In this document: positions 1-64,000 of the stretch, in pieces | How the letters are laid out: every line of letters starts with the position of its first letter | How positions within the stretch are numbered: position 1 is the first letter of the stretch | NCBI GenBank assembly: GCA_949283655.1 | Contig: CASDTH010000045.1 | Coordinates: 12,228 to 76,227, forward strand | Length of the DNA: 64,000 bases | Reading direction: 5' to 3' | Source: an uncultured bacterium | GTDB taxonomy: Bacteria > Bacillota > Clostridia > Oscillospirales > Acutalibacteraceae | Position numbers and translations under genes: made by a program | Notes under the pieces: model-generated | Told to the model about the DNA's origin: nothing | The model's input: the letters and a program-made list of their open reading frames with translations, nothing else | Databases searched by the model: none

Positions 1-147
1 TATCTGAGCAAGGGCGAAATAGAGATCCTCAAAGGGGCGGCCGAGCTGAAAAGAGAGAGACTGTGTTTTGCGAACGGCGGTGGTGTTGAGCTCGAGGTCA
101 AGCTCCCTCCCATGGGGCTCGCGCTCATAACAGTTTATTTTGCATAA
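1..147 (+). CDS. 3' end of an upstream gene (last 48 codons, product not identifiable)
   Basis: Frame 1 is open from the window edge (..GGVELEVKLPPMGLALITVYFA) to TAA at 145-147, just before the G-rich RBS of the next gene. Confidence 0.4.
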   Translation, partial: YLSKGEIEILKGAAELKRERLCFANGGGVELEVKLPPMGLALITVYFA

Positions 148-156
148 GGGGGGAGC

Positions 157-2010
157 ATGGTGAACGAGCCTTTTGTTTTTCCGGCACCTGAAAAAACGGA
201 GCTGCTAAACGGCGAATATTTCTTTTGCGGGCGCCTTGCCGTCAGCCTTCCGGATGAAATGAAAAACGTGTTCGGCACCGCTGTTTCTCTCTTCCCCGAT
301 CTGGATATCGTCTGTGAAAGCGACGGGGATATCATGATGAAAAAAGCCGACGGACTCCCCGATGCAAGCTATCGCATTGCAGTCAGTTCAAACGGCATCG
401 AATTGGAATACGGCGATAAGGCCGGAGCGTTCTATGCTCTTATCACTCTCTGCCAGCTTCTGAGCCGAGGCGCATCGGTTCGATGCTGCTGCATTGAGGA
501 TTCGCCGGGGCTGAAGATCCGCGGAGTCATGATGGATATAAGCCGAGGCAAAGTGCCGAAGCTCAAGACGCTTAAGCGCATCGCCGACAGGCTGGCAATG
601 TTCAAAATGAATCATTTTGAATTGTATATCGAGGGACTCTCTTTCGCATATCCGTCTTATTGCGATCTTTGGAAAAACGAAGCCCCCCTAACGCCCGAGG
701 AATTTAGCGAGCTGAATGCATACTGCGGCGAACGTTTCATCGACCTTGTTCCCTGCCAGAACGGGCTCGGACACATGGGGCGATGGCTTTCTTTCGATCC
801 ATTCAAAGGCTTTGCCGAGTGCCCGAACGGCTTTAGCGTCGCGGGGTTAACGTTCCCGCCGACAACGCTCGATGCATCTGATGCGCGCGGCTTCGAGTTC
901 GTGAAAGGTTTGTGGGAAGAGCTTCTTCCCTGCTTCGACAGCTCGTTTGCGAACGCTTGCCTTGACGAGCCGTTTGAATTGTGTGTTGGCAAAAACAAGG
1001 GTGCGGATAAATACAAGCTTTATACCAATTATGCTAACCGCATGAAGGATTATCTCAAAGCCCGAGGCAAAAGAATGATGATGTGGGGCGACGTCACAGC
1101 AAAGGAAGACGGCGCTTTGGACGACCTCGACGAGGACATAGTTCTTCTTGACTGGGGATATGAAAAAGAGCATCCCTATGACAAGCGTGCTCAGCGCATT
1201 GCTGCTTCTGCACATGATTTCTGCCTTTGCCCCGGCACGAACAGCTGGCTGTCGTTCACCGGCATGACGGACAATATGCTATCCTGCATAAGATCGTCGG
1301 CAGACGCGGCATATAAATATTCGGCGCTTGGGATCATTGTAACCGATTGGGGAGATAAAGGTCATTTGCAGTATCTGCCCGTATCGTGGCCGGGAATTCT
1401 GACTGCGGCGGCATATGCATGGAATAGCAGAGGAACGGACAGAAATGAGCTTGCCCGCGCTCTCGATGCGTTCGTCTTTCAGGATGAGGCCGGTGTTATG
1501 GGAACAGCGGCGCTTGACGCAGGAAATTATTATAAGCTTGAGGAATTCCTGCTTCCCTGCCGCACTCTTGCGTCGACTGTTTTGGACAGCGGCTTGGTAA
1601 CGCGCGAGGAATACGAAAGATCGCTTGCCTTTGCCGCAAAGAGCATTACTTTCTTCACGAAGGAGGATTTCGCCCGGCATTATCTGGAAAGCTACGAGAA
1701 CAGGAAAGAGCCGAGCGGCGCGGCAATACTTCGTGCTCTCGATGAGATTTCTGACCGCCTGTCTTCGGCAAAGCCGGGAAACAAAGACGCTGCCATGGCT
1801 CTTGAAGAATATCAGAACGGGCTTCTCATGGCGTCTGTCTTGACTGAAATTCGTCTTTCGATGCTGACAGGGGAAGCTTTCCCTGCACTTTCGGAAAAAC
1901 TCAGCAGATGCATTTCGCAGCATTGGAGGCTGTGGAATTTTAGAAACAAGGAGTTCGGCTGTGCGCAGGGACTCGAGCCGCTTATAGAAATCCGGAAAAA
2001 ACTGCCGTGA
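157..2010 (+). CDS. Glycoside hydrolase family 20-like (beta-N-acetylhexosaminidase type) protein
   Basis: 617-aa ORF. IEDSPGLKIRGVMMDISRGKVPKLKTLKRIADRLAMFKMNHFELYIEG and a later LDEP acid pair resemble the GH20 catalytic TIM barrel. RBS GGGGGGAG lies before ATG 157. Confidence 0.65.
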   Translation: MVNEPFVFPAPEKTELLNGEYFFCGRLAVSLPDEMKNVFGTAVSLFPDLDIVCESDGDIMMKKADGLPDASYRIAVSSNGIELEYGDKAGAFYALITLCQLLSRGASVRCCCIEDSPGLKIRGVMMDISRGKVPKLKTLKRIADRLAMFKMNHFELYIEGLSFAYPSYCDLWKNEAPLTPEEFSELNAYCGERFIDLVPCQNGLGHMGRWLSFDPFKGFAECPNGFSVAGLTFPPTTLDASDARGFEFVKGLWEELLPCFDSSFANACLDEPFELCVGKNKGADKYKLYTNYANRMKDYLKARGKRMMMWGDVTAKEDGALDDLDEDIVLLDWGYEKEHPYDKRAQRIAASAHDFCLCPGTNSWLSFTGMTDNMLSCIRSSADAAYKYSALGIIVTDWGDKGHLQYLPVSWPGILTAAAYAWNSRGTDRNELARALDAFVFQDEAGVMGTAALDAGNYYKLEEFLLPCRTLASTVLDSGLVTREEYERSLAFAAKSITFFTKEDFARHYLESYENRKEPSGAAILRALDEISDRLSSAKPGNKDAAMALEEYQNGLLMASVLTEIRLSMLTGEAFPALSEKLSRCISQHWRLWNFRNKEFGCAQGLEPLIEIRKKLP

Positions 2011-2110
2011 TAAGCTTTGTTCTTCTTCGCGGCGTCCGAAATCCACCATTTTGCGCCCGCGCGGCTGCAGCGGAACGCGCAATGAATCATGATTTGCAGC
2101 CGGAAAGGCT

Positions 2111-3508
2111 ATGTGCATTAAAATGAAAGACAAGATTTTAAAACAGCCGAATCAGACAAAATTAAGCGAGCGTATAGCATACGGGATATTTTTCCTCGGA
2201 CAGGGTTTTATCTACAGTATGATCTCGCGCTATCTGATGATCTATCTTACCGATTATGTCCATATGTCAATAGCCATTGTAACGGTGCTTCTTACCGCGA
2301 GCAAGGTTTGGGACGCCGTTAACGACACTTTGTTCGGCGTTATCGTGGATAAGGCGAGGTTTAAAAGCGGAAACAGGTTCAAGCCGTGGCTCAATATTAC
2401 GACGCTTATTCTACCCGTTGGAACGATCCTGCTTTTCTCCATTCCGGGGGAGGCGTCTCAGGCGCTCAAAGCGACATGGGCTGTCGCAGCATATCTGATC
2501 TGGGATCTTTTATATACGATGTGCGATGTGCCGATCTTCTCTATCGTCACGACGATGACAAACAATATCAAGGAACGCGGCACCATCTATACGATAGCCG
2601 GCATCGGCGGCGCGCTAGCAACGGCGCTGACCTCGCTGTTCCTCGTCAAGATATTTAATCGTTTCGGCTTTCTTTATACGGCGATTTCCGTCAGCGTTGT
2701 CGCCCTGCTCTTCATGAGGCCTATCGTCCATCTTGCAAAAGAACGCCACAAACCGTCTGTCGCTGAGGAAGAACATTCTTCCCTCAAGGATATGTGGATA
2801 TATTTGAAGGGCAATAAGTATCTGCGCTATTTTATAATCTATCGCCTTATCTCGGGCAGCATGTTCATCTCCGTGCTTACCTATTTCACGAAGCATTGCC
2901 TCAACGATATCGAGTTTGAATCAACGATCATGCTTATCGCCATCCCGTTTTCCGCCGTGCTTTATTTGATAGCGCCTATTCTTATGAAACGCTTTAACAA
3001 GATCAGCATTTACAGAACATGTATGATACTTGTTATCGTTTCATATATTACGCTGTATTTCGTCGGGTATGCAAACAAATGGCTCATGGCAGCGCTTCTC
3101 GTCTGCGCGCTCGACGCGGCGATCATCCCGAGCATATTGATGAGCGCGATTCCTGCCGACTGCGTTGAATACGGCTGCTATAAAACAGGTATCCGTAAAG
3201 AGGGCATCACCTTCGCAATGCAGACGTTTACAAACAAATTCTGTGGTTCTGTTGCTACGGCTATGGCGGGGCTGCTGCTGATTCTCATCGGATACGACAG
3301 CGAATCGGGCGCGATGATGAATGCCGCGCAGCAGTCGGGGCTTTTCGCAGGCATGTGCTGGTTCCCGGTTATCGGACAGCTCCTCGGTCTGCCGTTCCTG
3401 TTTAAGTATAAGCTGCGTGACAAGGATGCTCAGATCATGGCAGATGTGAACGAGGGCAAAACGTCACGTGAAGAGGCTGAAAAGATCTTCAATGGCAGAT
3501 ATTCGTAA
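2111..3508 (+). CDS. Glycoside-pentoside-hexuronide (GPH)/MFS sugar:cation symporter
   Basis: 465-aa polytopic membrane ORF with the GPH-type WDAVNDTLFGVIVDK motif. ATG 2123 (MKDKIL) is an alternative start. Confidence 0.8.
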   Translation: MCIKMKDKILKQPNQTKLSERIAYGIFFLGQGFIYSMISRYLMIYLTDYVHMSIAIVTVLLTASKVWDAVNDTLFGVIVDKARFKSGNRFKPWLNITTLILPVGTILLFSIPGEASQALKATWAVAAYLIWDLLYTMCDVPIFSIVTTMTNNIKERGTIYTIAGIGGALATALTSLFLVKIFNRFGFLYTAISVSVVALLFMRPIVHLAKERHKPSVAEEEHSSLKDMWIYLKGNKYLRYFIIYRLISGSMFISVLTYFTKHCLNDIEFESTIMLIAIPFSAVLYLIAPILMKRFNKISIYRTCMILVIVSYITLYFVGYANKWLMAALLVCALDAAIIPSILMSAIPADCVEYGCYKTGIRKEGITFAMQTFTNKFCGSVATAMAGLLLILIGYDSESGAMMNAAQQSGLFAGMCWFPVIGQLLGLPFLFKYKLRDKDAQIMADVNEGKTSREEAEKIFNGRYS

Positions 3509-3571
3509 CATCTCAGCAATCCATAGCTTTTTATTGTTTGTTAAAATTCTTTTTAAGAGAGGAATCTTGAC

Positions 3572-4567
3572 ATGCAGACAATTTTAATCATATTACTGTT
3601 GATTTTGCTCGTTATCGTCCTGATAGCTGTGGCGTTTATGATTTATTTTATATCTTCGCCTATGCCTGTGGTCAAACGTCTTCGCAAGGGCATGGATGGG
3701 CCGATCAAATATCCCGTAGGCGGCGAACGCCTAAAAGAGGAATTGGACATCGAAAAAGACTTAGTTTATCCGTCGGCTTACGGAAAGAACAGGTTTGATC
3801 TATATCTTCCTAAAAGAAACGACCGCTTTCCGCTTGTCCTTTGGGTCCACGGCGGCGCTTTTGTCGCAGGAGATAAAGGCGGGATAGAAAGCTGGGGCGT
3901 AACGCTCGCCGAAAGGGGCTATGCCGTAGCAGTCATGAATTACGAATGGGCGCCGGAGTCAGCTTATCCGGCACAGATCATACAGATCACCGAAGCGCTG
4001 CGCGAAATCGGAAAAATCGCTCAGAAAATCGGAAAGATCGATATGTCTCGCGTCGCGATAGCCGGAGATTCAGCGGGAGCGCACATGGCGGCGCAGTTTG
4101 CTTTGCTTCACACGAACCCCAGTTTCTCGAAGCGACTTGGTGTTTCCTCTCCGCTTGAAAAAGACGCCCTCAAATGCGCGCTGCTTTATTGCGGGCCGTA
4201 CAATTTACAGAGGATATTTTCTGTTGAAAATAAAACGCTGAGACTGTTCATCAGCAGAATAGGATGGAGCTATCTTGGGCGAAAAAATTGGCGCAAATCT
4301 GAACTGCTTGATACGCTTACGGTTTCGGATTTCGTGACGAAAGATTTCGTCCCTTCATATATAACAGATGGAAATAAATTTTCTTTTGAATCTCACGCAA
4401 TGGAGCTCGGAGAAAAACTGCGCTCTCTCGGCGTAACGGTCTCGGAGCGATATTTTGATAAAGAAAAATTCGGCGACGTTAATCATGATTATCAAATGGA
4501 TCTGACTCAGAAGAACGCGCTGGACTGTTTTGAGGACACGATCAAATTTTTATCCGGTAATATGTGA
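3572..4567 (+). CDS. Alpha/beta hydrolase (esterase/lipase, HSL-like) with N-terminal membrane anchor
   Basis: 331 aa. Oxyanion HGGAF and nucleophile elbow GDSAGAH motifs, plus a hydrophobic N-terminus ILIILLLILLVIVLIAVAF. Confidence 0.8.
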   Translation: MQTILIILLLILLVIVLIAVAFMIYFISSPMPVVKRLRKGMDGPIKYPVGGERLKEELDIEKDLVYPSAYGKNRFDLYLPKRNDRFPLVLWVHGGAFVAGDKGGIESWGVTLAERGYAVAVMNYEWAPESAYPAQIIQITEALREIGKIAQKIGKIDMSRVAIAGDSAGAHMAAQFALLHTNPSFSKRLGVSSPLEKDALKCALLYCGPYNLQRIFSVENKTLRLFISRIGWSYLGRKNWRKSELLDTLTVSDFVTKDFVPSYITDGNKFSFESHAMELGEKLRSLGVTVSERYFDKEKFGDVNHDYQMDLTQKNALDCFEDTIKFLSGNM

Positions 4568-4576
4568 GGCATTTAA

Positions 4577-5362
4577 ATGGGCTATGAAATCAAGGAACTG
4601 TCCGACGGGTTTTGGAAGATCAGGGATAGCAGAGGCGACACGGCATATCTAATTGAAGGGGAAAGACAGGCGCTGCTCGTTGATACCGCAATGGATAACG
4701 AGCCTATTAGGCCACTCGTCAGCGGGCTTACCGATAAGCCTGTTGTTTTGGCTCTTACGCATGCTCATATTGATCATATGTATCGATGCGATGAGTTTGA
4801 TCAGGTGTATATTCATGAAATGGATATCACAGATTGGAAAAACGGGCTCGGCAGGGTTATGCGGCTTTCCTATCCTCTTTTTAAAGTAAAACGTAAAAGG
4901 TTCAATGCAGATAACTTCGTGCCGCTTCACGATGATTCCGAAATCGATCTGGGCGGGTTTTCTGTTAAATGCCTGCGCGTTTCGGGGCATACACGTGGAT
5001 CGGTTCTGTTTATTGACAGCCGTCATAGGGTTGTTTTATGCGGAGATGCCGCGGGACTTGCAATGTGGCTTTTTCTGCCGTATTGTACGGACGTGAGTAC
5101 TTATAAACAAAATCTTGAAAAAGCGGAAAAAGAGCTCTTGCCATATGAGAACTATTCTTTTTACCGAGGCCACAGCGAACCTACGGGAGCGCCTCCCGAA
5201 CCGCTGAGCAGACAGACCTTTACAGATATGCATGTTCTCTGCGAAAAATTGCTCGCCGGCACAGCTGACCTCCAAAAAATCGATCAGCTCAGATGGCTGC
5301 CTCTTTTCTATGCGAAAAATGCATCGGCAGGCATGGTGGTTCGGAAAGGGAAAATCAAATAA
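4577..5362 (+). CDS. MBL-fold metallo-hydrolase
   Basis: 261 aa with the THAHIDHM (HxHxDH) motif, 9 nt after the preceding stop. Confidence 0.8.
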   Translation: MGYEIKELSDGFWKIRDSRGDTAYLIEGERQALLVDTAMDNEPIRPLVSGLTDKPVVLALTHAHIDHMYRCDEFDQVYIHEMDITDWKNGLGRVMRLSYPLFKVKRKRFNADNFVPLHDDSEIDLGGFSVKCLRVSGHTRGSVLFIDSRHRVVLCGDAAGLAMWLFLPYCTDVSTYKQNLEKAEKELLPYENYSFYRGHSEPTGAPPEPLSRQTFTDMHVLCEKLLAGTADLQKIDQLRWLPLFYAKNASAGMVVRKGKIK

Positions 5363-5497
5363 TAGGGCTGCCCTGCCGATTGTCTTGTTCCTAATTTTTG
5401 GCGTTGTATTTGACGCAAGATTTTATATTACGCCTTGCGTGGCTGGGCAGGGAACGTGATTTTTAATGATTTGCAGCCGGAAAGGATTTATGATACT

Positions 5498-6238
5498 ATG
5501 ACAAAAGGTCAAAAATGGAAATACGGGCTTATCGGCGCGGCTCTGCCGACGGTTATCGTTATCCTTTTGGTGAGCGTTACCGCCGTCGTTATCAATTTCG
5601 TTTCGGAAATGGGGCCGAACGATATCTCCCGCAAGACAGCGCACTATGCGCAGCTCGCCGAATATGCTCCCGAGAATGCAACGGTGTTCTTCGGCGATTC
5701 GATAACGGAGTTGTGCAATGTTGAGGATATTTATGCTGAATACAGCGAAAGATCCGGCTCTCCCGTTATTAACCGCGGGATTAGTGCGGAAACGACCGAT
5801 CATATGTTGAAGCGTGTCGAGGACAGCGTTATTGCTCTCAAGCCGCGCAATGCCGTTATGCTCATGGGCGTCAATGACCTGAGCGCAGGCGTTTCGCAGG
5901 AGCAGATCACCGATAACATTCGCTTGATGATACAGCTTATCAAAGAGAAATCTCCAGAAACTAACATTGTTCTTCAGGCAGTCTATCCGACGGGCGGCGA
6001 GCGCGAATCGCTGTATGAAAATTATCAGCTCAGCGGACGCGACAGCGCGACCGTTAAAGCTCTCAACGAAAAGCTGGCTGCAATGGCGGCTGAGGAAAAC
6101 GTCCGATTCCTTGATGTAACGGCTCTCCTCGCCGACGAGAACGGAAATCTGAGAAACGACTATACTTATGACGGCCTGCACCCCAATGTGTCGGGTTACC
6201 TCGCAGTTCGCGACGCGATCATTGCCGAATTGGTTTGA
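5498..6238 (+). CDS. SGNH/GDSL family hydrolase with N-terminal TM anchor
   Basis: The ORF track starts at 5435, but ATG 5498 (MTKGQKW) follows the GGAAAGG RBS. FFGDSITE block I and DGLHPN block V motifs are present. Confidence 0.8.
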   Translation: MTKGQKWKYGLIGAALPTVIVILLVSVTAVVINFVSEMGPNDISRKTAHYAQLAEYAPENATVFFGDSITELCNVEDIYAEYSERSGSPVINRGISAETTDHMLKRVEDSVIALKPRNAVMLMGVNDLSAGVSQEQITDNIRLMIQLIKEKSPETNIVLQAVYPTGGERESLYENYQLSGRDSATVKALNEKLAAMAAEENVRFLDVTALLADENGNLRNDYTYDGLHPNVSGYLAVRDAIIAELV

Positions 6239-6518
6239 TAAATCATTGTATAAAACATGAAACCGCCCCGGTGGAAGTGACCCCGCAAATTAGACAAATG
6301 AATATTAAGCAATAATAGAATCTGTTCGGTATTGTACTGCGCTCATTTTCAGGTTGGAATCGCAAAGCAACATATTCGGGGGAAAGAAACGGCAACAGAA
6401 AAGCGGATAGCGTATACTTTACCGATAATACAAAGAATGTAGATACTCTCTGCTAAATTCCATAAACAAACGCGTTTAGGATTGATTTGTAGGGAGCGAG
6501 TGAGAATAAGACATTTCA

Positions 6519-6555
6519 CCCGCAAGTCCTTTTGCACGGGGACTTGCGGGTTTTC
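6519..6555 (+). terminator. Orphan rho-independent terminator-like hairpin
   Basis: CCCGCAAGTCC (6519-6529) pairs with GGACTTGCGGG (6540-6550), followed by TTTTC. No intact plus-strand gene lies directly upstream. Confidence 0.55.
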
Positions 6556-6769
6556 TTATGTATCTATGACGAACGGGCAAGCGGGCCTTTGGCCCGGAGC
6601 AGATGAAAGCGGCTGTGGAGGCCGCTAAACAGCGGGAACAGGCGAAGAAAGGCCGTAAGCGGCCACGGCCCTCCTTTGATCAGGGCGGTAGAATGTAGAT
6701 TTATATACATATCTGTGCTATACTGCTTCTTAATAACGGCATGGTAAATGAGATTTTGGAGGCGATGAA

Positions 6770-7393
6770 ATGGAATTTAAGAAAATCGATAAAGAAAATT
6801 GGGGGCGAAAGGAATACTTTGAACACTATTTTTCAGATGCTCCCTGCACATATAGCATAACTGTCAAATTAGATATTACTCGAATAAAAGAGAAAAAACA
6901 AAAATTGTATCCTACCATGCTTTATTATCTTGCAACTGTTGTAAACCGCCATGCTGAATTTAGAACGGTAATCAATGAAGATGGTGAGTTGGGGATATAT
7001 AGTGAAATGATACCATGCTATACTGTATTCCACAAAGATACAGAAACATTCTCTAACCTATGGACAGAATACAAGCCCAATTTGGATGATTTTTGTGCTG
7101 CATACGAAGAAGATATGCTTAAATATGGAAAGCAACCAGGGATAACAGGAAAACCCAACATCCCATCAAATAGTTTTACAGTGTCTATGTTGCCGTGGGC
7201 AACATTTGAAGGCTTTAACTTAAATTTACAAAAGGGATATAAGTATTTAACGCCTATTTTTACAATAGGAAAATATTATCAAGAAAATGAACGAATTATA
7301 ATACCGCTAGCCATTCAAGTCCACCATGCTGTATGTGACGGATTTCATGTATGCCGTTTTATAAGTGAATTACAAGAACGAATCTATAACTAA
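6770..7393 (+). CDS. cat: Type A chloramphenicol O-acetyltransferase
   Basis: 207 aa. MEFKKIDKENWGRKEYFEHYF.. N-terminus and the catalytic HHAVCDGFH motif, close in pattern to the clostridial catP/catQ type. GGAGG lies 7 nt before the ATG, and TGCTATACT is an extended -10 at 6716-6724. Confidence 0.95.
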   Translation: MEFKKIDKENWGRKEYFEHYFSDAPCTYSITVKLDITRIKEKKQKLYPTMLYYLATVVNRHAEFRTVINEDGELGIYSEMIPCYTVFHKDTETFSNLWTEYKPNLDDFCAAYEEDMLKYGKQPGITGKPNIPSNSFTVSMLPWATFEGFNLNLQKGYKYLTPIFTIGKYYQENERIIIPLAIQVHHAVCDGFHVCRFISELQERIYN

Positions 7394-7902
7394 TTTCCAT
7401 CATCGCTAAAGTAGCAATCCCAGTCGGAGCGGGCAAACCCCAGGGGTGCTTGCCCGCCTCCTTTGATTTGGGGTGGGGCTGGTGGTCGAATTGCGTCCCA
7501 TGGTGGGCTTGCCTGGGAGCATAGCCGCCCCCCAGGCGGTGGTCGAAATCCGTCTCAATTTGAGACTGATTTTGACCAAAACGCCCACATTTTGAGGGGA
7601 GCTTTTCGGGCCTGTGCGGGGCCTGAAGAGGTTGCATTTCCTCTGTTTTTATGATACTGTTTTGACACTAGGAAATATTTGAATTTTCCGAGTGGGGATC
7701 ATGTTACCGCTAAACCCGGCGTGCGAAATGCGGCCAGGTTTAGGGAGGCCGATGAGCGGGCCGGGGGCCTGCGCCCGGGCGGCTCTGCGGCGCAGGCTTG
7801 CCGGCTTTTTGGCTCAGGTGCGATCAATAATCGCCGGGCGTTGCGCCTGCAACCCTGTATGCGGATGAATCAGCAGCATAGTTGTAAAGGGGAGGCGTTG
7901 TA

Positions 7903-8421
7903 ATGAGTGCTTTTATGTTGAGGAAATGGGAAGAAGCGGATGCAAAAGAGCTTGCGGCGGTTGCGAACAATGCGCAGATCGCGGCAAACCTGAGAAACCG
8001 CTTCCCCCACCCTTATTCGCGAAAGGATGCGGAGCAATATATCAGCAGCTGCCTTGCCAGCGGAGAGCAGCGGCAGCTGGCGCGCGCGATCGTTGTGGAT
8101 GGCAAGGCCCGCGGCGGCATCACCATCGATGTGCAAAGCGATGTGTATGAAAAATCCGCTGAGCTGGGCTATTGGCTCGCCGAATCCTGCTGGGGGAGGG
8201 GGATCATGACGCAGGCCGTCCGGCAAATCTGCCGGGAGGCTTTTGCGCGATTTGAGATTGTGCGTATTTTTGCCGAGCCTTTCAGCTATAACACAGCTTC
8301 CCAAAGGGTGTTGGAAAAGGCCGGCTTTACCTATGAGGGCACGATGCGAAACGGCGTGTTTAAAAACAACACGGTCTATTCCTACTGTATGTATTCCCTG
8401 CTGCGGGAAGAGATGCAGTAG
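7903..8421 (+). CDS. GNAT family N-acetyltransferase (RimJ/RimL-like)
   Basis: 172 aa with the GYWLAESCWGRGIMTQAVRQICREAF acetyl-CoA binding region. GGGGAGG RBS. Confidence 0.85.
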   Translation: MSAFMLRKWEEADAKELAAVANNAQIAANLRNRFPHPYSRKDAEQYISSCLASGEQRQLARAIVVDGKARGGITIDVQSDVYEKSAELGYWLAESCWGRGIMTQAVRQICREAFARFEIVRIFAEPFSYNTASQRVLEKAGFTYEGTMRNGVFKNNTVYSYCMYSLLREEMQ

Positions 8422-8735
8422 AAACAGCAGCCTCGGAAAGACTTTGAAAGCCTGTATGCGTTCCATTTCTCACACCGGCGCGATGGAATATGGAACGGAA
8501 AAATAACCACGCTTCCACCAAATGGCGAAGGAAGAGATGCCTTACGCAGAAAGGAAAGAGCAGTGCCGCCTGGCAGAGGGTTTCGGGCGGGATTGTGTTT
8601 TGAACAGGATTTGTTACAGAAAGAGGGCTCAAAAGGAAGAGTTTTGCCCACAATAAGAGAAGATGCATGGCCAAGCGCCTTATCCGGCAGGATGCGATGA
8701 AGGGCGCTTTAGCGGGTGACGGCCCGGCGGCTTCC

Positions 8736-8764
8736 TTGACAGGGAGGATTGTGAGTGCTATGCT
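8736..8764 (+). promoter_or_regulatory. Sigma-A type promoter upstream of zupT
   Basis: TTGACA (8736-8741), a 17-nt spacer ending in TGC, then TATGCT (8759-8764). Confidence 0.5.
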
Positions 8765-8785
8765 ATTGGTTAGCTCAACCTAACT

Positions 8786-9607
8786 TTGCTTGAGGGGGCG
8801 GTTTCGATCGATGCGGTTTTGCGCGCATTCGCGCTGACCTTGCTGGCAGGGCTCAGCACAGGGATCGGCAGCTGCATTGCGTTTTTGGCAAAGCGGACCA
8901 ATAAAAAGTTTTTATCGGTAAGCCTGGGGTTTTCCGCAGGTGTTATGATTTATGTCTCCTTAAGGGAAATTTTATTGGAAGCACAGGAGGCCTTGGTTGC
9001 AGAAATGGGCAAAACGGCGGGCCACTGGATGACGGTGATCGCGTTTTTCGGCGGTATGTTGGCGATCGCGCTGATCGATAAGCTGCTCCCCTCTGAGAAG
9101 AATCCACATGAAGTCAAATCAGTGGAGATGGAGCGGGAGGGCGCGCCCCGGCCTGCCAAGTTGATGCGCATGGGGCTGTTTACGGCACTGGCGGTTGCCA
9201 TTCATAACTTCCCAGAAGGACTGGCAACCTTTGTTTCGGCCTTGCAGGATCCAAGCATTGCAATCCCCATTGTGGCCGCGATTGCCATTCACAATATTCC
9301 GGAGGGGATCGCCGTTTCCGTGCCGGTCTATCAGGCCACGGGCTCCAAACGCAAGGCGTTTCGCTACTCCTTTCTCTCCGGCCTGGCTGAGCCTGTGGGT
9401 GCGCTGGCCGGCTGGTTAGTGCTGATGCCGGTGATGAGCAATACGGTTTTGGGCATTATTTTTGCCGGCGTGGCGGGTATCATGGTTTTTATTTCGTTTG
9501 ATGAGCTACTGCCCGCTGCGCGGGAGTATGGCGAGCATCATCTGTCGCTCTACGGCCTGATTTCAGGGATGGCGGTTATGGCGCTCAGCCTGCTGCTTTT
9601 CTTATGA
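8786..9607 (+). CDS. zupT: ZIP family zinc transporter ZupT
   Basis: 273 aa with the paired HNFPEGLA and HNIPEGIA metal-binding helices. The start codon is uncertain (TTG 8786 in the track). Confidence 0.85.
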   Translation: MLEGAVSIDAVLRAFALTLLAGLSTGIGSCIAFLAKRTNKKFLSVSLGFSAGVMIYVSLREILLEAQEALVAEMGKTAGHWMTVIAFFGGMLAIALIDKLLPSEKNPHEVKSVEMEREGAPRPAKLMRMGLFTALAVAIHNFPEGLATFVSALQDPSIAIPIVAAIAIHNIPEGIAVSVPVYQATGSKRKAFRYSFLSGLAEPVGALAGWLVLMPVMSNTVLGIIFAGVAGIMVFISFDELLPAAREYGEHHLSLYGLISGMAVMALSLLLFL

Positions 9608-9628
9608 AAGGGAGAACGGGAAACGCAC

Positions 9629-9657
9629 TTGACCATATTTTAAAAACCGTGTATAAA
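9629..9657 (+). promoter_or_regulatory. Sigma-A type promoter upstream of ldh
   Basis: TTGACC (9629-9634), a 17-nt spacer, then TATAAA (9652-9657) preceded by TG. Confidence 0.5.
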
Positions 9658-9726
9658 TAAAGGCAGGGGCGGAAATACAAATCTTAAGACAGCGTTCCGT
9701 CCGATAGCAAAGAAAGGCATGTGATC

Positions 9727-10683
9727 ATGATGAATTCAGAGAATAGAAAGGTTGTGCTCATCGGCACCGGCATGGTGGGGATGAGCTATGCCTATGCGCT
9801 GCTCAACCAGAATGTCTGCGACGAATTGGTGCTGATCGATGTGGACCGCAGGCGTGCGGAAGGCGAGGCAATGGATTTAAACCATGGCCTTGCGTTTTCC
9901 GGCTCCAACATGAAAATTTATGCCGGGAGTTACGAGGATTGCGGCGATGCGGATATCGTAACAATCTGCGCGGGCGTTGCCCAGAAGCCGGGAGAATCCC
10001 GGCTGGATCTGCTGCAACGGAATACGGCTGTTTTTAAATCGATTATCGACCCAGTTACGGAATCCGGCTTTAACGGCATCTTCCTGGTGGCGACCAACCC
10101 TGTGGATATCATGACGCGGATCACCGCCGTGCTCTCCGGCTTTAACCCGCGCCGCGTGCTGGGCACGGGCACTGCATTGGATACTGCCCGGCTGCGGTAT
10201 CTGCTCGGCGAATATTTCCACGTGGATCCGCGCAACATGCACGCCTATGTGATGGGCGAGCATGGTGATAGTGAGTTTGTGCCATGGTCCCAGGCGATGC
10301 TGGCCACGAAGCCGATCCTCTCCATCTGCGAGGAATCCAATGGCCGCTATTGCTGCGAGGAGATGGAGAAGATCACAGAGGAGGTGCGCGGCGCGGCGCA
10401 GAAGATCATCGAGGCCAAGCGGGCTACCTATTACGGCATCGGGATGGCGCTTGTCCGCATTACGCGCGCCATCTTCGGCAACGAAAACAGCGTGCTGACC
10501 GTGTCCGCTATGATGCGCGGCGAATATGGAGAGACGGGCGTATTTGTGGGCGCTCCCTGCATCGTTAACCGCAACGGCATTCAGCGGATTTTGCAGCTCA
10601 GCCTCAACGAAGAGGAGGCGGCCAAGTTTAAAGCCTCCTGCGAAACGCTGCGCACGCATTTTGACGAGCTGGGGCTGCAATAA
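9727..10683 (+). CDS. ldh: L-lactate dehydrogenase
   Basis: KVVLIGTGMVGMSYAYAL Rossmann fold, the GEHGDSEF motif, and a catalytic His context. The track ORF begins at GTG 9721, but ATG 9727 or 9730 is more likely. Confidence 0.9.
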   Translation: MMNSENRKVVLIGTGMVGMSYAYALLNQNVCDELVLIDVDRRRAEGEAMDLNHGLAFSGSNMKIYAGSYEDCGDADIVTICAGVAQKPGESRLDLLQRNTAVFKSIIDPVTESGFNGIFLVATNPVDIMTRITAVLSGFNPRRVLGTGTALDTARLRYLLGEYFHVDPRNMHAYVMGEHGDSEFVPWSQAMLATKPILSICEESNGRYCCEEMEKITEEVRGAAQKIIEAKRATYYGIGMALVRITRAIFGNENSVLTVSAMMRGEYGETGVFVGAPCIVNRNGIQRILQLSLNEEEAAKFKASCETLRTHFDELGLQ

Positions 10684-10692
10684 AAATGGCAC

Positions 10693-10725
10693 GAGCGGGG
10701 CTGGGCAGCCCTGCTCTTTTGTTTT
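10693..10725 (+). terminator. Rho-independent terminator of ldh
   Basis: GAGCGGGGCTG..CAGCCCTGCTC hairpin followed by TTTTGTTTT. Confidence 0.7.
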
Positions 10726-10771
10726 AAAAGACTAGAAGGGATGGGGTAAAAAGCAGTTACCGTAAGGCTCT

Positions 10772-10880
10772 GAAAACGGGCAACCAGTTCTCGGCGCTTT
10801 TGATCAGGCAAAAAGCACGGCCCTGATCCGCAGCGCAATTGAGCAGGGCATCAATTATTTTGACACAGCCTGTGTTTCGG
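10772..10880 (+). pseudogene. Possible remnant of an aldo/keto reductase N-terminus
   Basis: A short frame reads ENGQPVLGAFDQAKSTALIRSAIEQGINYFDTA, which contains the AKR-type GINYFDTA motif. It is bounded by stops, has no start, and diverges immediately after the motif. Confidence 0.35.
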
Positions 10881-10920
10881 ATTTCATTTCCGCTACTTTT
10901 ACCATTGAGCCAATATAAAT

Positions 10921-10990
10921 CCGCGCATAGCGCTAAGCGTATGAGCCCAATGTGGCCATGCGTTCAGCGCTATGCGCGGGTTTGTTTGTA
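10921..10990 (+). terminator. Strong 14-bp stem hairpin with a T-rich tail
   Basis: CCGCGCATAGCGCT (10921-10934) pairs with AGCGCTATGCGCGG (10966-10979), followed by GTTTGTTTGT. It lies between the gene remnant and the stop of the convergent XRE gene. Confidence 0.5.
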
Positions 10991-11010
10991 TGGGTTGGGG
11001 AGAGGCACTT

Positions 11011-11334
11011 TCACTCGTTTTTCAGCATTGGCAGGATCAGTGCCAGCAGATCTGCCAGCAGCTCCCGTGTGCGCGGGCTGATATCACGTGTCAACGCCGC
11101 TAGGCGGTCAATTTCCTGAGAAACGCGCACATCGCCAAAGAGAAGGCTGTCCGTAGAAACATGCAGCGTCTGCGCGATCTGCATCAAAACCGGCACGGAC
11201 ATGGACTTTATGCCACGCTCCAGTTCATAGATATAATGTGCGCTGACGTCGAGCCGTTCTGCGAGCGCCTCCTGCGTCAGCCCATTTTTTTTTCGCTCCG
11301 CCTTGATGCGTTTCCCGATGGCGACCAAATCCAA
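11011..11334 (-). CDS. XRE family HTH transcriptional regulator
   Basis: 107 aa with the GLTQEALAERLDVSAHYIYELERGIKSMSVPVLMQIAQTL helix-turn-helix. Confidence 0.85.
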   Translation of the reverse strand: MDLVAIGKRIKAERKKNGLTQEALAERLDVSAHYIYELERGIKSMSVPVLMQIAQTLHVSTDSLLFGDVRVSQEIDRLAALTRDISPRTRELLADLLALILPMLKNE

Positions 11335-11463
11335 TGCTCACACCTCCTCTGTTAGGATATATCCATTTGATATGGCTTAACACTATCTAAAAGATATATT
11401 TACTATTGCAATTAGATAGAGTTGATGGTATAATGCTTTTATCAAAACCGGGAGGGGAAAAAC

Positions 11464-13182
11464 GTGGCGGCACAGGATATAAAAGCGGCCAAAACCAAAG
11501 CAGGATCAACTGTTTTGGAGGTTTTTCTCGCTACCACACCGTTTGTTTTCGGGCTGTATTATGAATATAGCGCCTGCTTTGCAGCAGTGCTTTTGCTGGG
11601 GCTGTTACTCTATCTGATAGCTATAGATCGCTCGCTGGAAGTCCGTGTGGGCGCAACCTCCGCCGCCCTGCTGGCTTTGCTCGCGGGCTACCTTGTCACC
11701 CCGCTCTGGGCAGTGGATAGCGGCATGGCTCTGCTCGGTTTTTTCAAGTTCTTACCCGCCGCCCTGTTTTGGCAGCTGCTCATGCAGCTCGGCCCGGAGG
11801 AGCGGGAAAAGCTCTTGCTCACCGTGCCGGTATCCGGCGCTGTGATGACGCTGCTCTCCTTTCCCACGCGGTGGATTCCGGCCCTTACACCCTATTTCTA
11901 TGCCTCCGGCAGGCTGGGCGGCTTTTTTCAATATTCCAACACGTTCGCCCTCTTCCTGCTGCTGGGGATTATCGTCCTCGCTTTTCAAAAACGGCGGCGA
12001 GCGTTTTGCCTGGCCGGGATTCTCGTGCTGCTCTTCGGTATTTTCGCCACCGGCAGCCGCACGGTTTTTGTGCTGACCGTTCTTGCTTTCCTCTGGATTT
12101 GTCTGGCGCGCAAGCGGCTGCGTCTCCCGCTGCTTATTATGCTCCTTGCGGGGGTTACGGGCGCGCTCCTCTTCGTCGCCGTCACCGGCAAGACGGATAC
12201 CATCGGCCGCTTTTTGACCATTTCACTCGAATCCAGCACGCTGCTCGGCCGGCTGCTCTATTACCGGGATGTGCTGCCCGTTATCCTGACGCACCCCTTT
12301 GGCTTGGGCTATATGGGATATTATTATGCCCAGGGCGGGTTCCAAACCGGCGTTTACGTTACAAAATTCGTCCACAACGAGCTATTGCAGTTCGCTGTGG
12401 ACGTGGGGTGGATTCCGGCTCTCCTGCTCGCGTGTGCGCTGCTGCAGCGGCTTTTTTCCAAACGGACGCCCACCATGCAGCGGATGCTGGTGTTCGCCAT
12501 CTGTGCGCACGCCATGCTGGATTTTGATTTGCAGTTTCTCGCTGTTTTTTTCGTGCTGCTGTTGGCGCTGGAGCCAGAGGAGGGGCGGGCTTTCACGCGC
12601 GCCTACAAGCGCCGCAGCCGCCTGCTCCCCATCGCCCCGGCAGGTGCACTCGCCGTGGCGTGCCTCTATTGCGGCGCGGCACTGTTTGCCGGATACCTTG
12701 GGCAGGATGCGCTGGCCTCCCGGCTCTACCCCGGTTACACGCCCTCGCAGCTGGTGCTGCTCGCCGGGGCCCGCACGCCGCGGGAGGGGGAAGCGCGCGC
12801 GAATGCGATTTTAAGGCGCAATGAATCGGTCGCCCTGGTGTGGGATGCAAAGGCGCTGGTGTGCGCCACGCAGGGCGATTTTGAAACGATGGTGCAATAT
12901 AAGCGGCAGGCGCTTGCCTGCGCGCGCTATGCGCTGCCGGAATATCTCGATTATTTTCAGCTGCTGCGCCGGGCGGCTGAGGCCTGCGAGCGGCAGGGGG
13001 ATGCGGCGCGTGCCGCGCTCTGCCGCCAGCGGATGTTAGAAATTCCGGATTTGCTGGATGAGGTGCGCGCCATTACCAGCCCGCTGGCCTGGAAAATTCA
13101 GGATCAGCCGGAGCTGACCCTGCCGGAGGAATACCAGGAGGAGCTCGCCAGAATCGGGCGGCAAGCGCCCGATTCTGAATAG
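11464..13182 (+). CDS. O-antigen ligase/Wzy_C-like polytopic membrane protein with a soluble C-terminal helical-repeat region
   Basis: 572 aa with many TM segments. FATGSRTVFVLTVLAF and HNELLQFAVDVGW resemble the Wzy_C core. GTG start after GGGAGGGG. Confidence 0.7.
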   Translation: MAAQDIKAAKTKAGSTVLEVFLATTPFVFGLYYEYSACFAAVLLLGLLLYLIAIDRSLEVRVGATSAALLALLAGYLVTPLWAVDSGMALLGFFKFLPAALFWQLLMQLGPEEREKLLLTVPVSGAVMTLLSFPTRWIPALTPYFYASGRLGGFFQYSNTFALFLLLGIIVLAFQKRRRAFCLAGILVLLFGIFATGSRTVFVLTVLAFLWICLARKRLRLPLLIMLLAGVTGALLFVAVTGKTDTIGRFLTISLESSTLLGRLLYYRDVLPVILTHPFGLGYMGYYYAQGGFQTGVYVTKFVHNELLQFAVDVGWIPALLLACALLQRLFSKRTPTMQRMLVFAICAHAMLDFDLQFLAVFFVLLLALEPEEGRAFTRAYKRRSRLLPIAPAGALAVACLYCGAALFAGYLGQDALASRLYPGYTPSQLVLLAGARTPREGEARANAILRRNESVALVWDAKALVCATQGDFETMVQYKRQALACARYALPEYLDYFQLLRRAAEACERQGDAARAALCRQRMLEIPDLLDEVRAITSPLAWKIQDQPELTLPEEYQEELARIGRQAPDSE

Positions 13183-13218
13183 AAACAGGCAAATTTCCCA
13201 GCCCGTAGGGGATTGGGC

Positions 13219-13238
13219 GGTCGGGTCTTGACCCGACC
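13219..13238. repeat. 20-nt palindrome, module H (GGTCGGGTC TT GACCCGACC)
   Basis: Perfect 9-bp arms. Same architecture as the palindromes at 48138, 53405 and 53747. Confidence 0.8.
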
Positions 13239-13520
13239 GGAACATACTGTCATTTTCATTTGTGGCGCGGCCATGAGATTTTATTTATTTTTGAATGACT
13301 GACAGGTTTCGCTGTACGCGACTATCTTCTCTTACTTCTGTAAGAGAAGATAGGAAGAGAAGCAGCCAAGGGGTTTCACCCCTTGCCCCCGCGCACGGCC
13401 AGCGGCGACACTGAGATGTTTTTATACCTCTTTTAGGTGTTCGGCAAGCCACCCAAAAAACTCGCTGCCACACGGCAGCACAAACATTTTGGGCGTTTGC
13501 TTTTCGCCTGAAAGGCGAAA
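13236..13520 (-). repeat. Inverted, more degenerate copy of the B-type repeat unit (left arm of the 13.2-13.9 kb palindrome)
   Basis: 13256-13407 is the reverse complement of the B-unit tail seen at 48378-48520 and 13836-13918 (CATTTGTGG.GCGGCCATGAGATTTTATTT, CTGTACGCGAC, hairpin 13322-13353, AGAGAAGCAGCC). 13440-13521 is a weaker inverse of the B core. Confidence 0.75.
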
Positions 13521-13521
13521 A

Positions 13522-13627
13522 GTCCCCTCACGGGCCCGCCGCAAGTGCGCGGAGCCTGCCGCCGCTGGCCTACTGGTAGAGGGTTCCTCAAAGCAAGACT
13601 GAAGACCCCGTCAGGTTTCTCCCGGAG
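13522..13627 (+). repeat. Repeat module A, copy 1
   Basis: GTCCCCTCACGGGCCCGCCG..GCCTGCCGCCGCTGGCCTACTG..GGTTTCTCCCGGAG, shared with 48031-48129 and 48754-48870. Confidence 0.8.
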
Positions 13628-13628
13628 C

Positions 13629-13921
13629 CCGCAAGCCGTTCAGGGTCTCAAACGTAACGATAGGCCCAGGCGGCAGCTGCTGTCATTCACTGCGTGCACG
13701 TGAGGGCATTTGCTCGCTTTGCGGGCAAACGAACCTTCCCGCCTGTTTGAAGCCGCGTGAGCGGCTGAGTTCGGGAAGCGTTCGCCGAACGCGTTGTGGT
13801 GTAGCAAATTGATATACCGCCGCCGCAGTGCCGTTCACGGGGTCGAGGGGCGAAGCACCCGGCTGCTTCTCTTGGTTCGTTCTCTTGCTTCTGCAAGAGA
13901 ACCAGCATCGGCGTACAGGCC
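13629..13921 (+). repeat. Repeat module B, copy 1 (core 13629-13836 plus tail)
   Basis: Near-identical to 48170-48378 and 53437-53648 over the blocks ATAGGCCCAGGCGGC, CGTGAGGG, CGAACCTTCCCGCCTGTTTGA, GAGTTCGGGAAGCGTTCGCCGAACGCGTTGTGGTGT and ACCGCCGCCGCAGTGCCGTTC. Confidence 0.85.
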
Positions 13922-16423
13922 CTATTCAAAAAAACGCGCTGCCTCCGCTCCGTCTCCTTCGCGTGCCTGCGCCACAGGAGGAACTGCCTGCACAATCAGA
14001 AATGCTCCATCCTGCACTGTGCAGGCATATTCTCCCCCCTCCTCCAACCTGCCGCTGAGCAGCTCTTCACTGAGCAGGTCCTCAATTTGGCTCTGCACCG
14101 CCCGGCGCAGCGGCCGGGCGCCATATGTCTGGTCAAATCCCGCGTCCGCAATCCGGCGCAGCGCTTCTTCGCTGAAGGTGAGCGTAATCCCTTTTTCCAA
14201 AAGTCTCCGCGAAACGTTGGCAAGCATCCGCCGGGCGATCTCCTCAAGCTCCGCCCGGGCCAGCTGGCGGAACACAATGATGTCATCCACACGGTTGAGG
14301 AATTCCGGCCGGAAGGTGCGCTTAAGCTCATCCATCACCGCTGTGTGGATTCGCTTTTCCTCCCCTTGCGCGCCGGTATCTCCTGAAAAGCCCAGTCCAC
14401 TTCTCCGGTTGGAGATCATGGTGGCGCCAACGTTAGAGGTCATGATGAGAATGCAGTTTTGAAAGCTCACCTTCCTCCCCTGAGAATCCGTCAGGCGGCC
14501 GTCCTCCAGAATTTGCAGCAGCATATTGAATACATCCGGGTGCGCCTTTTCAATCTCATCAAACAGCACCACGGAATACGGCCTTTTGCGCACCCTTTGC
14601 GTGAGCTGCCCCCCCTCCTCATAGCCGACGTATCCGGGCGGGGAGCCAACCATGCGGGAGACGGTGTGCTTTTCCATATATTCCGACATATCCAGCCGGA
14701 TCATCGCGTTCACATCCCCAAACATTGCCTGTGCCAGCGCCTTGCTCAGCGCTGTTTTGCCCACGCCCGTCGGCCCAAGAAATAAAAAGGAGCCGAGCGG
14801 CCGCTCCGGATCCCGCAGGCCAACACGGGCACGGCGCATTGCGCGGGCCACTGCGCGGACGGCCTCCTCCTGCCCGACAATGCTCTGATGAAGCTCCTCC
14901 TCCAGGTGGAGCAGCCGCCGGCTCTCCTCTGCCGTGAGCTGCTGCACCGGGATCCCTGTCCACATGGATACAATCTCCGCAACGCCCTCCTCGGTGACTG
15001 CTCCCGCCGTGTGGGAGGAGCGTTCCTGCCAGGCGCTTTTGTCCCGTGAGAGATCTGCCCGCAACTGCTTCTCTTCATCCCGCAGGCTGGCCGCCCGTTC
15101 AAATTCCTGGGCGTTAACCGCCGCCTCCTTTTCGGTTTGCAGCGTTTCCAGCCGGTTTTCCAGCTGCTTGAGATCAGGCGGCTCCTTATAAGCCTGCATC
15201 CGCACATGGGAGGCAGCTTCGTCAATTAAATCGATTGCCTTATCCGGCAGAAAGCGGTCGGCAATATAGCGGGCCGACAGCCTCACTGCAGCCTGGATCG
15301 CCTCATCGGTAATGCGCACCCTATGATGCGCCTCATATTTATCCCGAAGGCCTTTGAGGATTTCCACCGCTTCCTCCTGCGAGGGCTCGGCCACATGGAC
15401 CGGCTGAAACCGGCGCTCCAATGCGGCATCCTTTTCAATATGCCTACGGTATTCCTCCAGGGTCGTCGCGCCGATCATCTGGATTTCCCCTCGTGCCAGC
15501 GTAGGCTTAAGGATATTGGCGGCGTCAACCGCGCCCTCCGCCGCGCCTGCCCCTATAAGATTATGCACCTCATCAATAAACAGAATCACATCCCCCGCTT
15601 TGCGCACCTCCTCCAGCGCGGTTTTCACCCGCTCTTCAAAATCGCCCCGGTATTTGGTGCCCGCCACCATAGCGGTCAGGTCGAGCGAGACCAGCCGCTT
15701 ATCCCGCAGCCCTTCGGCAACATCCCCCTTGGCAATTTGGAGTGCCAGGCCCTCTGCCACAGCGGTTTTGCCAACGCCTGGCTCGCCGGTCAGGCAGGGG
15801 TTGTTTTTTGTGCGCCGGCTGAGAATTTGCATCACGCGCTCAATCTCCTTCTCTCGGCCAATCACAGGGTCAATCAGGTTCTGCGCCGCGAGCAGCGTAA
15901 GATCTCTGCCGTATTGGTCAAGCGTCGGGGTGTTGCTTTTATTTTTCCGGGTTGTTTTCTGTGCTGCCGAAGCCCCAGAAAGCCCTCCGCCCATGGAACG
16001 GGTCAGGTCAGCGAGCACATCCTGTGGAGAAACGCCCAGCTGAGTCAAAAAGTGAATTGCAAAGCTTCCACCCTCCTCGATAATTGCGATCAGTAGGTGT
16101 TCTGTCCCCACGTAGCTGTGCCCGAGCCCGCGCGCCTCCAAGATAGCCATTTCAATAATACGCTTGCAGCGGGGCGTAAAATCCGCCGGCGATAAAACCG
16201 TTTGTGCGCCAACGCCGATGGTGTGCCGCATGAGCTCTTCTACCTGCGCAGCGGTCACGCCGCGGCCGGCCAGCGCTACGCACGCCACGCCGCCCGTATC
16301 CCGTAGCAAGCCAATCAGAAGGTGCTCGCTGCCGATATAGGTGTGCCCAAGGGCCTCCGCCGTCTCCACAGCGGTGTTGAGCGCTGTATTCGCCTTTTCG
16401 GTAAAGCCGGTAAATTTATACAC
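13922..16423 (-). CDS. clpC: ATP-dependent Clp protease ATP-binding subunit ClpC
   Basis: 833 aa. Clp_N repeats (GHTYIGSEHLLIGLL / GHSYVGTEHLLIAII), two Walker A sites (GEPGVGKTA, GPTGVGKT), and a UVR-like FERAASLRDEE. GTG start after GGGGAG. Confidence 0.95.
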   Translation of the reverse strand: MYKFTGFTEKANTALNTAVETAEALGHTYIGSEHLLIGLLRDTGGVACVALAGRGVTAAQVEELMRHTIGVGAQTVLSPADFTPRCKRIIEMAILEARGLGHSYVGTEHLLIAIIEEGGSFAIHFLTQLGVSPQDVLADLTRSMGGGLSGASAAQKTTRKNKSNTPTLDQYGRDLTLLAAQNLIDPVIGREKEIERVMQILSRRTKNNPCLTGEPGVGKTAVAEGLALQIAKGDVAEGLRDKRLVSLDLTAMVAGTKYRGDFEERVKTALEEVRKAGDVILFIDEVHNLIGAGAAEGAVDAANILKPTLARGEIQMIGATTLEEYRRHIEKDAALERRFQPVHVAEPSQEEAVEILKGLRDKYEAHHRVRITDEAIQAAVRLSARYIADRFLPDKAIDLIDEAASHVRMQAYKEPPDLKQLENRLETLQTEKEAAVNAQEFERAASLRDEEKQLRADLSRDKSAWQERSSHTAGAVTEEGVAEIVSMWTGIPVQQLTAEESRRLLHLEEELHQSIVGQEEAVRAVARAMRRARVGLRDPERPLGSFLFLGPTGVGKTALSKALAQAMFGDVNAMIRLDMSEYMEKHTVSRMVGSPPGYVGYEEGGQLTQRVRKRPYSVVLFDEIEKAHPDVFNMLLQILEDGRLTDSQGRKVSFQNCILIMTSNVGATMISNRRSGLGFSGDTGAQGEEKRIHTAVMDELKRTFRPEFLNRVDDIIVFRQLARAELEEIARRMLANVSRRLLEKGITLTFSEEALRRIADAGFDQTYGARPLRRAVQSQIEDLLSEELLSGRLEEGGEYACTVQDGAFLIVQAVPPVAQAREGDGAEAARFFE

Positions 16424-16572
16424 AGGCTGTTCTCCCCTTCCTTTGGTAAATCGCTTCTGAAGGCGCAGCGCACAGAGGTCTCATTGGGGCTCGGCGCCCT
16501 GGCTGCATTGATTCGCTCCGTCCTGAAGCGTCCGCCTTCTGGCCGCGAGGCGCCATCACCGTGCCGCCTCTG

Positions 16573-16776
16573 TCACTCTTTTTCCCGCGCAGCGGTTTTT
16601 CCTGTTTCAAAATGAGCCGCTGCACGGCGCCTCTTTTTTAAGCGCATCGCCTGCGCAGAGGCTCGCCCCTTGTGTGGAAGTGTCCGCACAGGCTCCTCGG
16701 AAAACGGATCGGGGGTCAGCTCCTCGGCTATTTCAAACTCCTCCCGGTAGGGCTGCTTTCCGCCAAAGCTCTCCAT
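16573..16776 (-). CDS. Hypothetical small protein upstream of clpC
   Basis: ATG 16776 (MESFGGKQPYREEF..) is preceded by GGGAGGA. The protein has an acidic N-terminal half and a basic C-terminal half, with no recognisable family. Confidence 0.3.
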   Translation of the reverse strand: MESFGGKQPYREEFEIAEELTPDPFSEEPVRTLPHKGRASAQAMRLKKRRRAAAHFETGKTAAREKE

Positions 16777-16924
16777 GTCGCAATTCCTCCCCAATAACAT
16801 CTGAATGCAACCAATAGTGTATGCCGTTTCGCCAGGTCATATTCAAAAGAGGCCTTTGCCAGAGTCACACATTCCGGGCGTTCACATATTATGGGAGTGT
16901 AACCAAGGAAAGGAGGAAGCTTAG

Positions 16925-17086
16925 ATGAACTGCTTTGGTGGCTGCAATTCCTGGATCATCATTTTGATCCTCATCTGCCTGTTCTGCAACGACGGCTTTG
17001 GCCTGAGCACCACTAACAACGGCTGTGGCTGTGGCTGCGGCACGTCTTATAGTGGGCGCGGCGGCTGTGGCTGCGGCTGCGACTAA
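16925..17086 (+). CDS. 53-aa Cys/Gly-rich small membrane peptide (below the ORF track cutoff)
   Basis: AGGAGG (16911-16916) lies 8 nt before ATG 16925. Translation is MNCFGGCNSWIIILILICLFCNDGFGLSTTNNGCGCGCGTSYSGRGGCGCGCD, stop TAA 17084-17086, followed by GC-rich hairpins. Confidence 0.55.
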   Translation: MNCFGGCNSWIIILILICLFCNDGFGLSTTNNGCGCGCGTSYSGRGGCGCGCD

Positions 17087-17488
17087 TCCCTTCGCTCCAG
17101 GCAAGCGCTGCTTCTTGCGGCGCTTGCCACCCCCTCGGGCGGGAAAGCGCCCGCCCTTCCATAAAAAATTCGCCATGAAGGCTCATCGCTTTCCTGGCGG
17201 ACTTTTTCATCACTTTTTATGTGGAGGAAAACGATCTTTTTTCTTGTATAACCGCATATATCCTGCTATACTAGCATCAGTGTGCAGGGGGTAAGCATCG
17301 GTTTTTATCCCATGGCTGCGCTTCTGGTTGCGTTATCCGCCTTGCTTGACGCCCCAGCCGAGCCGAGGATGTAGTCAGCATATATCCAGGCACGCTCTGG
17401 CGGAAATACCCTCCCTGCGCACAGATGCTTTATTTGATTTATTAGCGCCGGCATAACGGCGCTGCGGTCAGCAGAAAGGAGAGGGCCC

Positions 17489-18328
17489 ATGTTTCGCGTC
17501 ATCTGTGTTGCTATCGGCTATGCTTTTGGCTGTTTTCAAACCGCTTATCTGATCACGCGCCACAAAATTGCGCAGGATATCCGCGATTTTGGAACGGGAA
17601 ATATGGGCACCGCAAATGTAACCCAAACGCTAGGCCCAAAGGCCGGGCTAATTACGCTACTCGCTGACGTTTTAAAAACCTTTATCGCCTGCTACCTCTG
17701 CGGTCTGATTTTTCCCGGCCAGCCGGACGAGCTCGTTATTATCTACACGGGCGCGGGCGTTACGCTGGGGCATGATTTTCCCTTTTGGCTGAAATTCAAG
17801 GGCGGGAAGGGCGTCGCCGTTACCATCGCTATGCTTCTGTTGCTGGATAATCACCTGCTTGCCATCTCTTTCTGGTCCGTCCTGCTGGCCTTTTTATGCA
17901 GCAAGCGGTTGGTAATGGCTGTAGTCGCTCTCTGCATCACCTACCCGGTTGCCATGTTTTTCTATGGTTATCGGGTAGAAACCATGGTGGTTGCAAGCCT
18001 ACTGGCCTGCCTGATTATTGTGCTGCACCGCAGCAGCTTCCGCAAAGAGGTGAAAGTTGAGGAAGATTACCGGGCGGAATATCAAAACCTTGGCAAAAAC
18101 ATCGCTTACTACCGGGAGCAAAAGCATCTGGAGCCCCGCGACCTTGCGCTAAGCGCTAAGCTGAGCGAAAGTGTCCTACGCGAGCTGGAAGGGGAGGAAA
18201 TCAAGCTAGCTCCGTCGCTTGACGCGTTGTTTCACCTGGCAAGAGCGCTGGATGTCCCGGCCTCGGCACTGCTTGCTCCCGCACCCAAAAACGAAGGCGA
18301 ACAGCCGAAGGATACGGATACTCCGTAA
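17489..18328 (+). CDS. plsY: PlsY-family glycerol-3-phosphate acyltransferase fused to a C-terminal XRE-type HTH domain
   Basis: Residues 1-190 carry PlsY motifs (DIRDFGTGNMGTANV, KAGLITLLADVLKT, LGHDFPFWLKFKGGKGVAV). Residues ~197-262 read LGKNIAYYREQKHLEPRDLALSAKLSESVLRELEGEE..LDALFHLARALDVP, an HTH_XRE pattern. RBS AGGAGAGGG. Confidence 0.8.
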   Translation: MFRVICVAIGYAFGCFQTAYLITRHKIAQDIRDFGTGNMGTANVTQTLGPKAGLITLLADVLKTFIACYLCGLIFPGQPDELVIIYTGAGVTLGHDFPFWLKFKGGKGVAVTIAMLLLLDNHLLAISFWSVLLAFLCSKRLVMAVVALCITYPVAMFFYGYRVETMVVASLLACLIIVLHRSSFRKEVKVEEDYRAEYQNLGKNIAYYREQKHLEPRDLALSAKLSESVLRELEGEEIKLAPSLDALFHLARALDVPASALLAPAPKNEGEQPKDTDTP

Positions 18329-18429
18329 CCGGCTGCCACCCGCCTTTTCACAAAGTTGCCCTTGTATCCTTGCGCGGCAGAAGGCATGTGATGTTTTTCA
18401 TTTTTATGTATTAGTGTTTTTTACCAAGC

Positions 18430-18476
18430 AAAAAGGGGAATGCCCTGCCTCTCTCCGGCAGGCATTCCCCTTTTTC
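18430..18476. terminator. Bidirectional terminator between plsY-like and ogt
   Basis: A-tract, then GGGGAATGCCCTGCC (18435-18449) pairing with GGCAGGCATTCCCC (18457-18470), then TTTTT. Confidence 0.8.
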
Positions 18477-18505
18477 ATATCGTTCTTCTTCTCCTTTTGC
18501 TGGTT

Positions 18506-19042
18506 TCATAGCGCTGTCCCTCTTTGGGGGACGGTAAACAGGCTGATATCCACTTTTTCCAAAGCCAACAGCTGCGCTTTTTTCCCGATGCCGCCTGCGT
18601 ATCCGGTCAGGCTTCCGTTTGTGCCGACGACTCTGTGGCAGGGCACAATGATAGAGATTCCATTGCGCCCCACCGCGTTCCCAACCGCCTGAGCAGACAT
18701 ATGCGGCAGCCCTCTTTTTGCGGCGAGCCGCTTTGCAAGTTCTCCATAAGACACTGTTTGCCCGTATGGAATGGTGCAAAGCAGCGCCCACACCTCTTTT
18801 TGAAACGCTGTCCCGATCATATGCAGCGGGATGCAGCTCTTCGGCTCCTCTCCAGAAAAATAAACAGTCAGCCATTGCTTCACCGCCTCAAACAATGGAA
18901 TCTCCTTTTCCTCCCGCTCCTGATCGAGGGTGCAGGCAAAATATTTTTGCCCCTCAAACCATAAGCCGGTTAAACCAATTGAATCGGCCGCTAAAAGAAT
19001 GCGGCCAATGGGCGATTCATAATGGCTGATAAACTGCATCAC
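18506..19042 (-). CDS. ogt: Methylated-DNA--protein-cysteine methyltransferase
   Basis: 178 aa with the active-site IVPCHRVVG motif. GGAGG RBS. Confidence 0.9.
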   Translation of the reverse strand: MMQFISHYESPIGRILLAADSIGLTGLWFEGQKYFACTLDQEREEKEIPLFEAVKQWLTVYFSGEEPKSCIPLHMIGTAFQKEVWALLCTIPYGQTVSYGELAKRLAAKRGLPHMSAQAVGNAVGRNGISIIVPCHRVVGTNGSLTGYAGGIGKKAQLLALEKVDISLFTVPQRGTAL

Positions 19043-19090
19043 AATCCTCCGTGTGAAAACGCCGGAGAGCCGGCTTTCTGCTCTCTCATT

Positions 19091-19771
19091 TTATTGGGTG
19101 CGGCGTTTTTTCTCTTTCGGCGCATAATCCCTCATCCCGGGGACCGCGCCGCCCGCTACGGCCCAAAGGTACAGGCTGGCAACGCTGCAATAGGGACTAA
19201 AGCGCCTGCGGTATTTTTCAAACAGCTTTCGGTCAATTCCCCTGTGGTGATAAACCATGCGCAGCCCGCGCTGGATGGCCAAATCGTCAAAGCTAAAGAT
19301 ATTGGGGCGCTGCAAGCAGAAAAGCAAGATCATCTCCGCCGTCCACACGCCGATGCCCTTTAGAGAGGCCAACGCCTGAATCGCCTCTGTATCCGGCATT
19401 TGAGAGATACCCTGCAAATCAAGCGCTCCGCTTTGCACCTTGCCGGCAAACGCCTTGATATATTCCGCTTTGCGGAATGTGATGCCAAAGGCCTGTAATT
19501 CCGAGCTGCACGCTGCGGAAATATTTGCTGCATTCACTTCCCCAAGCCCGTCTTGCATCCGCTGCCAGATTGTCGCCTGCGCCTTGGTCGATATTTGCTG
19601 CCCGATGATGTGGTGCACCACAGCGGAAAATAAATCCGCATCCACTTCACGATCCACATGGCCTACCTGATCGATTACCTCACCTAAACGTTTATCCTTG
19701 CTTTTCAGGTATTCCACTTCAGCGCTGCCATATTGGAAATACAATCGATATCCCTCCCGCCGCCTTTGCAT
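19091..19771 (-). CDS. alkA: DNA-3-methyladenine glycosylase II family (HhH-GPD)
   Basis: 226 aa. LKGIGVWTAEMILLF helix-hairpin-helix and a downstream FSFDDLAIQRGL catalytic Asp region. Confidence 0.85.
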   Translation of the reverse strand: MQRRREGYRLYFQYGSAEVEYLKSKDKRLGEVIDQVGHVDREVDADLFSAVVHHIIGQQISTKAQATIWQRMQDGLGEVNAANISAACSSELQAFGITFRKAEYIKAFAGKVQSGALDLQGISQMPDTEAIQALASLKGIGVWTAEMILLFCLQRPNIFSFDDLAIQRGLRMVYHHRGIDRKLFEKYRRRFSPYCSVASLYLWAVAGGAVPGMRDYAPKEKKRRTQ

Positions 19772-19858
19772 CCTTGTTTCTCCTATCTCTTCTATTCTAT
19801 CATAAAAAGAAAAGCGGCGCTACGATCCTCCGCCGGATGATTGAATCTGAGAAGCGCT

Positions 19859-19908
19859 GAAAAAACGGGTTGTTTTCCAAACGCGTATTGCAAATGGAAA
19901 ACAACCCG
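19859..19908 (-). terminator. Rho-independent terminator of the histidine kinase gene
   Basis: 13-bp stem CGGGTTGTTTTCC (19866-19878) pairing with GGAAAACAACCCG (19896-19908), with a U-tract on the minus strand (A-run 19860-19865). Confidence 0.8.
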
Positions 19909-19934
19909 CTGTATTTACCTGCGGCCTGCGCCTT

Positions 19935-22412
19935 TCATGCCTGCGCCGCTTTATCGCGCGCGTTTGATGCGTCGGTATCCAAAGGCAACCGCACGACCGC
20001 CTTAAACAAATCTCCATCCAACGAAATCTCCAGCGTGCCTCCCTGCAATTCGCACAGGCTTTGCGCAATGGAGAGGCCCAGCCCGCTGCCCTCCGTGCTG
20101 CGGGAGGCGTCCCCGCGCACAAAGCGCTGCGTCAGCTGCTCAACCGGCACATCAAGCGGATCTCGAGAAATATTTTTGATGGAAAAAACGCCAAACCCAT
20201 TCTCCGTGCCCACATCAATATAAACCCGCGTGCCCGCCAGCGCATATTTTTTCACATTGCTGATCAGATTATCGATGATGCGCCAGGTCTTCTGGCTGTC
20301 CGCATGGAGCACTGGCTCCCCTTCCGGTTTGTTTAGCCGGATCTCCAGTCCGGCGCCCGCCAGCGCATCCTCATTTTCGCCCACCGCCTGCATGGTGAGC
20401 TCGTAGAGGTTCACCTTGACGAATTGTAGCTTTACATTGCCCGTCGTCGCCTTAGAGGCCTCCACCAGATCTTCAATCAACCGCTTGAGCCGGGCGCTTT
20501 TCTCCTCCAGCACAGTGATGTATTCCCGCGCCGTCACATCTGAAAGATCACATTTTTTGAGCAGGTCTACATAATTGACGATTGCGGTCAGCGGCGTTTT
20601 CAGGTCGTGGGAAACATTGGTAATCAGCTCCGTCTTCATGTGCTCGCCCTTGATTGCCTCGTTAACGGCGGTGCGCATCCCCTCCTGCACGCCAGCAATA
20701 TCCTCCCCAAATTTGCGCAGCATTCGCGGCATCTTCGCGGGGTTGAGCGGATAGTTGAGATCCCCCTGCCGCATCCTGTCAGCGGCAGTCATCATCTCAT
20801 CCAGCGCGATCACACTCCTCCAAAACAGAATCAAAGCCAGGAGGTTAAACAGCGCCGTCGCCCCGCCCAAGAGGAGGAAAGTGAATGGATCGCCAGCGTG
20901 GATCGAAATCATCGTCAGACCAACCAGCACAACATTGGCCACCAAGTAACCGGCAAACAGCAGCAGGATTGTCGCACGCAAATTCTCCAGCCGGTGCCGG
21001 GGCAGGGCATGCTCCTGAATATCCTTCTTCACCGAATGGAGCGCTCTTTTCAGGCGCCTACTGCTCCTGCCCAGGGCCCGAACGAGCATCGCAATCAGCG
21101 TGTTGCGCCAAAAGCGCCTGCACCGGATATTACGCGCCACACTCGTTATCCACTCAATGGCCACTGCGCCCGCGCCAACCGCGCACACAACGCCGGAGAG
21201 TTCCGCAAGCCACCTGAAAACCCCCGTCACGTTTGCACCCCAATCAGGGCATGCCACGGCCCACGAAACGCCCAAAACCGCCAGCGTCCAGGCCAGCACC
21301 AGATGCAGGTCGTTGGGGATGCGATCCACCCACAGCAGGGCGGCCCCCTCCTCCCCGGCGCACAGCCCAGCCACAGCGGTCAAATAGACAGTCAGAATGA
21401 AATAAACCGCCAGGCAGGCCGCAGCAGCCGCCAGCATGGCGGGCAGCTCTTCCTTCGCCTGCTCAAACCGGGTGTAGAGCCCGTAATAAATATCCTCTGT
21501 CGTCCCGTCATTGCTCAACACAAGCTCATCATTCAGGGCGATGTAAACATCCCACCCCTGGTTGACGAACGCCTGCTCATACAGCGCAATGCGGCTACTG
21601 TATTGGCTGAACCAATGGCTGATGCGCACGGTCATAGCGTCATCATACAGCATCCATCCCGTTGTGTCCTCCACGCGCTCGCCGCTGTGGTAGCCGGAGG
21701 CCTGTGTATAGGTCTCATACCATTTGTAGCTCTCCATGATCTGCTGCAAATCCATGTTCTTTGCATCCGGCAGGTTGGTAAAAGCCTCGCCCGTCTCCCG
21801 GTTGATGAAGGCGTAGTGCAGGTTCGCAAGGCTCGCAAGCTCCTTCTTTGCCGTGCGGTATTCCTCGCCGAAGCTGCTGCGCAGCGTATCAAGCTGTGCT
21901 TCATATTCCTGCCGGCACCGGCTGCGGACTTCCTCCTCCTCCTGCGCTGTCAGCATAACCCCTCCGCTCTGATCTGCCGTTGTGCTGGAGGGTGCGCCAG
22001 TGGTTTCCAGCGTATCTGCCATGCCCGAATCGTATTGCGCAAGCTCCGCCGCTTTTTGCCTGCGGGCGTCCTCCAGCTCCTCTTTCAGATCCGCCTCGTA
22101 TTTCTCCTTGAGCCGCTGCTCCTGCCTGCGCAGTGATTCCCCGCTGCGCATCTCCTCCTCCGAGCCGTAGGTGAAGATCATCTGCTGAATGTAATATAGC
22201 TCCCCTGCCAGCTGCTTTTGAAACGCATTGCTGCCGGTAAAACCGCTGCTCTCCTCCAAAATCAGGGAGTCCAGCGTGCCGCCGAGATCGGCCATCAGTG
22301 ATACGGCCCGGTAGGTTGAAGCCGCCGCCCCACCCATTGCAATCAGGGCGAGCAGCAGGGCGCAAGCCTTCGCCCATCGGGATTTAAGAAAGCTTTTCGA
22401 TTTTATAGCCAA
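19935..22412 (-). CDS. Sensor histidine kinase with a large N-terminal extracytoplasmic/multi-TM sensor region
   Basis: 825 aa. The C-terminus has the HisKA H-box ITNVSHDLKTPLTAI and HATPase N/G boxes (DNLISNVKKYA, GSGLGLSIAQ). It overlaps the upstream RR gene by 29 nt. Confidence 0.9.
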   Translation of the reverse strand: MAIKSKSFLKSRWAKACALLLALIAMGGAAASTYRAVSLMADLGGTLDSLILEESSGFTGSNAFQKQLAGELYYIQQMIFTYGSEEEMRSGESLRRQEQRLKEKYEADLKEELEDARRQKAAELAQYDSGMADTLETTGAPSSTTADQSGGVMLTAQEEEEVRSRCRQEYEAQLDTLRSSFGEEYRTAKKELASLANLHYAFINRETGEAFTNLPDAKNMDLQQIMESYKWYETYTQASGYHSGERVEDTTGWMLYDDAMTVRISHWFSQYSSRIALYEQAFVNQGWDVYIALNDELVLSNDGTTEDIYYGLYTRFEQAKEELPAMLAAAAACLAVYFILTVYLTAVAGLCAGEEGAALLWVDRIPNDLHLVLAWTLAVLGVSWAVACPDWGANVTGVFRWLAELSGVVCAVGAGAVAIEWITSVARNIRCRRFWRNTLIAMLVRALGRSSRRLKRALHSVKKDIQEHALPRHRLENLRATILLLFAGYLVANVVLVGLTMISIHAGDPFTFLLLGGATALFNLLALILFWRSVIALDEMMTAADRMRQGDLNYPLNPAKMPRMLRKFGEDIAGVQEGMRTAVNEAIKGEHMKTELITNVSHDLKTPLTAIVNYVDLLKKCDLSDVTAREYITVLEEKSARLKRLIEDLVEASKATTGNVKLQFVKVNLYELTMQAVGENEDALAGAGLEIRLNKPEGEPVLHADSQKTWRIIDNLISNVKKYALAGTRVYIDVGTENGFGVFSIKNISRDPLDVPVEQLTQRFVRGDASRSTEGSGLGLSIAQSLCELQGGTLEISLDGDLFKAVVRLPLDTDASNARDKAAQA

Positions 22413-23076
22413 TCCCCCACACCACCTTTAAATATTTTGGCTCCTTTGGATTGATTTCGATCTTTTCACGAATGCGCCGGATGTGCACCGTCACCGTTTT
22501 TTCGCTGGAGTAGGAGGGCTCATTCCACACCGCTTCATAGATCTGCTGGGTGGAGAGCACATGCCCGAGGTTGCGCATCAGGTATTCCACAATGCCGTAT
22601 TCCCGCGCCGTGAGGCGCACGGGCTCTCCATCCAGCGTCAGCTCCTTGGCTACGGTGTCCAGCACCAGTCCGCCGGTGATGATCGTGCCCTCTTTTTTTT
22701 CAATGCTTCCCAGCCGCACATACCGCCTGATCTGGGATTTCACGCGCGCCATCAGCTCCAGAGGATTAAAGGGCTTTGTCACATAGTCGTCCGCGCCAAA
22801 GCTCAGGCCTGTGATTTTATCCGTATCCTCGCTTTTGGCTGAGAGCAGAATGATCGGGAAATTGTGCTTTTCCCGCATTTTCAATGTGGCGGTCAGGCCA
22901 TCGATATTCGGCATCATAATATCCAGGATCACACAGTGGATTTCCGTCGTTTCCACCGCCTGGAGCGCCTCCCGCCCATTTGTGGCGCGAATGGTGTGGT
23001 AGCCCTCCAGATTCAAATAAATCTCCACCGAATCCAGAATTGCCTTATCATCATCGCAAACCAGTATGTTGTACAT
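22384..23076 (-). CDS. OmpR/PhoB family response regulator
   Basis: 230 aa. Receiver domain (ILVCDDD.., ILDIMMPNIDG, LSAK) and a winged-helix C-terminus (VWGIGYKI). Confidence 0.9.
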   Translation of the reverse strand: MYNILVCDDDKAILDSVEIYLNLEGYHTIRATNGREALQAVETTEIHCVILDIMMPNIDGLTATLKMREKHNFPIILLSAKSEDTDKITGLSFGADDYVTKPFNPLELMARVKSQIRRYVRLGSIEKKEGTIITGGLVLDTVAKELTLDGEPVRLTAREYGIVEYLMRNLGHVLSTQQIYEAVWNEPSYSSEKTVTVHIRRIREKIEINPKEPKYLKVVWGIGYKIEKLS

Positions 23077-23230
23077 ATAAACGGCTCCCTCCCACTTTCA
23101 GCTCCCCCTGTTTACCCGGCAGCTAGGCTGAACGCTTGTGCTTCTGTCACCGGCTATCCAAAAGCATAGCAGGCGATTGTTACATTTCAGGGGGAAAAAT
23201 TCTTACGAATTGCTTACAATTTTCTTCTTT

Positions 23231-24961
23231 TCACTCACGGAACTGGTAGCGGTACAGCTCGGCGTATAACCCTCCCTGCGCCAGCAGCGCTTCATGCGTG
23301 CCGCGCTCTTGGATGCCCTGCTCTGTGAAAACGATAATCTCATCGGCCTTTTTGATGGTGGAAAGCCGGTGTGCAACGATCAGCGACGTCCTTCCACGCG
23401 CCAACTCCTCCAGCGATTGCTGGATCAGCATTTCCGTCGCATTATCCAGCGCAGAGGTCGCCTCATCCAAAATTAAAATGGATGGGTTCTTCAAAAACAC
23501 CCGCGCAATGGAGATGCGCTGCTTCTGCCCGCCGGAGAGCTTCACGCCGCGCTCGCCGATATACGTATCGTAACCATCCGGCAGCGTTAAAATGTAATCA
23601 TGGATCTTTGCTTTTTTCGCCGCCTCTATGATTTCCTGTTCGGAGGCATCCAATTTTCCATAGGCAATGTTCTCCCGGATGCTGCCGGTGAATAAAAAGA
23701 CATCCTGCGCAACCATGCCGATATTCCGCCGCAGGGAGTTGCGCGTCATTGCTGTGATATCCTGCCCGTCAATCAGGATCCGGCCGGCATTCACCTCATA
23801 AAAGCGGGGGATCAGGTGGCAGAGCGTTGTCTTACCGCCGCCGGACGGGCCGACGAGCGCGACGGTTGTTCCCTGCTTGATATGCAGGCTCAAATCCCGG
23901 ATGACATACCGGCCGCCGTCCCCCTCTTTTTCCCCACCATAGTGAAAGCTGACATGGTCAAAATCAATCGTGCCGGCAAGCGTGCCGGCATCTACTGCAT
24001 TCGGGGCTTCCGGCTCCTCCTGCTGCGCAAGCAGCTCCTCCACCCGCTGAAAACCCGTGATACCGTTTTGATATTGTTCAAAAAAGGCCACAAACCGCTT
24101 GATCGGGTTTAAAAAGGAGTTGACATATAGCAGGTAGGCTGCAAACTCGCCCGCATCAATCCACCCCTGAAAGAAAAACGCGCCGCCGGCCACCAGCACA
24201 AGCAAATAGAGTAAATCCGTAAACAGCGTGCTGCCCGTGGTAAACACCGCCATAATGCGGTAAGCAATGCTGCGCGCAGTGACGAAGCGCTGGTTCTGCC
24301 TCTCCAGCTTTTCAATTTCATGCGACGCGCCGGTGTACGCGCGGGAAACGCGGATGCCGGAGATCGCGTTTTCCAGCCCGGCGTTTACCTCCGCAATCTC
24401 TTCGCGTGATTTTCGAAAGGCCTCCTTCATATTCCTGCGTAGCCGCATGGAAAAATAAATGATAAAAGGTAGCGTTAAAAAAATAATCAGCGTCAGAGGC
24501 ACATTGATCGTGCAGAGGATTCCAAAGGAAGCCGCCAGCATGACCAGAGATAAAAACAGATCCTCCGGCCCGTGGTGGGCAAGCTCCGCAATATCCATTG
24601 AATCATTGATAATGCGGGACATAATGCTGCCCGTCTTATTTTCATCGAAAAAGGCAAAGGGCAGCCGCTGTAATCTGCGAAATACATCCCGGCGCATATC
24701 CGCCTGAATGCGCACGCCCACAATATGGCCATAATAGTTGACAAAATAGTTGAATCCGGCCTTGAGCAGATAAATCCCCAAAAGCACGGCCGACCAAATC
24801 AGCAGTAATCTTAAATTTCTGTTTGGAACATAATCATTAATGATATCCTTGGCGATCATCGGGTAAAACAAATCGCACACCGCCAGCAAAAATGCAAAAA
24901 ACAGATCCGCAAGAAAGAGCCTGCGGTGCGGTTTGTAATATGCGGCAAAACGGCGCAGCAT
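23231..24961 (-). CDS. ABC exporter, fused permease/ATPase (MsbA/ABCB type)
   Basis: Six-TM domain plus NBD with GPSGGGKTT, LSGGQKQRISIAR and ILILDEATSALD. ATG 24961 (MLRRFAAYYKPH) is preferred over the track start at 25000. Confidence 0.9.
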   Translation of the reverse strand: MLRRFAAYYKPHRRLFLADLFFAFLLAVCDLFYPMIAKDIINDYVPNRNLRLLLIWSAVLLGIYLLKAGFNYFVNYYGHIVGVRIQADMRRDVFRRLQRLPFAFFDENKTGSIMSRIINDSMDIAELAHHGPEDLFLSLVMLAASFGILCTINVPLTLIIFLTLPFIIYFSMRLRRNMKEAFRKSREEIAEVNAGLENAISGIRVSRAYTGASHEIEKLERQNQRFVTARSIAYRIMAVFTTGSTLFTDLLYLLVLVAGGAFFFQGWIDAGEFAAYLLYVNSFLNPIKRFVAFFEQYQNGITGFQRVEELLAQQEEPEAPNAVDAGTLAGTIDFDHVSFHYGGEKEGDGGRYVIRDLSLHIKQGTTVALVGPSGGGKTTLCHLIPRFYEVNAGRILIDGQDITAMTRNSLRRNIGMVAQDVFLFTGSIRENIAYGKLDASEQEIIEAAKKAKIHDYILTLPDGYDTYIGERGVKLSGGQKQRISIARVFLKNPSILILDEATSALDNATEMLIQQSLEELARGRTSLIVAHRLSTIKKADEIIVFTEQGIQERGTHEALLAQGGLYAELYRYQFRE

Positions 24962-25118
24962 TCTAACATCCTCCCCCTCATTGATAAAGCATCCATACAA
25001 TCAAAAAAAGAGTACCACGCCTACGCCGGAAATTCAACTTCTTCCGAAAAAAGCGGCAAACCCATATGCCCTTTTCTTCAGCTCTCGACGTGTTTCTGCA
25101 ATTGTGGTAAGATAGAGT

Positions 25119-25236
25119 TCAGATATTAGCCTTCAGATGTCAGTGATCAGGCGGGGAAGGCGCCCGCCTCTGCAGCGGGGCCGACAGCGGCTCCTGAATG
25201 AAGCCTGTGGGCTGCAATCTGACGTCTGTAATCTGC
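25119..25236. repeat. Small palindromic element related to the S modules (YAGAY tracts)
   Basis: The left arm TCAGATATTAGCCTTCAGATGTCAGTGATCAG and right arm CAATCTGACGTCTGTAATCTG are inverted relative to each other. They share AGATGTCAG with 52134 and 53289. Confidence 0.5.
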
Positions 25237-25284
25237 CTTCGGGCCGGGGCCTTTGCCGCCGCCTGAACGCACGGAGGGATTTTT

Positions 25285-26649
25285 ATGAGCCATACCATTG
25301 CCGCCATTGCAACGCCGCAGGCGGCCGGCGGCATCGGCGTGATCCGCATCTCGGGCCCTGAGGCCCTCCAGGTAGCGGATCAGGTTTTTCGCGCTGCGGA
25401 CGGCCGGCTGCTCTCACAGTCCAAAGGGTATCATGCGCATTTCGGCAGGGTTTTCAATATGGATGGCCCCATAGATGAAGCGATCGCCCTGGTTTTTCGC
25501 GCGCCGCATAGCTATACGGGGGAGGATGTTGTGGAGCTCTCCTGCCATGGCGGCCTTTTTTTGATGCAACAGGCGCTTCGCGCTGTGTTTTGCGCAGGCG
25601 CTTCCCCCGCCGGCGCAGGCGAGTTTACAAAGCGCGCCTTTTTAAATGGAAAGCTGGATTTGACGCAGGCGGAATCGGTCATGAGCCTGATCGGCGCGCA
25701 GGGCGGGCAGGCTGCACGCGCCGCGCTGAGCGCGCACGACGGCGCTCTGAGCCGCGAAATTCGCAGGCTCTCCCAATCACTGATCAAAGCTGCCGCGCAT
25801 ATGGCTGCGTGGGCGGACTATCCGGAGGAGGAGCTCCCCGAGCTGCGGCTGGATGCGCTCGCCGGGGATTTTGACGCTGCAAAGCAAACGCTCTCCGCCC
25901 TGCTTGCGCGCTTCGATGCTGGCCGCGCCGTCACACAGGGTGTGGATACCGTGATCGCCGGGCGGCCTAACGTGGGCAAATCCACCTTGATGAACCTGCT
26001 CGCCGGGGGAGAGCGCTCTATCGTCACCTCCTATGCTGGGACGACGCGAGATATTGTGGAGGAAACCGTCCGCCTGGGCGACCTGCTCCTCCACTTAGCC
26101 GATACCGCCGGCTTGCGTGAAACGGAAGACCCTGTGGAGCGCATCGGCGTCTCCCGCGCAAGGCAGCGGCTGGAGCGGGCGCAGCTGATCCTCGCCGTGT
26201 TCGACGCCAACGAGCCGCTCACCGGGGAGGATTTTCAGCTACTGGATGCCTGCCAGGGTCGCCCCTGTGTGGCGGTCGTCAACAAATCCGATCTACCGCA
26301 GCAGCTGGATGTGGCGCCGGTGCGGGCTGCCGTGCCGGAAACCGTTTTTCTCTCCGCCGCGCAGGGCGGCGGCTATGAAGCACTGTGCGCCGCTGCCGCG
26401 CGTGTTTTAGGCACGGAGGGCTTCGATCCGGCCGCCCCGCTTCTCGCCACAGAGCGCCAGCGGGATTGCTGCCGCCGGGCACTGGCCTGTCTGGAGGAAG
26501 CGCTGGAGGCCATTACGTCCGGCATAACGCTGGATGCCGTCACGGTCTGCACAGATGGCGCAATCGCCGCCCTTTTGGAGCTGACGGGGGAAAAAGCAAA
26601 CGAGGCGATTGTGGACGAGGTGTTTTCCTCCTTCTGCGTCGGGAAATAA
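25285..26649 (+). CDS. mnmE: tRNA modification GTPase MnmE
   Basis: 454 aa. IAAIATP.. N-terminus, G1 GRPNVGKSTLMN, and the C-terminal CVGK motif. Confidence 0.95.
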   Translation: MSHTIAAIATPQAAGGIGVIRISGPEALQVADQVFRAADGRLLSQSKGYHAHFGRVFNMDGPIDEAIALVFRAPHSYTGEDVVELSCHGGLFLMQQALRAVFCAGASPAGAGEFTKRAFLNGKLDLTQAESVMSLIGAQGGQAARAALSAHDGALSREIRRLSQSLIKAAAHMAAWADYPEEELPELRLDALAGDFDAAKQTLSALLARFDAGRAVTQGVDTVIAGRPNVGKSTLMNLLAGGERSIVTSYAGTTRDIVEETVRLGDLLLHLADTAGLRETEDPVERIGVSRARQRLERAQLILAVFDANEPLTGEDFQLLDACQGRPCVAVVNKSDLPQQLDVAPVRAAVPETVFLSAAQGGGYEALCAAAARVLGTEGFDPAAPLLATERQRDCCRRALACLEEALEAITSGITLDAVTVCTDGAIAALLELTGEKANEAIVDEVFSSFCVGK

Positions 26650-26724
26650 GCAATCCCTTGCGCCCTCCCTATGCAGAAAGCAAAGCACGGATTTTATATA
26701 TTTGCCTTTTATGGGGGAATTTGT

Positions 26725-28650
26725 TTGGAATATTATGCGGATACCTTTGATGTGGCGGTCATCGGGGCCGGGCACGCCGGGATTGAGGCTGCCCTCGCCG
26801 CCGCGCGGCTTGGATGCCGCACCGTTGTTTTCACCATCAATCTGGATTGGGTAGGCAATATGGCCTGCAACCCCTCCATCGGCGGCACCTCAAAGGGCCA
26901 CCTTGTGCGCGAAATCGATGCGTTGGGCGGTGAAATGGGGCGCGCAGCGGATGCCAATACCCTGCAAAGCCGGATGCTCAATGTAGGCAAGGGCCCCGCC
27001 GTGCACAGCCTGCGCGCACAAATTGACCGGCGCGCTTACACCGCCGATATGAAGCACCGGCTGGAGCGCCAGGAGGGCCTGTTTTTAAAGCAGGCGGAAA
27101 TTGTCTCTCTCAAGCGGGAAAGCAGGCTGTGGGCCTTGAAAACACGGCTTGAGGCAATTTATCGCGCCAAAACAGTGATTCTCGCTACCGGCACTTTTTT
27201 GGCCGGGCGGGTCTATGTAGGGGATTGCTCCTATGCCAGCGGGCCGGATGGGATGTTCCCGGCCACAGATCTGGCGGCTTCCCTGCGGGAGCTCGGCGTC
27301 CCCACGCGCCGCTTCAAAACCGGCACGCCGCCCCGTGTCAACCGCAGAAGCGTTGATTTTGCACAGCTGGAGCCACAGCCTGGTGATGCGCGCACGGTAC
27401 CCTTCTCCTTCTCCACCAACGAGCCCGTTGAAAATAAAGCGCTTTGTTACATTACCTACACCAACACGCAGACCAAACAGATCATTCTTGAGAATCTTCA
27501 TCGTTCCCCTCTATATGGTGGAAAAATCGAAGGCGTCGGCCCGCGCTATTGCCCTAGCATTGAGGATAAAATTGTTCGCTTTGCAGATAAGGAGCGGCAT
27601 CAAATCTTTATTGAGCCTTGCGGCGCACAAACAGAGGAGCTTTATTTGCAGGGTCTCTCCTCCTCTCTGCCGGAGGATGTGCAGCTGGATTTTCTGCATA
27701 GCATCCCGGGGCTTACACACTGCGAGGTCATGCGCCCCGCCTATGCGATTGAGTACGATTGTGTCGATCCCCTCGCCCTGCGGCCTACGCTGGAGTTTTT
27801 GGATCTGGAGGGGCTCTATGGCGCCGGGCAGTTTAACGGCTCCAGCGGTTACGAAGAGGCGGCGGCACAGGGCCTCGTCGCCGGGATCAATGCCGCCCGC
27901 AAGGTGCAGGGCAAATCACCCTTTGTTTTAGACCGTGCCTCCTCCTACATCGGCACCCTGATCGACGATCTCGTTACAAAGGGCTGCTCTGATCCCTACC
28001 GCATGATGACCTCCCGCTCCGAATACCGCCTGATTCTCCGCCAAGATAACGCTGACCTGCGCTTAACTCCACTGGGCTATGAATTGGGGTTAATTGATGA
28101 AACGCGGTGGCAGCGATTTTTACAAAAGCGCGCTTTGATTGAGCAGGAGCAAAAACGGGCAGCGCAGACGATTCTCCCCCCCTCCGATCCCTTAAACGCT
28201 CTACTTGTTTCACGTGAAACATCTCCCCTGAAAAGCGGCGTCCGCCTGTGTGAGTTGCTTAAGCGGCCCCAGCTTAACTATACTTTGTTGGCGCCATTTG
28301 ACCCCGGCCGCCCAAGTTTGCCGGATGAAATTTTGGAACAGGTTGAAATTGGCCTCAAATATGAGGGCTATATCAAGCGGCAGCAGGCGCAGATTGATGA
28401 AATGCGCCGCCTGGAGGGGAAAGCAATTCCAGAGGAAATCCACTATCAGGATATCACCGGCCTGCGAAAGGAAGCGCAGGAAAAGCTGCAAAGGATTCGG
28501 CCAGAAAACGTTGGCCAAGCCTCCCGCATCTCAGGCGTCAGCCCGGCAGATATCTCTGTGCTCCTGATCTACTTGGCAGCCGGGCAAAAGCGTGGAGGCT
28601 CCGCTGCAAATAATGCTATAGGAAAGGAGGTGCCGCCACATGAAGATTGA
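26725..28650 (+). CDS. mnmG: tRNA uridine 5-carboxymethylaminomethyl modification enzyme MnmG
   Basis: FDVAVIGAGHAGIEAA FAD fold and a GTTCNPS-like CNPSIGG. The track ORF starts at 26671, but TTG 26725 follows GGGGGA with a 6-nt spacer and gives a typical N-terminus. Start uncertain. Confidence 0.95.
   Translation: MEYYADTFDVAVIGAGHAGIEAALAAARLGCRTVVFTINLDWVGNMACNPSIGGTSKGHLVREIDALGGEMGRAADANTLQSRMLNVGKGPAVHSLRAQIDRRAYTADMKHRLERQEGLFLKQAEIVSLKRESRLWALKTRLEAIYRAKTVILATGTFLAGRVYVGDCSYASGPDGMFPATDLAASLRELGVPTRRFKTGTPPRVNRRSVDFAQLEPQPGDARTVPFSFSTNEPVENKALCYITYTNTQTKQIILENLHRSPLYGGKIEGVGPRYCPSIEDKIVRFADKERHQIFIEPCGAQTEELYLQGLSSSLPEDVQLDFLHSIPGLTHCEVMRPAYAIEYDCVDPLALRPTLEFLDLEGLYGAGQFNGSSGYEEAAAQGLVAGINAARKVQGKSPFVLDRASSYIGTLIDDLVTKGCSDPYRMMTSRSEYRLILRQDNADLRLTPLGYELGLIDETRWQRFLQKRALIEQEQKRAAQTILPPSDPLNALLVSRETSPLKSGVRLCELLKRPQLNYTLLAPFDPGRPSLPDEILEQVEIGLKYEGYIKRQQAQIDEMRRLEGKAIPEEIHYQDITGLRKEAQEKLQRIRPENVGQASRISGVSPADISVLLIYLAAGQKRGGSAANNAIGKEVPPHED
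28206..28221. promoter_or_regulatory. parS: parS centromere-like site (inside mnmG)
   Basis: Perfect match TGTTTCACGTGAAACA to the Firmicute parS palindrome. Confidence 0.85.
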
Positions 28651-29356
28651 TCGAGAGAAACTGCGCGCCGGGGCGGCGGAATGGGGTGTCGCTCTGGATA
28701 GCACAGCGCTCTCCCGCTTTGCGGATTACGCCGCGCTTCTCATGGAATGGAATCAGAAAATCAATTTGACGGCAATTCGGGAGCCGGATGAAATTGTTGC
28801 CAAGCATTTTATCGACAGCTTAGCCCCCCTCCCCTTTCTCAAGCTGCAAAACAACGCAAAGGTAATCGATGTGGGCACGGGCGCCGGCTTCCCCGGCATG
28901 GCGTTTTTGATTGCCCGCCCGGATCTGCGGCTCACGTTGCTAGACAGCACGAAAAAAAAGTTGCTTTTTTTACAGGAGGTGTTAGCCGCCCTTGGACTGG
29001 AAGCAGAAACGCTCCATATGCGTGCAGAAGAAGCCGGGCAAACCAGCGCCTATCGCGAGCAGTTTAACTGCGCCACAGCCAGGGCGGTTTCTCACTTGCG
29101 CGAATTAAGCGAATATTGCCTGCCGCTTGTAAAGGTAGGTGGTTTTTTTGCCCCACTAAAGGCTGCGGAGCTTTCCACAGAATTGAAGGAATCAAAAGCC
29201 GCCTTTTCCCGCTTAGGGGGCAGGCTGGAGCGCGTGGAAACATATCAGATCTCCGGCGTAGGCGGCCGCAGCCTGCCTATCCTCAAAAAAATATCGCACA
29301 CTTCGCCAAAGTACCCCCGTCCTTCTGCGCAAATCGCAAAAAAGCCCTTGGTATAA
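28640..29356 (+). CDS. rsmG: 16S rRNA (guanine527-N7)-methyltransferase RsmG
   Basis: 238 aa with the SAM motif VIDVGTGAGFPG. It overlaps the mnmG end by 11 nt. Confidence 0.9.
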   Translation: MKIDREKLRAGAAEWGVALDSTALSRFADYAALLMEWNQKINLTAIREPDEIVAKHFIDSLAPLPFLKLQNNAKVIDVGTGAGFPGMAFLIARPDLRLTLLDSTKKKLLFLQEVLAALGLEAETLHMRAEEAGQTSAYREQFNCATARAVSHLRELSEYCLPLVKVGGFFAPLKAAELSTELKESKAAFSRLGGRLERVETYQISGVGGRSLPILKKISHTSPKYPRPSAQIAKKPLV

Positions 29357-29479
29357 CGGCAAAACGCCTCGTATTTTGCTATTTTACCGCGAGCAAAAAA
29401 GCTGGACTTTTTCCCTCCCCCCTGATAAGCTGGTCTTGTAAAGAGACGGACAGGCCCGAATCAGGAAGGAGGTTTTTTC

Positions 29480-30334
29480 ATGCCCCTTTTAAAGAAGCCC
29501 TCGCCAAAGCCGAAAGCCGGAGGCAATATCCTGATGATTCCGGAGCGGGAGATCATGCCGAACCCCTTTCAGCCGCGCCGCCACTTTGACCGCCAGGAAC
29601 TCGCCAATCTGGCGCAGAGCATACGCGCCAATGGCATTCTCCAGCCAATCACCATTCGAGAGACTTCGGGAGGCTATGAGCTGATCGCCGGCGAACGTAG
29701 GCTGCGGGCCGCACGTTTGGCCGGGCTGACACACATCCCTTGTATTCTCATCCACGCAGACGATCGCAAAACCGCCCTGCTTTCCCTGCTGGAGAACCTG
29801 CAGCGCCAGGATCTCAACTTTTTTGAAGAAGCTAACGCCATTCAAAAAATGATACGGGATTACGGCCTCAGCCAGGAGGAGGCATCACGCAAACTTGGCA
29901 TGGCGCAATCCACCCTTTCCAATAAGCTTCGTCTTCTGCGCCTGCCGGAAAAAATCCGCCAGCTTATACTCCAGGCGCAGCTCACCGAGCGCCATGCGCG
30001 CGCCCTGCTTCGCCTCGAATCAGAAGTGCAAATGGCAGAAGCGCTCAAACGGATTTCTAAGGAAAAGCTGAATGTGTCACAGACAGAAAAGCTGATAGAC
30101 CAGCTGCTACAAGCGCCTATTGCGCCCAAAAAGGCCGAAAAGAAAGCGCCAATTAAGCTGTTTAAAGATGTCCGTCTTTTTGTAAACACTTTAAATCATG
30201 CAATTGACACCATGAAACGCTCCGGCATTTCCGCCTCCTCCTCCCGCTGCGAAACGGAGGAGTATATTGAATATACCATCCGTATCCCCAAAAAAGGCGA
30301 GAGCATGATTCGCTCCTGCTCAGACAGCGCCTGA
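29480..30334 (+). CDS. noc: ParB/Noc-like nucleoid-binding protein (ParB paralogue upstream of soj)
   Basis: 284 aa. ParB N-terminal box GERRLRAARLAG and an HTH region. Its position rsmG-X-soj-spo0J matches noc in Bacilli, but noc versus second ParB cannot be decided from sequence alone. Confidence 0.75.
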   Translation: MPLLKKPSPKPKAGGNILMIPEREIMPNPFQPRRHFDRQELANLAQSIRANGILQPITIRETSGGYELIAGERRLRAARLAGLTHIPCILIHADDRKTALLSLLENLQRQDLNFFEEANAIQKMIRDYGLSQEEASRKLGMAQSTLSNKLRLLRLPEKIRQLILQAQLTERHARALLRLESEVQMAEALKRISKEKLNVSQTEKLIDQLLQAPIAPKKAEKKAPIKLFKDVRLFVNTLNHAIDTMKRSGISASSSRCETEEYIEYTIRIPKKGESMIRSCSDSA

Positions 30335-30485
30335 GGACCCGATATGGTTTGAGTATTCGGAAATACTTTGGCTCCTTTTTCGCCCATGACGCAGCTTCTG
30401 CGTTTTGGAATAAATGCCCCGCGCCGGGGAGCCGGCGCACAAAATAGCCCACATCTTTTCTCTTTCACACCCCACATCCAAGGCA

Positions 30486-30527
30486 AACGGGACAGGTTTT
30501 GATAATCTGTCCCGTTTGTCGTTTTGG
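30486..30527 (+). terminator. Terminator-like hairpin in the noc-soj spacer
   Basis: AAACGGGACAG..CTGTCCCGTTT 11-bp stem followed by GTCGTTTT. Confidence 0.5.
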
Positions 30528-30659
30528 GATAAGCGCAGCACTGGCTATTTCCCATACGTCTCATGGTGCGCGGCCTTTTGGCAGAGACATCGGTCCCTCA
30601 CTCTGCTATGCATTCACTATTTCGTTTTTATCTCGCTTTTTAACGCCTTCTTCGGAGCT

Positions 30660-30675
30660 TGTTTCACGTGAAACA
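30660..30675. promoter_or_regulatory. parS: parS site (core of a perfect 22-bp palindrome at 30657-30678)
   Basis: TGTTTCACGTGAAACA embedded in GCTTGTTTCACGTGAAACAAGC. Confidence 0.85.
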
Positions 30676-30778
30676 AGCAGTCAAAATAGTGGCATACCCA
30701 CAAGAATTGGTGCTACCCCCTTCATCTCTTCTACTACATTCAGTGCCTTACCGTTTCACAGCGCTCCCTAAAGCACAA

Positions 30779-30794
30779 TGTTTCACGTGAAACA
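30779..30794. promoter_or_regulatory. parS: parS site
   Basis: Perfect TGTTTCACGTGAAACA, 119 bp from the previous site. Confidence 0.85.
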
Positions 30795-30837
30795 GGGGCC
30801 TGTAAAAATCTTTGCGCCCTTCCCTTCTCCCCCGCTT

Positions 30838-30848
30838 TGTGCTATAAT
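30838..30848 (+). promoter_or_regulatory. Extended -10 promoter element for soj-spo0J
   Basis: TGTGCTATAAT, with TATAAT at 30843-30848, ~55 nt before ATG 30901. No good -35 seen. Confidence 0.4.
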
Positions 30849-30900
30849 GAAAGGCATCGTTACCCAAGCAACTGGAATTTGTACATTTTTGAGGAAAGGC

Positions 30901-31683
30901 ATGAGCAGGAAAATGGGAAAAACAATCTCTATCGTCAACCAGAAGGGCGGCGTTGGCAAAACGACAACAGCGGTAAATTTATGCGCTGCGATTGGTGAAC
31001 GAGGCTATAAAGCACTTCTCGTGGATATTGACCCGCAGGGCAATTCCACCAGCGGGATGGGGCTTAACAAGCGCTCCATTGAAAAATCCACCTACGATGT
31101 CCTGATCAACGGCGCCAGTGCGCTAGACACCATAGTATCCAGTCAATATGCAAATGTGGATATCCTTCCGGCCAACATGAGCCTTGCCGGAGCAGAGCTG
31201 GAACTGGTGGAATCTGAGCACCGTGAATCCCGCCTACGTACTGCGCTTGCAGAGCTGGTACCGCTCTATGATTTTCTGTTTTTAGATTGCCCGCCCTCGC
31301 TCGGGCTGATTACGCTCAACGCACTGTGTGCGTCGGATTCCCTTATGGTGCCGATCCAGTGCGAATATTACGCACTGGAGGGGTTATCACAGCTGATGTC
31401 CACCGTGCGGCAAGTAAAGCGCCTGTATAACCCCCATCTGGAGATGGAAGGCGTTCTGCTCACCATGTACGATGGCCGGCTAAACCTGACGCAGCAGGTG
31501 GTTGACGAGGTCAAGCGGTTTTTTCCACAAAAGGTTTACAGCAGCGTGATTCCACGCAATGTGCGCCTTTCAGAGGCGCCGAGCTTCGGGCAGCCAGTGA
31601 TGTATTACGACCGCTCCTCCCGCGGCAGCTCCGCCTATGAAGAATTCGCCGCTGAATTTTTACGCTTAAACGGAAAGGGATGA
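30901..31683 (+). CDS. soj: Chromosome partitioning ATPase ParA/Soj
   Basis: Deviant Walker A IVNQKGGVGKTTTAVNL. ATG 30901 follows GAGGAAAGG. The track start at 30778 would put a parS site inside the N-terminus. Confidence 0.9.
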   Translation: MSRKMGKTISIVNQKGGVGKTTTAVNLCAAIGERGYKALLVDIDPQGNSTSGMGLNKRSIEKSTYDVLINGASALDTIVSSQYANVDILPANMSLAGAELELVESEHRESRLRTALAELVPLYDFLFLDCPPSLGLITLNALCASDSLMVPIQCEYYALEGLSQLMSTVRQVKRLYNPHLEMEGVLLTMYDGRLNLTQQVVDEVKRFFPQKVYSSVIPRNVRLSEAPSFGQPVMYYDRSSRGSSAYEEFAAEFLRLNGKG

Positions 31684-31690
31684 ACGCTTT

Positions 31691-32563
31691 ATGGCAATGA
31701 AAAAAGGCGGACTTGGACGCGGCTTGGACGCTCTCTTTGCAGACAATGCCGTTGAAGAAAACAGCGCTGCCAGCGCTGTAAAACTGAGCCTGAATGAGAT
31801 TGAGCCGAACAAGGATCAGCCCCGCAAAACCTTTGATGAGGAAGCGCTCGCCGAGCTGGCGGAAAGCATCGCGCAGCACGGTATCATTCAGCCGTTGCTG
31901 GTACGCCCTATGCCGGATGGAAGCTATCAGCTGGTTGCCGGGGAACGCCGCTGGCGGGCGGCCAGGCGTGCCGGCCTCACCGAAGTGCCCGTTGTGATCC
32001 GCGAAATGAGCGACAGTGAGATGATGGAGCTGGCGCTGATTGAAAACCTGCAAAGAGAGGATCTGAACCCCATTGAAGAGGCTGAGGGGCTTCAGCAGCT
32101 AATCAACACCTGCGGTTTGACGCAGGAAACTGCCGCTGCCCGCGTGGGTCGCTCCCGGCCCGCCGTTGCAAACGCGCTACGGCTGCTCGCGCTGCCAGCG
32201 CCGGTTTTAGAGCTCACACGGGATGGTAAGCTCTCTGCCGGGCATGCACGCGCCCTGCTACCCTTACCGGATGAAAAGAAAATGCTTGAGATTGCAGATC
32301 TCATCTTGAAAAAGGGCATTTCCGTGCGGGAAACGGAACGTCTGGTGAAAACTTCCATCAAAGAGAAAAAGGCGCCGGAAAAGGCCGCCCCGCGACGGGA
32401 CACATTCTATGATGAGGTGGAGCTTGCTCTGACGAATTCCCTCGGCCGCCGGATCAAGGTAAATGTCAGCCAGAAGGAAGATCGTGGAACGATTGAGATC
32501 GAATTTTTTGACCGGCACGATTTGGCAGATATTTCAAAATTGCTGGACCCTGATAACCTATGA
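31691..32563 (+). CDS. spo0J: Chromosome partitioning protein ParB/Spo0J
   Basis: 290 aa with GLGRGLDALF, the GERRWRAARRAG box and an HTH. Starts 8 nt after soj. Confidence 0.9.
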   Translation: MAMKKGGLGRGLDALFADNAVEENSAASAVKLSLNEIEPNKDQPRKTFDEEALAELAESIAQHGIIQPLLVRPMPDGSYQLVAGERRWRAARRAGLTEVPVVIREMSDSEMMELALIENLQREDLNPIEEAEGLQQLINTCGLTQETAAARVGRSRPAVANALRLLALPAPVLELTRDGKLSAGHARALLPLPDEKKMLEIADLILKKGISVRETERLVKTSIKEKKAPEKAAPRRDTFYDEVELALTNSLGRRIKVNVSQKEDRGTIEIEFFDRHDLADISKLLDPDNL

Positions 32564-32637
32564 TCCTCGTGTAATGCAAAGGGAAGGCCGCACACAGCGG
32601 CCCACCATTTGATTTTATAGAGAAGGGAAGACCTTTT

Positions 32638-34719
32638 GTGCAGCCATATGTCAACTTATTTTCAGAGGGGAAAATTGGAACGGTGACCCTCAAAAACCGC
32701 GTTGTCATGTCCCCTATGGTAATGGGCACCGGTGGGTTGGACGGCACGCCGGGCGAGCAGATGATCGAGTATTATGAAGAGCGCGCAAGGGGCGGCGTAG
32801 GCCTCATCATCACAGAGGCGACCCGCGTAGACGAAAAGCACGGCCCGCTCGCCCCCCGCCAGCTGGCAATGAGCAAGGACCGCCATATTGAGCCCTTTGC
32901 CAAGATGGTGAAGCGCATTCACCAGCATGGCACAAAAATTTTCTGCCAGCTGCATCACCCTGGGCGCCAAAACCTTTCCTTGATGGTCGGCGCCTGGCGC
33001 ATGAGCGAGGCGATTGGCCGCTGCTGGCATGGCTATTGGGACATCTTTTTCAAGGTAGCTCAGCACGCCGATTTGGTGGAAAAAACAGGGCTGCTCCCCC
33101 CTGTGGTCGCCCCCTCCCCCGTGCCCTGCCGCCTGCAAAAGCAAAAGACCCGCGCTTTAAAAACAGCAGAGATCAAAACCTTGGTCACTGAGTTCGGCGC
33201 GGCCGCGCGGCGCGTTCAGCTGGCTGGGGCGGACGGCGTGGAGCTGCACGGCGCACATGGCTACCTGATCCAGGAGTTTCTCAGCCCACACACCAACCAT
33301 CGGACAGATGAATACGGCGGCTCCTTTGACAACCGCATGCGTTTTGTCACAGAGATCATCGCCGAAATCCGCCGGATGTGTGGAAAGGACTTCCCCATCA
33401 TTGTGCGCATCTCTGTAGATGAATTTTTAAGGAAAATCGGCGATCCAGAAAAGGAAGGCATCACGCTGGAGGAAGGCGTCCGCATTGCAAAGCGGCTGGA
33501 AGCGCTCGGCGTTGATGCGATCGATGTCTCAAGCGCCAGCTATGAAACGCAGAACTATTGGCTGGAGCCCACCAGCTTTCAGCCTGGATGGCGCAGCTAT
33601 CTGGCCAAAACAATTAAGGAAAACGTGCAGATCCCCGTTCTCGCTGCGAACCTGATCCGCTCCCCGGAGCAGGCCGAGCAACAGCTGAAGGACGGCGTGC
33701 AGGATTTTATCAGCCTGGGACGCCCGCTGCTGGCGGATCCCGACTGGGCAAACAAAGCGAAGGCGGGCCATCCGGAGGATATCAGGCGCTGCATCTGCTG
33801 CCTGTGGTGCTTTGAGAGCATGCTGGACGGCGCCGTACGGAACCAGGCCGGCCAATGCGCAGTCAACCCGCGCACCTGCCGGGAGCTCGCCCTCCCCAAA
33901 GAGCCAAAACGGGATGGGGACGGGCGTGTGGTTGCGATCGTAGGCGCAGGGCCGGCAGGCCTCACCGCTGCGGAGATGCTGGCAAAGCGCGGTTTTAAGG
34001 CCATCGTTTTCGAAAAGCTCCCCTTTACCGGCGGCCAGCTTCAGCTTGCGAACAAGCCGCCGCACAAGGAAAAAATCAGTTGGTGCTTTGAGGACCTGGA
34101 GCGCGCTGCGCGCAAGGCGGGCGCAGAGATCCGCCTGAACACCGAGGCAACTGCCACCACCCTCCAGGCCTTAAATCCCTACGCGGTGATCATTGCAACC
34201 GGCGGGGACGCCGTGCATCCCCGCATCCCCGGCGCAGAGCAGCCGCACGTCTGCACGGTGACCGAGATTTTAGACGGCACTGTGAAGCTGGAAGGGAAGC
34301 GGGTAGCTGTGATCGGCTCCGGCATGACGGGGCTGGAAACCGCGGACCTTTTGGCTGAGCAGGGCAACCGAGTGCAGATCATCGAGATGGCAGATACCGT
34401 CGCCCCGGGCACCTATCACCAGCATATTGAGGATATCCTCCCCCGCCTGAAAGCGCTCGGCGCCGAGGTATTGACAGGCTGGAAGCTGGTCAGCATCGGA
34501 AAAGATGACATCACGCTGGAGCCTGCCCACGGCGGTGCACAGATGAAAAAGCCCGCCGATCAGGTGGTAATGTCCGTCGGCGTGCGCAGCAATAACGCCC
34601 TGTATGAGGAGATACGGGATCAATTTGAGCGGGTTTACCTCACTGGTGACGCGGAGCACATCGGCCGGATTGCTCAGGCGACACACGGCGCTTACAACCT
34701 GGCAAGAAAAATCAAATAA
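32638..34719 (+). CDS. Two-domain flavin oxidoreductase (OYE-like NADH:flavin oxidoreductase N-domain plus FAD/NAD(P)-binding C-domain, 2,4-dienoyl-CoA reductase-like)
   Basis: 693 aa. N-terminal TIM-barrel OYE pattern (RVVMSPM.., GADGVELHGAHGYLIQEFLSP), a Cys cluster RRCICCLWC, and a C-terminal GAGPAGL dinucleotide fold. GTG start. Confidence 0.85.
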   Translation: MQPYVNLFSEGKIGTVTLKNRVVMSPMVMGTGGLDGTPGEQMIEYYEERARGGVGLIITEATRVDEKHGPLAPRQLAMSKDRHIEPFAKMVKRIHQHGTKIFCQLHHPGRQNLSLMVGAWRMSEAIGRCWHGYWDIFFKVAQHADLVEKTGLLPPVVAPSPVPCRLQKQKTRALKTAEIKTLVTEFGAAARRVQLAGADGVELHGAHGYLIQEFLSPHTNHRTDEYGGSFDNRMRFVTEIIAEIRRMCGKDFPIIVRISVDEFLRKIGDPEKEGITLEEGVRIAKRLEALGVDAIDVSSASYETQNYWLEPTSFQPGWRSYLAKTIKENVQIPVLAANLIRSPEQAEQQLKDGVQDFISLGRPLLADPDWANKAKAGHPEDIRRCICCLWCFESMLDGAVRNQAGQCAVNPRTCRELALPKEPKRDGDGRVVAIVGAGPAGLTAAEMLAKRGFKAIVFEKLPFTGGQLQLANKPPHKEKISWCFEDLERAARKAGAEIRLNTEATATTLQALNPYAVIIATGGDAVHPRIPGAEQPHVCTVTEILDGTVKLEGKRVAVIGSGMTGLETADLLAEQGNRVQIIEMADTVAPGTYHQHIEDILPRLKALGAEVLTGWKLVSIGKDDITLEPAHGGAQMKKPADQVVMSVGVRSNNALYEEIRDQFERVYLTGDAEHIGRIAQATHGAYNLARKIK

Positions 34720-34732
34720 AAAACCGTTTTAC

Positions 34733-34772
34733 GCCCCGCATCCGGAAAAAGTTTCGGCTGTGGGGCGTTTTT
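34733..34772 (+). terminator. Terminator of the oxidoreductase gene
   Basis: GCCCCGC..GTGGGGC hairpin followed by GTTTTTTAT. Confidence 0.6.
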
Positions 34773-35118
34773 TATGGAATAACGCTAGCATTTGTGTACA
34801 GGGGTGCCCATTGATTTTCAGCTTGTAGCCGCCCCCTGGCTGCGTAATCCTCCTTGCCTTCCGGCAAGGAAGGCCGCGCCATCTGCCTTGCCGGAAACAC
34901 GATCACAGGCTGAAAACGCCGAAAAACCGCTCCGGCAGCTTCAGGCGAGGGGATCGCAAGGCCGCAGGGCACGGCCGAGCCTGAGAACGCAGCGAGCGCC
35001 CGCTTGCGCACGCCGGGCGGCGATATTCCCCTTAAATACGGATGCTATGCCAAATTTAGATATCAATGAATTTTGACCGCGTTTTTTCTATAGAGGAGGG
35101 CAGCAGCTTTCGTCCATA

Positions 35119-36147
35119 TCAAGGTTCCTCCTTCTTAAAAAAGATGGAAAATGTGCTTCCATTTTTATCAGATATAACTTTTATATATCCATATTGCTTA
35201 TTGATAATATCACGGGTTAAATACAGCCCAATTCCCACACCGTCAATGCCAGCAGAGTATTTTCCCCTGTAAAAGCGCCCAAAAATCTTTGCCTGCTCTT
35301 CTTCAGGAATCCCAATCCCGTTATCGGATATATCCAACCGCAGATAGGATGGATATTCTGTGATCGTTAATCCGACAATTCCACCGTTTGGCGTGTATTT
35401 CACAGCATTGTCGAGGATATTTGTAATGGCTTCTGCCGTCCAGTTGAAATCGAGCAGGGCTTCAAAATTCTGCTCGTAATCAAAGGCAATCGTTATATTT
35501 TTCTCTTTGGCCTTGGCATAGACAGTTTTTACCGCTTGCAGAATAATATTGTTTAAACTGTTCCGTTCGGGCTTCAAACGGATCATGCCGCTTTCCAAAC
35601 GGGACATTTTAATCAGGCTGTTTGTCAAAAAGGTGAGCTTTTCAAGAGAGGTCTGTAAAGTAGCAGTATATTCGCTGCGTTCCTCATCGGACAATTCTTT
35701 ATCATCCAGTAACTGTGCAAAGGTATTCGCCGCCGCCACTGGCGTTTTGATTTGGTGGGAAATATCGGAAATCAGCGTCTTGATCTGCTCCTTTTCCTGC
35801 GCCAGCATTTGATTCTGCGCTGTCAAAATATTGCGGAGCTTCAGAAGCTGATGCTGTAAACGGGCGGTCAGTGTGTCCTCGTTTTCAGGAAAAACGATCC
35901 GTTCCTGCTGCTCGACCAAAGCCTCTATCAGCAGCGTGATCTGTTCTAACAAATCATCGTGATATCGGTTGTGCAAGAAGTCGAGCAAAAACAATAAGCC
36001 GCATAAAATCGCAAAGGCACAAATGATAAGAAGCATAAGGGCAGAAGAGCTTTCCATAAAAAGCACATTGCCAACAGATACCGCCGCTATGACAATACCT
36101 ACAATCAAAATCAGTTTTCTGTAAATTCCAAAATGCTTCATTGTCAT
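35119..36147 (-). CDS. Intramembrane-sensing histidine kinase (BceS-like)
   Basis: 342 aa. Two N-terminal TM helices with almost no loop between them, H-box ISDISHQIKTPVAAA, and HATPase boxes (DNAVKYTP, GIGIGLYL). Confidence 0.85.
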   Translation of the reverse strand: MTMKHFGIYRKLILIVGIVIAAVSVGNVLFMESSSALMLLIICAFAILCGLLFLLDFLHNRYHDDLLEQITLLIEALVEQQERIVFPENEDTLTARLQHQLLKLRNILTAQNQMLAQEKEQIKTLISDISHQIKTPVAAANTFAQLLDDKELSDEERSEYTATLQTSLEKLTFLTNSLIKMSRLESGMIRLKPERNSLNNIILQAVKTVYAKAKEKNITIAFDYEQNFEALLDFNWTAEAITNILDNAVKYTPNGGIVGLTITEYPSYLRLDISDNGIGIPEEEQAKIFGRFYRGKYSAGIDGVGIGLYLTRDIINKQYGYIKVISDKNGSTFSIFFKKEEP

Positions 36148-36809
36148 TCTCCAAAGGTATAGCCCATACCAAAAACTGTTACGATATATTCCTGCTTTTC
36201 GTCGTTCAGCTTTTGCCGCAGCTGCTTAATATTCACACGCACGGTATTGTCATCAACAAAGCTCCCGTCTATATCCCAAAGCTGTTCTAAAAGCATTGCT
36301 TTCGTAACAACTCGACCTTTATTTTCTATTAAATAACAAAGCAGCTTGTATTCTGTTGCGGTCAGGTGTACTTGCTGTTCTTTCATTAAAACAATACATT
36401 TATCTGTATCGACTTCTAAATCCCTATATTTAATACGGGTATTTCCGCCGCCTGTCCGTTTTAAGACCGCTTGTACTTTTTTTCGCAAAACTTCAATCGA
36501 AAAGGGCTTTGGAATATAGTCATCGCAGCCAACGCCGAAGCCCTCCAGCATATCCTGCTCTGTATCATTCGCAGTTAGAAACAGGATCGGGATTTCAGCA
36601 GTTTCCCTGATCTTTTTACAGAATTCCATTCCGCTGCCATCCGGCAGATTGATGTCAAGCAGAAACAGATCATACCTTTGGTTTTGATAGGTCTGCAAGG
36701 CTTCCATATAGCCATAAACAGCCGTAATGGTATGATTGTCCTTTTCAAGCGCAATAGAAATCCCCTTGCTCAAAATCTTGTCATCTTCCAGTAAAAAGAT
36801 ATTTGCCAT
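36144..36809 (-). CDS. OmpR family response regulator (BceR-like)
   Basis: MANIFLLEDD.. receiver domain and a winged-helix C-terminus (VFGMGYTF). ATG 36809 is preferred over the track start at 36875. ATGA overlap with the kinase gene. Confidence 0.9.
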   Translation of the reverse strand: MANIFLLEDDKILSKGISIALEKDNHTITAVYGYMEALQTYQNQRYDLFLLDINLPDGSGMEFCKKIRETAEIPILFLTANDTEQDMLEGFGVGCDDYIPKPFSIEVLRKKVQAVLKRTGGGNTRIKYRDLEVDTDKCIVLMKEQQVHLTATEYKLLCYLIENKGRVVTKAMLLEQLWDIDGSFVDDNTVRVNIKQLRQKLNDEKQEYIVTVFGMGYTFGE

Positions 36810-36891
36810 AACCGCAAAACACACCACCTTTCCTCGGCATGTAGAACTGCAGGAGCAGACGCAGTAGTGCTGCACCTGCTCCGCAATTTAT

Positions 36892-39408
36892 TTAGTTTTC
36901 AAAATTGTGCAGCCGTTCTATCACTGTCTCCTTTGAGATAAACCGATAAACCAAAGACGGAACAGAAAGGCATATTACAAAAATAGCAATGATAAGGCCA
37001 ATAACGAGCGCCACAGGGTACTCAAACCTTGCATAATCCGCAATGCTCGGCACTGCGTCTGCCACCAGCAAGAGGAAAGCATTCCCCAAAGTCATAATCA
37101 GTATTGTCGAGATAAGCGCATAAAAGCCGCCTTCAAACGTTAAAATCTTTCTGATCTGTTTTTTGGTAGTCCCAATACTTTCCATGATGGCAAATTCGTT
37201 TTTCCTTGCAATAACGCTGGTAAGCATAACATTCACAAAGTTGATTAAGCCAATCACGATGAGCAGAATCGCCGCACCGTTACCAAGCAAACCGACGGAA
37301 AAATACATCTGATTGAATTCCTCCAACATAGAAACAGAGCTTTGAAAATTCCATTCACCGGAAGGCAAGGTGTTGTTGATTGCTATAAGTTCGTTATTTA
37401 CTTTATGCAACTGATTTGCGCTCTCAATGTCCACACCAATATCATATATAATTGCGGTGTCTGTCAATCGCTCCATTCCTGCGTCACTGACATAAATAAC
37501 ATCGGGGACAGCGTCCACCCATTTACGATGCCCGATATTGAAGTTATCATCAAGGTCTTTGTAGTTGAACGCTCCCGCCACTTGAAAATCTGCGGACTTC
37601 CCATCCGCACTATCCGAAGTCAAATTTAGAGTTTTACCGACCAGCGTAGCGTTCGGCGCAAAGGTATCCGTATCCATACCCACAATAACCGTACCGCCGT
37701 TTCGGAAAGCCTCCATATCAATCGGCGTACTATGGGTATCATTATATTGTTTCACAAGTTCATCATCAATGGTCACAACATAGCAGCCATAATCTCCGGC
37801 ATTGGAATAGTCTTGCAATTCAGAAATCATCTGCTCATAGGGTTTGCCATCGTGATATAACTCCTCGTGCTGCATTTTCAAGAAGCGCTCAAATTCCGAA
37901 GCATGAAAGCCGATTTCCGCCCAAGTAATTTTACTGGTGGAAATATTTGCAACCCCGTCAACCTGTGAAAGCTGCTCTATAAAATGCGCATCAAATTGCG
38001 GTATTTCTTTTTCGAGGTTTTCAAACTTACTAAACTGCAAGTCTGTATAACGAAAATCATATTTCATGTATTTATCAACATAGTTTTCTCCGTTGATACT
38101 TCCCAAAACGCCATTAACACCTAAAATCGTGACAGTACCCATAAAGAGGGACAGAAATACAAGCACAGCCCGCTTCTTATCACGGAAAACATTATGGAAC
38201 GCCATTACAGACAGCTTGCCGCCATTGGTTGAATTCCTGCTTTTCTTTTTCGAGGGTGCGAAATTTTGGTATCGCAGGGCTTCTACCGGAGAAATCTTCG
38301 CCGCCTTTTTTGCAGGCGCATTGCAAGCCATCCAAACTGTCACCGCAGAGAAAATAATGGACAGAATAAAGATAGCAGGATGGAAAAATACAACAGCGTC
38401 CATGCTTGATCTACCCTGTTCATATCCTTGCTGTAAAAACAACGGGACAAGGGCAAAGGATACCGCCGCAGCTAATACGATGCCGCCAGGGATTCCGATA
38501 CAGGCAAACTTAAATGCCTGTTTTTTTACAAGCGATTTCATTTGCTTCTGTGTTGTGCCAATCGTTTTCATCAATCCATAAAAGCGGGTGTCTTTGGAAA
38601 TAGAAATATACAGGACATTGTAAATCAGAAGATACCCACTTCCGACAATAAACAGTACCAAGAGAATAACCATCGCAATCATAGAGCCATTGGAAGAACT
38701 CATGGAAACCGATCCGTTAAAATACTGATTGTCGTTTAGAGATACATCTTCTTGAATTTGATAAAAGTCTCCCGGCATATCATTTAGGGTTAGAGACAAA
38801 GTCCCGTTTTCCTGCAAGGTATATCCGGCATTCGCACAGTAGCTTTCTGAAACAAAGGCCATTCCCGTCCCGGTGTAGGAACGAAACCAACCGCTTAATA
38901 AAAATGTCTTTTGCTGTTCTCCGTCTTTATCAAAATACGATAAGGGTATTTCCATTTGGAGAGTTGGATCGGTAATACTGAGCTGTTCAAGAGCGTCCTC
39001 AGACAGCATGATTTCATTTTCCTGCGTAGGGTAAGAGCCGTTGATATTGCTGATTGCTTCCTTAAAATGTTGTTCCCATTCTGTTTCATCGTAGTATTGA
39101 ATCGCTATGGACGAGTCTCGGCCTTCCGAATTTGTCTGGACAGCAGAGCCAACCATATATCGGGTGCCGATTGTTTTCACATAATCCAAAGAACGGATTT
39201 GCTGTTCCTGCTCGCTGGTGGGCGCATTTAATGTGACATCAGCATTTGAGCCTGCTGTACGCACGCTGGATAATTCCATATTCTGCATATAGTTAATGCC
39301 CAAGCTGAAAACCGTTGTAATCATAAAAGTGGTAAGGACAACCGCAAGTACCGCAAATGTATTGCGAATACGGTTTGCCTTCATCATCCCTTTTTCAACC
39401 TTTTTCAT
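36892..39408 (-). CDS. ABC transporter permease with two FtsX domains and a large extracellular region (BceB/MacB-like)
   Basis: ~838 aa. ATG 39408 (MKKVEKG) is preceded by AAGGAG. It has TM clusters at both ends and in the middle. Confidence 0.85.
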   Translation of the reverse strand: MKKVEKGMMKANRIRNTFAVLAVVLTTFMITTVFSLGINYMQNMELSSVRTAGSNADVTLNAPTSEQEQQIRSLDYVKTIGTRYMVGSAVQTNSEGRDSSIAIQYYDETEWEQHFKEAISNINGSYPTQENEIMLSEDALEQLSITDPTLQMEIPLSYFDKDGEQQKTFLLSGWFRSYTGTGMAFVSESYCANAGYTLQENGTLSLTLNDMPGDFYQIQEDVSLNDNQYFNGSVSMSSSNGSMIAMVILLVLFIVGSGYLLIYNVLYISISKDTRFYGLMKTIGTTQKQMKSLVKKQAFKFACIGIPGGIVLAAAVSFALVPLFLQQGYEQGRSSMDAVVFFHPAIFILSIIFSAVTVWMACNAPAKKAAKISPVEALRYQNFAPSKKKSRNSTNGGKLSVMAFHNVFRDKKRAVLVFLSLFMGTVTILGVNGVLGSINGENYVDKYMKYDFRYTDLQFSKFENLEKEIPQFDAHFIEQLSQVDGVANISTSKITWAEIGFHASEFERFLKMQHEELYHDGKPYEQMISELQDYSNAGDYGCYVVTIDDELVKQYNDTHSTPIDMEAFRNGGTVIVGMDTDTFAPNATLVGKTLNLTSDSADGKSADFQVAGAFNYKDLDDNFNIGHRKWVDAVPDVIYVSDAGMERLTDTAIIYDIGVDIESANQLHKVNNELIAINNTLPSGEWNFQSSVSMLEEFNQMYFSVGLLGNGAAILLIVIGLINFVNVMLTSVIARKNEFAIMESIGTTKKQIRKILTFEGGFYALISTILIMTLGNAFLLLVADAVPSIADYARFEYPVALVIGLIIAIFVICLSVPSLVYRFISKETVIERLHNFEN

Positions 39409-39424
39409 TGCTCCTTTATTTCGG

Positions 39425-40111
39425 TTAGCGTGCATATCTGACACCTCCCGAAACAACTTTCCCATCCTCAATGCGGATTGTCCGATCTGCCATCTGAGCG
39501 ATTTCCTCATTATGTGTAATCATAATTGTGGTCTGATAAAACTGCTTGCTGATAGACTGCATAAGCAAGATGACATCCATACTTGTTTTAGAGTCCAGAT
39601 TTCCGGTCGGCTCATCGGCAAGGATAATAGCGGGCTTGGTAGCCAATGCACGGGCAATCGCTACTCGCTGCTGCTGACCGCCGGACAGATTATTCGGCAT
39701 ATTTTTGAGCTTCTTTTCCAAACCGAGCGTATGAATGATCTGCCGGACAAACTCCGTATCGGCTTTCGCTCCGTCAATCTCAATAGGGTACACGATGTTT
39801 TCGTACACATTGAGGACAGGGAGCAGGTTGTAATTTTGAAAGACAAAGCCGATATTCCTGCGCCGGAAAATGGTTAATTCCTCGTCTTTCATTTTCAAAA
39901 GTTCTTTGCCACGGATCGTTACGCTGCCAGAAGTCGGATGATCCAAACCGCCGATCATGTTCAGCAATGTGGACTTGCCACTGCCGGAAGTACCGACCAC
40001 AGCGACAAATTCTCCCTCGTCCACGGAAATAGACACACCGTCCAAAGCGTGGACTTCATTTTCTCCGCTGCCATATATCTTTCGCAAATCCTTTGTTTCA
40101 AGTATTGCCAT
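39425..40111 (-). CDS. ABC transporter ATP-binding protein (BceA/MacB-NBD type)
   Basis: MAILETKDLRKIYG.., GTSGSGKST, LSGGQQQRVAIARAL, ILADEPTGNLD. ATG 40111 lies 8 nt after GGAGG. Confidence 0.9.
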   Translation of the reverse strand: MAILETKDLRKIYGSGENEVHALDGVSISVDEGEFVAVVGTSGSGKSTLLNMIGGLDHPTSGSVTIRGKELLKMKDEELTIFRRRNIGFVFQNYNLLPVLNVYENIVYPIEIDGAKADTEFVRQIIHTLGLEKKLKNMPNNLSGGQQQRVAIARALATKPAIILADEPTGNLDSKTSMDVILLMQSISKQFYQTTIMITHNEEIAQMADRTIRIEDGKVVSGGVRYAR

Positions 40112-40143
40112 AGCTAAAACCTCCAACTTTATTTTGTGATTTT

Positions 40144-40177
40144 AGTATAGCAGCCACTTCTTACAATCTCATTACAA
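40144..40177 (-). promoter_or_regulatory. Promoter with tandem TTGTAA repeats (candidate response-regulator box) for the ABC operon
   Basis: The minus strand reads CAGTTGTAATGAGATTGTAAGAAGTGGCTGCTATACT. TTGTAA occurs twice, 11 nt apart (plus-strand TTACAA at 40161-40166 and 40172-40177), overlapping the -35 position of an extended -10 TGCTATACT (40144-40149). Confidence 0.45.
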
Positions 40178-40265
40178 CTGCCCATTTAAAAAATCCTTCT
40201 GTTTTTTTGCACATATCTCTATAAAAGCTCTTCCCTCACAACCTCCACAACAGGCTACCGGCAAG

Positions 40266-40312
40266 CAAAAAGGGTGCAGGAGAAATACCCCTGCACCCTT
40301 TTCTGCTTTTTA
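40266..40312 (-). terminator. Terminator of the MFS gene (hairpin usable in both directions)
   Basis: AAGGGTGCAGG (40270-40280) pairs with CCTGCACCCTT (40290-40300), with T/A tracts on both sides. Confidence 0.75.
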
Positions 40313-40373
40313 CAAGCCCGCTCGCCGCTTTTGATAAAAACGAAACCTAAATGGGGCGGGCTATTTGCTCAAA

Positions 40374-41795
40374 TTACGCTTCCAGCTGCACATCCGGCGC
40401 CTTGGCATTGGGATCCGCCTCGCCGTGCCGGACCTGCGTCATGCACAGGAAGGAGAGCGCAAACGCAATCGGGCAATAGATGAAGAGCGACCAGTAACTC
40501 GTGGAGCCGCACAGCGTGCCGCACAAAATCGGGCCGACGATTGAGGCGGAAAACGTCGCTGTGTAATAATAACCGGTAAACGTACCCACCTGCTCGGGCG
40601 TGCCGATATCCAGCACAACAGGCAGCGTATTGATATTCACCAGCGCCACACATGCGCCGCCGCCAATCAGAGCGATGAAAAGCATAATCTTCATAAAGCC
40701 CGGGATATCTTTCGTCAGGAAGAACAGGGTAAACAGCAGCAACGCGCCGCCCAAGCCGATTAGGATCGTTTTTTTGCGGCCGATCTTCTGGCCGAGCTTG
40801 CCGGCGGGGACCGCGAAAATCATCAACGACAGTGCAAAAATACCCATCAGGATTGTGGCGGTGGAGGTGCCGATGCCGAGTTCCTTCTCTGCAAAGAGGG
40901 TGAAGAAAGTCTGGATGGTGTCAGAGCCATTAAAGAGGAAGAAAAGCGTCAAAAGCATGAAAAACAGGCTGCGTTTTTTCTCCTTAGAGAGCTTGAGATC
41001 CTTGAGCTTCTGCTTTTCCTCCTTTTTGGCCTGAGCCAGCTCCTGCGCTGCCATATTGGCCTGCGCCTGCTGCTTGAGGCGGCTATCCGGCTCCTTGACG
41101 GTGAGCATAACCACCAGCAGGCAGATCAGCATGACCACTGCCGTAAAGATGAAAACATAGGGGCGCTCCGCATCCGTAGCGGGTTTTGAGCCCATAAAGA
41201 GCGTCATGAGCGCAATCACGATCATCCCTGCGCCCATGCCGATGAGCGTGCCGAGGCCGCCCATCAGGTTGATCACCGCGTTCCCTTCGCTGCGCAGGGA
41301 GGGGGGCGTCAGATCAGGCATCAGCGCAACCACCGGGGAGCGCCACAGGGACATGATCAGGTTAAAGCAGATCACGCACAGCATCAGCGCCCAGATATAC
41401 GGCATGCGCGGGATCAGGATGAAAAACAGGCACGAGGCCGGGATGCCGAAGAGCAGATAGGGCCTGCGCTTGCCCAGGCGGCTGTGCGTATGATCGGAAA
41501 ACTTGCCAAACAGCGGCTGAAAAATCACGCCAAACACGTTATCAATAACCATAATTGCGCCAATCAGGCCGCCAATGACGCCACGGCCAACCACATCCGC
41601 TCCGCCGAACAGCGTTGCAAGCCATGGCAGCTTTTCCGCAAGGCCCATCACAGCCGGTGAAGCGGACAGCATATCATCCAAAATCGGCGGGACATAGGCG
41701 TTATAAACCGCCCAGGCAATTGAACTGGCCATAAAGCCGAAACCGATCAGGAACGTCAGCTTATAGTTGAGCTTCATTTTATTCTGCTCTGCCAT
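40374..41795 (-). CDS. MFS transporter (12 TM, sugar/solute type, substrate unknown)
   Basis: ~473 aa polytopic ORF with a long central hydrophilic loop (KQQAQANMAAQELAQAKKEEKQK). ATG 41795 lies 7 nt after AGGGAG. Confidence 0.8.
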   Translation of the reverse strand: MAEQNKMKLNYKLTFLIGFGFMASSIAWAVYNAYVPPILDDMLSASPAVMGLAEKLPWLATLFGGADVVGRGVIGGLIGAIMVIDNVFGVIFQPLFGKFSDHTHSRLGKRRPYLLFGIPASCLFFILIPRMPYIWALMLCVICFNLIMSLWRSPVVALMPDLTPPSLRSEGNAVINLMGGLGTLIGMGAGMIVIALMTLFMGSKPATDAERPYVFIFTAVVMLICLLVVMLTVKEPDSRLKQQAQANMAAQELAQAKKEEKQKLKDLKLSKEKKRSLFFMLLTLFFLFNGSDTIQTFFTLFAEKELGIGTSTATILMGIFALSLMIFAVPAGKLGQKIGRKKTILIGLGGALLLFTLFFLTKDIPGFMKIMLFIALIGGGACVALVNINTLPVVLDIGTPEQVGTFTGYYYTATFSASIVGPILCGTLCGSTSYWSLFIYCPIAFALSFLCMTQVRHGEADPNAKAPDVQLEA

Positions 41796-41862
41796 TATCA
41801 TTCTCCCTTTGCAATAAAATCTGCCTCAAGCGGCATGCCGCAGGCAATAAAAATCCGCATTC

Positions 41863-41891
41863 AGTATAACAATTATTTGTAAATATTGCAA
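41863..41891 (-). promoter_or_regulatory. Sigma-A type promoter of the MFS gene
   Basis: Minus strand TTGCAA (41886-41891), a 17-nt spacer, then TATACT (41863-41868). Confidence 0.5.
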
Positions 41892-41973
41892 CGGAGTTTT
41901 TTGTTTTCTCCCTCCCTTTTGCCAGGCGGGCCCTTTTTGCACGGCGGACAGCCTGGGTCACTCCCCGCAGGGA

Positions 41974-43575
41974 TCAATCGCGCTCCCATTCCGCCCCGTC
42001 GGAGGCGATAAACGACCCGGAGACGGTCAGCGCAAAGGGCGAGCCCATCACCTCCAGTTGGTAGCGCTCGCCCGCCTGAAGGCCGTCAAAGCGCAGCTGA
42101 AGCGCGTCGCCATCCGGCTGCCCCACAATCTCTGCGGAAATCCTGGTTCCATCCGCTGCCACCGCAACCGCCGACAGGCTCGCCTGCCACTCCAGATCCT
42201 CCTGAAACGCGACCTCCACAAGATTTTCCTCCGCGTCAAATTCTGTGCGCTCGATTACCGGAAGCTGCGCCTGCGAAACAAGGCAATCGCCATACAGCGT
42301 CTGGGCGCCTTTTTTGCCCTGCACATTGGCAATCGCAACGGTGACCAGCTCATTACGTGAAAGCCCCGTTGCGCTGAGATACCAAAAGCCGCCCTCATAG
42401 CCCGCAATTTCACAGGATAGCTGCCCGCCCTCGCGCGTAAGCAACACCGCCTGCTCCTGCCCGGTGAGAGAGCCACCCTCCTGCGCCTGCTCAAACCGAA
42501 TGCGGAACTGGCCCTCTGACAAATACTCCAGCCGCTGGCAGTCCTCCGCCTCCTCATAGCGCGCATAGCGGCCCTTTTGATTGCAGAAATTCGCCGTGAA
42601 GGAGCGCTCCGCCCCCTGCTCATCGCGCATACCGGAAACCGTCACCGTGCATACGGCGCCGGCCGCCAGCCCCGGCGCTGTAACCGAAAAGCGATCGTCT
42701 TTCACTTCAACCAGCTGCGCTGTGATAGACTCGCCGCCCGCCGGCGTGATTGCAACCGTTTCCCGCCCGGTGAGGGAAAAATCCTGTGTGAAGCGCAGCT
42801 CAATGGCTCCATCCCCATGCACGCGCACACCCATCAGGTCAAGAAAATCCTCCCCCAGCCCTGCCTGCTCATAGGCATCCTCCAAGCTCATCCCCTGCGC
42901 CACGAGCGAATCGATATAAGCGCGCATCTGCTGGGCGGTATCAAAGCTCTGCCGGCGCACAGAGATGTTAGAATCAATCCCCTGCTCTGTAAAAACCTGA
43001 TTTGCCGTATCCGTCATATCCTTTTCGAGCTGCTGTGTTCTCTGCGCCGTTGCCCCGGCCACGGCGATCAAAACCTCCTTCCCCTCTTCAGAAAAGTATC
43101 CGTCCGCAATTGCCTGGCTGAGGATCAGGCGCAGCGCCTGCTCTGCATCCGCGCTAGAGGAAGCTACCTTTTGCACCAAATCCTTGCCATCCTCATTCAC
43201 GCCAACCAGGCCAATCACCCTGCCCAGACGGTTGAGCTCAATGCGCACAACCGGATTGATTGCAATCTCTACGCTGGCATCCGCCGTTGTAAGCAGCCGG
43301 TAGCCCTGCTGCACACCAAAAAGCAGCACAATGCATGCGGCAGCGGCAATCACCCACTTTTTGACGCGCTGGAGCGCCACCACGCGACCCTGAACCGCCG
43401 TTTGTTCTGTTTTAACAGCTTCTTCCCTCCCGGGCAAGGCAAGCTCCAGGCAGCTGGCATCCAACTCCATGCCTACTTCCCAGCCGGGCTGCGCATCGAC
43501 TGTATAAAACCCGCCATCCTCTGCCAAAAGGACTGCGCGGCCCCCCTCTATCTCCATGACCAAAATTCGTTTCAC
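41974..43575 (-). CDS. rsgI: Anti-sigma-I factor RsgI-like protein with a ~440-aa extracytoplasmic region
   Basis: The N-terminus MKRILVMEIEGGRAVLLAEDGGFYTV matches the RsgI_N pattern. It has a single TM (WVIAAAACIVLLFGV) and a juxtamembrane VEIAINPVVRIELN. ATGA overlap with the sigma gene. Confidence 0.8.
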   Translation of the reverse strand: MKRILVMEIEGGRAVLLAEDGGFYTVDAQPGWEVGMELDASCLELALPGREEAVKTEQTAVQGRVVALQRVKKWVIAAAACIVLLFGVQQGYRLLTTADASVEIAINPVVRIELNRLGRVIGLVGVNEDGKDLVQKVASSSADAEQALRLILSQAIADGYFSEEGKEVLIAVAGATAQRTQQLEKDMTDTANQVFTEQGIDSNISVRRQSFDTAQQMRAYIDSLVAQGMSLEDAYEQAGLGEDFLDLMGVRVHGDGAIELRFTQDFSLTGRETVAITPAGGESITAQLVEVKDDRFSVTAPGLAAGAVCTVTVSGMRDEQGAERSFTANFCNQKGRYARYEEAEDCQRLEYLSEGQFRIRFEQAQEGGSLTGQEQAVLLTREGGQLSCEIAGYEGGFWYLSATGLSRNELVTVAIANVQGKKGAQTLYGDCLVSQAQLPVIERTEFDAEENLVEVAFQEDLEWQASLSAVAVAADGTRISAEIVGQPDGDALQLRFDGLQAGERYQLEVMGSPFALTVSGSFIASDGAEWERD

Positions 43576-44273
43576 TGCCGCCCGCCTCCTTCCGGCCCGT
43601 CCAAACGGATGTATTCGCGAATATACGGATAATCCCCGCTGTGTGCCAGCACTGCAGCCACCAGATACCTGCGGTGATCCTCCAAAATTTTTGGCTTGAT
43701 GCTCAGCGCTTTGGCAAGCGCTTTGACCGGTATTTTATGCTTGCGCTGAAAGGATTCCAGCATCTGTGCATCCTCTAACAGACAGCGCACTGCGGCCTTA
43801 CAGGCCTTCCGCGTAGATTCATGGCGCGGCGCAGCCTCTGCCAGAGCCTGAAAAGAGATCGACCAATCCCGCAGCTCCTGCGTGAAAAGCCGTATCTCCT
43901 CCCGCCGGGCCTCCTGCTCGCTTTGCAGGCGATGGGCATGCTGGGAAGCCACGTCAATGAAGCTTTGGCTCTCCTCATTTTCCGCATCCAGAAGGGGCAG
44001 TTCTCTGCTTGCCGCATCCCGCCGGATAGAGTCAATCACCCGCCTGCTGATGAGAAGCTTTGCAAAGGATAAAAAGCTGCCCTTCTCCGGCTCAAAGCTT
44101 TGCACAGCCTGCGCAAACGCCAGCATCCCGGCCTGCACATAATCCTCCTGCGCCTGTGGGCTGCTTTTGAGCACGGTAGAGAGGATAAACGGGCGGTATT
44201 CCTGCAGCAAAGCATTCAGCTCAGCGCTGGAGCTCTTTGCAGCCTGCACCCGCTCCACAAGCGTTTGCCCCAT
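43572..44273 (-). CDS. sigI: RNA polymerase sigma factor SigI family
   Basis: ~233 aa. The region-2-like LLQEYRPFILSTVLK..QEDYVQAGMLAFAQAV and the pairing with rsgI support the call. ATG 44273 lies 8 nt after AGGAGG, and the track TTG 44291 sits inside that RBS. Confidence 0.8.
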   Translation of the reverse strand: MGQTLVERVQAAKSSSAELNALLQEYRPFILSTVLKSSPQAQEDYVQAGMLAFAQAVQSFEPEKGSFLSFAKLLISRRVIDSIRRDAASRELPLLDAENEESQSFIDVASQHAHRLQSEQEARREEIRLFTQELRDWSISFQALAEAAPRHESTRKACKAAVRCLLEDAQMLESFQRKHKIPVKALAKALSIKPKILEDHRRYLVAAVLAHSGDYPYIREYIRLDGPEGGGRQ

Positions 44274-44645
44274 GGGCGGCACCTCCTTCAAAATCGGTAA
44301 GGGAAGCTTTCCGGCCCCATTATACAGGAAAACGCTTTTTTTGAAAACCGGTTTTGACCGCAGCCCTTCTTACATGGTATTTATTCGTACCCACCCTTGA
44401 AAATTCAGGCGGCGTTTTTTAAAAAATTTTGGAATATGCCAAATCAGGCAATTCTTCTTTATAACAGCCTTGGCAGCCTGCCTTGCCGGCAGCAATAGGG
44501 CGGGCCTTTATTGCCGCCCGCTCACGGAGCGCTCCTCCTCTTTCGCCCCTCTTCTTTCTCACATCTATAGCGAATTTTTGCCGGTGAGTTTATAAGATAT
44601 GTTTAAAAATTTGCTGTTCCCCATAGAAAAGAGAGGCTCTTCCTA

Positions 44646-44675
44646 TTGAAACTCTCTTTCCCGCCATGCTATAAT
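44646..44675 (+). promoter_or_regulatory. Sigma-A type promoter of the isomerase/oxidoreductase operon
   Basis: TTGAAA (44646-44651), an 18-nt spacer ending in TGC, then TATAAT (44670-44675). This leaves a ~170-nt leader. Confidence 0.5.
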
Positions 44676-44845
44676 GAAAAACTGGAAGGGTGTTTTGACA
44701 TTGCTGCCACCTGATAAAATGCCCGATTGAGCAGGGAACAGATTTGCTTTGCCGCCATGGCGCATCAGGCAAATCTAATAATATAGCGGCGTAGAGAAGG
44801 TGAATATTTGCCCCATTCTGCGCCGCAGCAGGAGTGGATGACAAA

Positions 44846-45712
44846 ATGGCTGAATTTATTCTCTCCGCCTTTTCTGACGAGGCGGGCATCGCGCTGGAGG
44901 AACAAATTCGCGCGTGCCAGGCAAACGGAATCACGCACATGGAGCTGCGCGGCCTGCCGCAGGGCAATATCTCCACGCTCTCCACAGACGATGCCTGGGT
45001 GCTCAAGGCGAAGCTTGACTCCGAGGGGATGCAGGTTTCCGCAATCGGCTCGCCCTATGGCAAAATCAATATCACAGAGGATTTTGAGCCGCATTTTGAG
45101 GCCTTCAAAAATACGGTTGAGGTGGCAAAAATCCTGGATTGCCGGCTGATTCGGATGTTCAGCTTTTATTTTGACGAGGGGCAGAGCTACGAGGATTATC
45201 GCGACGAGGTGTTTGCCCGTGTGGGCAAAATGGCAGACTATGCGCTCGAACACGATGTGTTATGCTGCCATGAAAATGAAAAAGGCATTTATGGCGATAC
45301 GGCCGAGCGCTGCCTTGACCTCTACCGGCACTTTGAGGGGCGGCTCGCGGGCGTTTTTGACCCGGCGAACTTTATCCAGTGCGGCGTGCAACCGTTGGAA
45401 GCCTATGAAATGCTCGAGCCCTATATCCTTTATATGCACGTAAAGGATGCGAAAATGGCGGATGGCAGTGTGGTGCCTGTGGGTGCAGGCGATGGTCATG
45501 TTGCGGAGATTCTGCATCGTTTTCAAAAAATGGAGGGAAAACGTTTTCTCACCTTGGAACCGCATCTCAAGGTGTTTGAGGGCCTCTCCTCACTGGAAAA
45601 GGATAACGAAACCGCGCAGAAGATGGAGCAGTATACCTACCCCTCCAACCGTGCGGCGTTCGATGCGGCGGCACAGGCCATGCACCATCTGCTCAGCGGC
45701 TTGAACGCTTAA
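44846..45712 (+). CDS. Sugar phosphate isomerase/epimerase (xylose isomerase-like TIM barrel)
   Basis: ~288 aa with a typical AP-endonuclease-2/TIM pattern (ITHMELRG.., HENEKGIYGD, LEPHL). ATG 44846 (MAEFIL) is preferred. Confidence 0.8.
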   Translation: MAEFILSAFSDEAGIALEEQIRACQANGITHMELRGLPQGNISTLSTDDAWVLKAKLDSEGMQVSAIGSPYGKINITEDFEPHFEAFKNTVEVAKILDCRLIRMFSFYFDEGQSYEDYRDEVFARVGKMADYALEHDVLCCHENEKGIYGDTAERCLDLYRHFEGRLAGVFDPANFIQCGVQPLEAYEMLEPYILYMHVKDAKMADGSVVPVGAGDGHVAEILHRFQKMEGKRFLTLEPHLKVFEGLSSLEKDNETAQKMEQYTYPSNRAAFDAAAQAMHHLLSGLNA

Positions 45713-45725
45713 GGAACCGATCAAA

Positions 45726-46934
45726 ATGACTCAACAAAATTCAGAAAGGATGATCTGCTTGCAACAGGTACGCTTTGGCATCGTTGGCGTAGGCAATATG
45801 GGCTCAGGCCACCTCAAACATATCCTCAACGGCAATGTGCCGGAATTAAAGGTCACTGCCGTGGCGGATATTAACCCCGCCCGTCTGGAGGCGGCAAAAG
45901 AGACGGCGGCAAAAGCCGGCCAGCCGGTTGAAGCTTTCCCCACCGCGGCCGCGCTGTTTGACAGCGGGCTCTGCGACGCCGTTATCATCGCAACGCCACA
46001 CTATGATCACCCCCCGCTCGTCATCGAAGCGCTCCGGCACAACCTGCATGTGATCACGGAGAAGCCCGCAGGCGTTTACACAAAGCAGGTGCGCGAGATG
46101 AATGAGGCTGCGGCAAAGAGCGATAAAATTTTCGCTGTGATGTTTAACCAGCGCACAAACCACATCTACCGTAAGATGAAGGAGCTTGTTGCGAGCGGGA
46201 AATACGGCGAGATCCGCCGCACGAACTGGATCATCACCGATTGGTTCCGTTGCCAATCCTATTATAACTCCGGCGGCTGGCGCGCTACCTGGGCCGGCGA
46301 GGGCGGCGGCGTGCTGCTGAACCAGTGCCCCCACAACCTCGACCTGTGGCAGTGGATCTGCGGCATGCCGGTGAAAGTGCGCGCCTTCTGCAAGGAAGGA
46401 CATTTTCACGACATTGAGGTGGAGGATGACGTGACCGCTTATGTGGAATATGCAAACGGTGCAACCGGCGTTTTCATCTCCACTACAGGCGAATGCCCTG
46501 GCACCAACCGGTTTGAAATCGTGCTCGACCGGGCGACCATCTTATGTGAAAATGGAGAACTCTCCGTCTACGAGCTGGAGGACTCCCAACAGCATTTCAT
46601 TGACACCTGCCCCGAGGGCTTCGGCCGGGTTGACGGAAAATTCACCGACATTGAAACGGATGGCGAAAACCCGCAGCATGATGGTGTCCTGCGCGCCTTT
46701 GCCGCCGCAATCCTGCGCGGCGAGCCGCTCATCGCGCGGGGCGAGGAGGGCATTAATGGCCTGACGCTCTCCAACGCGATGTTCCTCTCCTCATGGCTCA
46801 ATCAAACAATTACGCTTCCGCTTGACGAGGATCTATTTTATGCCGAGCTGAAAAAACGGATTGATTCCTCCAAGATCAAAAAGGACACCGGTGAGGCTGT
46901 GGTATTCAACGTGGAGGGGACCTTTGGTTCTTGA
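45726..46934 (+). CDS. Gfo/Idh/MocA family oxidoreductase
   Basis: 402 aa. VRFGIVGVGNMGSGH Rossmann N-terminus and the EKP motif (VITEKPAG). Confidence 0.85.
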   Translation: MTQQNSERMICLQQVRFGIVGVGNMGSGHLKHILNGNVPELKVTAVADINPARLEAAKETAAKAGQPVEAFPTAAALFDSGLCDAVIIATPHYDHPPLVIEALRHNLHVITEKPAGVYTKQVREMNEAAAKSDKIFAVMFNQRTNHIYRKMKELVASGKYGEIRRTNWIITDWFRCQSYYNSGGWRATWAGEGGGVLLNQCPHNLDLWQWICGMPVKVRAFCKEGHFHDIEVEDDVTAYVEYANGATGVFISTTGECPGTNRFEIVLDRATILCENGELSVYELEDSQQHFIDTCPEGFGRVDGKFTDIETDGENPQHDGVLRAFAAAILRGEPLIARGEEGINGLTLSNAMFLSSWLNQTITLPLDEDLFYAELKKRIDSSKIKKDTGEAVVFNVEGTFGS

Positions 46935-46961
46935 CCGAATGGTGGAGGAGGGATCGTTTTC

Positions 46962-48005
46962 ATGCAAAAGGTTGCGGTAATCGGCTGCGGTAGCATTGCC
47001 AGAGTGCACGGCCTTGTGCTCGCGCAGCGGGAGGACCTCCACCTTGTTGCTGCCGCCGACTGCATACAGGAGCGTGCAGAGGATTTTTGCGAATGCTTTG
47101 GCGGCACGCCCTATCAGAGCTTTACACAGCTGCTGGATTGTGAGAAGCCGGACGTCATCCACCTGTGCACTCCACATTCCCTACACGTCCCGATGGCGGC
47201 CGAGGCGCTGCGGTGGGGCATCCATGTGCTCTCGGAAAAACCCGCCGCCATCACGCCCAGCCAGCTGAATGCGCTGCGGGAGGCAGTCAGGAGCTCCCCG
47301 GCGCAATACGGCGTGTGCTTTCAAAACCGGTTTAACCCCTGCGTTACCGCTGCGCGGGAGCGGCTGCTCTCCGGCAAGGCGGGCGCGCTGAAAGCCGTGC
47401 GTGCCTTTGTCACCTGGAGCCGCAGCGAGGCCTATTACACGGAAAGCGGCTGGAGAGGCACACTCTCCCAAGAGGGTGGAGGCGTGCTGACCAACCAGGC
47501 CATCCATACGCTCGATTTGATGCGCTACCTGGGCGGAGAGATTGCATCCATTGAAGGTCACATCGCAAACGATCATCTGCCCGGCGTAATCGAGGTGGAG
47601 GATACCGCCTGCGCCCTGCTGCGTTACCGCAGCGGCGCCACCGGCGTTTTTTACGCTACGACCGCCTACGCGGTGGATGCCCCTGTTCTGCTCGAGCTTG
47701 TGTGCGAGAAGGAGACGCTCCGGCTGGACGGCGCGGAGCTTTACCGCCGCTGCGGCAATCAGACTGAGCTTTTGACGGAGGGTTCCGGTAAAACCCCAGG
47801 CAAATCCTATTGGGGCTCTGGCCACGCGCAGTTGATCGATGCGTTTTACCGCGCGCTCACGCCGGAGAGCGAGCCTTTCCCCATCGGTATTGAGCAGGCC
47901 GCGCCCGTTAGCGAGCTGCTGTTTTCACTCTATGCGAAAAATGGGATTGATTATGAGAAGATACAGGTGGATGAGGCGGTGAATGGATCGAAGCGTTCAT
48001 TTTAA
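46962..48005 (+). CDS. Gfo/Idh/MocA family oxidoreductase
   Basis: 347 aa with KVAVIGCGSIARVH and VLSEKPAA. Confidence 0.85.
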   Translation: MQKVAVIGCGSIARVHGLVLAQREDLHLVAAADCIQERAEDFCECFGGTPYQSFTQLLDCEKPDVIHLCTPHSLHVPMAAEALRWGIHVLSEKPAAITPSQLNALREAVRSSPAQYGVCFQNRFNPCVTAARERLLSGKAGALKAVRAFVTWSRSEAYYTESGWRGTLSQEGGGVLTNQAIHTLDLMRYLGGEIASIEGHIANDHLPGVIEVEDTACALLRYRSGATGVFYATTAYAVDAPVLLELVCEKETLRLDGAELYRRCGNQTELLTEGSGKTPGKSYWGSGHAQLIDAFYRALTPESEPFPIGIEQAAPVSELLFSLYAKNGIDYEKIQVDEAVNGSKRSF

Positions 48006-48030
48006 GTTTGGATTTGCGGCGCAGCCAAAC

Positions 48031-48129
48031 GAGTCCGCCGCAGGTTTGTGGAGCCTGCCGCCGTTGGCCTATTGAAAGGCCTCAGCCTCAGCGATCAACT
48101 GAAGGCCCTGGGAGGTTTCTCCTGGAGAG
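48031..48129 (+). repeat. Repeat module A, copy 2 (5'-truncated)
   Basis: GAGCCTGCCGCCGTTGGCCTATTGAAAGG..GGTTTCTCCTGGAGAG aligns with 13550-13627. Confidence 0.75.
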
Positions 48130-48137
48130 ATGAGTAG

Positions 48138-48157
48138 GGAACGGTCTCGACCGTTCC
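48138..48157. repeat. 20-nt palindrome, module H (GGAACGGTC TC GACCGTTCC)
   Basis: Perfect 9-bp arms, preceded by TAG and followed by GACCCGG as at 53405. Confidence 0.8.
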
Positions 48158-48169
48158 GACCCGGTGAGA

Positions 48170-48552
48170 CCTGTAAGCAGTTCAGAGCCTCAAACATAAC
48201 GATAGGCCCAGGCGGCCTTAGATGCCACTCCCTGCGTGCGCGTGAGGGAATTTGCCCGCTATGCGGGCAAACGAACCTTCCCGCCTGTTTGAGCCGCCGT
48301 GAGGCGGTGAGTTCGGGAAGCGTTCGCCGAACGCGTTGTGGTGTGGCAAGTTTAAAAACCGCCGCCGCAGTGCCGTTCGCGGGGTCAAGGGGCGAAGCCC
48401 CCGGCTGGTTCTCTTCCTACCTTCTCTTACAGAAGTAAGAGAAGGTAGTCGCGTACAGCGAAACCAGGCACTCATTAAAAGCTAAAATAAAATCTCATGG
48501 CCGCACCACAAATGAAACATTGATGTTTGTTCCGCTCGGGCCGCAGGGGCCC
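48170..48552 (+). repeat. Repeat module B, copy 2 (core 48170-48378 plus complete tail)
   Basis: See copy 1. The tail carries hairpins GGGGCGAAGCCCC and 48417-48448, then CATGGCCGCACCACAAATGAAA and a terminal GGGCC..GGCCC hairpin. Confidence 0.85.
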
Positions 48553-48556
48553 AATT

Positions 48557-48723
48557 CAGACATCAGATATCAGACATGAGACGCCAGACGTGGAAGCTGG
48601 AAGCAATTGCCTCAGAGGCGGTGACAGAAAGTATTTTAGGGATAAAAATTTTCGCTTTTTATTGCGGAGGCAGGGCTTTATTGTAACCACATCTGAAATC
48701 TAACATCTGATATCTGGTATCTG
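48557..48723. repeat. S-K-S' palindromic element, copy 1
   Basis: Arms CAGACATCAGATATCAGACATGAGACGCCAGACGTGG (48557-48593) and CCACATCTGAAATCTAACATCTGATATCTGGTATCTG (48687-48723) flank a 72-nt core (48627-48698). That core is ~95% identical to 52205-52275. Confidence 0.8.
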
Positions 48724-48734
48724 TTTGGCGCTCG

Positions 48735-48870
48735 CTTGCCTGCAAGCAGGCAAGTCCCCTCACGAGCCCGCCGGAAGTAAGATGAGTTTGCCGCCGCTGG
48801 CCTACTGAAAGGCTCTGCCTCCGCGATAGACGGAAGGCCCCGAAAGGTTTCCGGCAATGCCTCGCCGGAG
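48735..48870 (+). repeat. Repeat module A, copy 3, with its own flanking hairpin
   Basis: CTTGCCTGC/GCAGGCAAG hairpin, then GTCCCCTCACGAGCCCGCCG..TTTGCCGCCGCTGGCCTACTGAAAGG..GGTTTCCGG. Confidence 0.75.
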
Positions 48871-48901
48871 GTTTGGTGATTCCGACAGGCCGGAACGGTC
48901 A

Positions 48902-48974
48902 AGTTAGACGGTAGATCGTAGAAATTAGATGGTAGATGAGAAAACCAAAAAGCCCTTGCCTCTGAGGCAGGAGC
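48902..48974 (+). repeat. Repeat module C, copy 1
   Basis: AGTTAGACGGTAGAT..GAAATTAGATGGTAGATGAGAAAACCAAAAAG plus a short hairpin and GCAGGAGC. It aligns with 53773-53844 and, with C/T changes, with 52131-52203. Confidence 0.75.
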
Positions 48975-49061
48975 TTCAATAAAATCAAGTCTAATATCCA
49001 ATTCCCACAGTCCAAAATCTAGCAATGAAATACTCCCAAAATAAAAAACGAAGGTGATGCT

Positions 49062-50123
49062 ATGCAAATGACAATGCGCTGGTTCGGCGCGCAGAAGGAT
49101 ACCGTTACGCTCGAGCAGATCCGGCAGGTGCCGGGGGTGACGGGCGTCGTCCCCGCCCTGCATGATTTGCCAGCGGGCGAAGCCTGGCCGCTGGACCGCA
49201 TTCTCGCCATGAAAGCGGAGATTGAGGCTGCCGGGCTCACGATGGAGTGCATTGAAAGCGTCAACGTCCATGAGGATATCAAGCTTGGCGCGCCCTCAGC
49301 CGGGCAATATATTGAAAACTATAAAACCTCTATCCGCAACCTGGCGAAAGCTGGTGTGAAGGTGATCTGCTATAACTTCATGCCCATCTTTGACTGGACG
49401 CGCACAGACCTTGCCATGCAGATGGGCGACGGCGCGACCTGCCTCTCCTACGACGGCGCGCAGATTGAGGGCAAAAGCCCGGAGGATATGTTCCGCGAGA
49501 TTGATGAAAACTCCAACGGATACGCCATGCCGGGCTGGGAAACCGAGCGGATGGGCGAAATTAAGGAGCTGTTTCAAAAATACAGGGGCGTGACGGATGA
49601 GGATCTCTGGCGCAACTTACAGCACTTTCTGGAGGAGATCATCCCTGTCTGCGAGGAATGCGACGTGAAGATGGCGATCCACCCGGATGACCCGCCATGG
49701 GGTATCTTTGGTCTGCCGCGCATCATCACGGATATCGCTGCGCTGCGCCGCTTTTTAAAGCTGGTGGACAGCCCCTATAACGGCCTGACCTTCTGCACAG
49801 GCTCGCTCGGCGCCAGCCTTCAAAACGATCTCCCCGCCATGATCCGCGAGGTCGGAAGCCGCATTTATTTTGCGCACCTGCGCAATGTGAAGGTGGAGGG
49901 CAACCGCTTTCATGAAACCTCCCACCTGTCGGCGGATGGGTCGCTCGATATGTATCAAATCGTGAAAGCGCTTCAGGAGGTAGGCTTTGACGGGTATATC
50001 CGCCCCGATCATGGGCGGATGCTCTGGGGTGAAGTGGCCCGGCCAGGCTACGGCCTCTATGACCGTGCGCTGGGCGCAGCATATTTGAACGGCCTGTGGG
50101 AGGCTGTTGCCAAAAGCAAATAA
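49062..50123 (+). CDS. uxuA: Mannonate dehydratase
   Basis: 353 aa. The MQMTMRWFG start is typical of UxuA, with a xylose-isomerase-like TIM barrel. Confidence 0.9.
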   Translation: MQMTMRWFGAQKDTVTLEQIRQVPGVTGVVPALHDLPAGEAWPLDRILAMKAEIEAAGLTMECIESVNVHEDIKLGAPSAGQYIENYKTSIRNLAKAGVKVICYNFMPIFDWTRTDLAMQMGDGATCLSYDGAQIEGKSPEDMFREIDENSNGYAMPGWETERMGEIKELFQKYRGVTDEDLWRNLQHFLEEIIPVCEECDVKMAIHPDDPPWGIFGLPRIITDIAALRRFLKLVDSPYNGLTFCTGSLGASLQNDLPAMIREVGSRIYFAHLRNVKVEGNRFHETSHLSADGSLDMYQIVKALQEVGFDGYIRPDHGRMLWGEVARPGYGLYDRALGAAYLNGLWEAVAKSK

Positions 50124-50151
50124 TCCATCATCAGGAAAGGGTGTATCAGCT

Positions 50152-51003
50152 ATGATTCAGCATGAAAATTTAAAGGGCCGCGTGGCAGTGGTGACCGGCG
50201 GCGGCGGGGTGCTCTGCAGCGCGTTTGCAAAGGATCTTGCAGCCTCCGGCGTAAAGGTTGCCGTGCTTGATATCCGGGAGGAGGCTGCGCAGGCCGTCGC
50301 CAATGAGATCAAGGCCGCCGGCGGCGAGGCAATCGGTATTGCGTGCGATGTGCTCAGTGCGGAAAGCCTGGAAAAGGCCCGCCAGGCCGTCAATGAAACG
50401 TTCGGCACCTGTGACATCCTACTCAACGGAGCAGGCGGCAACTCCCCGCTCGGCACCACAACAAAGGAGACGCTTGAGCCGGAGGATTTGCAGAAAAAGG
50501 CGGAGGGCGTGAAGACGTTTTTTGATCTTGATCCCAAGGGCATCGAATTTGTCTTTAACCTCAACTTCCTCGGCACGCTGCTGACAACGCAGGCCTTTGC
50601 CAAAGATATGGTCGGCAAGGAAAATGCCTGCATCGTCAATGTATCCTCCATGAACGCCTACCGGCCTCTGACCAAAATCCCGGCCTATTCAGCGGCAAAG
50701 GCGGCGGTTTCAAACTTTACGCAATTTATGGCCGTGCACTTTGCAGATGTGGGCATCCGCGTCAACGCGATTGCGCCCGGATTTTTCTCCACCAATCAGA
50801 ATAAAACGCTGCTTTATCATGAGGATGGCTCCCTCACACCGCGCAGTGAAAAAATCCTCTCCCACACGCCGCTGCGGCGTTTCGGGGTGCCGGCGGATTT
50901 GACGGGCACGCTGCTCTACCTCTGCGATGAGGAATATACAGGCTTCGTCACCGGCATTATCGTGCCGGTGGATGGCGGCTTCTCCGCCTATTCCGGTGTA
51001 TAA
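50152..51003 (+). CDS. SDR family oxidoreductase (by context a mannonate/fructuronate oxidoreductase candidate)
   Basis: VAVVTGGGGVLCSAF cofactor motif and a YSAAK catalytic motif. ATG 50152 is preferred. The functional assignment rests on context only. Confidence 0.8.
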   Translation: MIQHENLKGRVAVVTGGGGVLCSAFAKDLAASGVKVAVLDIREEAAQAVANEIKAAGGEAIGIACDVLSAESLEKARQAVNETFGTCDILLNGAGGNSPLGTTTKETLEPEDLQKKAEGVKTFFDLDPKGIEFVFNLNFLGTLLTTQAFAKDMVGKENACIVNVSSMNAYRPLTKIPAYSAAKAAVSNFTQFMAVHFADVGIRVNAIAPGFFSTNQNKTLLYHEDGSLTPRSEKILSHTPLRRFGVPADLTGTLLYLCDEEYTGFVTGIIVPVDGGFSAYSGV

Positions 51004-51032
51004 AAAATTGGACGGAAAGGGAGAATGACAAA

Positions 51033-52130
51033 ATGGATTTAAACCTTCGCGCCAAGCAGGAGTGCCTGTTTGACGAAATTTCGCTTGGCGAAGTGATGCT
51101 CCGGCTCGACCCCGGTGATGCGCGCATCAAAACAGCGCGCTCCTTCCGCGCATGGGAGGGCGGCGGCGAATACAATGTAGCGCGCGGGCTGCGGCGCTGC
51201 TTTGGCCTGCACACGGCGGTGGTCACCGCGCTGGCCGACAATGAAATCGGCCGCCTGATTGAGGATTTTATTTTGCAGGGCGGCGTGGATGCCTCCCTCA
51301 TTGAATGGAAGCCCTATGATGGCATTGGCCGCAGCGTACGCAACGGCTTGAATTTTACGGAGCGCGGCTTTGGCATCCGGGGCGCAGTGGGCGTATCGGA
51401 CCGTGGACACACCGCCGCCTCCCAGCTCAAGCCCGGCGATATTGACTGGGATTTCATCTTCGGCCGCCTCGGCGCACGCTGGCTGCACACGGGCGGTATT
51501 TTCGCCGCCCTGTCTGAAACGACCGCGCAGGTTGTGCTGGAGGCTGTGAAGGCCGCGAAAAAGTGGGGCACCGCCGTCTCCTATGATCTCAACTACCGCC
51601 CCTCCCTCTGGAAGGATATCGGCGGGCAGGCAAAAGCGCAGGAGGTAAACCGTGAGCTTGCCAAATACGTGGATGTGATGATCGGCAATGAAGAGGATTT
51701 CACCGCCTGCCTCGGCTTTGAGGTGCCCGGCAACGATGCGAGCCTCAAAACACTCAGCATTGAGGGCTACGGGAAAATGATTGAGCAGGCCGTGAAGGTC
51801 TACCCGAATTTCAAGGTAGTAGCTACCACTCTGCGCGCGGTGAAGACTGCCACGGTCAACGACTGGAGTGCTATCCTGTGGGCGGATGGTCAGCTGTATC
51901 GCGGCCTTGACCTGCCTGCTCTCGAAATTTACGATCGTGTTGGCGGCGGCGACAGCTTCGCTTCCGGTCTCATCTACGGCCTGATGACCACGGGTGACGC
52001 GCAGCAGGCGGTGAATTTTGGCGTTGCGCATGGCGCGCTTGCCATGACTACGCCCGGCGACACCTCCATGGCCAGCCTCAAAGAGGTGGAAAACGTGATG
52101 AAGGGCGCCGGCGCCAGGGTGCAAAGGTGA
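51033..52130 (+). CDS. kdgK: PfkB family sugar kinase (2-dehydro-3-deoxygluconokinase-like)
   Basis: 365 aa with the C-terminal VGGGDSFASGLIYG motif. It lies between uxuA and eda. Confidence 0.8.
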   Translation: MDLNLRAKQECLFDEISLGEVMLRLDPGDARIKTARSFRAWEGGGEYNVARGLRRCFGLHTAVVTALADNEIGRLIEDFILQGGVDASLIEWKPYDGIGRSVRNGLNFTERGFGIRGAVGVSDRGHTAASQLKPGDIDWDFIFGRLGARWLHTGGIFAALSETTAQVVLEAVKAAKKWGTAVSYDLNYRPSLWKDIGGQAKAQEVNRELAKYVDVMIGNEEDFTACLGFEVPGNDASLKTLSIEGYGKMIEQAVKVYPNFKVVATTLRAVKTATVNDWSAILWADGQLYRGLDLPALEIYDRVGGGDSFASGLIYGLMTTGDAQQAVNFGVAHGALAMTTPGDTSMASLKEVENVMKGAGARVQR

Positions 52131-52320
52131 AGTTAGATGTCAGATTCCGGACATGAGACGTCAGACGTGAAAACCAAAAGGCTTTCGCCACAAAGGCGGG
52201 AGCGGAAAGTATTTTAGGGATAAAAACTTCGCTTTTTATTGCGGAGGCGGGGTTTTATTGTAACCACATCTGAAAGCGGACATCCAATTTCCAGCATCGA
52301 ATATCTAAATTCGCATCTGC
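52131..52320. repeat. S-K-S' palindromic element, copy 2
   Basis: It starts at the nucleotide after the kdgK stop. AGTTAGATGTCAGATTCCGGACATGAGACGTCAGACGTG, core 52205-52275, then CCACATCTGAAAGCGGACATCC.. Confidence 0.8.
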
Positions 52321-52365
52321 TGTTTCATTTTCAATCGTTAATATCGAATCAATTGAGGGGTTTCT

Positions 52366-53283
52366 ATGAAAAAATTACAGCTTTCGAGGCTTTCGGTTTG
52401 CTACTTCTGCTGCGCGGTGACGCTTTCCTTCCTCCAGCAGTTTGTATTTTCTTTTCTGTCCAGTTTCATCTCCTCCCGCAGTGCGGTTTTGGCGCAGATG
52501 GCAGTCCTCTTGCTGACAGCTATATTGGGGGCGGCTGCGATTGGCTCCTTTTTCCGATTTGCGCGCAAGGATGGGCAGCGCAAGGGGCTGGCAGTTGCGG
52601 CGTTTTTTCTTTTGTTCTTGGCAATCATCAATGAAATTGCTTTCAAAGGGCTATTTCAACCAAATGGTTCCGTCGCTTATAAAACGGCGTTTTATGCAAT
52701 AATCACCTTATTCAGCATTCAGACGCCTTTGACACTGATGGCCATACAATATGCGGAAGTCATTTCCAAAAAGAAATTAGTTGTGGCCACAGCGCTGCTT
52801 TATGTGTTAAGCCTGTTATGCAGCATCGTCATGCAGGGTTACAGCTTTTGGCTGATTGAATGCGTATCCCTATCCCAATGGGTACCCTCTGCGCAATACA
52901 CAATCAATGGCATCGGCTGGCTCGTTGTCCGCCTACTATCGTTTGCCGTGGCGATATTACAAGCGGTTTCCGCCGTGCTTTTCCTGCGGTTGATCCGTGC
53001 GGTGGAGCAGCCCTCGCCGGCCGGATGGGCGGGGCAACCGCAGCAAGCCGCGGGCATCGCCGGGAGCGATGCACCTTTGCGCCCGGGCGTTTGCCCGAAC
53101 TGCGGGCGGGATAACGGGCCCGAGGCCAATTTCTGCGCGGTGTGCGCTATCCCTTTAAAGCGCCCGGAGCCCCAAAGCGGCCTGGAGGGCTCCGGCTCCG
53201 GCCGCCGCTGCCCCTCCTGCGGCGTGCCGCTGGAGGCCGGCGAACACTATTGCCCGCTTTGCGGGAGCAAGGCGGAGGAATAG
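52366..53283 (+). CDS. Polytopic membrane protein with a C-terminal double zinc-ribbon
   Basis: 305 aa. About 6 hydrophobic segments, then CPNCGRDNGPEANFCAVCA and CPSCGVPLEAGEHYCPLCG. GAGGGG RBS. Confidence 0.6.
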   Translation: MKKLQLSRLSVCYFCCAVTLSFLQQFVFSFLSSFISSRSAVLAQMAVLLLTAILGAAAIGSFFRFARKDGQRKGLAVAAFFLLFLAIINEIAFKGLFQPNGSVAYKTAFYAIITLFSIQTPLTLMAIQYAEVISKKKLVVATALLYVLSLLCSIVMQGYSFWLIECVSLSQWVPSAQYTINGIGWLVVRLLSFAVAILQAVSAVLFLRLIRAVEQPSPAGWAGQPQQAAGIAGSDAPLRPGVCPNCGRDNGPEANFCAVCAIPLKRPEPQSGLEGSGSGRRCPSCGVPLEAGEHYCPLCGSKAEE

Positions 53284-53330
53284 ATATCAGATGTCAGACA
53301 TGAGACATCAGACGAGAAAGCCGGGAACGG
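53281..53330 (+). repeat. S module (YAGAY tract) starting at the stop codon of the preceding gene
   Basis: TAGATATCAGATGTCAGACATGAGACATCAGACGAGAAAG. Confidence 0.7.
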
Positions 53331-53404
53331 TTGCCTCCAAGGAGATTGCAGGTGGCTTTCCATCCGGCCGGGTCAAGACCCGACCCTACAATCAACTTTC
53401 GTAG

Positions 53405-53424
53405 GGAACGGCCTTGACCGTTCC
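53405..53424. repeat. 20-nt palindrome, module H (GGAACGGCC TT GACCGTTCC)
   Basis: One mismatch in 9-bp arms. A partial GGGTCAAGACCCGACC lies just upstream at 53368-53385. Confidence 0.75.
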
Positions 53425-53436
53425 GACCCGGCGTGA

Positions 53437-53648
53437 CCTGTAAGCAGTTCAGAGGCGCAAGCGGAAGGATAGGCCCAGGCGGCATTTGCTGACACTGACT
53501 GCGTGCACGTGAGGGGACTTTTTAGCCCGAAGGGCAAAAAGCGAACCTTCCCGCCTGTTTGAAGCCGCGTGAGCGGCTGAGTTCGGGAAGCGTTTGCCGA
53601 ACGCGTCGTGGTGTGGCAAATTGATAAACCGCCGCCGCAGTGCCGTTC
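53437..53648 (+). repeat. Repeat module B, copy 3 (core only)
   Basis: Same conserved blocks as copies 1 and 2. Hairpin 1 is replaced by CTTTTTAGCCC/GGGCAAAAAG, and the tail is replaced by an unrelated hairpin CATCCTTT..AAAGGATG. Confidence 0.85.
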
Positions 53649-53746
53649 CTCCACGTCCTTTTGCATCCTTTACCGACGAGGGAAAAGGATGGGCCCCGCG
53701 GCCTGAGCGGAAAATAGAAAATATAGCTTAGTCAATAGAACACCCC

Positions 53747-53766
53747 GGAACGGTCAAGACCGTTCC
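53747..53766. repeat. 20-nt palindrome, module H (GGAACGGTC AA GACCGTTCC)
   Basis: Perfect 9-bp arms. Confidence 0.8.
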
Positions 53767-53772
53767 CTATAA

Positions 53773-53844
53773 AGTTAGACGGTAAATTTTAGAAATTAGA
53801 TATTAGATGAGAAAATCAAAAAGTTCTGCCCCAGAAGCAGGAGC
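53773..53844 (+). repeat. Repeat module C, copy 2
   Basis: AGTTAGACGGTAAATTTTAGAAATTAGATATTAGATGAGAAAATCAAAAAG..GCAGGAGC. Confidence 0.75.
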
Positions 53845-53907
53845 CTAAAGGAATGAGAGTTAACCTTTCATTTTTGTATAAAAATTAAAAAAAGGACTGA
53901 TTGGACA

Positions 53908-54558
53908 ATGGACAAAGAAACTGTTTTAACCCGTATTCAGGAGGCTGGCATCGTCGCCGTCGTGCGGGCGGAGACGAGCGAGCAGGCCATCCGTATCGCG
54001 GATGCATGCATGGAGGGCGGCGTAGCGGCCATCGAGTTGACATTTACCGTCCCGCAGGCTGACCGCGTGATCGCCGACCTCGCCAAGCGTTACGCAGATG
54101 GCGGCATCATCCTTGGTGCGGGCACGGTGATGGATGCGGCCACTGCGCGCATCGCGATTCTCAACGGCGCGCAATATGTCGTCTCCCCCTATTTTGATCC
54201 GGAAACCGTCAAGCTCTGCAACCACTACCGCATTCCAATCATGCCCGGTGTAATGACGGTGCGCGAAGCGGTGATGGCGATGGAGGCCGGCGCAGATATC
54301 CTCAAGGTTTTCCCCGGCGATGTGTTTGGCCCGAAAATCATCAAGGCGATCCGCGGCCCGATCCCCTACGCAAAAATGATGCCCACCGGCGGCGTGGATG
54401 TGAACAATGTGGCAGATTGGATCAAGGCGGGTGCGGTCGCCGTCGGCGCGGGTAGCTCGCTGACTGCGGGCGCCAAGACAGGCGATTACCAGAAGATCAC
54501 GGAAACCGGCCGCCTCTTTGTGGAAAACATTCGCCAGGCGCGTGCGGAGATGAAATAA
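53908..54558 (+). CDS. eda: KDPG/KHG aldolase
   Basis: 216 aa with typical Eda pattern (GIVAVVRA.., ELTFTVP, LKVFPG, PTGGV). Confidence 0.9.
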   Translation: MDKETVLTRIQEAGIVAVVRAETSEQAIRIADACMEGGVAAIELTFTVPQADRVIADLAKRYADGGIILGAGTVMDAATARIAILNGAQYVVSPYFDPETVKLCNHYRIPIMPGVMTVREAVMAMEAGADILKVFPGDVFGPKIIKAIRGPIPYAKMMPTGGVDVNNVADWIKAGAVAVGAGSSLTAGAKTGDYQKITETGRLFVENIRQARAEMK

Positions 54559-54593
54559 TCAATTGCGTTTGATCGCTATTGATATACCGATGT

Positions 54594-54640
54594 AAAAAAC
54601 CGGGGGCATTCCATTTAAAATGGAAACGCCTCCGGTTTTT
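54594..54640. terminator. Bidirectional terminator between eda and the convergent gene
   Basis: AAAAAACCGGGGGC..GCCTCCGGTTTTT with an inner TTCCATTT/AAATGGAA hairpin. Confidence 0.7.
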
Positions 54641-54670
54641 CATAAAATCAGCGCATAGCACAGCGCCTTT

Positions 54671-55636
54671 TTAATGGAATAAACGCGTCTTTTTTAAAAG
54701 GCGGTGATAGCTCGGGGACCCCGGCCCGGCGGCTGTAACAGCGGCCAACTGCCCGCTTTCGATCATCGCCTCAATGCGCATGGCAAGCCAGCCGTCGCCA
54801 ATTCCAAGGTGATATTTGCCTAAAATTTTCCCAATCAATTTTGCCTCATGGAAGGGATCGCTCTGCGCAGCGATCTCGCGAAGGAGAAAGGGATCATAAA
54901 ACGACGCTGGTACGCTTTGCAGACAGCCGCTTATGACGGCGCGCAGAGGAGCGTTTTCCCTTTGCAGCTCCCTCCACTGCGAGGCGGCGGCAGAAATAAA
55001 GGCGGGCTCCGCCCTCTTTTGCAGGCTGATATAAGGCTGCCACTCGCCCGGCGCGATCTCGCCCCATCCAGCGCTATGTGTCACCACTGTATTCTCACGC
55101 AGCTCCCGGACTGGAAGCTCTACCAAATCAATCGCCGGAGCGCCTCCCCATTGCGACACTTGCGCCATCAACCAGAATAGGCCGCACATCTCATCGGCCT
55201 GTTCGCTATACCAGATGCGGAGGGATTCCCTCTCCGACAAGCGCTGCCGGAGAAGCGCCAGGCTCTCGCTCGCCCGCTGCACAATCGCTTTAGCCGCTGC
55301 TGCGCCCTCACCACTGGGATAACTGCCAAACAATTGCTCCAGCGTTTTGATGCGCTCTGCGCCCATGGCATTGCCCGAAATATCCCCAACGCTGTGCGCA
55401 AGCGGAAAATAAAAGATATCTGCGACTTTGCCCCCCATCGGAACGGCCTGCTCCCATTTCAGGCGCTCTTCTTCCTCCAACCTCCTCTGAATTGCCTTTC
55501 TTTCTGCTTTTGAAGATTCTCGATCTACCTCTGACAAAATTATGCCTATGGAGGCAGGCTTGTATTTGCCGTTGCCATAGCTTTGCGCCTGCTTTAAGCT
55601 GCCTGCGGCGCTCTCGCTGAACACAACCTCTAACAT
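54671..55636 (-). CDS. DUF1835/DUF3658-like protein
   Basis: ATG 55636 (MLEVVFSESAAGSLKQA) follows AAGGAG. The N-terminal motif resembles DUF1835 as I remember the family. Function unknown. Confidence 0.55.
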   Translation of the reverse strand: MLEVVFSESAAGSLKQAQSYGNGKYKPASIGIILSEVDRESSKAERKAIQRRLEEEERLKWEQAVPMGGKVADIFYFPLAHSVGDISGNAMGAERIKTLEQLFGSYPSGEGAAAAKAIVQRASESLALLRQRLSERESLRIWYSEQADEMCGLFWLMAQVSQWGGAPAIDLVELPVRELRENTVVTHSAGWGEIAPGEWQPYISLQKRAEPAFISAAASQWRELQRENAPLRAVISGCLQSVPASFYDPFLLREIAAQSDPFHEAKLIGKILGKYHLGIGDGWLAMRIEAMIESGQLAAVTAAGPGSPSYHRLLKKTRLFH

Positions 55637-55701
55637 CGCCCACACTCCTTTTCTAAAGAAAAAATACCGACGGCTTTTCCAGCCGACGATATTTTTTCTC
55701 G

Positions 55702-57261
55702 TCAAAATAAATTTCCTTCGCCGCTTGTTGAATCCTCCTGCCCCTGCGCGGCAGTGCTTTCTTCCCCTTCGCCTGCGGGAATGGAGGATTCCTCCTCAGA
55801 AGGAGCCTCTGTGCCGGGCTCCGTTGTAGAAGGATCGGAAACGGAGGGATGCATCCACCACGGCCATGTAGGCTCTTCCGCAATGGAGACCGGCTCTGTC
55901 TCCTGCTGATTTGAGGAGACCGGCTCGCTCACAGATGGCGCCGTTGTGCCGCCTCCGGAGGCGCTGCCCGATCCGCCTGAATAGCTGAGATCCAAATCAA
56001 AGGGAGAAACATGATCTTCGTCCGGGATATTGCTGTTGCCATACAGCGCCATTTGCAGCTCCCTCGCGGCTGCCTGATAATCAACGATGATAAATGAAGT
56101 CCCGTTAATATACTGACCTCTTCGATATTGTTCGCTCGGAGCTGTCATCGTGTTGATCGGATAATTCATCCAACCTTGCAAAATTGCCTGCGTACCGAGG
56201 GAGAGAATCTCGGTTTTAGGGATATTTGTGTTAACATATGGCAGCATTTTATTCACCATGCTGTTCAATTGGCCAAGAGAAGCATTTTTCGTCTGCGCAA
56301 TCAGAGCAGAAATCACCTGACGCTGACGGCGTGTACGGCTGATGTCGCTATCCGCATCGCTTTTGCGAATCCGGCTGAAAACGAGCGCCTCATCTCCGTT
56401 GAGCAGCACATTTTCTCCAACTGGGAAGTTTTTGTGGCTGCTCGTGCGGCGGATATAATCCGACTCATATTGCTGCACATCCACTCGTATACCGCCCAAT
56501 GCATCAATCGCCTTGGAAAAGTTTTCAAAATTGATAGAGACGTAATAGTCAATTTCAATTTTAAAATTATTCTCCAGTGTTTCAATCAGCAGATCTGCGC
56601 CGCCCCATTGATAGGCCGCATTGATTTTGGTGTAGCGATCTTGCCCATTATAGTCGATATAAGAATAACTATCCCGGAAGAAGGAAGCCAGCGTGATCTG
56701 ATCTGTTTTCCGGTTGATGGAGGCAAGGATCATAGAATCCGAGCGACCGTCATCCTGCCCGATCAAAAGGACATTGATTACATTCCGGCTCGCATATTTT
56801 TCTCCACCGTTGGTCGCCCAGGTTTTGAGCAGATCTTTCAGGGAGTCCGCATCCTTGATCCCATCCATTTCCGCAAACTCCTGCTCATCATAAATCGGAT
56901 CCTCCACGCCGCCCTGCGGCCCATCAGGATTTTCTGTGCCGATGAGGTTGAGCATATTGTTGACATAGAGGAAGACAATTACCACGGCTGCAACGATCAA
57001 CGCGGCCAAAACTCCCAGGAAAATCTTTAAGTTTCGTTTTTTATTTTTCGTCCAAAACGGAACGAAGCGATCCCTCCAAAAAGAGGCCTTCGAATTGCCG
57101 TCTTCCTGTGGCTGCATCCAATCCGGCTTATTTTGCTGAGGCGTCTTTTCCCGCGCCGGCTCTTTTGCGTCAAACTGTTTGCCGTCCTTCACGCGCGTGC
57201 CACACTCCTTTATTGAAACTGGTCCCCTGTAAAAAAGGTGCTTTTTATTATATCGAATCAA
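55702..57261 (-). CDS. LytR-CpsA-Psr (LCP) family protein with a cytoplasmic tail, one TM and a low-complexity C-terminus
   Basis: LCP core NVLLIGQDDGRSDSMILASINRKTDQITLASFFRDSY. Start uncertain: track TTG 57261, or GTG 57192 12 nt after AAGGAG. Confidence 0.85.
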   Translation of the reverse strand: MIRYNKKHLFYRGPVSIKECGTRVKDGKQFDAKEPAREKTPQQNKPDWMQPQEDGNSKASFWRDRFVPFWTKNKKRNLKIFLGVLAALIVAAVVIVFLYVNNMLNLIGTENPDGPQGGVEDPIYDEQEFAEMDGIKDADSLKDLLKTWATNGGEKYASRNVINVLLIGQDDGRSDSMILASINRKTDQITLASFFRDSYSYIDYNGQDRYTKINAAYQWGGADLLIETLENNFKIEIDYYVSINFENFSKAIDALGGIRVDVQQYESDYIRRTSSHKNFPVGENVLLNGDEALVFSRIRKSDADSDISRTRRQRQVISALIAQTKNASLGQLNSMVNKMLPYVNTNIPKTEILSLGTQAILQGWMNYPINTMTAPSEQYRRGQYINGTSFIIVDYQAAARELQMALYGNSNIPDEDHVSPFDLDLSYSGGSGSASGGGTTAPSVSEPVSSNQQETEPVSIAEEPTWPWWMHPSVSDPSTTEPGTEAPSEEESSIPAGEGEESTAAQGQEDSTSGEGNLF

Positions 57262-57397
57262 GTGGAAGGATGCAAGAGAAAATCAAAAAACGCATAAATT
57301 CCCTTCTCCCCATATCCTCTTCCACTCTATCACAAAGATATATTACGAAATCGCGAGCTGAGATAGCAGGACGCTTCGAAGAAGGAGCAGCTGCAGC

Positions 57398-57427
57398 ATG
57401 AAAACCCTCTGGCCTTCTGCCCGGCCA
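57398..57427 (-). terminator. Possible terminator of gyrA
   Basis: CTGGCC (57408-57413) pairs with GGCCAG (57422-57427), with a short U-run on the minus strand. Confidence 0.4.
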
Positions 57428-57453
57428 GGTGCTTTATTGTTTCCCGCTCAAAT

Positions 57454-59973
57454 TTATGCTTCTTCCTCTGATTGCGGCACAGGCTCTGCCGGCACATCCG
57501 CCTGTGGCTCCTGCTCTGCCTGCTCAGCGAGAAGCGAATCTGATTTTTCACCGTCGTCATGCTCTGCACTGGTCAGTGTGGCGACACGCTCCCCTTCATT
57601 GACGCGCATGACACGCACACCCTTGGAGGGGCGGGCGCACAGGCGAATCTCATCAGAAGGGATACGGATAATAATCCCGTCGGAAGAGATCAGGATGACA
57701 TCCTCATTCTCCTGAATCATCCGCACGGCGGCGACGTTGCCATACTTTTCTGTATGATAATTGATGGTGCCCTTCCCAGCGCGGGATTGCAGCCGGTAAT
57801 CGGATGCCTCGCTGCGGCGGCCATAACCGGTTTCACTCACGGTCAAAACCGTCCCCTCGCCTTTCAGGACGGCCATGCCAACCACTTCGTCGCCCGAAGA
57901 CAGCTCAATCGCCTTTACGCCGCGTGCCGTCCTGCCCAGCGGGCGGGCATCCTCCTCACGGAATCGGATGGACATTCCCTTCCTCGTTGCAACCAGCAGA
58001 TCATCCTTGCCGCTTGTCAGGTGCACCCAGGCGAGCTCGTCATCCTCATCGAGATTCATTGCGATCACGCCATTTTTCCGGACATTGCGGTAAGCCTCAA
58101 GCTCTGTGCGCTTAATGATGCCTTTGCGTGTGACCATGCAAAGATATTCCCCTTGGGCAATTTCAGGTACACGGATCATGGCGTTGATTTTCACATCCGT
58201 TGTAATCGGCAGGAGGTTTACAATATTCATCCCCTTGCTGGTACGGCTGCCCTCCGGGATTTCATAGCCTTTCAGGCGGAATACGCGGCCATCCGAGGTG
58301 AAAAACATGACATAATCATGCGTAGAGCAGGTGAACATGGTGTCCGCCACATCCTCCTCCCGGCGGGCCATACCAATCACGCCGCGGCCGCCGCGCCTCT
58401 GGATGCGGTAGGTATCCACCGGCTGACGCTTGATGTAACCAAGCGTCGTCATGGTGAAAACGCAGGTTTCCTCCGGGATGAGGTCTTCTATATCCACTTC
58501 CCCGCTGACATTGGCGATCTCTGTGCGGCGGTCATCGCCATACTTATCCCGCAGGACCAGCGCCTCCTCCTTAACAATCTCCAAAACACGGGTTTCAGAG
58601 GCAAGGATTGCTGTATATTCGGCAATTTTTTCTTTCAGCTGCGCCATTTCCTCTTCAATTTTATGGCGCTCCAGGCCGGTCAGCTGGCCAAGCCGCATCT
58701 GCACAATTGCCTGCGCCTGCGCTTCATCCAAGCCAAAGCGCTCCATCAACCGCTCGCGGCCCTCCGGCTGATCCTTGGAGGAACGCAGAATCTCAATGAC
58801 CTCATCGATAAAATCCAGCGCAATGAGCAGTCCCTCTAAAATATGCGCGCGCTCCTGCGCCTTGCGCAGATCATAGCGTGTACGGCGGACAATGACCTCA
58901 CACTGAAAATTGATGTAATGTTGCAGCACCTCTTTTAGCGTGAGGATACGCGGCTCCCCATTGACAAGGGCCAGCATGATCACGCCGAAGGTGGTCTGCA
59001 TCTGCGTATAGCTATACAGCTGATTGAGCACCACTTGAGGGTTCGCATCCCGCTTGAGGTCGATGACCATATGCATACCCTCGCGGGAGGTATAATCGTT
59101 GATATCAGAAATGCCCTCAATCCGCTTCTCCTTGACAAGATCTGCAATACTCTCAATCAAGCGCGCTTTATTGACCTGATACGGCAGCTCGGAAACGACA
59201 ATCGAATAGCGGCCGTTTTTTGACTCCTGAATTTCTGCACGGGCGCGGACGACGATTTTGCCGCGGCCCGTCCCATACGCGGCGCGGATGCCGGAGCGGC
59301 CCATAATGATGCCGGCCGTGGGGAAATCCGGGCCCTTGATATGCTCCATCAGCTCGTCGAGGCCTGCCTCCGGATGATCGATCAGGCAGCACATGCCGTC
59401 GATCACCTCCCGCATGTTATGCGGCGGGATATTGGTGGCCATACCGACTGCGATGCCCGTAGAGCCGTTGACCAAAAGGTTCGGAAAACGGGAGGGGAGC
59501 ACCGTCGGCTCCTTTTTATTATCATCATAATTCGGCATGAAATCGACGGTTTCTTTTTCGATATCCGTCAGCATGGACATAGCAATTTTGCTCATGCGGG
59601 ATTCTGTATACCGGTAAGCCGCCGGTGGGTCGCCATCCACAGAGCCGAAATTCCCGTGGCCATCAATGAGCATATAGCGCATAGAAAAGGACTGCGCCAA
59701 ACGAACCATTGCATCATAGACGGACATATCCCCATGCGGGTGATAATCGCCCAGAACGGCGCCGACCGTCGCCGCGCATTTATGATAGGGCTTGTCAGGC
59801 GTTAGATTCCGCTCATACATCGTGTAGAGAATCCTGCGGTGCACCGGCTTCAGACCATCTCGGACATCGGGCAGTGCGCGCGAAACGATGACGGACATCG
59901 AATAATCCAAAAAGGATTTGCGCATCTCCTTATTCAGGTCAACGTTTACAATTTTTTGATCTTCATAATTCAT
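57454..59973 (-). CDS. gyrA: DNA gyrase subunit A
   Basis: [19 protein letters not shown], the active-site AAYRYTESR, and C-terminal beta-pinwheel repeats with an acidic tail. ATG 59973 lies 9 nt after AAGGATGG. Confidence 0.97.
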
Positions 59974-60113
59974 GTGAGTCCATCCTTTATCATAGAGCCG
60001 CTGCCGCCGCATTTTGTTGCAGCAGAGAAAAAGCAGACTCTAATTTCTGAAAAACCCGGCATTGCTGATGCCTCTGCCGCGCTGAACCGGCAGACCATCA
60101 TCCAAATAGACCT

Positions 60114-62174
<2,061 letters not shown>

Positions 62175-62474
62175 TTATATGTTGGCTAATTTATCAATGA
62201 ATTCCGTCCGCTTCAGCAAGGTTGCGGAAGAAATTTGCGAAATATAGATCACCCTTCCGCTTGGCCGCTCCGGGCTCGCGCAAACAATAAACGACTTTGG
62301 AAGTTCCATGGAAACATTGATTACGTCGCCCGCTTTTTCAGCATCCGCCAGATAGTTTCGTGTGGCCTTTGATACAGTCGTTGTGTCCAGGTCAAAAATT
62401 CCGATGATTTCCTCCAATGTTACAACGGTATCCTGCCCCAAATGCAGATACAAGCAAATAGCCCCTTTTATCAA
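62175..62474 (-). CDS. remB: DUF370 / RemB-like small protein
   Basis: 99-aa ORF between recF and gyrB (the yaaB/remB position in Firmicutes). The LHLGQDTVVTLEEIIGIFDLD pattern fits. The start may be an internal TTG. Confidence 0.7.
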   Translation of the reverse strand: MIKGAICLYLHLGQDTVVTLEEIIGIFDLDTTTVSKATRNYLADAEKAGDVINVSMELPKSFIVCASPERPSGRVIYISQISSATLLKRTEFIDKLANI

Positions 62475-62477
62475 AAT

Positions 62478-63572
62478 TTAAGCCGTCTCCTCCAGATGCC
62501 CCCGGCATAAAGAAAAGGTCTTACCGCCGCATAGGCGAAGCAAGGAGGAGGGTTCGCAGCAGGTAATAAACACCTGCCAGCCATCAATGTGGTTGAGAAT
62601 ATAATCCTGGCGGCCCGTATCCAGCTCGCTCATCACATCATCCAGCAGAGCCACCGGCTGCTCGCCTGTGATTTCACGAATCAAGGCCGCCTCGCTGAGC
62701 TTCATGGAGAGGGCACAGGAACGCTGCTGCCCTTGGGAGCCATAGATTCTAGCTGGCAAATCATCTACCAAAATCAGCAGATCATCCCGATGCGGGCCAA
62801 TAGAGGTGCTGCCGCTTTTCAAATCCTCCGGCCTATGCTTTTTCAGCTCCTCAGCGAGCTCCTGCGCCAGTTGGGAGACCGTTCGCCCTTCCTGCGTGGA
62901 ATCATAGTCAAGCGCCAGAGACTCTCGCCCACGGGACAAGCCGTGATAAAAATCAGATGCTCTTTCCCTCATACGCGCTACATAGCAGCGCCTCTGGTAG
63001 ATGATTTGTGCACCTAATGCAGCCAGCTTATCATCCCAGATATCCAGTGTATCTAATAGCTCTGTATGATACGGAATATCCTTAAGAAGAATATTTCTCT
63101 GAGCCAACGCCCGGTTATATTGGCCCAATATAGCCGCATAACGTGGCTTTAACTGGCTCAGCGCCAGATCCAGAAACCGCCTGCGCTGCGCCGGCCCCTC
63201 CTTGACGAGTGAAAGATGCACCGGCGAAAACACCACTGCGCGGAATTCCCCCATCAGCTTGGAGGGAGAAGGGAGCGCAACGCCGTTTAAAACAGCCCTG
63301 CGTTTTTCTTCTAAAAGGATGGAAGCAGTCTGCTCCCGCCCTTGCGCATAGAAATTCAAATCCAACCGCGCCGCCGCCTCCCGCAGAGAGATTAGCTCCG
63401 CATCCTTGGCGCCCCGAAAACTTCTGCATCCCGTAAACATCCAGATGCTCTCCAGCAGATTGGTTTTCCCCTGAGCGTTTTCCCCATAAATAATATTCAC
63501 GCCATCCTGTGGGAAAATTTCTATCGCATCAAGGTTTCTATAATGCACTGCGGAAAGCCTGGTTACGTTCAT
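62478..63572 (-). CDS. recF: DNA replication and repair protein RecF
   Basis: 364 aa with the Walker A GENAQGKTNLLE and a signature LSMKLSEAALI..LLDDVMSELD. ATGA overlap with yaaA. Confidence 0.95.
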   Translation of the reverse strand: MNVTRLSAVHYRNLDAIEIFPQDGVNIIYGENAQGKTNLLESIWMFTGCRSFRGAKDAELISLREAAARLDLNFYAQGREQTASILLEEKRRAVLNGVALPSPSKLMGEFRAVVFSPVHLSLVKEGPAQRRRFLDLALSQLKPRYAAILGQYNRALAQRNILLKDIPYHTELLDTLDIWDDKLAALGAQIIYQRRCYVARMRERASDFYHGLSRGRESLALDYDSTQEGRTVSQLAQELAEELKKHRPEDLKSGSTSIGPHRDDLLILVDDLPARIYGSQGQQRSCALSMKLSEAALIREITGEQPVALLDDVMSELDTGRQDYILNHIDGWQVFITCCEPSSLLRLCGGKTFSLCRGHLEETA

Positions 63573-63826
63573 ACAACAGTTACCTCATATTGTTTGCCCT
63601 GATAGGCGGCTACGTCCCCATGGCGCAGCTTTTTCCCCCGCATCAGGCATACTTCACCATTGACGGACACTTCGCCGTTTTGAATCACCAGCTTGGCATG
63701 GCCTCCGGTCTGCACAGCGTTCGCCAGCTTTAACAATGCGTCAAGGCGGATGAAATCAGTAGAGATATTTATTTTTTCAGACGGGGCCGGCTCCCCCTTT
63801 TTCACAACCCTGACCTTTACTTTCAT
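63569..63826 (-). CDS. yaaA: S4-domain RNA-binding protein YaaA
   Basis: 85 aa. FIRLDALLKLANAVQTGGHAKLVIQNGEVSVNGEV is the S4 pattern, and the gene sits in the conserved dnaN-yaaA-recF position. Confidence 0.8.
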   Translation of the reverse strand: MKVKVRVVKKGEPAPSEKINISTDFIRLDALLKLANAVQTGGHAKLVIQNGEVSVNGEVCLMRGKKLRHGDVAAYQGKQYEVTVV

Positions 63827-63848
63827 AGAATCAAACGCTCCGTTCTGA

Positions 63849-64000
63849 TTTAGCCCTCATTTTTCAAACGGACAGGCAAAACAAGGAATAAAAAGCTTTC
63901 TCCCTCCGGCGGCAAAATGAGAATGGGGGAAACTGAGCCATTCAGCTCGATGCGAACCTCGTCGGTATCCACTACCTTGAGCGCCTCCAACATAAAGCGA
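63849..64000 (-). CDS. dnaN: DNA polymerase III beta subunit, 3' end (partial)
   Basis: The minus-strand frame ends ..EGESFLFLVLPVRLKNEG with stop TAA at 63849-63851, a typical DnaN C-terminus. The rest lies beyond the window edge. Confidence 0.8.

Follow-up and report, generated by a model that had tools for sequence, protein, structure and literature searches.

How did a 739-nt spacer that reads as a degenerate inverse of itself come to lie between two convergent genes? The window, by which we mean the whole 64-kb stretch of DNA analysed here, holds such a spacer at 13183-13921, as delimited by the open reading frame list and a Pfam scan. On its left lies a forward-strand gene (11464-13182) for a Wzy_C (O-antigen-ligase-like) membrane protein (PF04932, E=2.7e-16), which also has a weak Pfam match to TPR at its C-terminus; on its right lies clpC on the reverse strand (13922-16423), a complete ClpC-type gene whose product carries Clp_N, two AAA modules, UVR and ClpB_D2-small. 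We conclude that the spacer is probably a composite copy of a lineage-specific, non-autonomous, non-coding and hairpin-rich intergenic repeat family, built as a mosaic of the BIME/MITE/REPIN kind. Judged from the sequence comparisons set out below, the palindromy belongs to the element as such, which in turn is a mosaic.

A degenerate palindrome in a non-coding spacer

The spacer had been described in an initial annotation as non-coding and flanked by convergent genes, and both points are borne out by the open reading frame list and Pfam. Pfam returned nothing for the open reading frames that overlap the repeats (13285-13473, 13687-13995 and 48130-48438), and no reading frame is open throughout all copies of the family; a protein-coding reading was dropped on these two grounds. 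A known structured RNA was rejected in the same way: Rfam 15 at the gathering threshold gave zero matches across the 64-kb window, a search of 13100-14000 at E up to 10 gave a single match to a vertebrate lncRNA model (E=2.5), which we attribute to chance, and a tRNA/tmRNA scan of the spacer found none. Three sigma-70 consensus matches fall within the spacer; they are not kept across the family copies, and the family has no conserved sigma-70-like promoter site.

The description of the spacer as a giant imperfect palindrome of repeat units also holds. When the spacer is compared with its own reverse complement, blastn aligns 13312-13918 at 61% identity over 632 columns (E=3e-28), and Smith-Waterman alignment gives a score of 124 at 63.5% identity over 641 columns, with the centre of symmetry near 13615. 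One hundred dinucleotide shuffles scored 19.5±3.3, with a maximum of 28, which places the observed score at a z of about 32. The inverted diagonal is continuous though degenerate, and not the set of short scattered matches that the initial annotation had named as contrary evidence. The complementary blocks that it had picked out are all present, GCCGCCGCTGGCCTAC at 13558-13573, ATAGGCCCAGGCGGC at 13660-13674 and CGTGAGGG at 13699-13706, with a correction of 9 nt to the fourth: CCCTCACG occupies 13525-13532, not 13534-13541.

Near-perfect long palindromes are unstable in bacteria (SbcCD-dependent inviability), and it had been suggested that this locus ought to be counter-selected and that it could fold as a single hairpin or cruciform with arms of ~300 bp. 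The first suggestion is not supported. The two arms are only ~63% alike and differ by many indels, and the spacer is not a near-perfect long palindrome; the classical instability of long perfect palindromes therefore does not apply, and a single cruciform with 300-bp arms is unlikely.

Modular architecture of the spacer

The three-part layout first proposed, with an inverted B unit, a central module A and a forward B unit, is correct by blastn matches to two further loci of the window, near 48 kb and 53 kb. The forward B (13628-13918) is 83% identical to 48170-48458 and 85% identical to 53437-53648, and the inverted and degenerate B (13232-13547) aligns at 73% with 48226-48540 taken as reverse complement. 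Counterparts of module A (13489-13627) lie at 48029-48127 and 48724-48851; its sequence exists, but it is not an independent central module, being the inner part of a larger unit that we call X.

The heart of the spacer is a 442-nt core (13395-13836) made up of units X and B, head to head. Unit X, the left half (13395 to ~13620, + strand; family HMM columns 2 to about 235), is an inverted paralogue that has diverged from unit B to about 60% identity, and a reverse-strand match to the window core is also given by the family HMM (E=3e-24), as it is for other member cores. Since X and B are joined head to head as inverted duplicates, the whole core is a degenerate palindrome. Unit B, the right half (~13621-13836, + strand) and the best-conserved module, is 83-85% identical to 48170-48378 and 53437-53648 and contains GCGAACCTTCCCG...GCCGC-GTGA-GCGGC...CGGGAAGCGTTCGC, together with the palindrome GCGTTCGCCGAACGC. 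Unit X contains covarying local hairpins (helices 4-6 and 8) and, on the - strand from 13480 to 13455, a hairpin followed by U6 that the terminator scan reports as intrinsic-terminator-like. The X|B border (CCTGTAAGC) coincides with the centre of symmetry; in the orthologous spacer upstream of 53908, the window and MAG locus L013 are collinear rightwards from CCTGTAAGC and unrelated leftwards, and by these alignments the border is a true boundary between modules. At its two ends the core carries AACGGCCAGCGGCGGC and GCCGCCGCAGTGCCGTT, an imperfect inverted repeat of ~17 nt that is part of the whole-length palindromy and not a pair of distinct termini.

On either side of the core stands a copy of a further module, ext1, the two being inverted relative to each other, with a small REP-like hairpin adjoining. 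The left copy (13239-13394, - strand) was recognized by nhmmer with ext1 from 48379-48540, which matches 13392-13232 at E=1.4e-30. It holds a terminator-like hairpin with a T-run at 13259-13292 (+ strand, terminator scan), a perfect 14-bp hairpin at 13322-13353 and the hairpin AAGGGG-TTTCA-CCCCTT at 13368-13384; its tail folds weakly, with the + strand favoured in every copy. The right copy (13837-13918, + strand) is truncated: it stops 3 nt from the clpC stop codon, lacks the outer tail of the full 162-nt ext1 copy and carries the hairpin TTCTCTTGC-TTCT-GCAAGAGAA at 13880-13901.

To the left of ext1 lies a small REP-like palindromic unit (13219-13238, unstranded) of the form GGTCGGGTC-TTGA-CCCGACC, and between this and the Wzy_C gene lies a gene-proximal 3' flank (13183-13218, + strand), which is common to a 92%-identical orthologue and forms the small hairpin CCCAGCCC-GTAG-GGGATTGGG. 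The tail of locus L041 tracks the window from the Wzy_C stop codon up to and including the REP-like hairpin, beyond which the two diverge. The REP-like hairpin family has 24 sites in the DNA examined; the other copies in the window are at 48138-48157, 53366-53385, 53405-53424 and 53747-53766. The stem of the GTAG-tagged small hairpins is GGAACGGTC-TTGA..., and the tag stands directly 5' of the stem at 18 of the 24 sites; in the spacer copy GTAG lies 12 nt upstream of the stem.

A dispersed family in a single lineage

Within the window, a second locus (48027-48540, + strand; orthologous to MAG locus L018) consists of a partial X and a REP-like hairpin followed by B and a complete ext1, and a fragment of unit X lies beyond it at 48724-48856 (+ strand, HMM columns 104-236). 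The third locus (53433-53735, + strand) has a solo B followed by ext2, a distinct module, with two REP-like hairpins before it. The clusters at 13183-13921, 48006-49061 and 53284-53907 contain units in both orientations. Long spacers had been called rare in a compact genome; here they are rare only insofar as they mark clusters of repeats, since the other long spacers of the window hold the same modules. Repeat modules account for several spacers of 0.6-1 kb in this compact Oscillospiraceae genome.

An exact 19-mer of unit B identifies 24 loci, in a single species among 185,579 species representatives: Candidatus Fimivicinus intestinavium, a chicken-gut MAG of the Oscillospiraceae. A 19-mer match in Syntrophus (L007) was discarded as chance, and a metagenome scan with a 23-mer of B yielded one true locus (L037) and a coding match (L036) that was likewise discarded as chance. 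The source of the window is a close relative of the F. intestinavium MAG, with shared genes 85-95% identical in DNA and ClpC 94% identical in protein. Apart from L037, copies are known from the 64-kb window and from fragments of this one MAG, which holds at least 24 loci with the B 19-mer; because these loci were retrieved with an exact B 19-mer, part of the high conservation of B reflects ascertainment bias. A blastn search of phage and plasmid collections gave no match, nor did a search of viral contigs, and a phage or plasmid origin was rejected on this basis.

In the MAG, a complete X+B core lies internal to contigs at five loci (L011, L013, L017, L022 and L023), and further X+B copies are cut by contig ends (L003, L009, L020 and L025). 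Unit B occurs solo at at least 10 loci and, counting solo and composite occurrences, in at least 20 copies; unit X occurs solo at L006, L024, L018 and L009, and in the window at 48724-48856. Either ext1 or ext2 may lie on either side of the core, in varying combinations. Nearly all core matches (32 of 35) fall outside any open reading frame of at least 200 aa, and the remaining three overlap reading frames that we judge spurious, which in the window include one lying antisense to clpC and another that overlaps the real gene at 49062-50123. Copies stand in either orientation with respect to the genes beside them.

Where the window and the MAG have orthologous spacers, these have some modules in common and differ in others, the spacer of L018 showing swapped modules, and orthologous copies are conserved at about the level of neighbouring genes. 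Between the window and L003, X is 98.4% identical and B as a whole 86.6%; in the alignment, the inner part of B gives the impression, to which no separate figure is attached, of being the source of most of the difference. MAGs of the genus fragment at the modules: contigs end inside them, and short-read assemblies break at the clpC spacer.

Synteny and assembly at the clpC locus

Comparison of the orthologous clpC 3' region, a check proposed in the initial annotation, showed that the relatives have a short spacer free of the repeat and other neighbouring genes. In three to four related lineages, including F. intestinavium and two at 85% ClpC identity, the clpC 3' spacer measures 128-242 nt and is free of repeats, and neither the family HMM nor the REP pattern gave a match in the loci of the relatives at 85% and 74% or in L027, the F. 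intestinavium clpC locus. Three of the relatives' spacers, on inspection of their sequence, have an ordinary GC-rich hairpin with a T-run. Beyond the spacer the relatives carry a gene for a 112-aa protein, spoIIP, gpr and rpsT, and a 74%-identical relative has dockerin and cohesin genes downstream of Wzy_C. Given the short, repeat-free spacers and the different neighbours, the spacer is a synteny breakpoint, and rearrangements may be driven by the repeats. The window is homologous to the F. intestinavium clpC locus from 13916 onwards, and 13918 is the last position of the truncated ext1, which places the junction of element and gene at 13916-13918. A clean insertion accounts less well for a broken element at a synteny breakpoint than does a rearrangement or deletion by way of a repeat copy, and the latter is the most likely way in which the right end would have come to be truncated at the stop codon.

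In an alternative reading the adjacency of clpC and Wzy_C is an assembly artefact in which two repeat copies were joined in silico through X/B, and the 739-nt palindrome is absent from the genome. Contigs from other assemblies do end in the spacer: in ERZ16268184 the Wzy_C scaffold ends at window position 13507 and the clpC scaffold at 13695, and a contig of ERZ17292904 ends at 13716. Because these contigs stop inside the spacer, the 187 nt at 13508-13694 have the window's own assembly as their sole support, and a look-up of identical ClpC led only to the scaffold that ends at 13695, giving the join no independent confirmation. Both flanking genes have other neighbours in all relatives examined, and the window copy is a mosaic with respect to L003, with L019 (90.4%) and L010 (92.6% over 68 nt) closer to it in the centre (13508-13694) than L003 is (88.8%). 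Yet the two ERZ16268184 scaffolds face each other within one spacer, as neighbours would, and five loci of an independent MAG carry X+B uninterrupted within contigs. Divergence of 10-20% between copies is, moreover, normally resolvable by assemblers, and gene conversion also yields mosaicism. We regard a misjoin as unlikely; if true, it would remove the clpC locus but not the repeat family. The initial annotation had itself raised the prospect of an artefact, and it is answered in part: the facing scaffold ends and the contiguous X+B elsewhere argue for a real locus, while the central join comes from a single assembly.

Possible origin and spread of the modules

If the spacer is a composite copy of a repeat family, as we favour, X and B would be old inverted duplicates of ~220 nt each, and the modules may spread and reshuffle by transposition and/or recombination between copies. 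We infer this mobility from differences among close relatives, which recombination or deletion could also give. No direct repeat that could represent a target-site duplication flanks the core or the composite, the flanks being ext1 or ext2 modules and the right end being truncated at this locus. Neither a transposase nor any other associated gene was found in the ~330 kb of DNA examined, and an all-against-all megablast of the loci DNA revealed no IS-like long repeat. A phmmer search of open reading frames of at least 90 aa in the loci DNA with an approximate IS200 TnpA query, a weak test, found nothing. The family is not filed under RAYT-linked repeats, nor under MITEs, for which the target-site duplication by which they are recognized was not found.

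Two candidate leads were set aside. Open reading frames of ~895 aa adjoin some elements (897, 898 and 893 aa) and were considered as partner genes; they are mutually unrelated. The motif GTAAGC at the inner end of B, which we take to resemble IS66 inverted repeats, has no matching inverted end, and an IS66-like terminus was dropped.

Whatever its route of arrival, the element would provide terminator-like hairpins for both convergent genes: that at 13259-13292 on the + strand, which has a weak stem, and the better one from 13480 to 13455 on the - strand. From the position of the latter, a structured clpC 3' UTR of about 450 nt is predicted.

Predicted structure, covariation and possible function

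Both strands of the spacer are predicted to form one branched rod that is far stabler than shuffled sequences. Folded as RNA, the + strand reaches -367 kcal/mol (z -14.6 vs shuffles) and the - strand -352 kcal/mol (z -10.7), and the core folded as DNA has a z of -6.5. Folding of both strands had been proposed at the outset, together with the expectation that each arm keeps its own local hairpins, and the result supports it.

An RNAalifold consensus from ten cores comprises 106 pairs, on which 96% of cells are paired; with slid partners the share is 31-44%. Compensatory double changes occur at 16 pairs, compared with 8.7±1.8 in column shuffles, none of 500 of which reaches the observed value. 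This covariation is confined to local hairpins, such as GCTGCC-ACAC-GGCAGC, GGCCAC-TCAC-GTGGCC and GACCGC-TCAC-GCGGTC. Three long-range helices connect X with B (GTGTTCGGC/GCCGAACGC, CCCCTCACG/CGTGAGGGG and TGCCGCC..GGCCTA/TAGGCC..GGCGGCA); in the ten-core alignment they are essentially invariant with zero compensatory change, and pairing is indistinguishable from a motif conserved twice. Among stems predicted on both strands, G:T and A:C mismatches are balanced (23 vs 20), which gives no evidence for one particular strand as the functional single strand; the mismatches show a weak mirror-image trend, X favouring the - strand and B the + strand. Unit B has a GTGA (GNRA-type) loop on the + strand and unit X has one on the - strand, and parts of unit B are nearly invariant among copies. 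The compensatory changes and the conservation of orthologous copies suggest constraint beyond that of pure junk.

What such a constraint might be can be pictured in more than one way. X/B could be a giant REP-like class in Clostridia, forming head-to-head single-stranded DNA doublets ("giant REPINs") handled by a domesticated HUH/Y1-type enzyme together with the GTAG hairpins, or the X+B rod could be a new multi-copy structured RNA. We hold this pair of proposals to be doubtful; if true, either would explain the compensatory changes in hairpins, the invariant blocks in the arms, the sharp junctions and the retention of orthologous copies. A new mechanism would follow only if a dedicated enzyme or an RNA function were found.

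In its plainer form, the RNA proposal makes units X and B, or the whole core, genes or 3'-UTR domains for a structured functional RNA belonging to a multi-copy RNA family. The very strong fold z-scores of both strands would suit it, as would the compensatory substitutions in local hairpins, the GNRA-type loop of B and X, the near-invariant parts of B and the orthologous copies kept between species; but the mismatches are without strand asymmetry. No Rfam family appears even at E up to 10, there is no conserved promoter-like site, copies are oriented either way relative to neighbouring genes, and the long-range helices do not covary. The modules are also freely truncated and recombined, which a folded RNA would not tolerate, and covariation in hairpins is equally to be expected of single-stranded-DNA elements. 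We consider a functional RNA of this kind improbable. A regulatory device evolved in place for the convergent genes, whether a cruciform or a giant bidirectional terminator, is very improbable in spite of its position between them, the terminator-like hairpins that face both and the strong predicted structure, as every part of the spacer from 13219 onwards has copies elsewhere, in gene contexts of all kinds, the orthologous clpC spacers make do with a short ordinary terminator, and arms only 63% alike make cruciform extrusion implausible. The initial suggestion of a structure special to this locus is contradicted by the dispersed family and by the recurrence of the X+B core in another genome. 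We return to the reading of the spacer as a copy of a mosaic repeat family, for which several precedents exist.

Comparison with known repeat systems

REPs are defined as imperfect palindromes of 20-40 bp in which one end bears an unpaired GTAG or CGTC tag (PMC3733652), and the GTAG superfamily is thought to be mobilised by RAYT transposases (PMC3733652, PMC2817692, PMC3333891). REPs and BIMEs resemble the present family in forming extragenic clusters in which palindromic units alternate in orientation, in mosaic with short motifs (PMC2817692, PMC3333891, PMC3733652). In both, the clusters lie between tandem and convergent genes, and the units can co-fold into larger structures. The 5' GTAG tag is shared by the small hairpins only; X, B and ext1 fall outside the REP definition, X and B at ~220 nt and ext1 at ~160 nt being 5-10 times larger than REPs of 20-40 bp. 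The present family has no sequence similarity to REPs or BIMEs, which usually number more than 100 copies per genome, against at least 24 loci in MAG fragments here, and the weak IS200 TnpA search of the loci DNA identified no RAYT gene. The text of the survey of GTAG and CGTC elements makes no mention of Firmicutes (PMC3733652), whereas the host here belongs to a Clostridia lineage. With GTAG on 18 of the 24 small hairpins, a REP/BIME- or REPIN-like mechanism is the best analogy, and the present copies document REP/BIME-like repeats, including GTAG-tagged hairpins, in an uncultured Clostridia lineage.

REPINs (PMC3116915) are likewise head-to-head inverted doublets that can form one long hairpin, that also occur as singlets and whose orthologous copies persist. 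They measure roughly 100 nt with near-identical halves, whereas the doublet here measures 442 nt with halves of about 60% identity. The REPIN unit is a pair of inverted REPs with a short spacer between them, which folds into one hairpin. X+B recurs as a unit and folds as a branched rod, with long-range helices that lack covariation.

Several MITEs, namely ERIC/IRU, Correia/NEMIS, RUP and bcr1, show imperfect palindromy over their whole length (PMC3733652). Like the present family, they are non-coding, multi-copy and intergenic, form robust hairpins when transcribed and often lie at gene ends. MITEs differ in measuring 70-300 bp, against a composite of ~680 nt assembled here from separable modules, and in having target-site duplications and a cognate IS, neither of which was found for this family in the loci DNA. 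Their terminal inverted repeats of 15-30 bp have as their counterpart the poorly defined, imperfect ~17-nt inverted repeat of the core.

The BOX elements of Streptococcus pneumoniae parallel the family in their Gram-positive host, in their stable predicted structure and in combining modules (boxA, boxB and boxC) in variable content. Their modules are of 45-60 nt, and BOX is not a head-to-head doublet, unlike X+B; we know of no sequence relation between BOX elements and the X/B family. In the literature searched we found no description of such repeats for the genus Fimivicinus or for this uncultured Clostridia lineage. Set beside these systems, X, B and their companion modules are an undescribed family, restricted to one lineage, of a familiar type of bacterial repeat; what sets it apart is chiefly how large its units are.

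Mosaic structure of the spacer core and contig breaks

Alignment of window positions 13428-13836 with a copy in the other species (L003) reveals an uneven pattern of conservation across the head-to-head modules of the spacer. Unit X is 98.4% identical between the two copies over 193 nt, exceeding the identity of the surrounding genes (85-95%). Over its full length unit B reaches only 86.6%, a divergence that seems to derive mostly from its inner part. This mosaic of X and B fits either gene conversion between copies or a switch of path during assembly. In several short-read assemblies the contig ends fall within X, B or ext modules, an observation that covers L001-L025 (MAG DVKY01) and L026, L031, L035 and L041; L008, L020 and L025 are all cut at one common position of the element. 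A 1.9-kb contig carries a Wzy_C orthologue alone and ends in REP-like hairpins downstream of this gene. The X/B/ext family is a major reason why MAGs from this genus are fragmented.

Gene order around clpC

Judged by gene order, the adjacency of clpC and the Wzy_C-domain gene across the spacer 13183-13921 is a synteny breakpoint when the window is compared with the related loci L027-L033 and L038-L040. In relatives the genes that come after clpC are one of 112 aa, then spoIIP, gpr and rpsT, none of which is present in the 64-kb window; in a relative with 74% identity, dockerin and cohesin genes lie downstream of Wzy_C.

Heptamer palindromes and small hairpins

The window holds a second repeat family, unrelated to the X/B modules, of palindromes of about 165 nt with arms of tandem 7-nt arrays (TCAGACA / ATCTGAT, TAGATGG) and a GC-rich hairpin at the centre. 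The window and related loci together give 14 matches across nine sequences. Those in the window lie at 48556-48723, 48905-48938, 52131-52308, 53282-53358 and 53789-53808, the third and fourth beginning right at the stop codon of the upstream gene (52130 and 53283, respectively), and a heptamer array lies at the Wzy_C gene's 3' end in a 74% relative (L038, 6680-6720). Repeat clusters flank the gene at 52366-53283 on both sides, with a heptamer palindrome upstream and a cluster of REP, B and ext2 downstream; its 305-aa product is, judged by eye, a predicted membrane protein whose C-terminal CxxC motifs resemble a zinc ribbon.

The small REP-like hairpins read 5'-GTAG-GGAACGGTC-TTGA-CCGTTCC, with a variant GGTCGGGTC-TTGA-CCCGACC, and occur at 24 sites in the window and related loci compared, five of them in the window (13219-13238, 48138-48157, 53366-53385, 53405-53424 and 53747-53766). 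The same sequences showed no RAYT gene, and the published survey of GTAG REPs does not mention Firmicutes (PMC3733652). Because GTAG stands directly 5' of the stem at 18 of the 24 sites, these hairpins are consistent with membership of the GTAG-tagged REP superfamily.

Follow-up and report, generated by a model that had tools for sequence, protein, structure and literature searches.

MITEs and foldback elements such as Correia, RUP and ERIC are short, non-coding, intergenic, multi-copy sequences with inverted termini. The BOX elements of Streptococcus pneumoniae are likewise intergenic and of high hairpin potential, with a modular structure (boxA-boxB(n)-boxC) and a variable number of modules. 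Another described group includes the REP palindromes, of which GTAG at the 5' foot of the hairpin is a defining feature (PMC3733652), and the BIMEs, with the biology of both having been worked out mainly in Proteobacteria (PMC3733652; PMC5581495). REP populations in Firmicutes were not described in these two papers, one of which noted Group 1 RAYTs in Clostridia.

The spacer upstream of uxuA at 48006-49061 of the window (the whole stretch of 64,000 nucleotides that was analyzed) is non-coding DNA built from several families of palindromic repeats. It probably represents a BIME-like accumulation site of old, non-autonomous palindromic repeats in an Oscillospiraceae lineage comprising Candidatus Fimivicinus and its close relatives, in line with the clostridial host suggested by an earlier reading of the sequence alone. 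This interpretation builds on the repetition, palindromic architecture and intergenic location of the elements, the lineage restriction of two of their types (unit U and the heptad-array elements), and the module-scale differences between orthologous loci.

Extent and coding content of the uxuA spacer

The spacer lies between co-directional genes coding for a Gfo/Idh/MocA oxidoreductase (46962-48005) and UxuA (49062-50123; Pfam 1e-157, full length), and nearly all of its sequence consists of repeats found again at 13.2-13.9, 52.1-52.3, and 53.3-53.9 kb (Table 1). The sequence-only reading had described a gene-free chain of eight modules recurring in different orders; repeat alignments recovered every module approximately where it had been placed, along with the reordered copies in all three clusters. 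From ~49025 onward the sequence was unique and conserved with the ortholog in a related metagenome-assembled genome (MAG), with 49025-49150 being 92.9% identical to the orthologous locus L019.

The absence of genes was also borne out. Pfam searches of the spacer ORFs (48130-48438, +; 48218-48475, -; 48678-49271, -) gave no match, no tRNA was detected in the spacer, Rfam 15 at gathering score returned nothing for the whole window, and Rfam E-value searches of the spacer, a full unit in locus L018, and 13150-14000 yielded noise only (E>0.3). A decayed gene or an assembly artefact might be proposed from the 102 and 197 aa ORFs that can be drawn in the spacer and from the frequency of misassembly at repeats, and this explanation was given almost no credence. 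Family matches, homologues and frame conservation all failed to indicate a protein: the ORFs lacked family matches, the single relative of the 102-aa ORF among 5.8 billion proteins was spurious, an ORF prediction within a further repeat copy at the edge of a contig, and no frame was open throughout 12 aligned repeat copies. Against an artefact, 48681-52293 was matched at 99.6% by an independent ENA contig and 48006-48552 was collinear with the MAG ortholog. Independent short-read contigs ended at 13.3-13.5, 48.7-48.8, 53.40, and 53.74 kb, and repeat mosaics of this kind explain breaks in short-read assemblies of these organisms.

Table 1. Coordinates of repeat elements and associated signals in the window.
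Feature	Position	Strand	Description
P2	13205-13238	+	second REP type, GTAG...GGTCGGGTC-TT-GACCCGACC; inverted repeat pairing with 53363-53393
Foldback element	13232-13901		nearly complete inverted pair; left arm 13232-13627 (inverted tail, X, hpA), right arm 13628-13901 (B5, B3, truncated tail)
A	48029-48129	+	inner ~100 nt of left arm, a diverged inverted B5; remaining arm absent
H	48134-48157	+	GTAG-tagged REP hairpin; GTAG at 48134-48137
U	48167-48552	+	complete ~390-nt right arm, chain of GC-rich hairpins; B5 48167-48268, B3 48269-48380, tail 48381-48552
S-K-S'	48557-48723		five 7-nt repeats (CAGAYNN) 48557-48593; five inverted repeats 48687-48723
Core K of S-K-S'	48594-48686		hairpin GCCTCAGAGGC
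hpA	48738-48851	+	hairpin plus A, second left-arm fragment; 75% identical to 13506-13619
half-H	48890-48903	-	truncated inverted REP fused to C element
C	48901-49023		C-type heptad-array element; left array TAGAYNN x5 48905-48938, core hairpin TGCCTCTGAGGCA 48957-48969, degenerate inverted array 48989-49023
uxuA RBS	49050-49056	+	GAAGGTG; start codon ATG 49062-49064
Second S-K-S'	52130-52320		heptad-array element between PfkB kinase and zinc-ribbon membrane protein genes
S-type half element	53282-53351	+	left heptad array plus core; begins at stop codon of 52366-53283
REP doublet	53366-53424		P2 inverted 53366-53389 (ends CTAC), 11-nt linker, H direct 53401-53424
B5-B3-Y53-H	53435-53770	+	B5-B3 53435-53648, Y53 linker 53649-53745, inverted H REP 53747-53770 (tag ATAG)
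C-type element	53772-53880		heptad-array element upstream of KDPG aldolase gene 53908-54558

Unit U, REP hairpins, and heptad-array elements

The module sequences of the earlier reading were real but not independent, collapsing to three element types (REP hairpins, unit U, and heptad-array elements) that appear to be nested or abutted. A and B with its tail had been regarded as separate modules. However, A (48029-48129), which matches 48762-48851 and 13530-13619, is the first part of B in inverted and diverged form, and the alignments indicate that A, B, and the tail are parts of one ~390-nt inverted-pair unit. B (48170-48443) was 84% identical to 13628-13901 and also matched 53401-53648, while tail positions 48381-48517 were present inverted at 13254-13389 (82-97%). 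The reverse complement of the left foldback arm (13232-13627) aligned end to end with 48167-48552 (77% over 351 nt), with a foldback alignment score of 281 vs. 6.7 +/- 3.9 for shuffles. Unit U takes the form B5-B3-tail or B5-B3-Y53-REP, occurring in inverted pairs and alternating chains with REPs at the ends.

Both strands were predicted to fold about equally well, with folding energies 3-10 SD below shuffles and nested helices including a GUGA-capped hairpin, and some copies kept hairpins with a different sequence. These features, together with the almost invariant B3 core, would suit a multi-copy structured non-coding RNA, e.g., a transposon guide or scaffold RNA, encoded by U (especially B3) or the heptad elements. 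Such a role is very unlikely given the equal folding of the strands, the double change in only one of 71 predicted pairs (A-B covariation), the lack of a matching Rfam family, the failure to find an adjacent Y1-transposase/RayT gene in the window, MAG loci, or flanking contigs, and the inverted pairing of units, which is a feature at the DNA level. With no Rfam match, neither a group II intron lacking an ORF nor transposon guide RNAs were supported. The repeats were therefore read as palindromic DNA rather than strand-specific RNA, since both strands fold alike, compensatory changes are few, and no ORF is conserved. Among paralogues the median identity of the B3 core was 97% compared to 82-84% for A or B5 and 73-82% for the inverted counterpart X. 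This uniformity, which may point to selection or gene conversion acting on one arm, is partly an ascertainment effect, a B3 20-mer having been used to retrieve the loci. B3 was co-oriented with neighboring genes in ~15 of 20 cases, a pattern that may stem from a role at the transcript level or from a bias tied to the replication strand.

The REP component comprised H, present in the spacer with stems at 48138-48146 and 48149-48157 around a TC loop, and P2, present elsewhere. Both are palindromes with 9-bp stems and a 2-nt loop, differing in three stem pairs that were changed on both sides with pairing kept. All REP copies in the window and the MAG carried the 5' GTAG except one (ATAG at 53767-53770, opposite strand). 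As short palindromic stem-loops with a 5' GTAG that occur in inverted doublets or clusters, H and P2 were classified from their sequence as GTAG-type REPs, and the comparison with BIMEs made in the earlier reading was apt in that H is a GTAG-tagged REP hairpin. The GTAG would correspond to the tag recognized by RayT-type Y1 (HUH) transposases in single-stranded DNA. Five full and one truncated H/P2 copies were counted in the 64-kb window, all intergenic, and ~14 in 150 kb of MAG loci that had been picked for carrying B3. Relative to 12 other copies, H with its flanks (~48130-48170) was a 42-nt insertion between A and B5. The doublet at 53366-53424 had the head-to-head layout of a REPIN and its P2(-)/H(+) arrangement was also found in L007 (1344-1410). 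H(+) at 53401 and H(-) at 53770 bracketed B5-B3-Y53 as inverted REPs, and this block was 95-99% identical to the orthologous locus L015. The half-H was a deletion derivative of a REP(-)-AAAG-TTAGAC junction (H'-C) that was intact at 53747-53784, with the REP(-)/C junction occurring in six copies.

S-K-S' and C constitute one class of 120-170 nt, bounded by inverted arrays of five 7-nt repeats and organized around a small hairpin core. C had been considered a module apart from S-K-S', followed by a separate AT-rich stretch of ~85 nt. Instead, the stretch up to ~49023 is the degenerate right-hand heptad array of C, and both together form an element of the same kind. S-K-S' (48557-48723) matched 52135-52298, with a further copy in L015, and the half element at 53282-53351 had a full version at the orthologous site in L015. 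C (48901-48952) was 88% identical to 53772-53823, and its 48957-49019 portion matched L019 by BLAST (85.7%, opposite strand). TRF detected the period-7 arrays, with three in the window vs. none in 20 shuffles. One side of the heptad elements often abutted an inverted REP, and these elements were also located 3' of genes in either orientation. No common flanking duplication was visible in the copies compared, the ends being blurred by the repeat arrays, and no transposase gene was found beside any copy in these sequences. A search for the heptad pattern in viral contigs gave 116 matches that looked like generic 7-mer tandem repeats (consecutive matches 35 nt apart) and were treated as uninformative.

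The UAG-N4 spacing of HutP sites equals the 7-nt period of the heptad arrays. Arrays of (U/C/G)AG every 7 nt, five times, could thus serve as sites for a ring-shaped HutP/TRAP-type RNA-binding regulator of sugar-acid genes: sites in double-stranded DNA rarely have this period, and uxuA, the zinc-ribbon gene, and the aldolase gene each have an array upstream. This is extremely unlikely considering that the arrays form inverted pairs around a core, as in terminal inverted repeats, and also occur 3' of genes in both orientations. In addition, no candidate binding protein was found and, among the sequences compared, matching arrays were confined to this lineage with one dissimilar array in L125.

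Cis-acting exaptation of the spacer for the uxu genes was also weighed, with the hairpins terminating or attenuating read-through from the Gfo/Idh/MocA genes or protecting the 3' end of the upstream mRNA and C supplying a uxuA promoter or operator. Its position between co-directional genes, the many GC-rich hairpins, the B3 co-orientation, and the heptad element that immediately precedes uxuA in the window and in the MAG alike, as well as those before the zinc-ribbon and aldolase genes, are consistent with this proposal. A promoter scan further identified a sigma-70-like match (TTGCCT-18-TAAAAT, 48956-48985) 77 nt upstream of the ATG; it was taken as chance, its hexamers not being kept in the 53.8-kb copy of C. 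A scan of the spacer's + strand revealed nothing resembling an intrinsic terminator, the uxuA-proximal element of L019 was inverted and of a different subtype despite a 96% identical uxuA, and modules were also placed 3' of genes, between convergent genes, and beside unrelated functions. The foldback at 13232-13901, for example, separates convergent genes for a Wzy_C-type protein (11464-13182, +) and a Clp ATPase (13922-16423, -), and further repeats adjoin genes for an aspartate kinase (ACT-domain amino-acid kinase) and the KDPG aldolase. Exaptation as a uxu control region consequently appears unlikely. The role in uxuA regulation suggested by the sequence-only reading found no support because the elements adjoin unrelated genes, the distal half is rearranged in the L019 locus, and the promoter-like match in C is not conserved; there was no sign of a dedicated uxuA regulator. 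Effects on uxuA are possible, as are termination or mRNA-stabilizing side effects of the spacer hairpins. Any such effect would be a by-product and not the reason for the sequence, the candidates being hairpins that stall exonucleases or polymerase and an accidental promoter. For annotation, such spacers are better treated as masked repeats than searched for regulators or small genes.

Distribution, orthologous loci, and the link to RayT

The earlier reading had named confinement of the modules to this window as evidence against its interpretation. The repeats instead recurred at at least 24 sites in the related MAG (Candidatus Fimivicinus intestinavium, Oscillospiraceae). A B3 20-mer gave 24 exact matches, all in one of 185,579 species representatives, with ~10 of the 24 no more than ~110 nt from where the retrieved stretch ends, and none in viral contigs. 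H alone is widespread; U and the heptad elements occurred in one species of the 185,579 and were not found in any other collection searched. At 23 MAG loci, these pieces came back in a cyclic order with REPs at the junctions.

Comparison of orthologous loci displayed both retention and replacement of modules. In L019, the A-H-U block was kept at 86.7% and the distal half differed, lacking S-K-S' and carrying other modules in its place. The 53-kb cluster likewise differed from L015 by whole modules. Across the spacer, identity to the MAG stepped from 88-91% to 94-96%. Identities of about 80-90% mark the repeat copies as old, and the window and the MAG have the A-H-U and B5-B3-Y53-H-C insertions in common, so that current mobility is only a conjecture. 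The copies and orthologous loci compared yielded neither clear target-site duplications nor clean empty sites, and the differences between these loci could derive from recombination rather than transposition.

This raises the alternative that recombination between pre-existing repeats, homologous or illegitimate, together with gene conversion and local duplication, accounted for most of the spread and rearrangement, with no dedicated transposase for the U and heptad elements. In its favor are the replacements, rather than clean insertions, between orthologous loci, the half-H as a deletion between short repeats, the B3 core that looks homogenized within a genome, the identity step resembling a recombination breakpoint, and the lack of a transposase in the window, MAG loci, and flanking contigs. 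As the principal process it is nevertheless unlikely, as recombination alone does not seed at least 24 dispersed intergenic sites, and transposed elements typically show features such as REPs at unit ends, inverted pairs, and inverted termini. In the preferred reading of an old BIME-like accumulation site, the REPs would be mobilized, now or formerly, by a RayT that acts on their hairpins when the DNA is single-stranded, and the larger units may have spread as REP-bounded cargo or via recombination between repeats.

A RAYT or other mobilizing gene, for which the sequence-only reading had proposed a search, was not found in the window, MAG loci, or neighboring contigs using an HUH...Y regular expression and tblastn with three RayT-like proteins. 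No transposase of any kind was found in the material covered (the window, 150 kb of MAG loci, and flanking contigs; ~10% of a genome). A tblastn match in a phage contig proved to be merely translated REPs, and a search for a clostridial RayT through P0016, the one RayT encoding the TT-loop variant, gave close relatives from PVC bacteria and Flavobacterium only.

The 24-nt palindrome of H, searched as a pattern including GTAG, was present in at least 120 metagenome stretches, and clustering of the ORFs beside 120 of these matches identified no common neighbor gene. On a Gemmiger/Subdoligranulum contig it lay between dnaK, a GntR-family gene, hisB, glyA, and tal, with six matches in 8.4 kb corresponding to four sites as two symmetric palindromes matched on both strands. 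A palindrome identical to H flanked or sat inside RayT-like genes at six loci from other phyla, including positions upstream of, inside, and downstream of the gene in a Smithella MAG and a Bacteroidota MAG, and at one of the six (L157) compensated variants of the palindrome adjoined the RayT gene. The RayT-like family, with more than 5,000 homologues, matched NCBIfam REP_Tyr_transpos and Pfam Y1_Tnp, with members named RayT by JGI. The genomes in which the palindrome GTAGGGAACGGTC-NN-GACCGTTCC accompanied RayT genes had a GC content of 38-58% and represented at least two named phyla, and protein homologues with the VGNGRDRS motif were named from several further phyla. Literature searches with the palindrome string matched only unrelated titles, and the titles and abstracts on 'Fimivicinus' made no mention of repeats.

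A tentative and rather doubtful extension is a REP-RayT system of the Oscillospiraceae whose REP hairpin acts as a terminal handle for long structured cargo (the 390-nt U and the heptad elements), with kilobase-scale BIME analogues that persist by vertical descent and with a REP that is one near-universal palindrome flanking RayT genes and embedded in their coding sequence as VGNGRDRS. If true, a conserved code of hairpin recognition by RayT would be implied, possibly with self-targeting of the gene. The palindrome common to extragenic REPs of gut Oscillospiraceae and RayT genes of distant phyla offers a candidate substrate-enzyme pair for the study of RayT hairpin recognition.

Comparison with known repeat systems

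The statement in the earlier reading that it knew of no described clostridial equivalent found support in Rfam, plasmids, phages, and E. coli, none of which gave a match. H, however, belongs to the described GTAG-REP class and is widespread far outside this lineage. BOX elements, compared by description, have an unrelated host and are without a GTAG REP component or heptad arrays. Similarity to MITEs and foldback elements lies in the terminal inverted repeats of S-K-S', whose 37-nt arms are 76% complementary and built of 7-nt repeats, and in the ~390-nt, 77% identical arms of the U pair. Unlike MITEs, which end in a single inverted repeat bound by a transposase, the small elements end in 7-nt repeat arrays, and in the U pair a whole unit is duplicated in inverted orientation. 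The copies compared revealed neither a target-site duplication nor a parent insertion sequence.

With the REP/REPIN-RayT systems, H and P2 share a palindrome with 9-bp stems and a 5' GTAG, present in several intergenic copies in the window, a head-to-head doublet, and inverted H pairs bracketing other DNA, and the palindrome flanking RayT-like genes in the Smithella and Bacteroidota MAGs resembles a REPtron. The host differs in being a Gram-positive anaerobe, and RayT was not found in the window, MAG loci, or flanking contigs. Classical REP families are also species-specific, whereas the H sequence is common to several phyla and embedded in RayT coding sequence.

BIMEs in the Escherichia coli sense (PU/REP types Y and Z plus linkers) were not identified, with no blastn match to the spacer in 5,426 E. 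coli genomes (20,395 records), and the analogy is one of architecture only. BIME linkers are 10-30 nt compared to non-REP motifs of 100-400 nt here, which are structured units and the reason why these clusters reach 0.6-1 kb. The common architecture consists of intergenic mosaics at 3' ends and between genes of operons that combine two REP types in alternating orientation with other motifs in variable order. A clostridial gut lineage with GTAG REPs and two further repeat classes in 0.6-1-kb mosaics suggests that the phenomenon reaches Gram-positive anaerobes.

Element types of the spacer upstream of uxuA

The spacer (48006-49061) was best described as a BIME-like nest in which GTAG-tagged REPs are combined with a 390-nt unit occurring as inverted pairs and with heptad-array elements. 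The nest lies in chromosomal DNA of an uncultured Oscillospiraceae bacterium whose closest relative among 185,579 species representatives was the chicken-gut MAG Candidatus Fimivicinus intestinavium (orthologous genes 87-96% identical), between a Gfo/Idh/MocA oxidoreductase gene and the hexuronate operon. No spacer ORF matched Pfam, the 102-aa ORF had one relative among 5.8 billion proteins, itself an ORF predicted in a different copy of the repeat where a contig ends, and no frame was open throughout the repeat copies compared, bearing out the earlier view that the spacer holds no credible ORF. Neither a tRNA nor an Rfam family was identified in the spacer.

The sequence-only reading described a chain of eight modules, which are real but not independent and reduce to three element types. 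A module map over 23 MAG loci gave the cyclic order inverted tail, X, hairpin+A, B5, B3, and then Y53 or tail. The reverse complement of 13232-13627 aligned end to end with B5-B3-tail at 48167-48552 (77% identity, 351 nt; score 281 versus 6.7 +/- 3.9 for shuffled sequence), and from this alignment B5-B3-tail (U; ~390 nt, hairpin-rich) is the basic unit and an inverted pair of U the complete element. Module A is a diverged, inverted B5 copy and X an inverted B3. The B3 core was 93-100% identical among paralogues (median 97%, a uniformity that is partly ascertainment), with about 83% for A, B5, and the unit's remainder and 73-82% for X; B3 and its flanking genes were co-oriented in about 15 of 20 cases. 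The tail copy in the spacer holds at 48515-48528 a perfect palindrome, AAACAT-TG-ATGTTT, absent from other tail copies and from the MAG ortholog; this palindrome may resemble KdgR-type operators. Repeat units folded 3-10 SD better than shuffles with the two strands about equal, and double changes occurred in 1 of 71 consensus pairs, which together with the inverted-pair organization points to palindromic DNA rather than strand-specific RNA.

S-K-S' and C form a single element class in which a core with a small hairpin (GCCTCAGAGGC or TGCCTCTGAGGCA) separates five 7-nt repeats (CAGAYNN or TAGAYNN) from five inverted ones; period-7 arrays occurred three times in the window versus none in 20 shuffles. 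The AT-rich stretch before uxuA, previously listed as its own module, proved up to about 49023 to be the degenerate right array of C. An inverted REP immediately preceded the C-type array in six copies (...CCCTAC-AAAG-TTAGAC...), and the half-H (48890-48903) is a deletion derivative of this junction.

Features of the spacer, its surroundings, and the RayT-like loci
Feature	Position	Strand	Remark
Gfo/Idh/MocA oxidoreductase gene	46962-48005		upstream flank of spacer
uxuA	49062-50123	+	hexuronate operon
short-chain dehydrogenase gene			hexuronate operon, listed after uxuA
PfkB kinase gene			hexuronate operon, listed after short-chain dehydrogenase
zinc-ribbon membrane protein gene	52366-53283		hexuronate operon
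KDPG aldolase gene	53908-54558		hexuronate operon
recF	62478-63572	-	window
left-arm stump	48029-48129		spacer
complete right arm	48167-48552		spacer
second left-arm stump	48738-48851		spacer
B3 core copies	48269-48380, 13727-13836, 53539-53648		window; also MAG copies
period-7 array	48556-48582		Tandem Repeats Finder
period-7 array	48691-48723		Tandem Repeats Finder
period-7 array	48905-48938		Tandem Repeats Finder
period-7 array	53282-53313		Tandem Repeats Finder
period-7 array	53789-53808		Tandem Repeats Finder
H			GTAG-GGAACGGTC-TC-GACCGTTCC; 9-bp-stem palindrome, 5' GTAG
P2			GTAG-GGTCGGGTC-TT-GACCCGACC; 9-bp-stem palindrome, 5' GTAG
RayT-like gene	L041 6233-6796	-	in-gene palindrome
RayT-like gene	L101 2683-3258	+	partial palindrome triplication
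RayT-like gene	L107 2936-3538	+	palindrome twice in-gene, also upstream
RayT-like gene	L120 107-784	-	in-gene palindrome
RayT-like gene	L153 10001-10555		palindrome in-gene and on both flanks
RayT-like gene	L157 10001-10579		palindrome in-gene and on both flanks

REP hairpins and RayT-like genes

For REPs thought to be mobilized by RayT transposases, a GTAG-tagged palindrome is the defining form (PMC3733652). H and P2 differ by three stem pairs changed on both sides with pairing preserved, and in the spacer H lies within a 42-nt insertion between A and B5 missing in 12 other copies. On four structural criteria H would qualify as a REP; a further criterion, the decisive one, would be a RayT gene in the same genome. 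The pattern GTAGGGAACGGTCNNGACCGTTCC matched at least 120 metagenome stretches on contigs spanning 25-64% GC; since none of the 120 contigs listed carried a further spacer module, H is widespread and the other modules occur in none of these contigs. H-type REPs were also present in 71 IMG/VR contigs; in the tail-gene region of a predicted phage contig among them (L217 9560-9660), three occupied the short gap separating the tape-measure gene from the tail gene that follows. A human-gut contig (L083 155-8200), assigned to Gemmiger/Subdoligranulum by its SHMT cluster, gave six H matches in 8.4 kb representing four sites, as two symmetric palindromes matched on both strands. These sites sit between dnaK, a GntR-family gene, hisB, glyA, and tal, on account of which REP populations seem common in gut Oscillospiraceae. 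The observation on L083 extends to L040, L057, L080, L084, and L129.

Four contigs carried the H palindrome inside or beside a RayT-like gene, where the in-gene copy codes for VGNGRDRS directly past the HUH motif. The family (at least 5,436 members at E <= 1e-10) scored 55.6 bits against NCBIfam REP_Tyr_transpos, under the cut-off of 80, scored also against Pfam Y1_Tnp, and is labeled "REP element-mobilizing transposase RayT" by JGI; VGNGRDRS was exact in 61 of the 120 best matches. Homologues in a Smithella MAG (58% GC) and a Bacteroidota MAG (38% GC) had the palindrome, including compensated stem variants, on both sides of the gene as well as within it, as in the REPtron layout. The REP palindrome GTAGGGAACGGTCGCGACCGTTCC was observed within RayT-like coding sequences from unrelated phyla at 38-58% GC. 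Its identity at the DNA level in a 38% GC genome suggests selection on the hairpin itself. From the palindromes in and around these genes, H is the hairpin type cognate to one RayT clade, and we infer that a RayT uses it in this lineage too. The most unusual part, outside the stated finding, is a single palindrome common to RayT genes and extragenic REPs across phyla.

Distribution and age of the repeat clusters

All modules recurred where the sequence-only reading had placed them, at 13.2-13.9, 52.1-52.3, and 53.3-53.9 kb; identities were 63-97%. Beyond the window, the 20-mer GAACCTTCCCGCCTGTTTGA from the most conserved part of B matched exactly at 24 places in the genome collection. Every one of these was in the Fimivicinus MAG, with about ten lying no more than ~110 nt from where the retrieved stretch ended; viral contigs gave no match. 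A further cluster (Y53, H, inverted tail) lay ~9 kb past the window's right end, and independent short-read assemblies with identical window proteins stopped at 13.3-13.5, 48.7-48.8, 53.40, and 53.74 kb. It follows that in this lineage the repeats are spread genome-wide, and that assemblers are confused by them. Two more long gaps without ORFs of at least 100 aa (16424-17488, 1,066 nt; 39511-40373, 864 nt) lacked the repeat modules.

The orthologous MAG spacer (L019) retained A-H-U at 86.7% identity, close to the 88-91% of the genes upstream, followed distally by a different hairpin, an X-A stump, a P2-type REP, and an oppositely oriented heptad element; S-K-S' was absent from it. The 53-kb cluster and its MAG counterpart (L015) differed by whole modules, with B5-B3-Y53-H-C 95-99% identical. 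Because paralogous copies (about 80-90% identical) were not closer than orthologues, most insertions predate the split of the window organism and the MAG. This fits the long vertical persistence described for REPINs (bioRxiv 10.1101/2021.07.10.451892).

Identity to L019 (44626-52132) was 88-91% in the three genes on the upstream side of the spacer and 94-96% in the uxuA, dehydrogenase, and kinase genes, stepping exactly across the repeat cluster, a pattern expected at a recombination breakpoint. The zinc-ribbon (DZR) gene interrupts the kinase-aldolase pair and has a directly oriented S-type heptad array on either side, one at 52135 and one at 53282 (region 52130-53351). The gene may have arrived as a unit or may still be able to move as one. 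The replication origin region adjoins the window's right end (54671-64000 and beyond, L150-L152), with the order dnaA, dnaN, S4-domain gene, recF, gyrB, gyrA, LytR_cpsA_psr gene, and KDPG aldolase in neighboring contigs; the uxu genes (+ strand) run opposite to the dnaA-gyrA block. A low-GC island (35119-39510; 41-44% versus about 55%) coding for a histidine kinase, a response regulator, and an FtsX-type permease, all on the - strand, has the look of a module for resistance or sensing that was acquired.

Function and comparison with known mosaic elements

A role in uxuA regulation, suggested earlier from position, was not upheld: the single promoter-like match lies inside C, its hexamers are not kept in the C copy at 53.8 kb, and the same element types occur 3' of genes, in gaps separating convergent genes, and next to unrelated ones, such that no specific link between the spacer and uxuA emerges. 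On the + strand no terminator-like site was found. By analogy with REPs, the hairpins could plausibly influence transcript stability or read-through. The initial comparison with mosaic elements was right in kind. Having no sequence match to the E. coli BIME family, the spacer does not belong to it.

Follow-up and report, generated by a model that had tools for sequence, protein, structure and literature searches.

Repeat copies in the window

The window, by which is meant the whole 64-kb stretch of DNA analysed, contains three direct plus-strand copies of a repeat core, here termed type A: copy 1 at 13629-13836, copy 2 at 48170-48378 and copy 3 at 53437-53648. These copies, first pointed out in an earlier note, were confirmed, with blocks that are 84-95% identical, and the five blocks listed there are all invariant in a three-way alignment of the plus-strand copies. 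A 21-mer, CGAACCTTCCCGCCTGTTTGA, occurs three times in the window versus an expectation of zero from shuffled sequences. All of the window copies are intergenic and, as the note had stated, each has a plus-strand gene upstream. Copy 1 is situated between a Wzy_C gene (ending at 13182) and a convergent clpC-like gene, copy 2 lies within a hexuronate gene cluster between a GFO/IDH/MocA gene (ending at 48005) and uxuA, and copy 3 lies between a zinc-ribbon membrane ORF (ending at 53283) and eda. ORFs drawn over the copies differ in strand and frame from copy to copy, again in line with the first description.

The hairpins of the core vary in the manner originally noted. Two alternative stems are found at hp1, TTTGCCCGC/GCGGGCAAA versus CTTTTT(A/G)GCCC/GGGCAAAAAG, and at hp2 GCCGC-GTGA-GCGGC alternates with GCCGCC-GTGA-GGCGGT, while hp5, at 48417-48448, has a counterpart at 13322-13353 in an inverted copy. 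The claim that all copies are on the plus strand holds only for the type-A subfamily and fails for the family, since a type-B copy, together with its own 3' extension, occupies the minus strand at ~13271-13575 (13271-13575 in the feature assignment, from alignments and the inverted repeat), head-to-head with copy 1. This diverged copy, ~72% identical to type A, had been missed.

Nor is the repeated unit confined to ~210 nt, as had been proposed; it is larger, and some copies have a 3' extension and a hairpin-rich 5' leader. The 3' extension of copy 2 (48379-48505, plus strand) consists of a GGGGCGAAGCCCC hairpin, a CU-rich tail and then hp5, which shows double changes relative to its orthologue; the same extension follows the type-B copies. 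The 3' extension of copy 1 (13837-13901, plus strand) includes a terminator-like hairpin at 13852-13869. Two incomplete type-B copies flank copy 2 on the minus strand. A 5' fragment at 48029-48074, recognised from a direct-repeat family and by comparison with intact B copies, abuts the stop codon of the upstream gene. A 5' half at 48722-48807, defined by orthologous alignment and repeat families, is tail-to-tail with copy 2 and ends exactly at CAAAC|UGUUUGA, the start of an ‘S’ repeat; its counterpart in Candidatus Fimivicinus intestinavium is intact.

Upstream of copy 2 there is also a REP-like module, a GTAG-tagged 24-nt hairpin (GTAGGGAACGG-N6-CCGTTCC) at 48134-48157 on the plus strand, with five further occurrences in F. 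intestinavium loci. A GTAG-tagged hairpin at 53401-53424 (plus strand) marks the left boundary of the copy-3 unit, and an ATAG-tagged inverted partner hairpin at 53746-53770 (minus strand) marks the right; between them they bracket a unit of ~370 bp. The region is a mosaic of several repeat modules.

The repeat family and its insertion sites

The host is a congener of F. intestinavium (Oscillospiraceae), a member of the Clostridia from the chicken gut, and identity between the window and F. intestinavium loci is 87-93%. Copy 2 is 87% identical to its orthologous copy in one such locus (L031), and an orthologue of copy 3 was located in another (L018). In the F. intestinavium metagenome-assembled genome (MAG), the covariance model R1 finds at least 35 modules in 22 loci, many of them at contig ends. 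A type-A arm is usually found in an inverted pair with a type-B partner (~72% identical), and such pairs are intermixed with other small palindromic modules; every inverted pair forms a giant palindrome. The spacing within such pairs is fixed in three lineages, at ~280 nt in Fimivicinus, 370-400 nt in Burkholderiales and 270-300 nt in Nevskiales. Many intergenic copies, commonly arranged as inverted dimers, are thus found, as for REP-type repeats. The earlier reading needs to be widened: the 210-nt core represents a single arm of a mosaic family whose members often occur as inverted pairs and which resembles BIMEs and REPINs, and what matters in it is a hairpin of ~50 nt common to several phyla.

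The spacing of neighbouring genes in related genomes shows that the elements have been inserted into intergenic gaps, including gaps within operons, and that close relatives with compact operons represent empty sites. The gap between the GFO gene and uxuA is 1056 nt in the window, versus 54 and 4 nt in relatives whose UxuA proteins are 93% and 86-87% identical. Likewise, the kdgK-eda gap is 1777 nt in the window and 39 nt, 13 nt and ~140 nt at the related loci L062, L064 and L060, respectively. A search with R1 of the relatives with short GFO-uxuA and kdgK-eda gaps gave no match. In Stagnimonas, the palindrome lies between fliP and fliR, and in Rufibacter the element is located upstream of a gene for a product of 1164 aa.

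No target-site duplication is readable at the element boundaries, and the empty sites of the relatives are too diverged to fix the junctions. The two Fimivicinus species show no presence/absence difference at the three copy sites, and there is therefore no sign of recent movement. Swapping of hp1 and hp5 between orthologues is seen. Gene conversion between copies clearly occurs, and it could contribute to the uniformity of the modules. The distribution of the family suggests that it has spread by some transposition-like process.

A conserved apical hairpin

Within the core lies an apical hairpin of 45-55 nt, which is made up of a helix P1, the sequence (0-2 C)UGUUUGA, a variable hairpin P2, the sequence GAGUU, and the returning strand P1'. 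In copy 2 this module spans 48272-48325 on the plus strand (R1 score 68.6 bits, E = 6e-15), with P1 CGAACCUUCCCG, loop CCUGUUUGA, P2 GCCGCC-GUGA-GGCGGU, loop GAGUU and P1' CGGGAAG(C)GUUCG; its predicted fold has an energy of -26.4 kcal/mol (z = -3.6). The corresponding modules of copies 1 and 3, at 13730-13783 and 53542-53595, score 66.8 and 65.0 bits, respectively. The type-B module at 13459-13486 is slightly decayed (AUGUUUGUG...GCGAGUU) and scores 18.6 bits (E = 0.019).

Identical loops are found on entirely different stems in Burkholderiales, Nevskiales, Rufibacter, Endomicrobium and unclassified MAGs, where the hairpins cap repeats that are either rod-like or giant palindromes. The distribution is sporadic, taking in Bacillota, Bacteroidota, Pseudomonadota and Endomicrobium. 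Across phyla, twelve bases of the loop do not vary, and the helices on either side of it covary freely. Because the pattern used to collect the cross-phylum set fixes 22 bases, the invariance of CCCG/CGGG and of part of the loops in that set arises partly by construction, a bias that variants found later (type B, L011, L014, L016, L046 and L047) relieve only in part. In type B, P1 CCUUCCCG/CGGGAAG is replaced by GCGCACAAA/UUUGUGCGC and the loops are kept. P2 is of arbitrary sequence and from 7 to 43 nt in length.

Covariation, which the earlier note had put forward as a check, proved strong once more copies and lineages had been added to the alignment. In a MAFFT alignment of 21 sequences from seven lineages, 11 of the 14 pairs show double changes, and the covariation score is 0.543, versus 0.129 for shuffles (none of 500 reaching the observed value) and at most 0.122 when the partners are slid. 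A model-fitted alignment of 52 distinct sequences gives double changes in 13 of the 14 pairs and a score of 0.581 versus 0.134. The helix cells include 14 G-U or U-G and no A-C or C-A combinations, which indicates that one strand folds, and the sense strand gives the better fold in 38 of the 52 copies. DNA hairpins also tolerate G-T wobbles, however, and this asymmetry is therefore not proof of an RNA. The sharing of unpaired bases by otherwise unrelated repeats points to a hitherto undescribed functional motif, in either RNA or single-stranded DNA.

The hairpin changes ~8 times less between orthologues than the remaining core does. Across three orthologous pairs, there are three differences in 162 nt of module versus 69 in 467 nt of the rest of the core (Fisher p = 6e-7), and the third codon positions of flanking genes differ by 10-30%. 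A third genome has an identical module, and there the ORF that spans the element reaches only 77% amino acid identity. The module folds on one specific strand, has been kept by selection after insertion, and is common to unrelated-looking repeats of several phyla.

Transcription context and searches for known families

Type-A copies are co-oriented with the upstream gene at 11 of 14 independent loci. The orientation bias anticipated in the earlier note is thus present for type A, where it is suggestive only, and does not extend to the other lineages, for which crude gene calls show none. Many copies have terminator-like 3' ends in the sense orientation, for example GGCCGTTCACAACGGCC followed by CCTTTTG in L040 and the hairpin that follows copy 1. 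No such end (G+C-rich hairpin plus U-tract) was detected after copies 2 and 3, and the terminator-like ends are weak or absent in some copies, copy 3 among them. No sigma-70-like promoter belonging to the element was found, and none is conserved upstream of the copies. The predicted structure is strong (z = -6.9), and in a read-through transcript of an inverted pair one of the two modules is necessarily antisense.

Neither a protein-coding gene or gene fragment nor a chance resemblance can account for the repeats, and both are effectively refuted. In addition to the differing strands and frames, the lengths of P2 (7, 8, 15-18, 25 and 30 nt) would break any reading frame, and the motif counts are far above those in shuffles. 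A 102-aa ORF covers copy 2, and a single database ‘protein’ matches it; this sole homologue among 5.8 billion proteins is another copy of the repeat.

The core had not been recognised as any known RNA family, and searches of Rfam 15 bear this out at gathering and permissive thresholds alike. The whole window gives no match at gathering score, the core within 1 kb gives nothing at E<=10, ribozyme models included, and eight loci of other lineages give nothing; the best match to a 74-nt slice is a chance one to CRISPR-DR33 (13.9 bits, E = 1.2). The proposal of a structured RNA or REP-like module is supported, having come through those three of its own tests for refutation that were run, namely Rfam, covariation and orientation. 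ARAGORN finds no tRNA or tmRNA genes in the window, which disposes of a tRNA-like element, and a plasmid or phage origin was rejected because the plasmid and phage collections hold no match to the element; the motif is likewise without a match in viral contigs. Literature searches with CGCCTGTTTGA, CCUGUUUGA, GAGUUCGGG and other strings returned only primers and siRNAs.

Among the genes adjoining the copies, no transposase, integrase or HUH gene was found in the 64-kb window or at ~60 loci, and no tnpA-REP (RAYT) gene or REPtron was seen over the same range. An all-against-all comparison of ORFs across lineages showed no shared neighbour other than SDR and amidohydrolase families, and Pfam scans identify the neighbours as housekeeping genes. 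No parent insertion sequence with the same ends was found near the copies or in plasmids or phages.

Several known motifs were considered and set aside. The hammerhead has a CUGANGA/GAAA core at a three-way junction, whereas here CUGUUUGA/GAGUU lies between two helices only. A kink-turn has a canonical stem, a 3-nt bulge and, straight after the bulge, tandem G-A/A-G pairs, whereas inspection of the consensus shows tandem G-A pairs that abut P2 without a bulge, with three non-canonical pairs separating them from the 2-4-nt bulge. A sarcin-ricin loop does not fit the consensus either. The R''/R' boxes of integron attC sites (RYYYAAC...GTTRRRY) are absent from the consensus, and the neighbours are housekeeping genes. 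For the loops of IS110 bridge RNAs, variable loops and fixed stems would be expected, and the reverse is seen. An antisense mimic of 5S rRNA loop C (CCGAACUC) was dropped because its CGG part belongs to P1, which is variable (type B), and an antisense ECF/sigma-E-like promoter (GAACTC-N16-TCAAAC) because the 16-nt spacing fits only Fimivicinus, the spacing elsewhere being 7-30 nt. Pairing of the loop with the CUCAAAC upstream in type A shows no covariation with the GCGCAAGCGG variant.

Interpretation

The reading that is favoured, with about as much doubt as conviction, is that the family is an old, non-coding and non-autonomous mosaic repeat of the REP/BIME/MITE kind, carrying a strand-specific hairpin that is kept by selection and probably acts in host transcripts. 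The functional centre is this hairpin, with P1, of arbitrary sequence, an asymmetric internal loop ((C)(C)UGUUUGA on the 5' side, GAGUU on the 3' side) and the distal P2. The module may act as a folded single strand, most probably of RNA, because copies are sense-oriented inside or just after host transcription units and are hence necessarily co-transcribed. The loop bases are predicted to stack, with tandem G-A/A-G plus U-G/U-U pairs and a 2-4-nt bulge, and the surface so formed is proposed as the docking site for a widely conserved trans-acting factor, either an RNA-binding protein or an RNase. Through the stable hairpins in its remaining parts and, in many copies, through a terminator-like 3' end, the element may influence where the host mRNA ends, how stable it is or how it is segmented.

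The main rival, a possible but distinctly less probable one, is that the hairpin is a single-stranded-DNA or cruciform mobilisation signal. Its unpaired bases would be recognised by a transposase or nuclease whose gene lies elsewhere in the genome, such as a HUH enzyme of the TnpA-Y1/RAYT-like type, and any effects on RNA would be by-products. REPs, the ends of IS200/IS605 elements and attC sites are all recognised via the unpaired bases of a folded single strand, and the conserved unpaired bases, free stems and variable terminal structure seen here follow the recognition logic of attC sites and REPs. The family is also multi-copy and non-coding and lies at contig ends; its phylogenetic distribution is sporadic, close relatives have empty sites, and it is nested with other palindromic repeats, with GTAG-tagged REP-like hairpins at unit boundaries. 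The break in one type-B copy coincides precisely with the 5' edge of UGUUUGA. The inverted dimers and giant palindromes of three lineages are like REP dimers and REPINs (PMC3733652). Nevertheless, the lack of transposase, integrase and HUH genes by the copies in the 64-kb window and at ~60 loci argues against such a signal, as do the lack of a target-site duplication and the agreement of the two Fimivicinus species at the three sites, with no sign of recent movement. The module is without the GT[AG]G foot of REPs. In addition, copies that do not move would be expected to lose a mobilisation signal by decay, whereas at orthologous sites conservation of the module exceeds that of its surroundings ~8-fold.

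That each copy is an independent sRNA gene of ~220-330 nt, with its own promoter and terminator, is very improbable. Divergent A/B pairs would then be transcribed outward from the central spacer to give trans-acting RNAs with the hairpin as their functional domain, a scheme with which the sense-orientation terminator-like hairpin and U-tract, the ~95-nt spacer between the 5' ends of divergent pairs, the strong predicted structure and the constraint on the module would agree. It is difficult to reconcile with the lack of a conserved sigma-70-like promoter upstream, with a 5' boundary that is variable and mosaic, and with the convergent and tandem arrangements that also occur; a genome with dozens of almost identical sRNA genes would be unusual. 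Very improbable, too, is a small self-cleaving, otherwise catalytic or ligand-binding RNA carried on rod-like repeats, by analogy with the hammerheads of retrozymes and satellites. The twelve invariant loop bases between freely covarying helices, the position of the motif at the tip of rod-like repeats and its absence from Rfam would be in keeping with such an RNA. On the other hand, conservation is limited to two helices and one internal loop, with no tertiary partner or pseudoknot common to the lineages, and the loops do not match the hammerhead core, nor does any Rfam ribozyme model at E<=10.

A bolder proposal, considered rather unlikely, is that the UGUUUGA/GAGUU hairpin is a new self-sufficient functional motif that mobile palindromic repeats would carry between phyla and that would be selected at each insertion. 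It would serve as a platform on which some universally conserved factor docks, such as a Nus-type transcription factor or an RNase, or else as a catalytic RNA of minimal size. The combination of an invariant loop, free stems and conservation at orthologous sites is the usual mark of a riboswitch, a ribozyme or a universal protein-binding site. Should the motif prove to bind a host factor that is conserved, this would illustrate how selfish repeats make themselves tolerable or even useful inside operons, and the motif would be a new entry in the small list of cross-phylum RNA or single-stranded-DNA modules. At 46-54 nt, and present in cultivable bacteria (Rufibacter and Stagnimonas), the motif is directly testable.

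Comparison with known systems

It is in the form of a folded single strand that integron attC sites are recognised. Like them, the present element combines covarying stems with conserved bases that are unpaired or extrahelical, its terminal structure differs widely in length (P2 covers 7-43 nt), and it lies 3' of genes in the gene orientation. Unlike them, it has no R''/R' boxes, cassette arrays or nearby integrase, and its conserved loop strands are not complementary.

A second comparison is with the boxA antitermination element of rrn operons, the NusB/NusE site, a signal that would suit an element needing read-through inside operons. The sequence UGUUUGAG is identical to the core of boxA in mycobacterial rrn leaders, and it is close to the Gram-positive UGUUCUUUGAAAA. 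However, boxA itself is a linear single-stranded 11-12-mer rather than one side of an internal loop, and it has no counterpart to GAGUU; this eight-base match could be due to chance.

Action at the RNA level is a feature of certain bacterial MITEs and long palindromic repeats, namely ERIC/IRU, Correia/NEMIS, RUP and BOX. These resemble the family described here in being 100-700 bp long, wholly foldable and located in transcribed intergenic regions, in being able to add hairpins, terminators and RNase sites to host mRNAs, and in having empty sites in closely related genomes. In contrast to these elements, no terminal inverted repeat plus target duplication could be defined, no parent insertion sequence was found, and the conserved part is the apex of the fold and not its termini.

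Parallels also exist with REPs, BIMEs and REPINs, for which the features compared are drawn from PMC3733652 and PMC6006769. REPs form head-to-head and tail-to-tail dimers, or REPINs (PMC3733652), and GTAG REPs are mobilised by RAYT/TnpA-REP; GTAG REPs are not reported for Firmicutes in PMC3733652. The shared features are an intergenic, non-coding and multi-copy character, folding of one strand, a frequent position at gene 3' ends and inside operons, inverted dimers that fold separately or as one long hairpin, heterodimers of subfamilies (here A and B), and a mosaic organisation with other modules, a true GTAG-tagged 24-nt hairpin accompanying the copies. The differences are that the arms are multi-helix units of ~210-330 nt and REPs are palindromes of 20-40 nt, that the 54-nt module and the 210-nt core are without a GT[AG]G foot, and that neither a RAYT gene nor a REPtron was observed in the window or at ~60 loci. 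A further difference lies in the loop, which is identical across phyla and so unlike the lineage-specific sequences of REPs.

Interspersed palindromes of bacteria, REPs, BIMEs and MITEs among them, are as a rule restricted to particular lineages, and their recognition is attributed to transposases that are themselves lineage-specific. In the present case, one and the same internal loop of 12 bases recurs, from Clostridia through to Bacteroidota and Proteobacteria, in repeats that are unrelated in other respects.

Type-A and type-B copies

Three direct plus-strand copies of the ~210-nt core, termed type A, were recovered by MAFFT alignment and a repeat finder, and share long invariant blocks. 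Copy 1 (13629-13836) lies 3' of a Wzy_C protein gene, copy 2 (48170-48378) 3' of a GFO/IDH/MocA oxidoreductase gene and copy 3 (53437-53648) 3' of a zinc-ribbon membrane ORF, each of these genes being on the plus strand. The window sequence and alignments bear out the earlier note's description of hairpins hp1, hp2 and hp5. The 21-mer CGAACCTTCCCGCCTGTTTGA occurs three times, compared with 0 in shuffles, and the core is far more stably folded than shuffles (z = -6.9 on the plus strand, -5.0 on the minus strand). The earlier note had placed all copies on the plus strand, which is true of the three type-A copies but not of a minus-strand copy (~13271-13575) of a diverged subfamily, type B, head-to-head with copy 1. 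Type B is ~72% identical to type A with unchanged architecture; fragments at 48029-48074 and 48722-48807 were located by repeat finder and orthologous alignment. Likewise, ~210 nt describes the shared core and not the full unit, many copies being extended 3' in either of two ways: CGCGGGGTCRAGGGGCGAAGCCCC...CTTCTCTT followed by hp5, or a terminator-like hairpin, GCCGTTCAYAACGGC, followed by CCCTTTTG. Between the window (48417-48448) and the F. intestinavium locus orthologous to copy 2, hp5 shows several compensatory paired changes (CUACCUUCUCUUAC/GUAAGAGAAGGUAG versus GUUCAUUCUCUUGC/GCAAGAGAAUGAAC); both variants are also found among paralogues.

A covarying apical module

At the apex is a 45-55-nt hairpin module, for which the consensus is P1 - (0-2 C)UGUUUGA - P2 (7-43 nt) - GAGUU - P1'. 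For a first assessment of covariation, 21 sequences were aligned with plain MAFFT and the structure was drawn by hand: 86% of cells are paired, double changes occur in 11 of the 14 pairs, and the score is 0.543, compared with 0.129 when shuffled (reached in 0/500) and at most 0.122 with slid partners. The compensatory pattern claimed from the window copies persists as more are aligned: 82 hits (52 distinct), in an alignment itself fitted to the structure, gave 13 of 14 covarying pairs and a score of 0.581 versus 0.134. In both alignments CCCG/CGGG is fixed in most sequences by the pattern scan (below). The helix cells contain 14 G-U/U-G and 0 A-C/C-A, and the better-folding strand is the sense strand in 38 of the 52 copies; therefore one particular strand folds. 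Coding sequence is excluded by the lengths of P2.

Distribution across phyla

The pattern CCCGCCTGTTTGA-N(8-30)-GAGTTCGGG, scanned against a single genome for each species, returned 50 loci where ~1.6 would be expected by chance, and a metagenome scan added four true examples. Outside Fimivicinus, the motif forms multi-copy repeats in several Burkholderiales MAGs and is found in Stagnimonas and Nevskiaceae (Gammaproteobacteria), two Rufibacter species (Bacteroidota), one Endomicrobium MAG and two unclassified MAG lineages. In every lineage the fold is long and rod-like, with the module at or close to its tip, and nothing other than the module is alignable between lineages. A relaxed search of the same loci, a set skewed to exact loop matches, found variants in which CCCG/CGGG itself is swapped out and the loops are unchanged in all: GCCGCG/CGCGGC, GCCGCA/UGCGGC, CACAAA/UUUGUG, GCCCAAAA/UUUUGGGC, CGGGGAA/UUUCCCG and UUUCUCAA/UUGAGAAA. 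The last is the P1 of a second, diverged module in the Endomicrobium MAG, ~290 nt downstream of the first and on the same strand; its 5' loop is 7 nt without the leading C, giving the minimal loop pair UGUUUGA/GAGUU. UGUUUGAG bears a possible resemblance to the rrn boxA.

Inverted pairs are common, and their spacing depends on the lineage: ~280 nt for Fimivicinus, 370-400 nt for Burkholderiales, 270-300 nt for Nevskiales. When folded, an inverted pair in full is a palindrome of ~680 bp. Some pairs are convergent (~375 nt), and some copies are in tandem. The flagellar export operon of Stagnimonas aquatica contains, in the interval from fliP to fliR, a near-perfect palindrome of ~680 bp (L012 4000-4680) that carries two modules and has a (CCACAG)n array at its centre.

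Orthologous sites and selection

Contigs of the Oscillospiraceae MAG Candidatus Fimivicinus intestinavium match the window at 87-93% identity, and the window thus comes from a congener. Both species have copies 2 and 3 at orthologous sites, and probably copy 1 as well. The covariance model found 35 modules in 22 loci of the F. intestinavium MAG (23 type A, 12 type B), many of them ~40 nt from the end of a contig, a position that follows from repeats breaking assemblies. A third related genome has two tandem copies 3' of an aspartokinase gene. By sequence comparison, the Fimivicinus lineage has acquired ~1 kb and ~1.8 kb of repeat sequence, along with one ORF, within the hexuronate gene cluster, because the operons of more distant relatives are compact and their GFO-uxuA and kdgK-eda loci gave no match to the model. 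The GFO-uxuA gap there is 54 or 4 nt (UxuA identity 93% and 86-87%) and the kdgK-eda gap 39, 13 or about 140 nt (loci L062, L064 and L060).

Across three orthologous pairs, the 54-nt module has 3 differences in 162 positions, compared with 69 in 467 in the remaining core (Fisher p = 6e-7). Third codon positions of neighbouring genes are 70-90% identical, so outside the module the core is under roughly neutral drift. Copies do undergo gene conversion, with wholesale exchange of hp1 and hp5 between orthologues, but it cannot easily explain uniformity of the module alone amid ~20% divergence of paralogues outside it. Rufibacter psychrotolerans and R. sediminis share one copy at an orthologous position, 5' of an amidohydrolase/beta-propeller gene of 1164 aa; the element is 77% identical overall, the gene 84.5% and the module identical.

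Surrounding repeats

The copies sit within a mosaic of further small repeats. A GTAG-tagged 24-nt hairpin, (G/A)TAGGGAACGG-N6-CCGTTCC with foot GTAG or ATAG, stands in opposite orientations on the two sides of the copy-3 unit (53401-53424, plus; 53746-53770, minus) and recurs at 48134-48157 (plus) and at five F. intestinavium loci (L009, L015, L016, L031, L040). In appearance it resembles a canonical GTAG REP, a class recorded in Proteobacteria, Cyanobacteria, Chloroflexi and PVC, Firmicutes not being among them (PMC3733652). A second palindromic repeat, 'S' (48556-48723; 52130-52298; arm pieces at 53282-53351, 48901-48952 and 53772-53823), has inverted arms of 7-nt units, TCAGACA/TCAGATA, about a ~70-nt centre, and stands where the 3' half of one type-B copy would be. 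'S' arms also lie on both sides of a gene (52366-53283) that this lineage alone has between kdgK and eda; its product is a membrane protein of 305 aa carrying two zinc ribbons at the C-terminus. Intergenic positions 48006-48133 are 97.7% identical to F. intestinavium, versus 79% at the adjacent gene's third codon positions, which could reflect constraint or recent gene conversion. The low-GC stretch 36000-40000 (0.42-0.44 versus about 0.55 elsewhere), containing an 872-aa minus-strand ORF, may be a horizontal acquisition.

Possible function

Type-A copies lie in sense orientation within or directly 3' of transcription units at 11 of 14 independent loci, as judged from crude gene calls, and must therefore be transcribed. 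A role at the RNA level is favoured by this co-transcription together with the G-U asymmetry, terminator-like ends and constraint after insertion; it is the best-supported reading, and we give it an even chance. The hairpin would bind a factor and so shape mRNA 3' ends, stability or segmentation. The main rival, that the hairpin is a single-stranded-DNA mobilisation signal, would account for the dimers, for a patchy distribution and for the breakage of one type-B copy exactly at the loop edge, but leaves conservation in immobile copies unexplained, and we think it rather unlikely. No transposase or common gene family was found near copies in the 64-kb window and ~60 loci, nor any match in the plasmids, phages and viral contigs searched. 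An independent sRNA gene and a ribozyme have little support and are unlikely.

Like REP/BIME/REPIN sequences or MITEs, these repeats are intergenic, palindromic and mosaic, and form inverted hetero-dimers (cf. PMC3733652, PMC6006769). They differ in their large multi-helix arms and in an apical module that is invariant across phyla.
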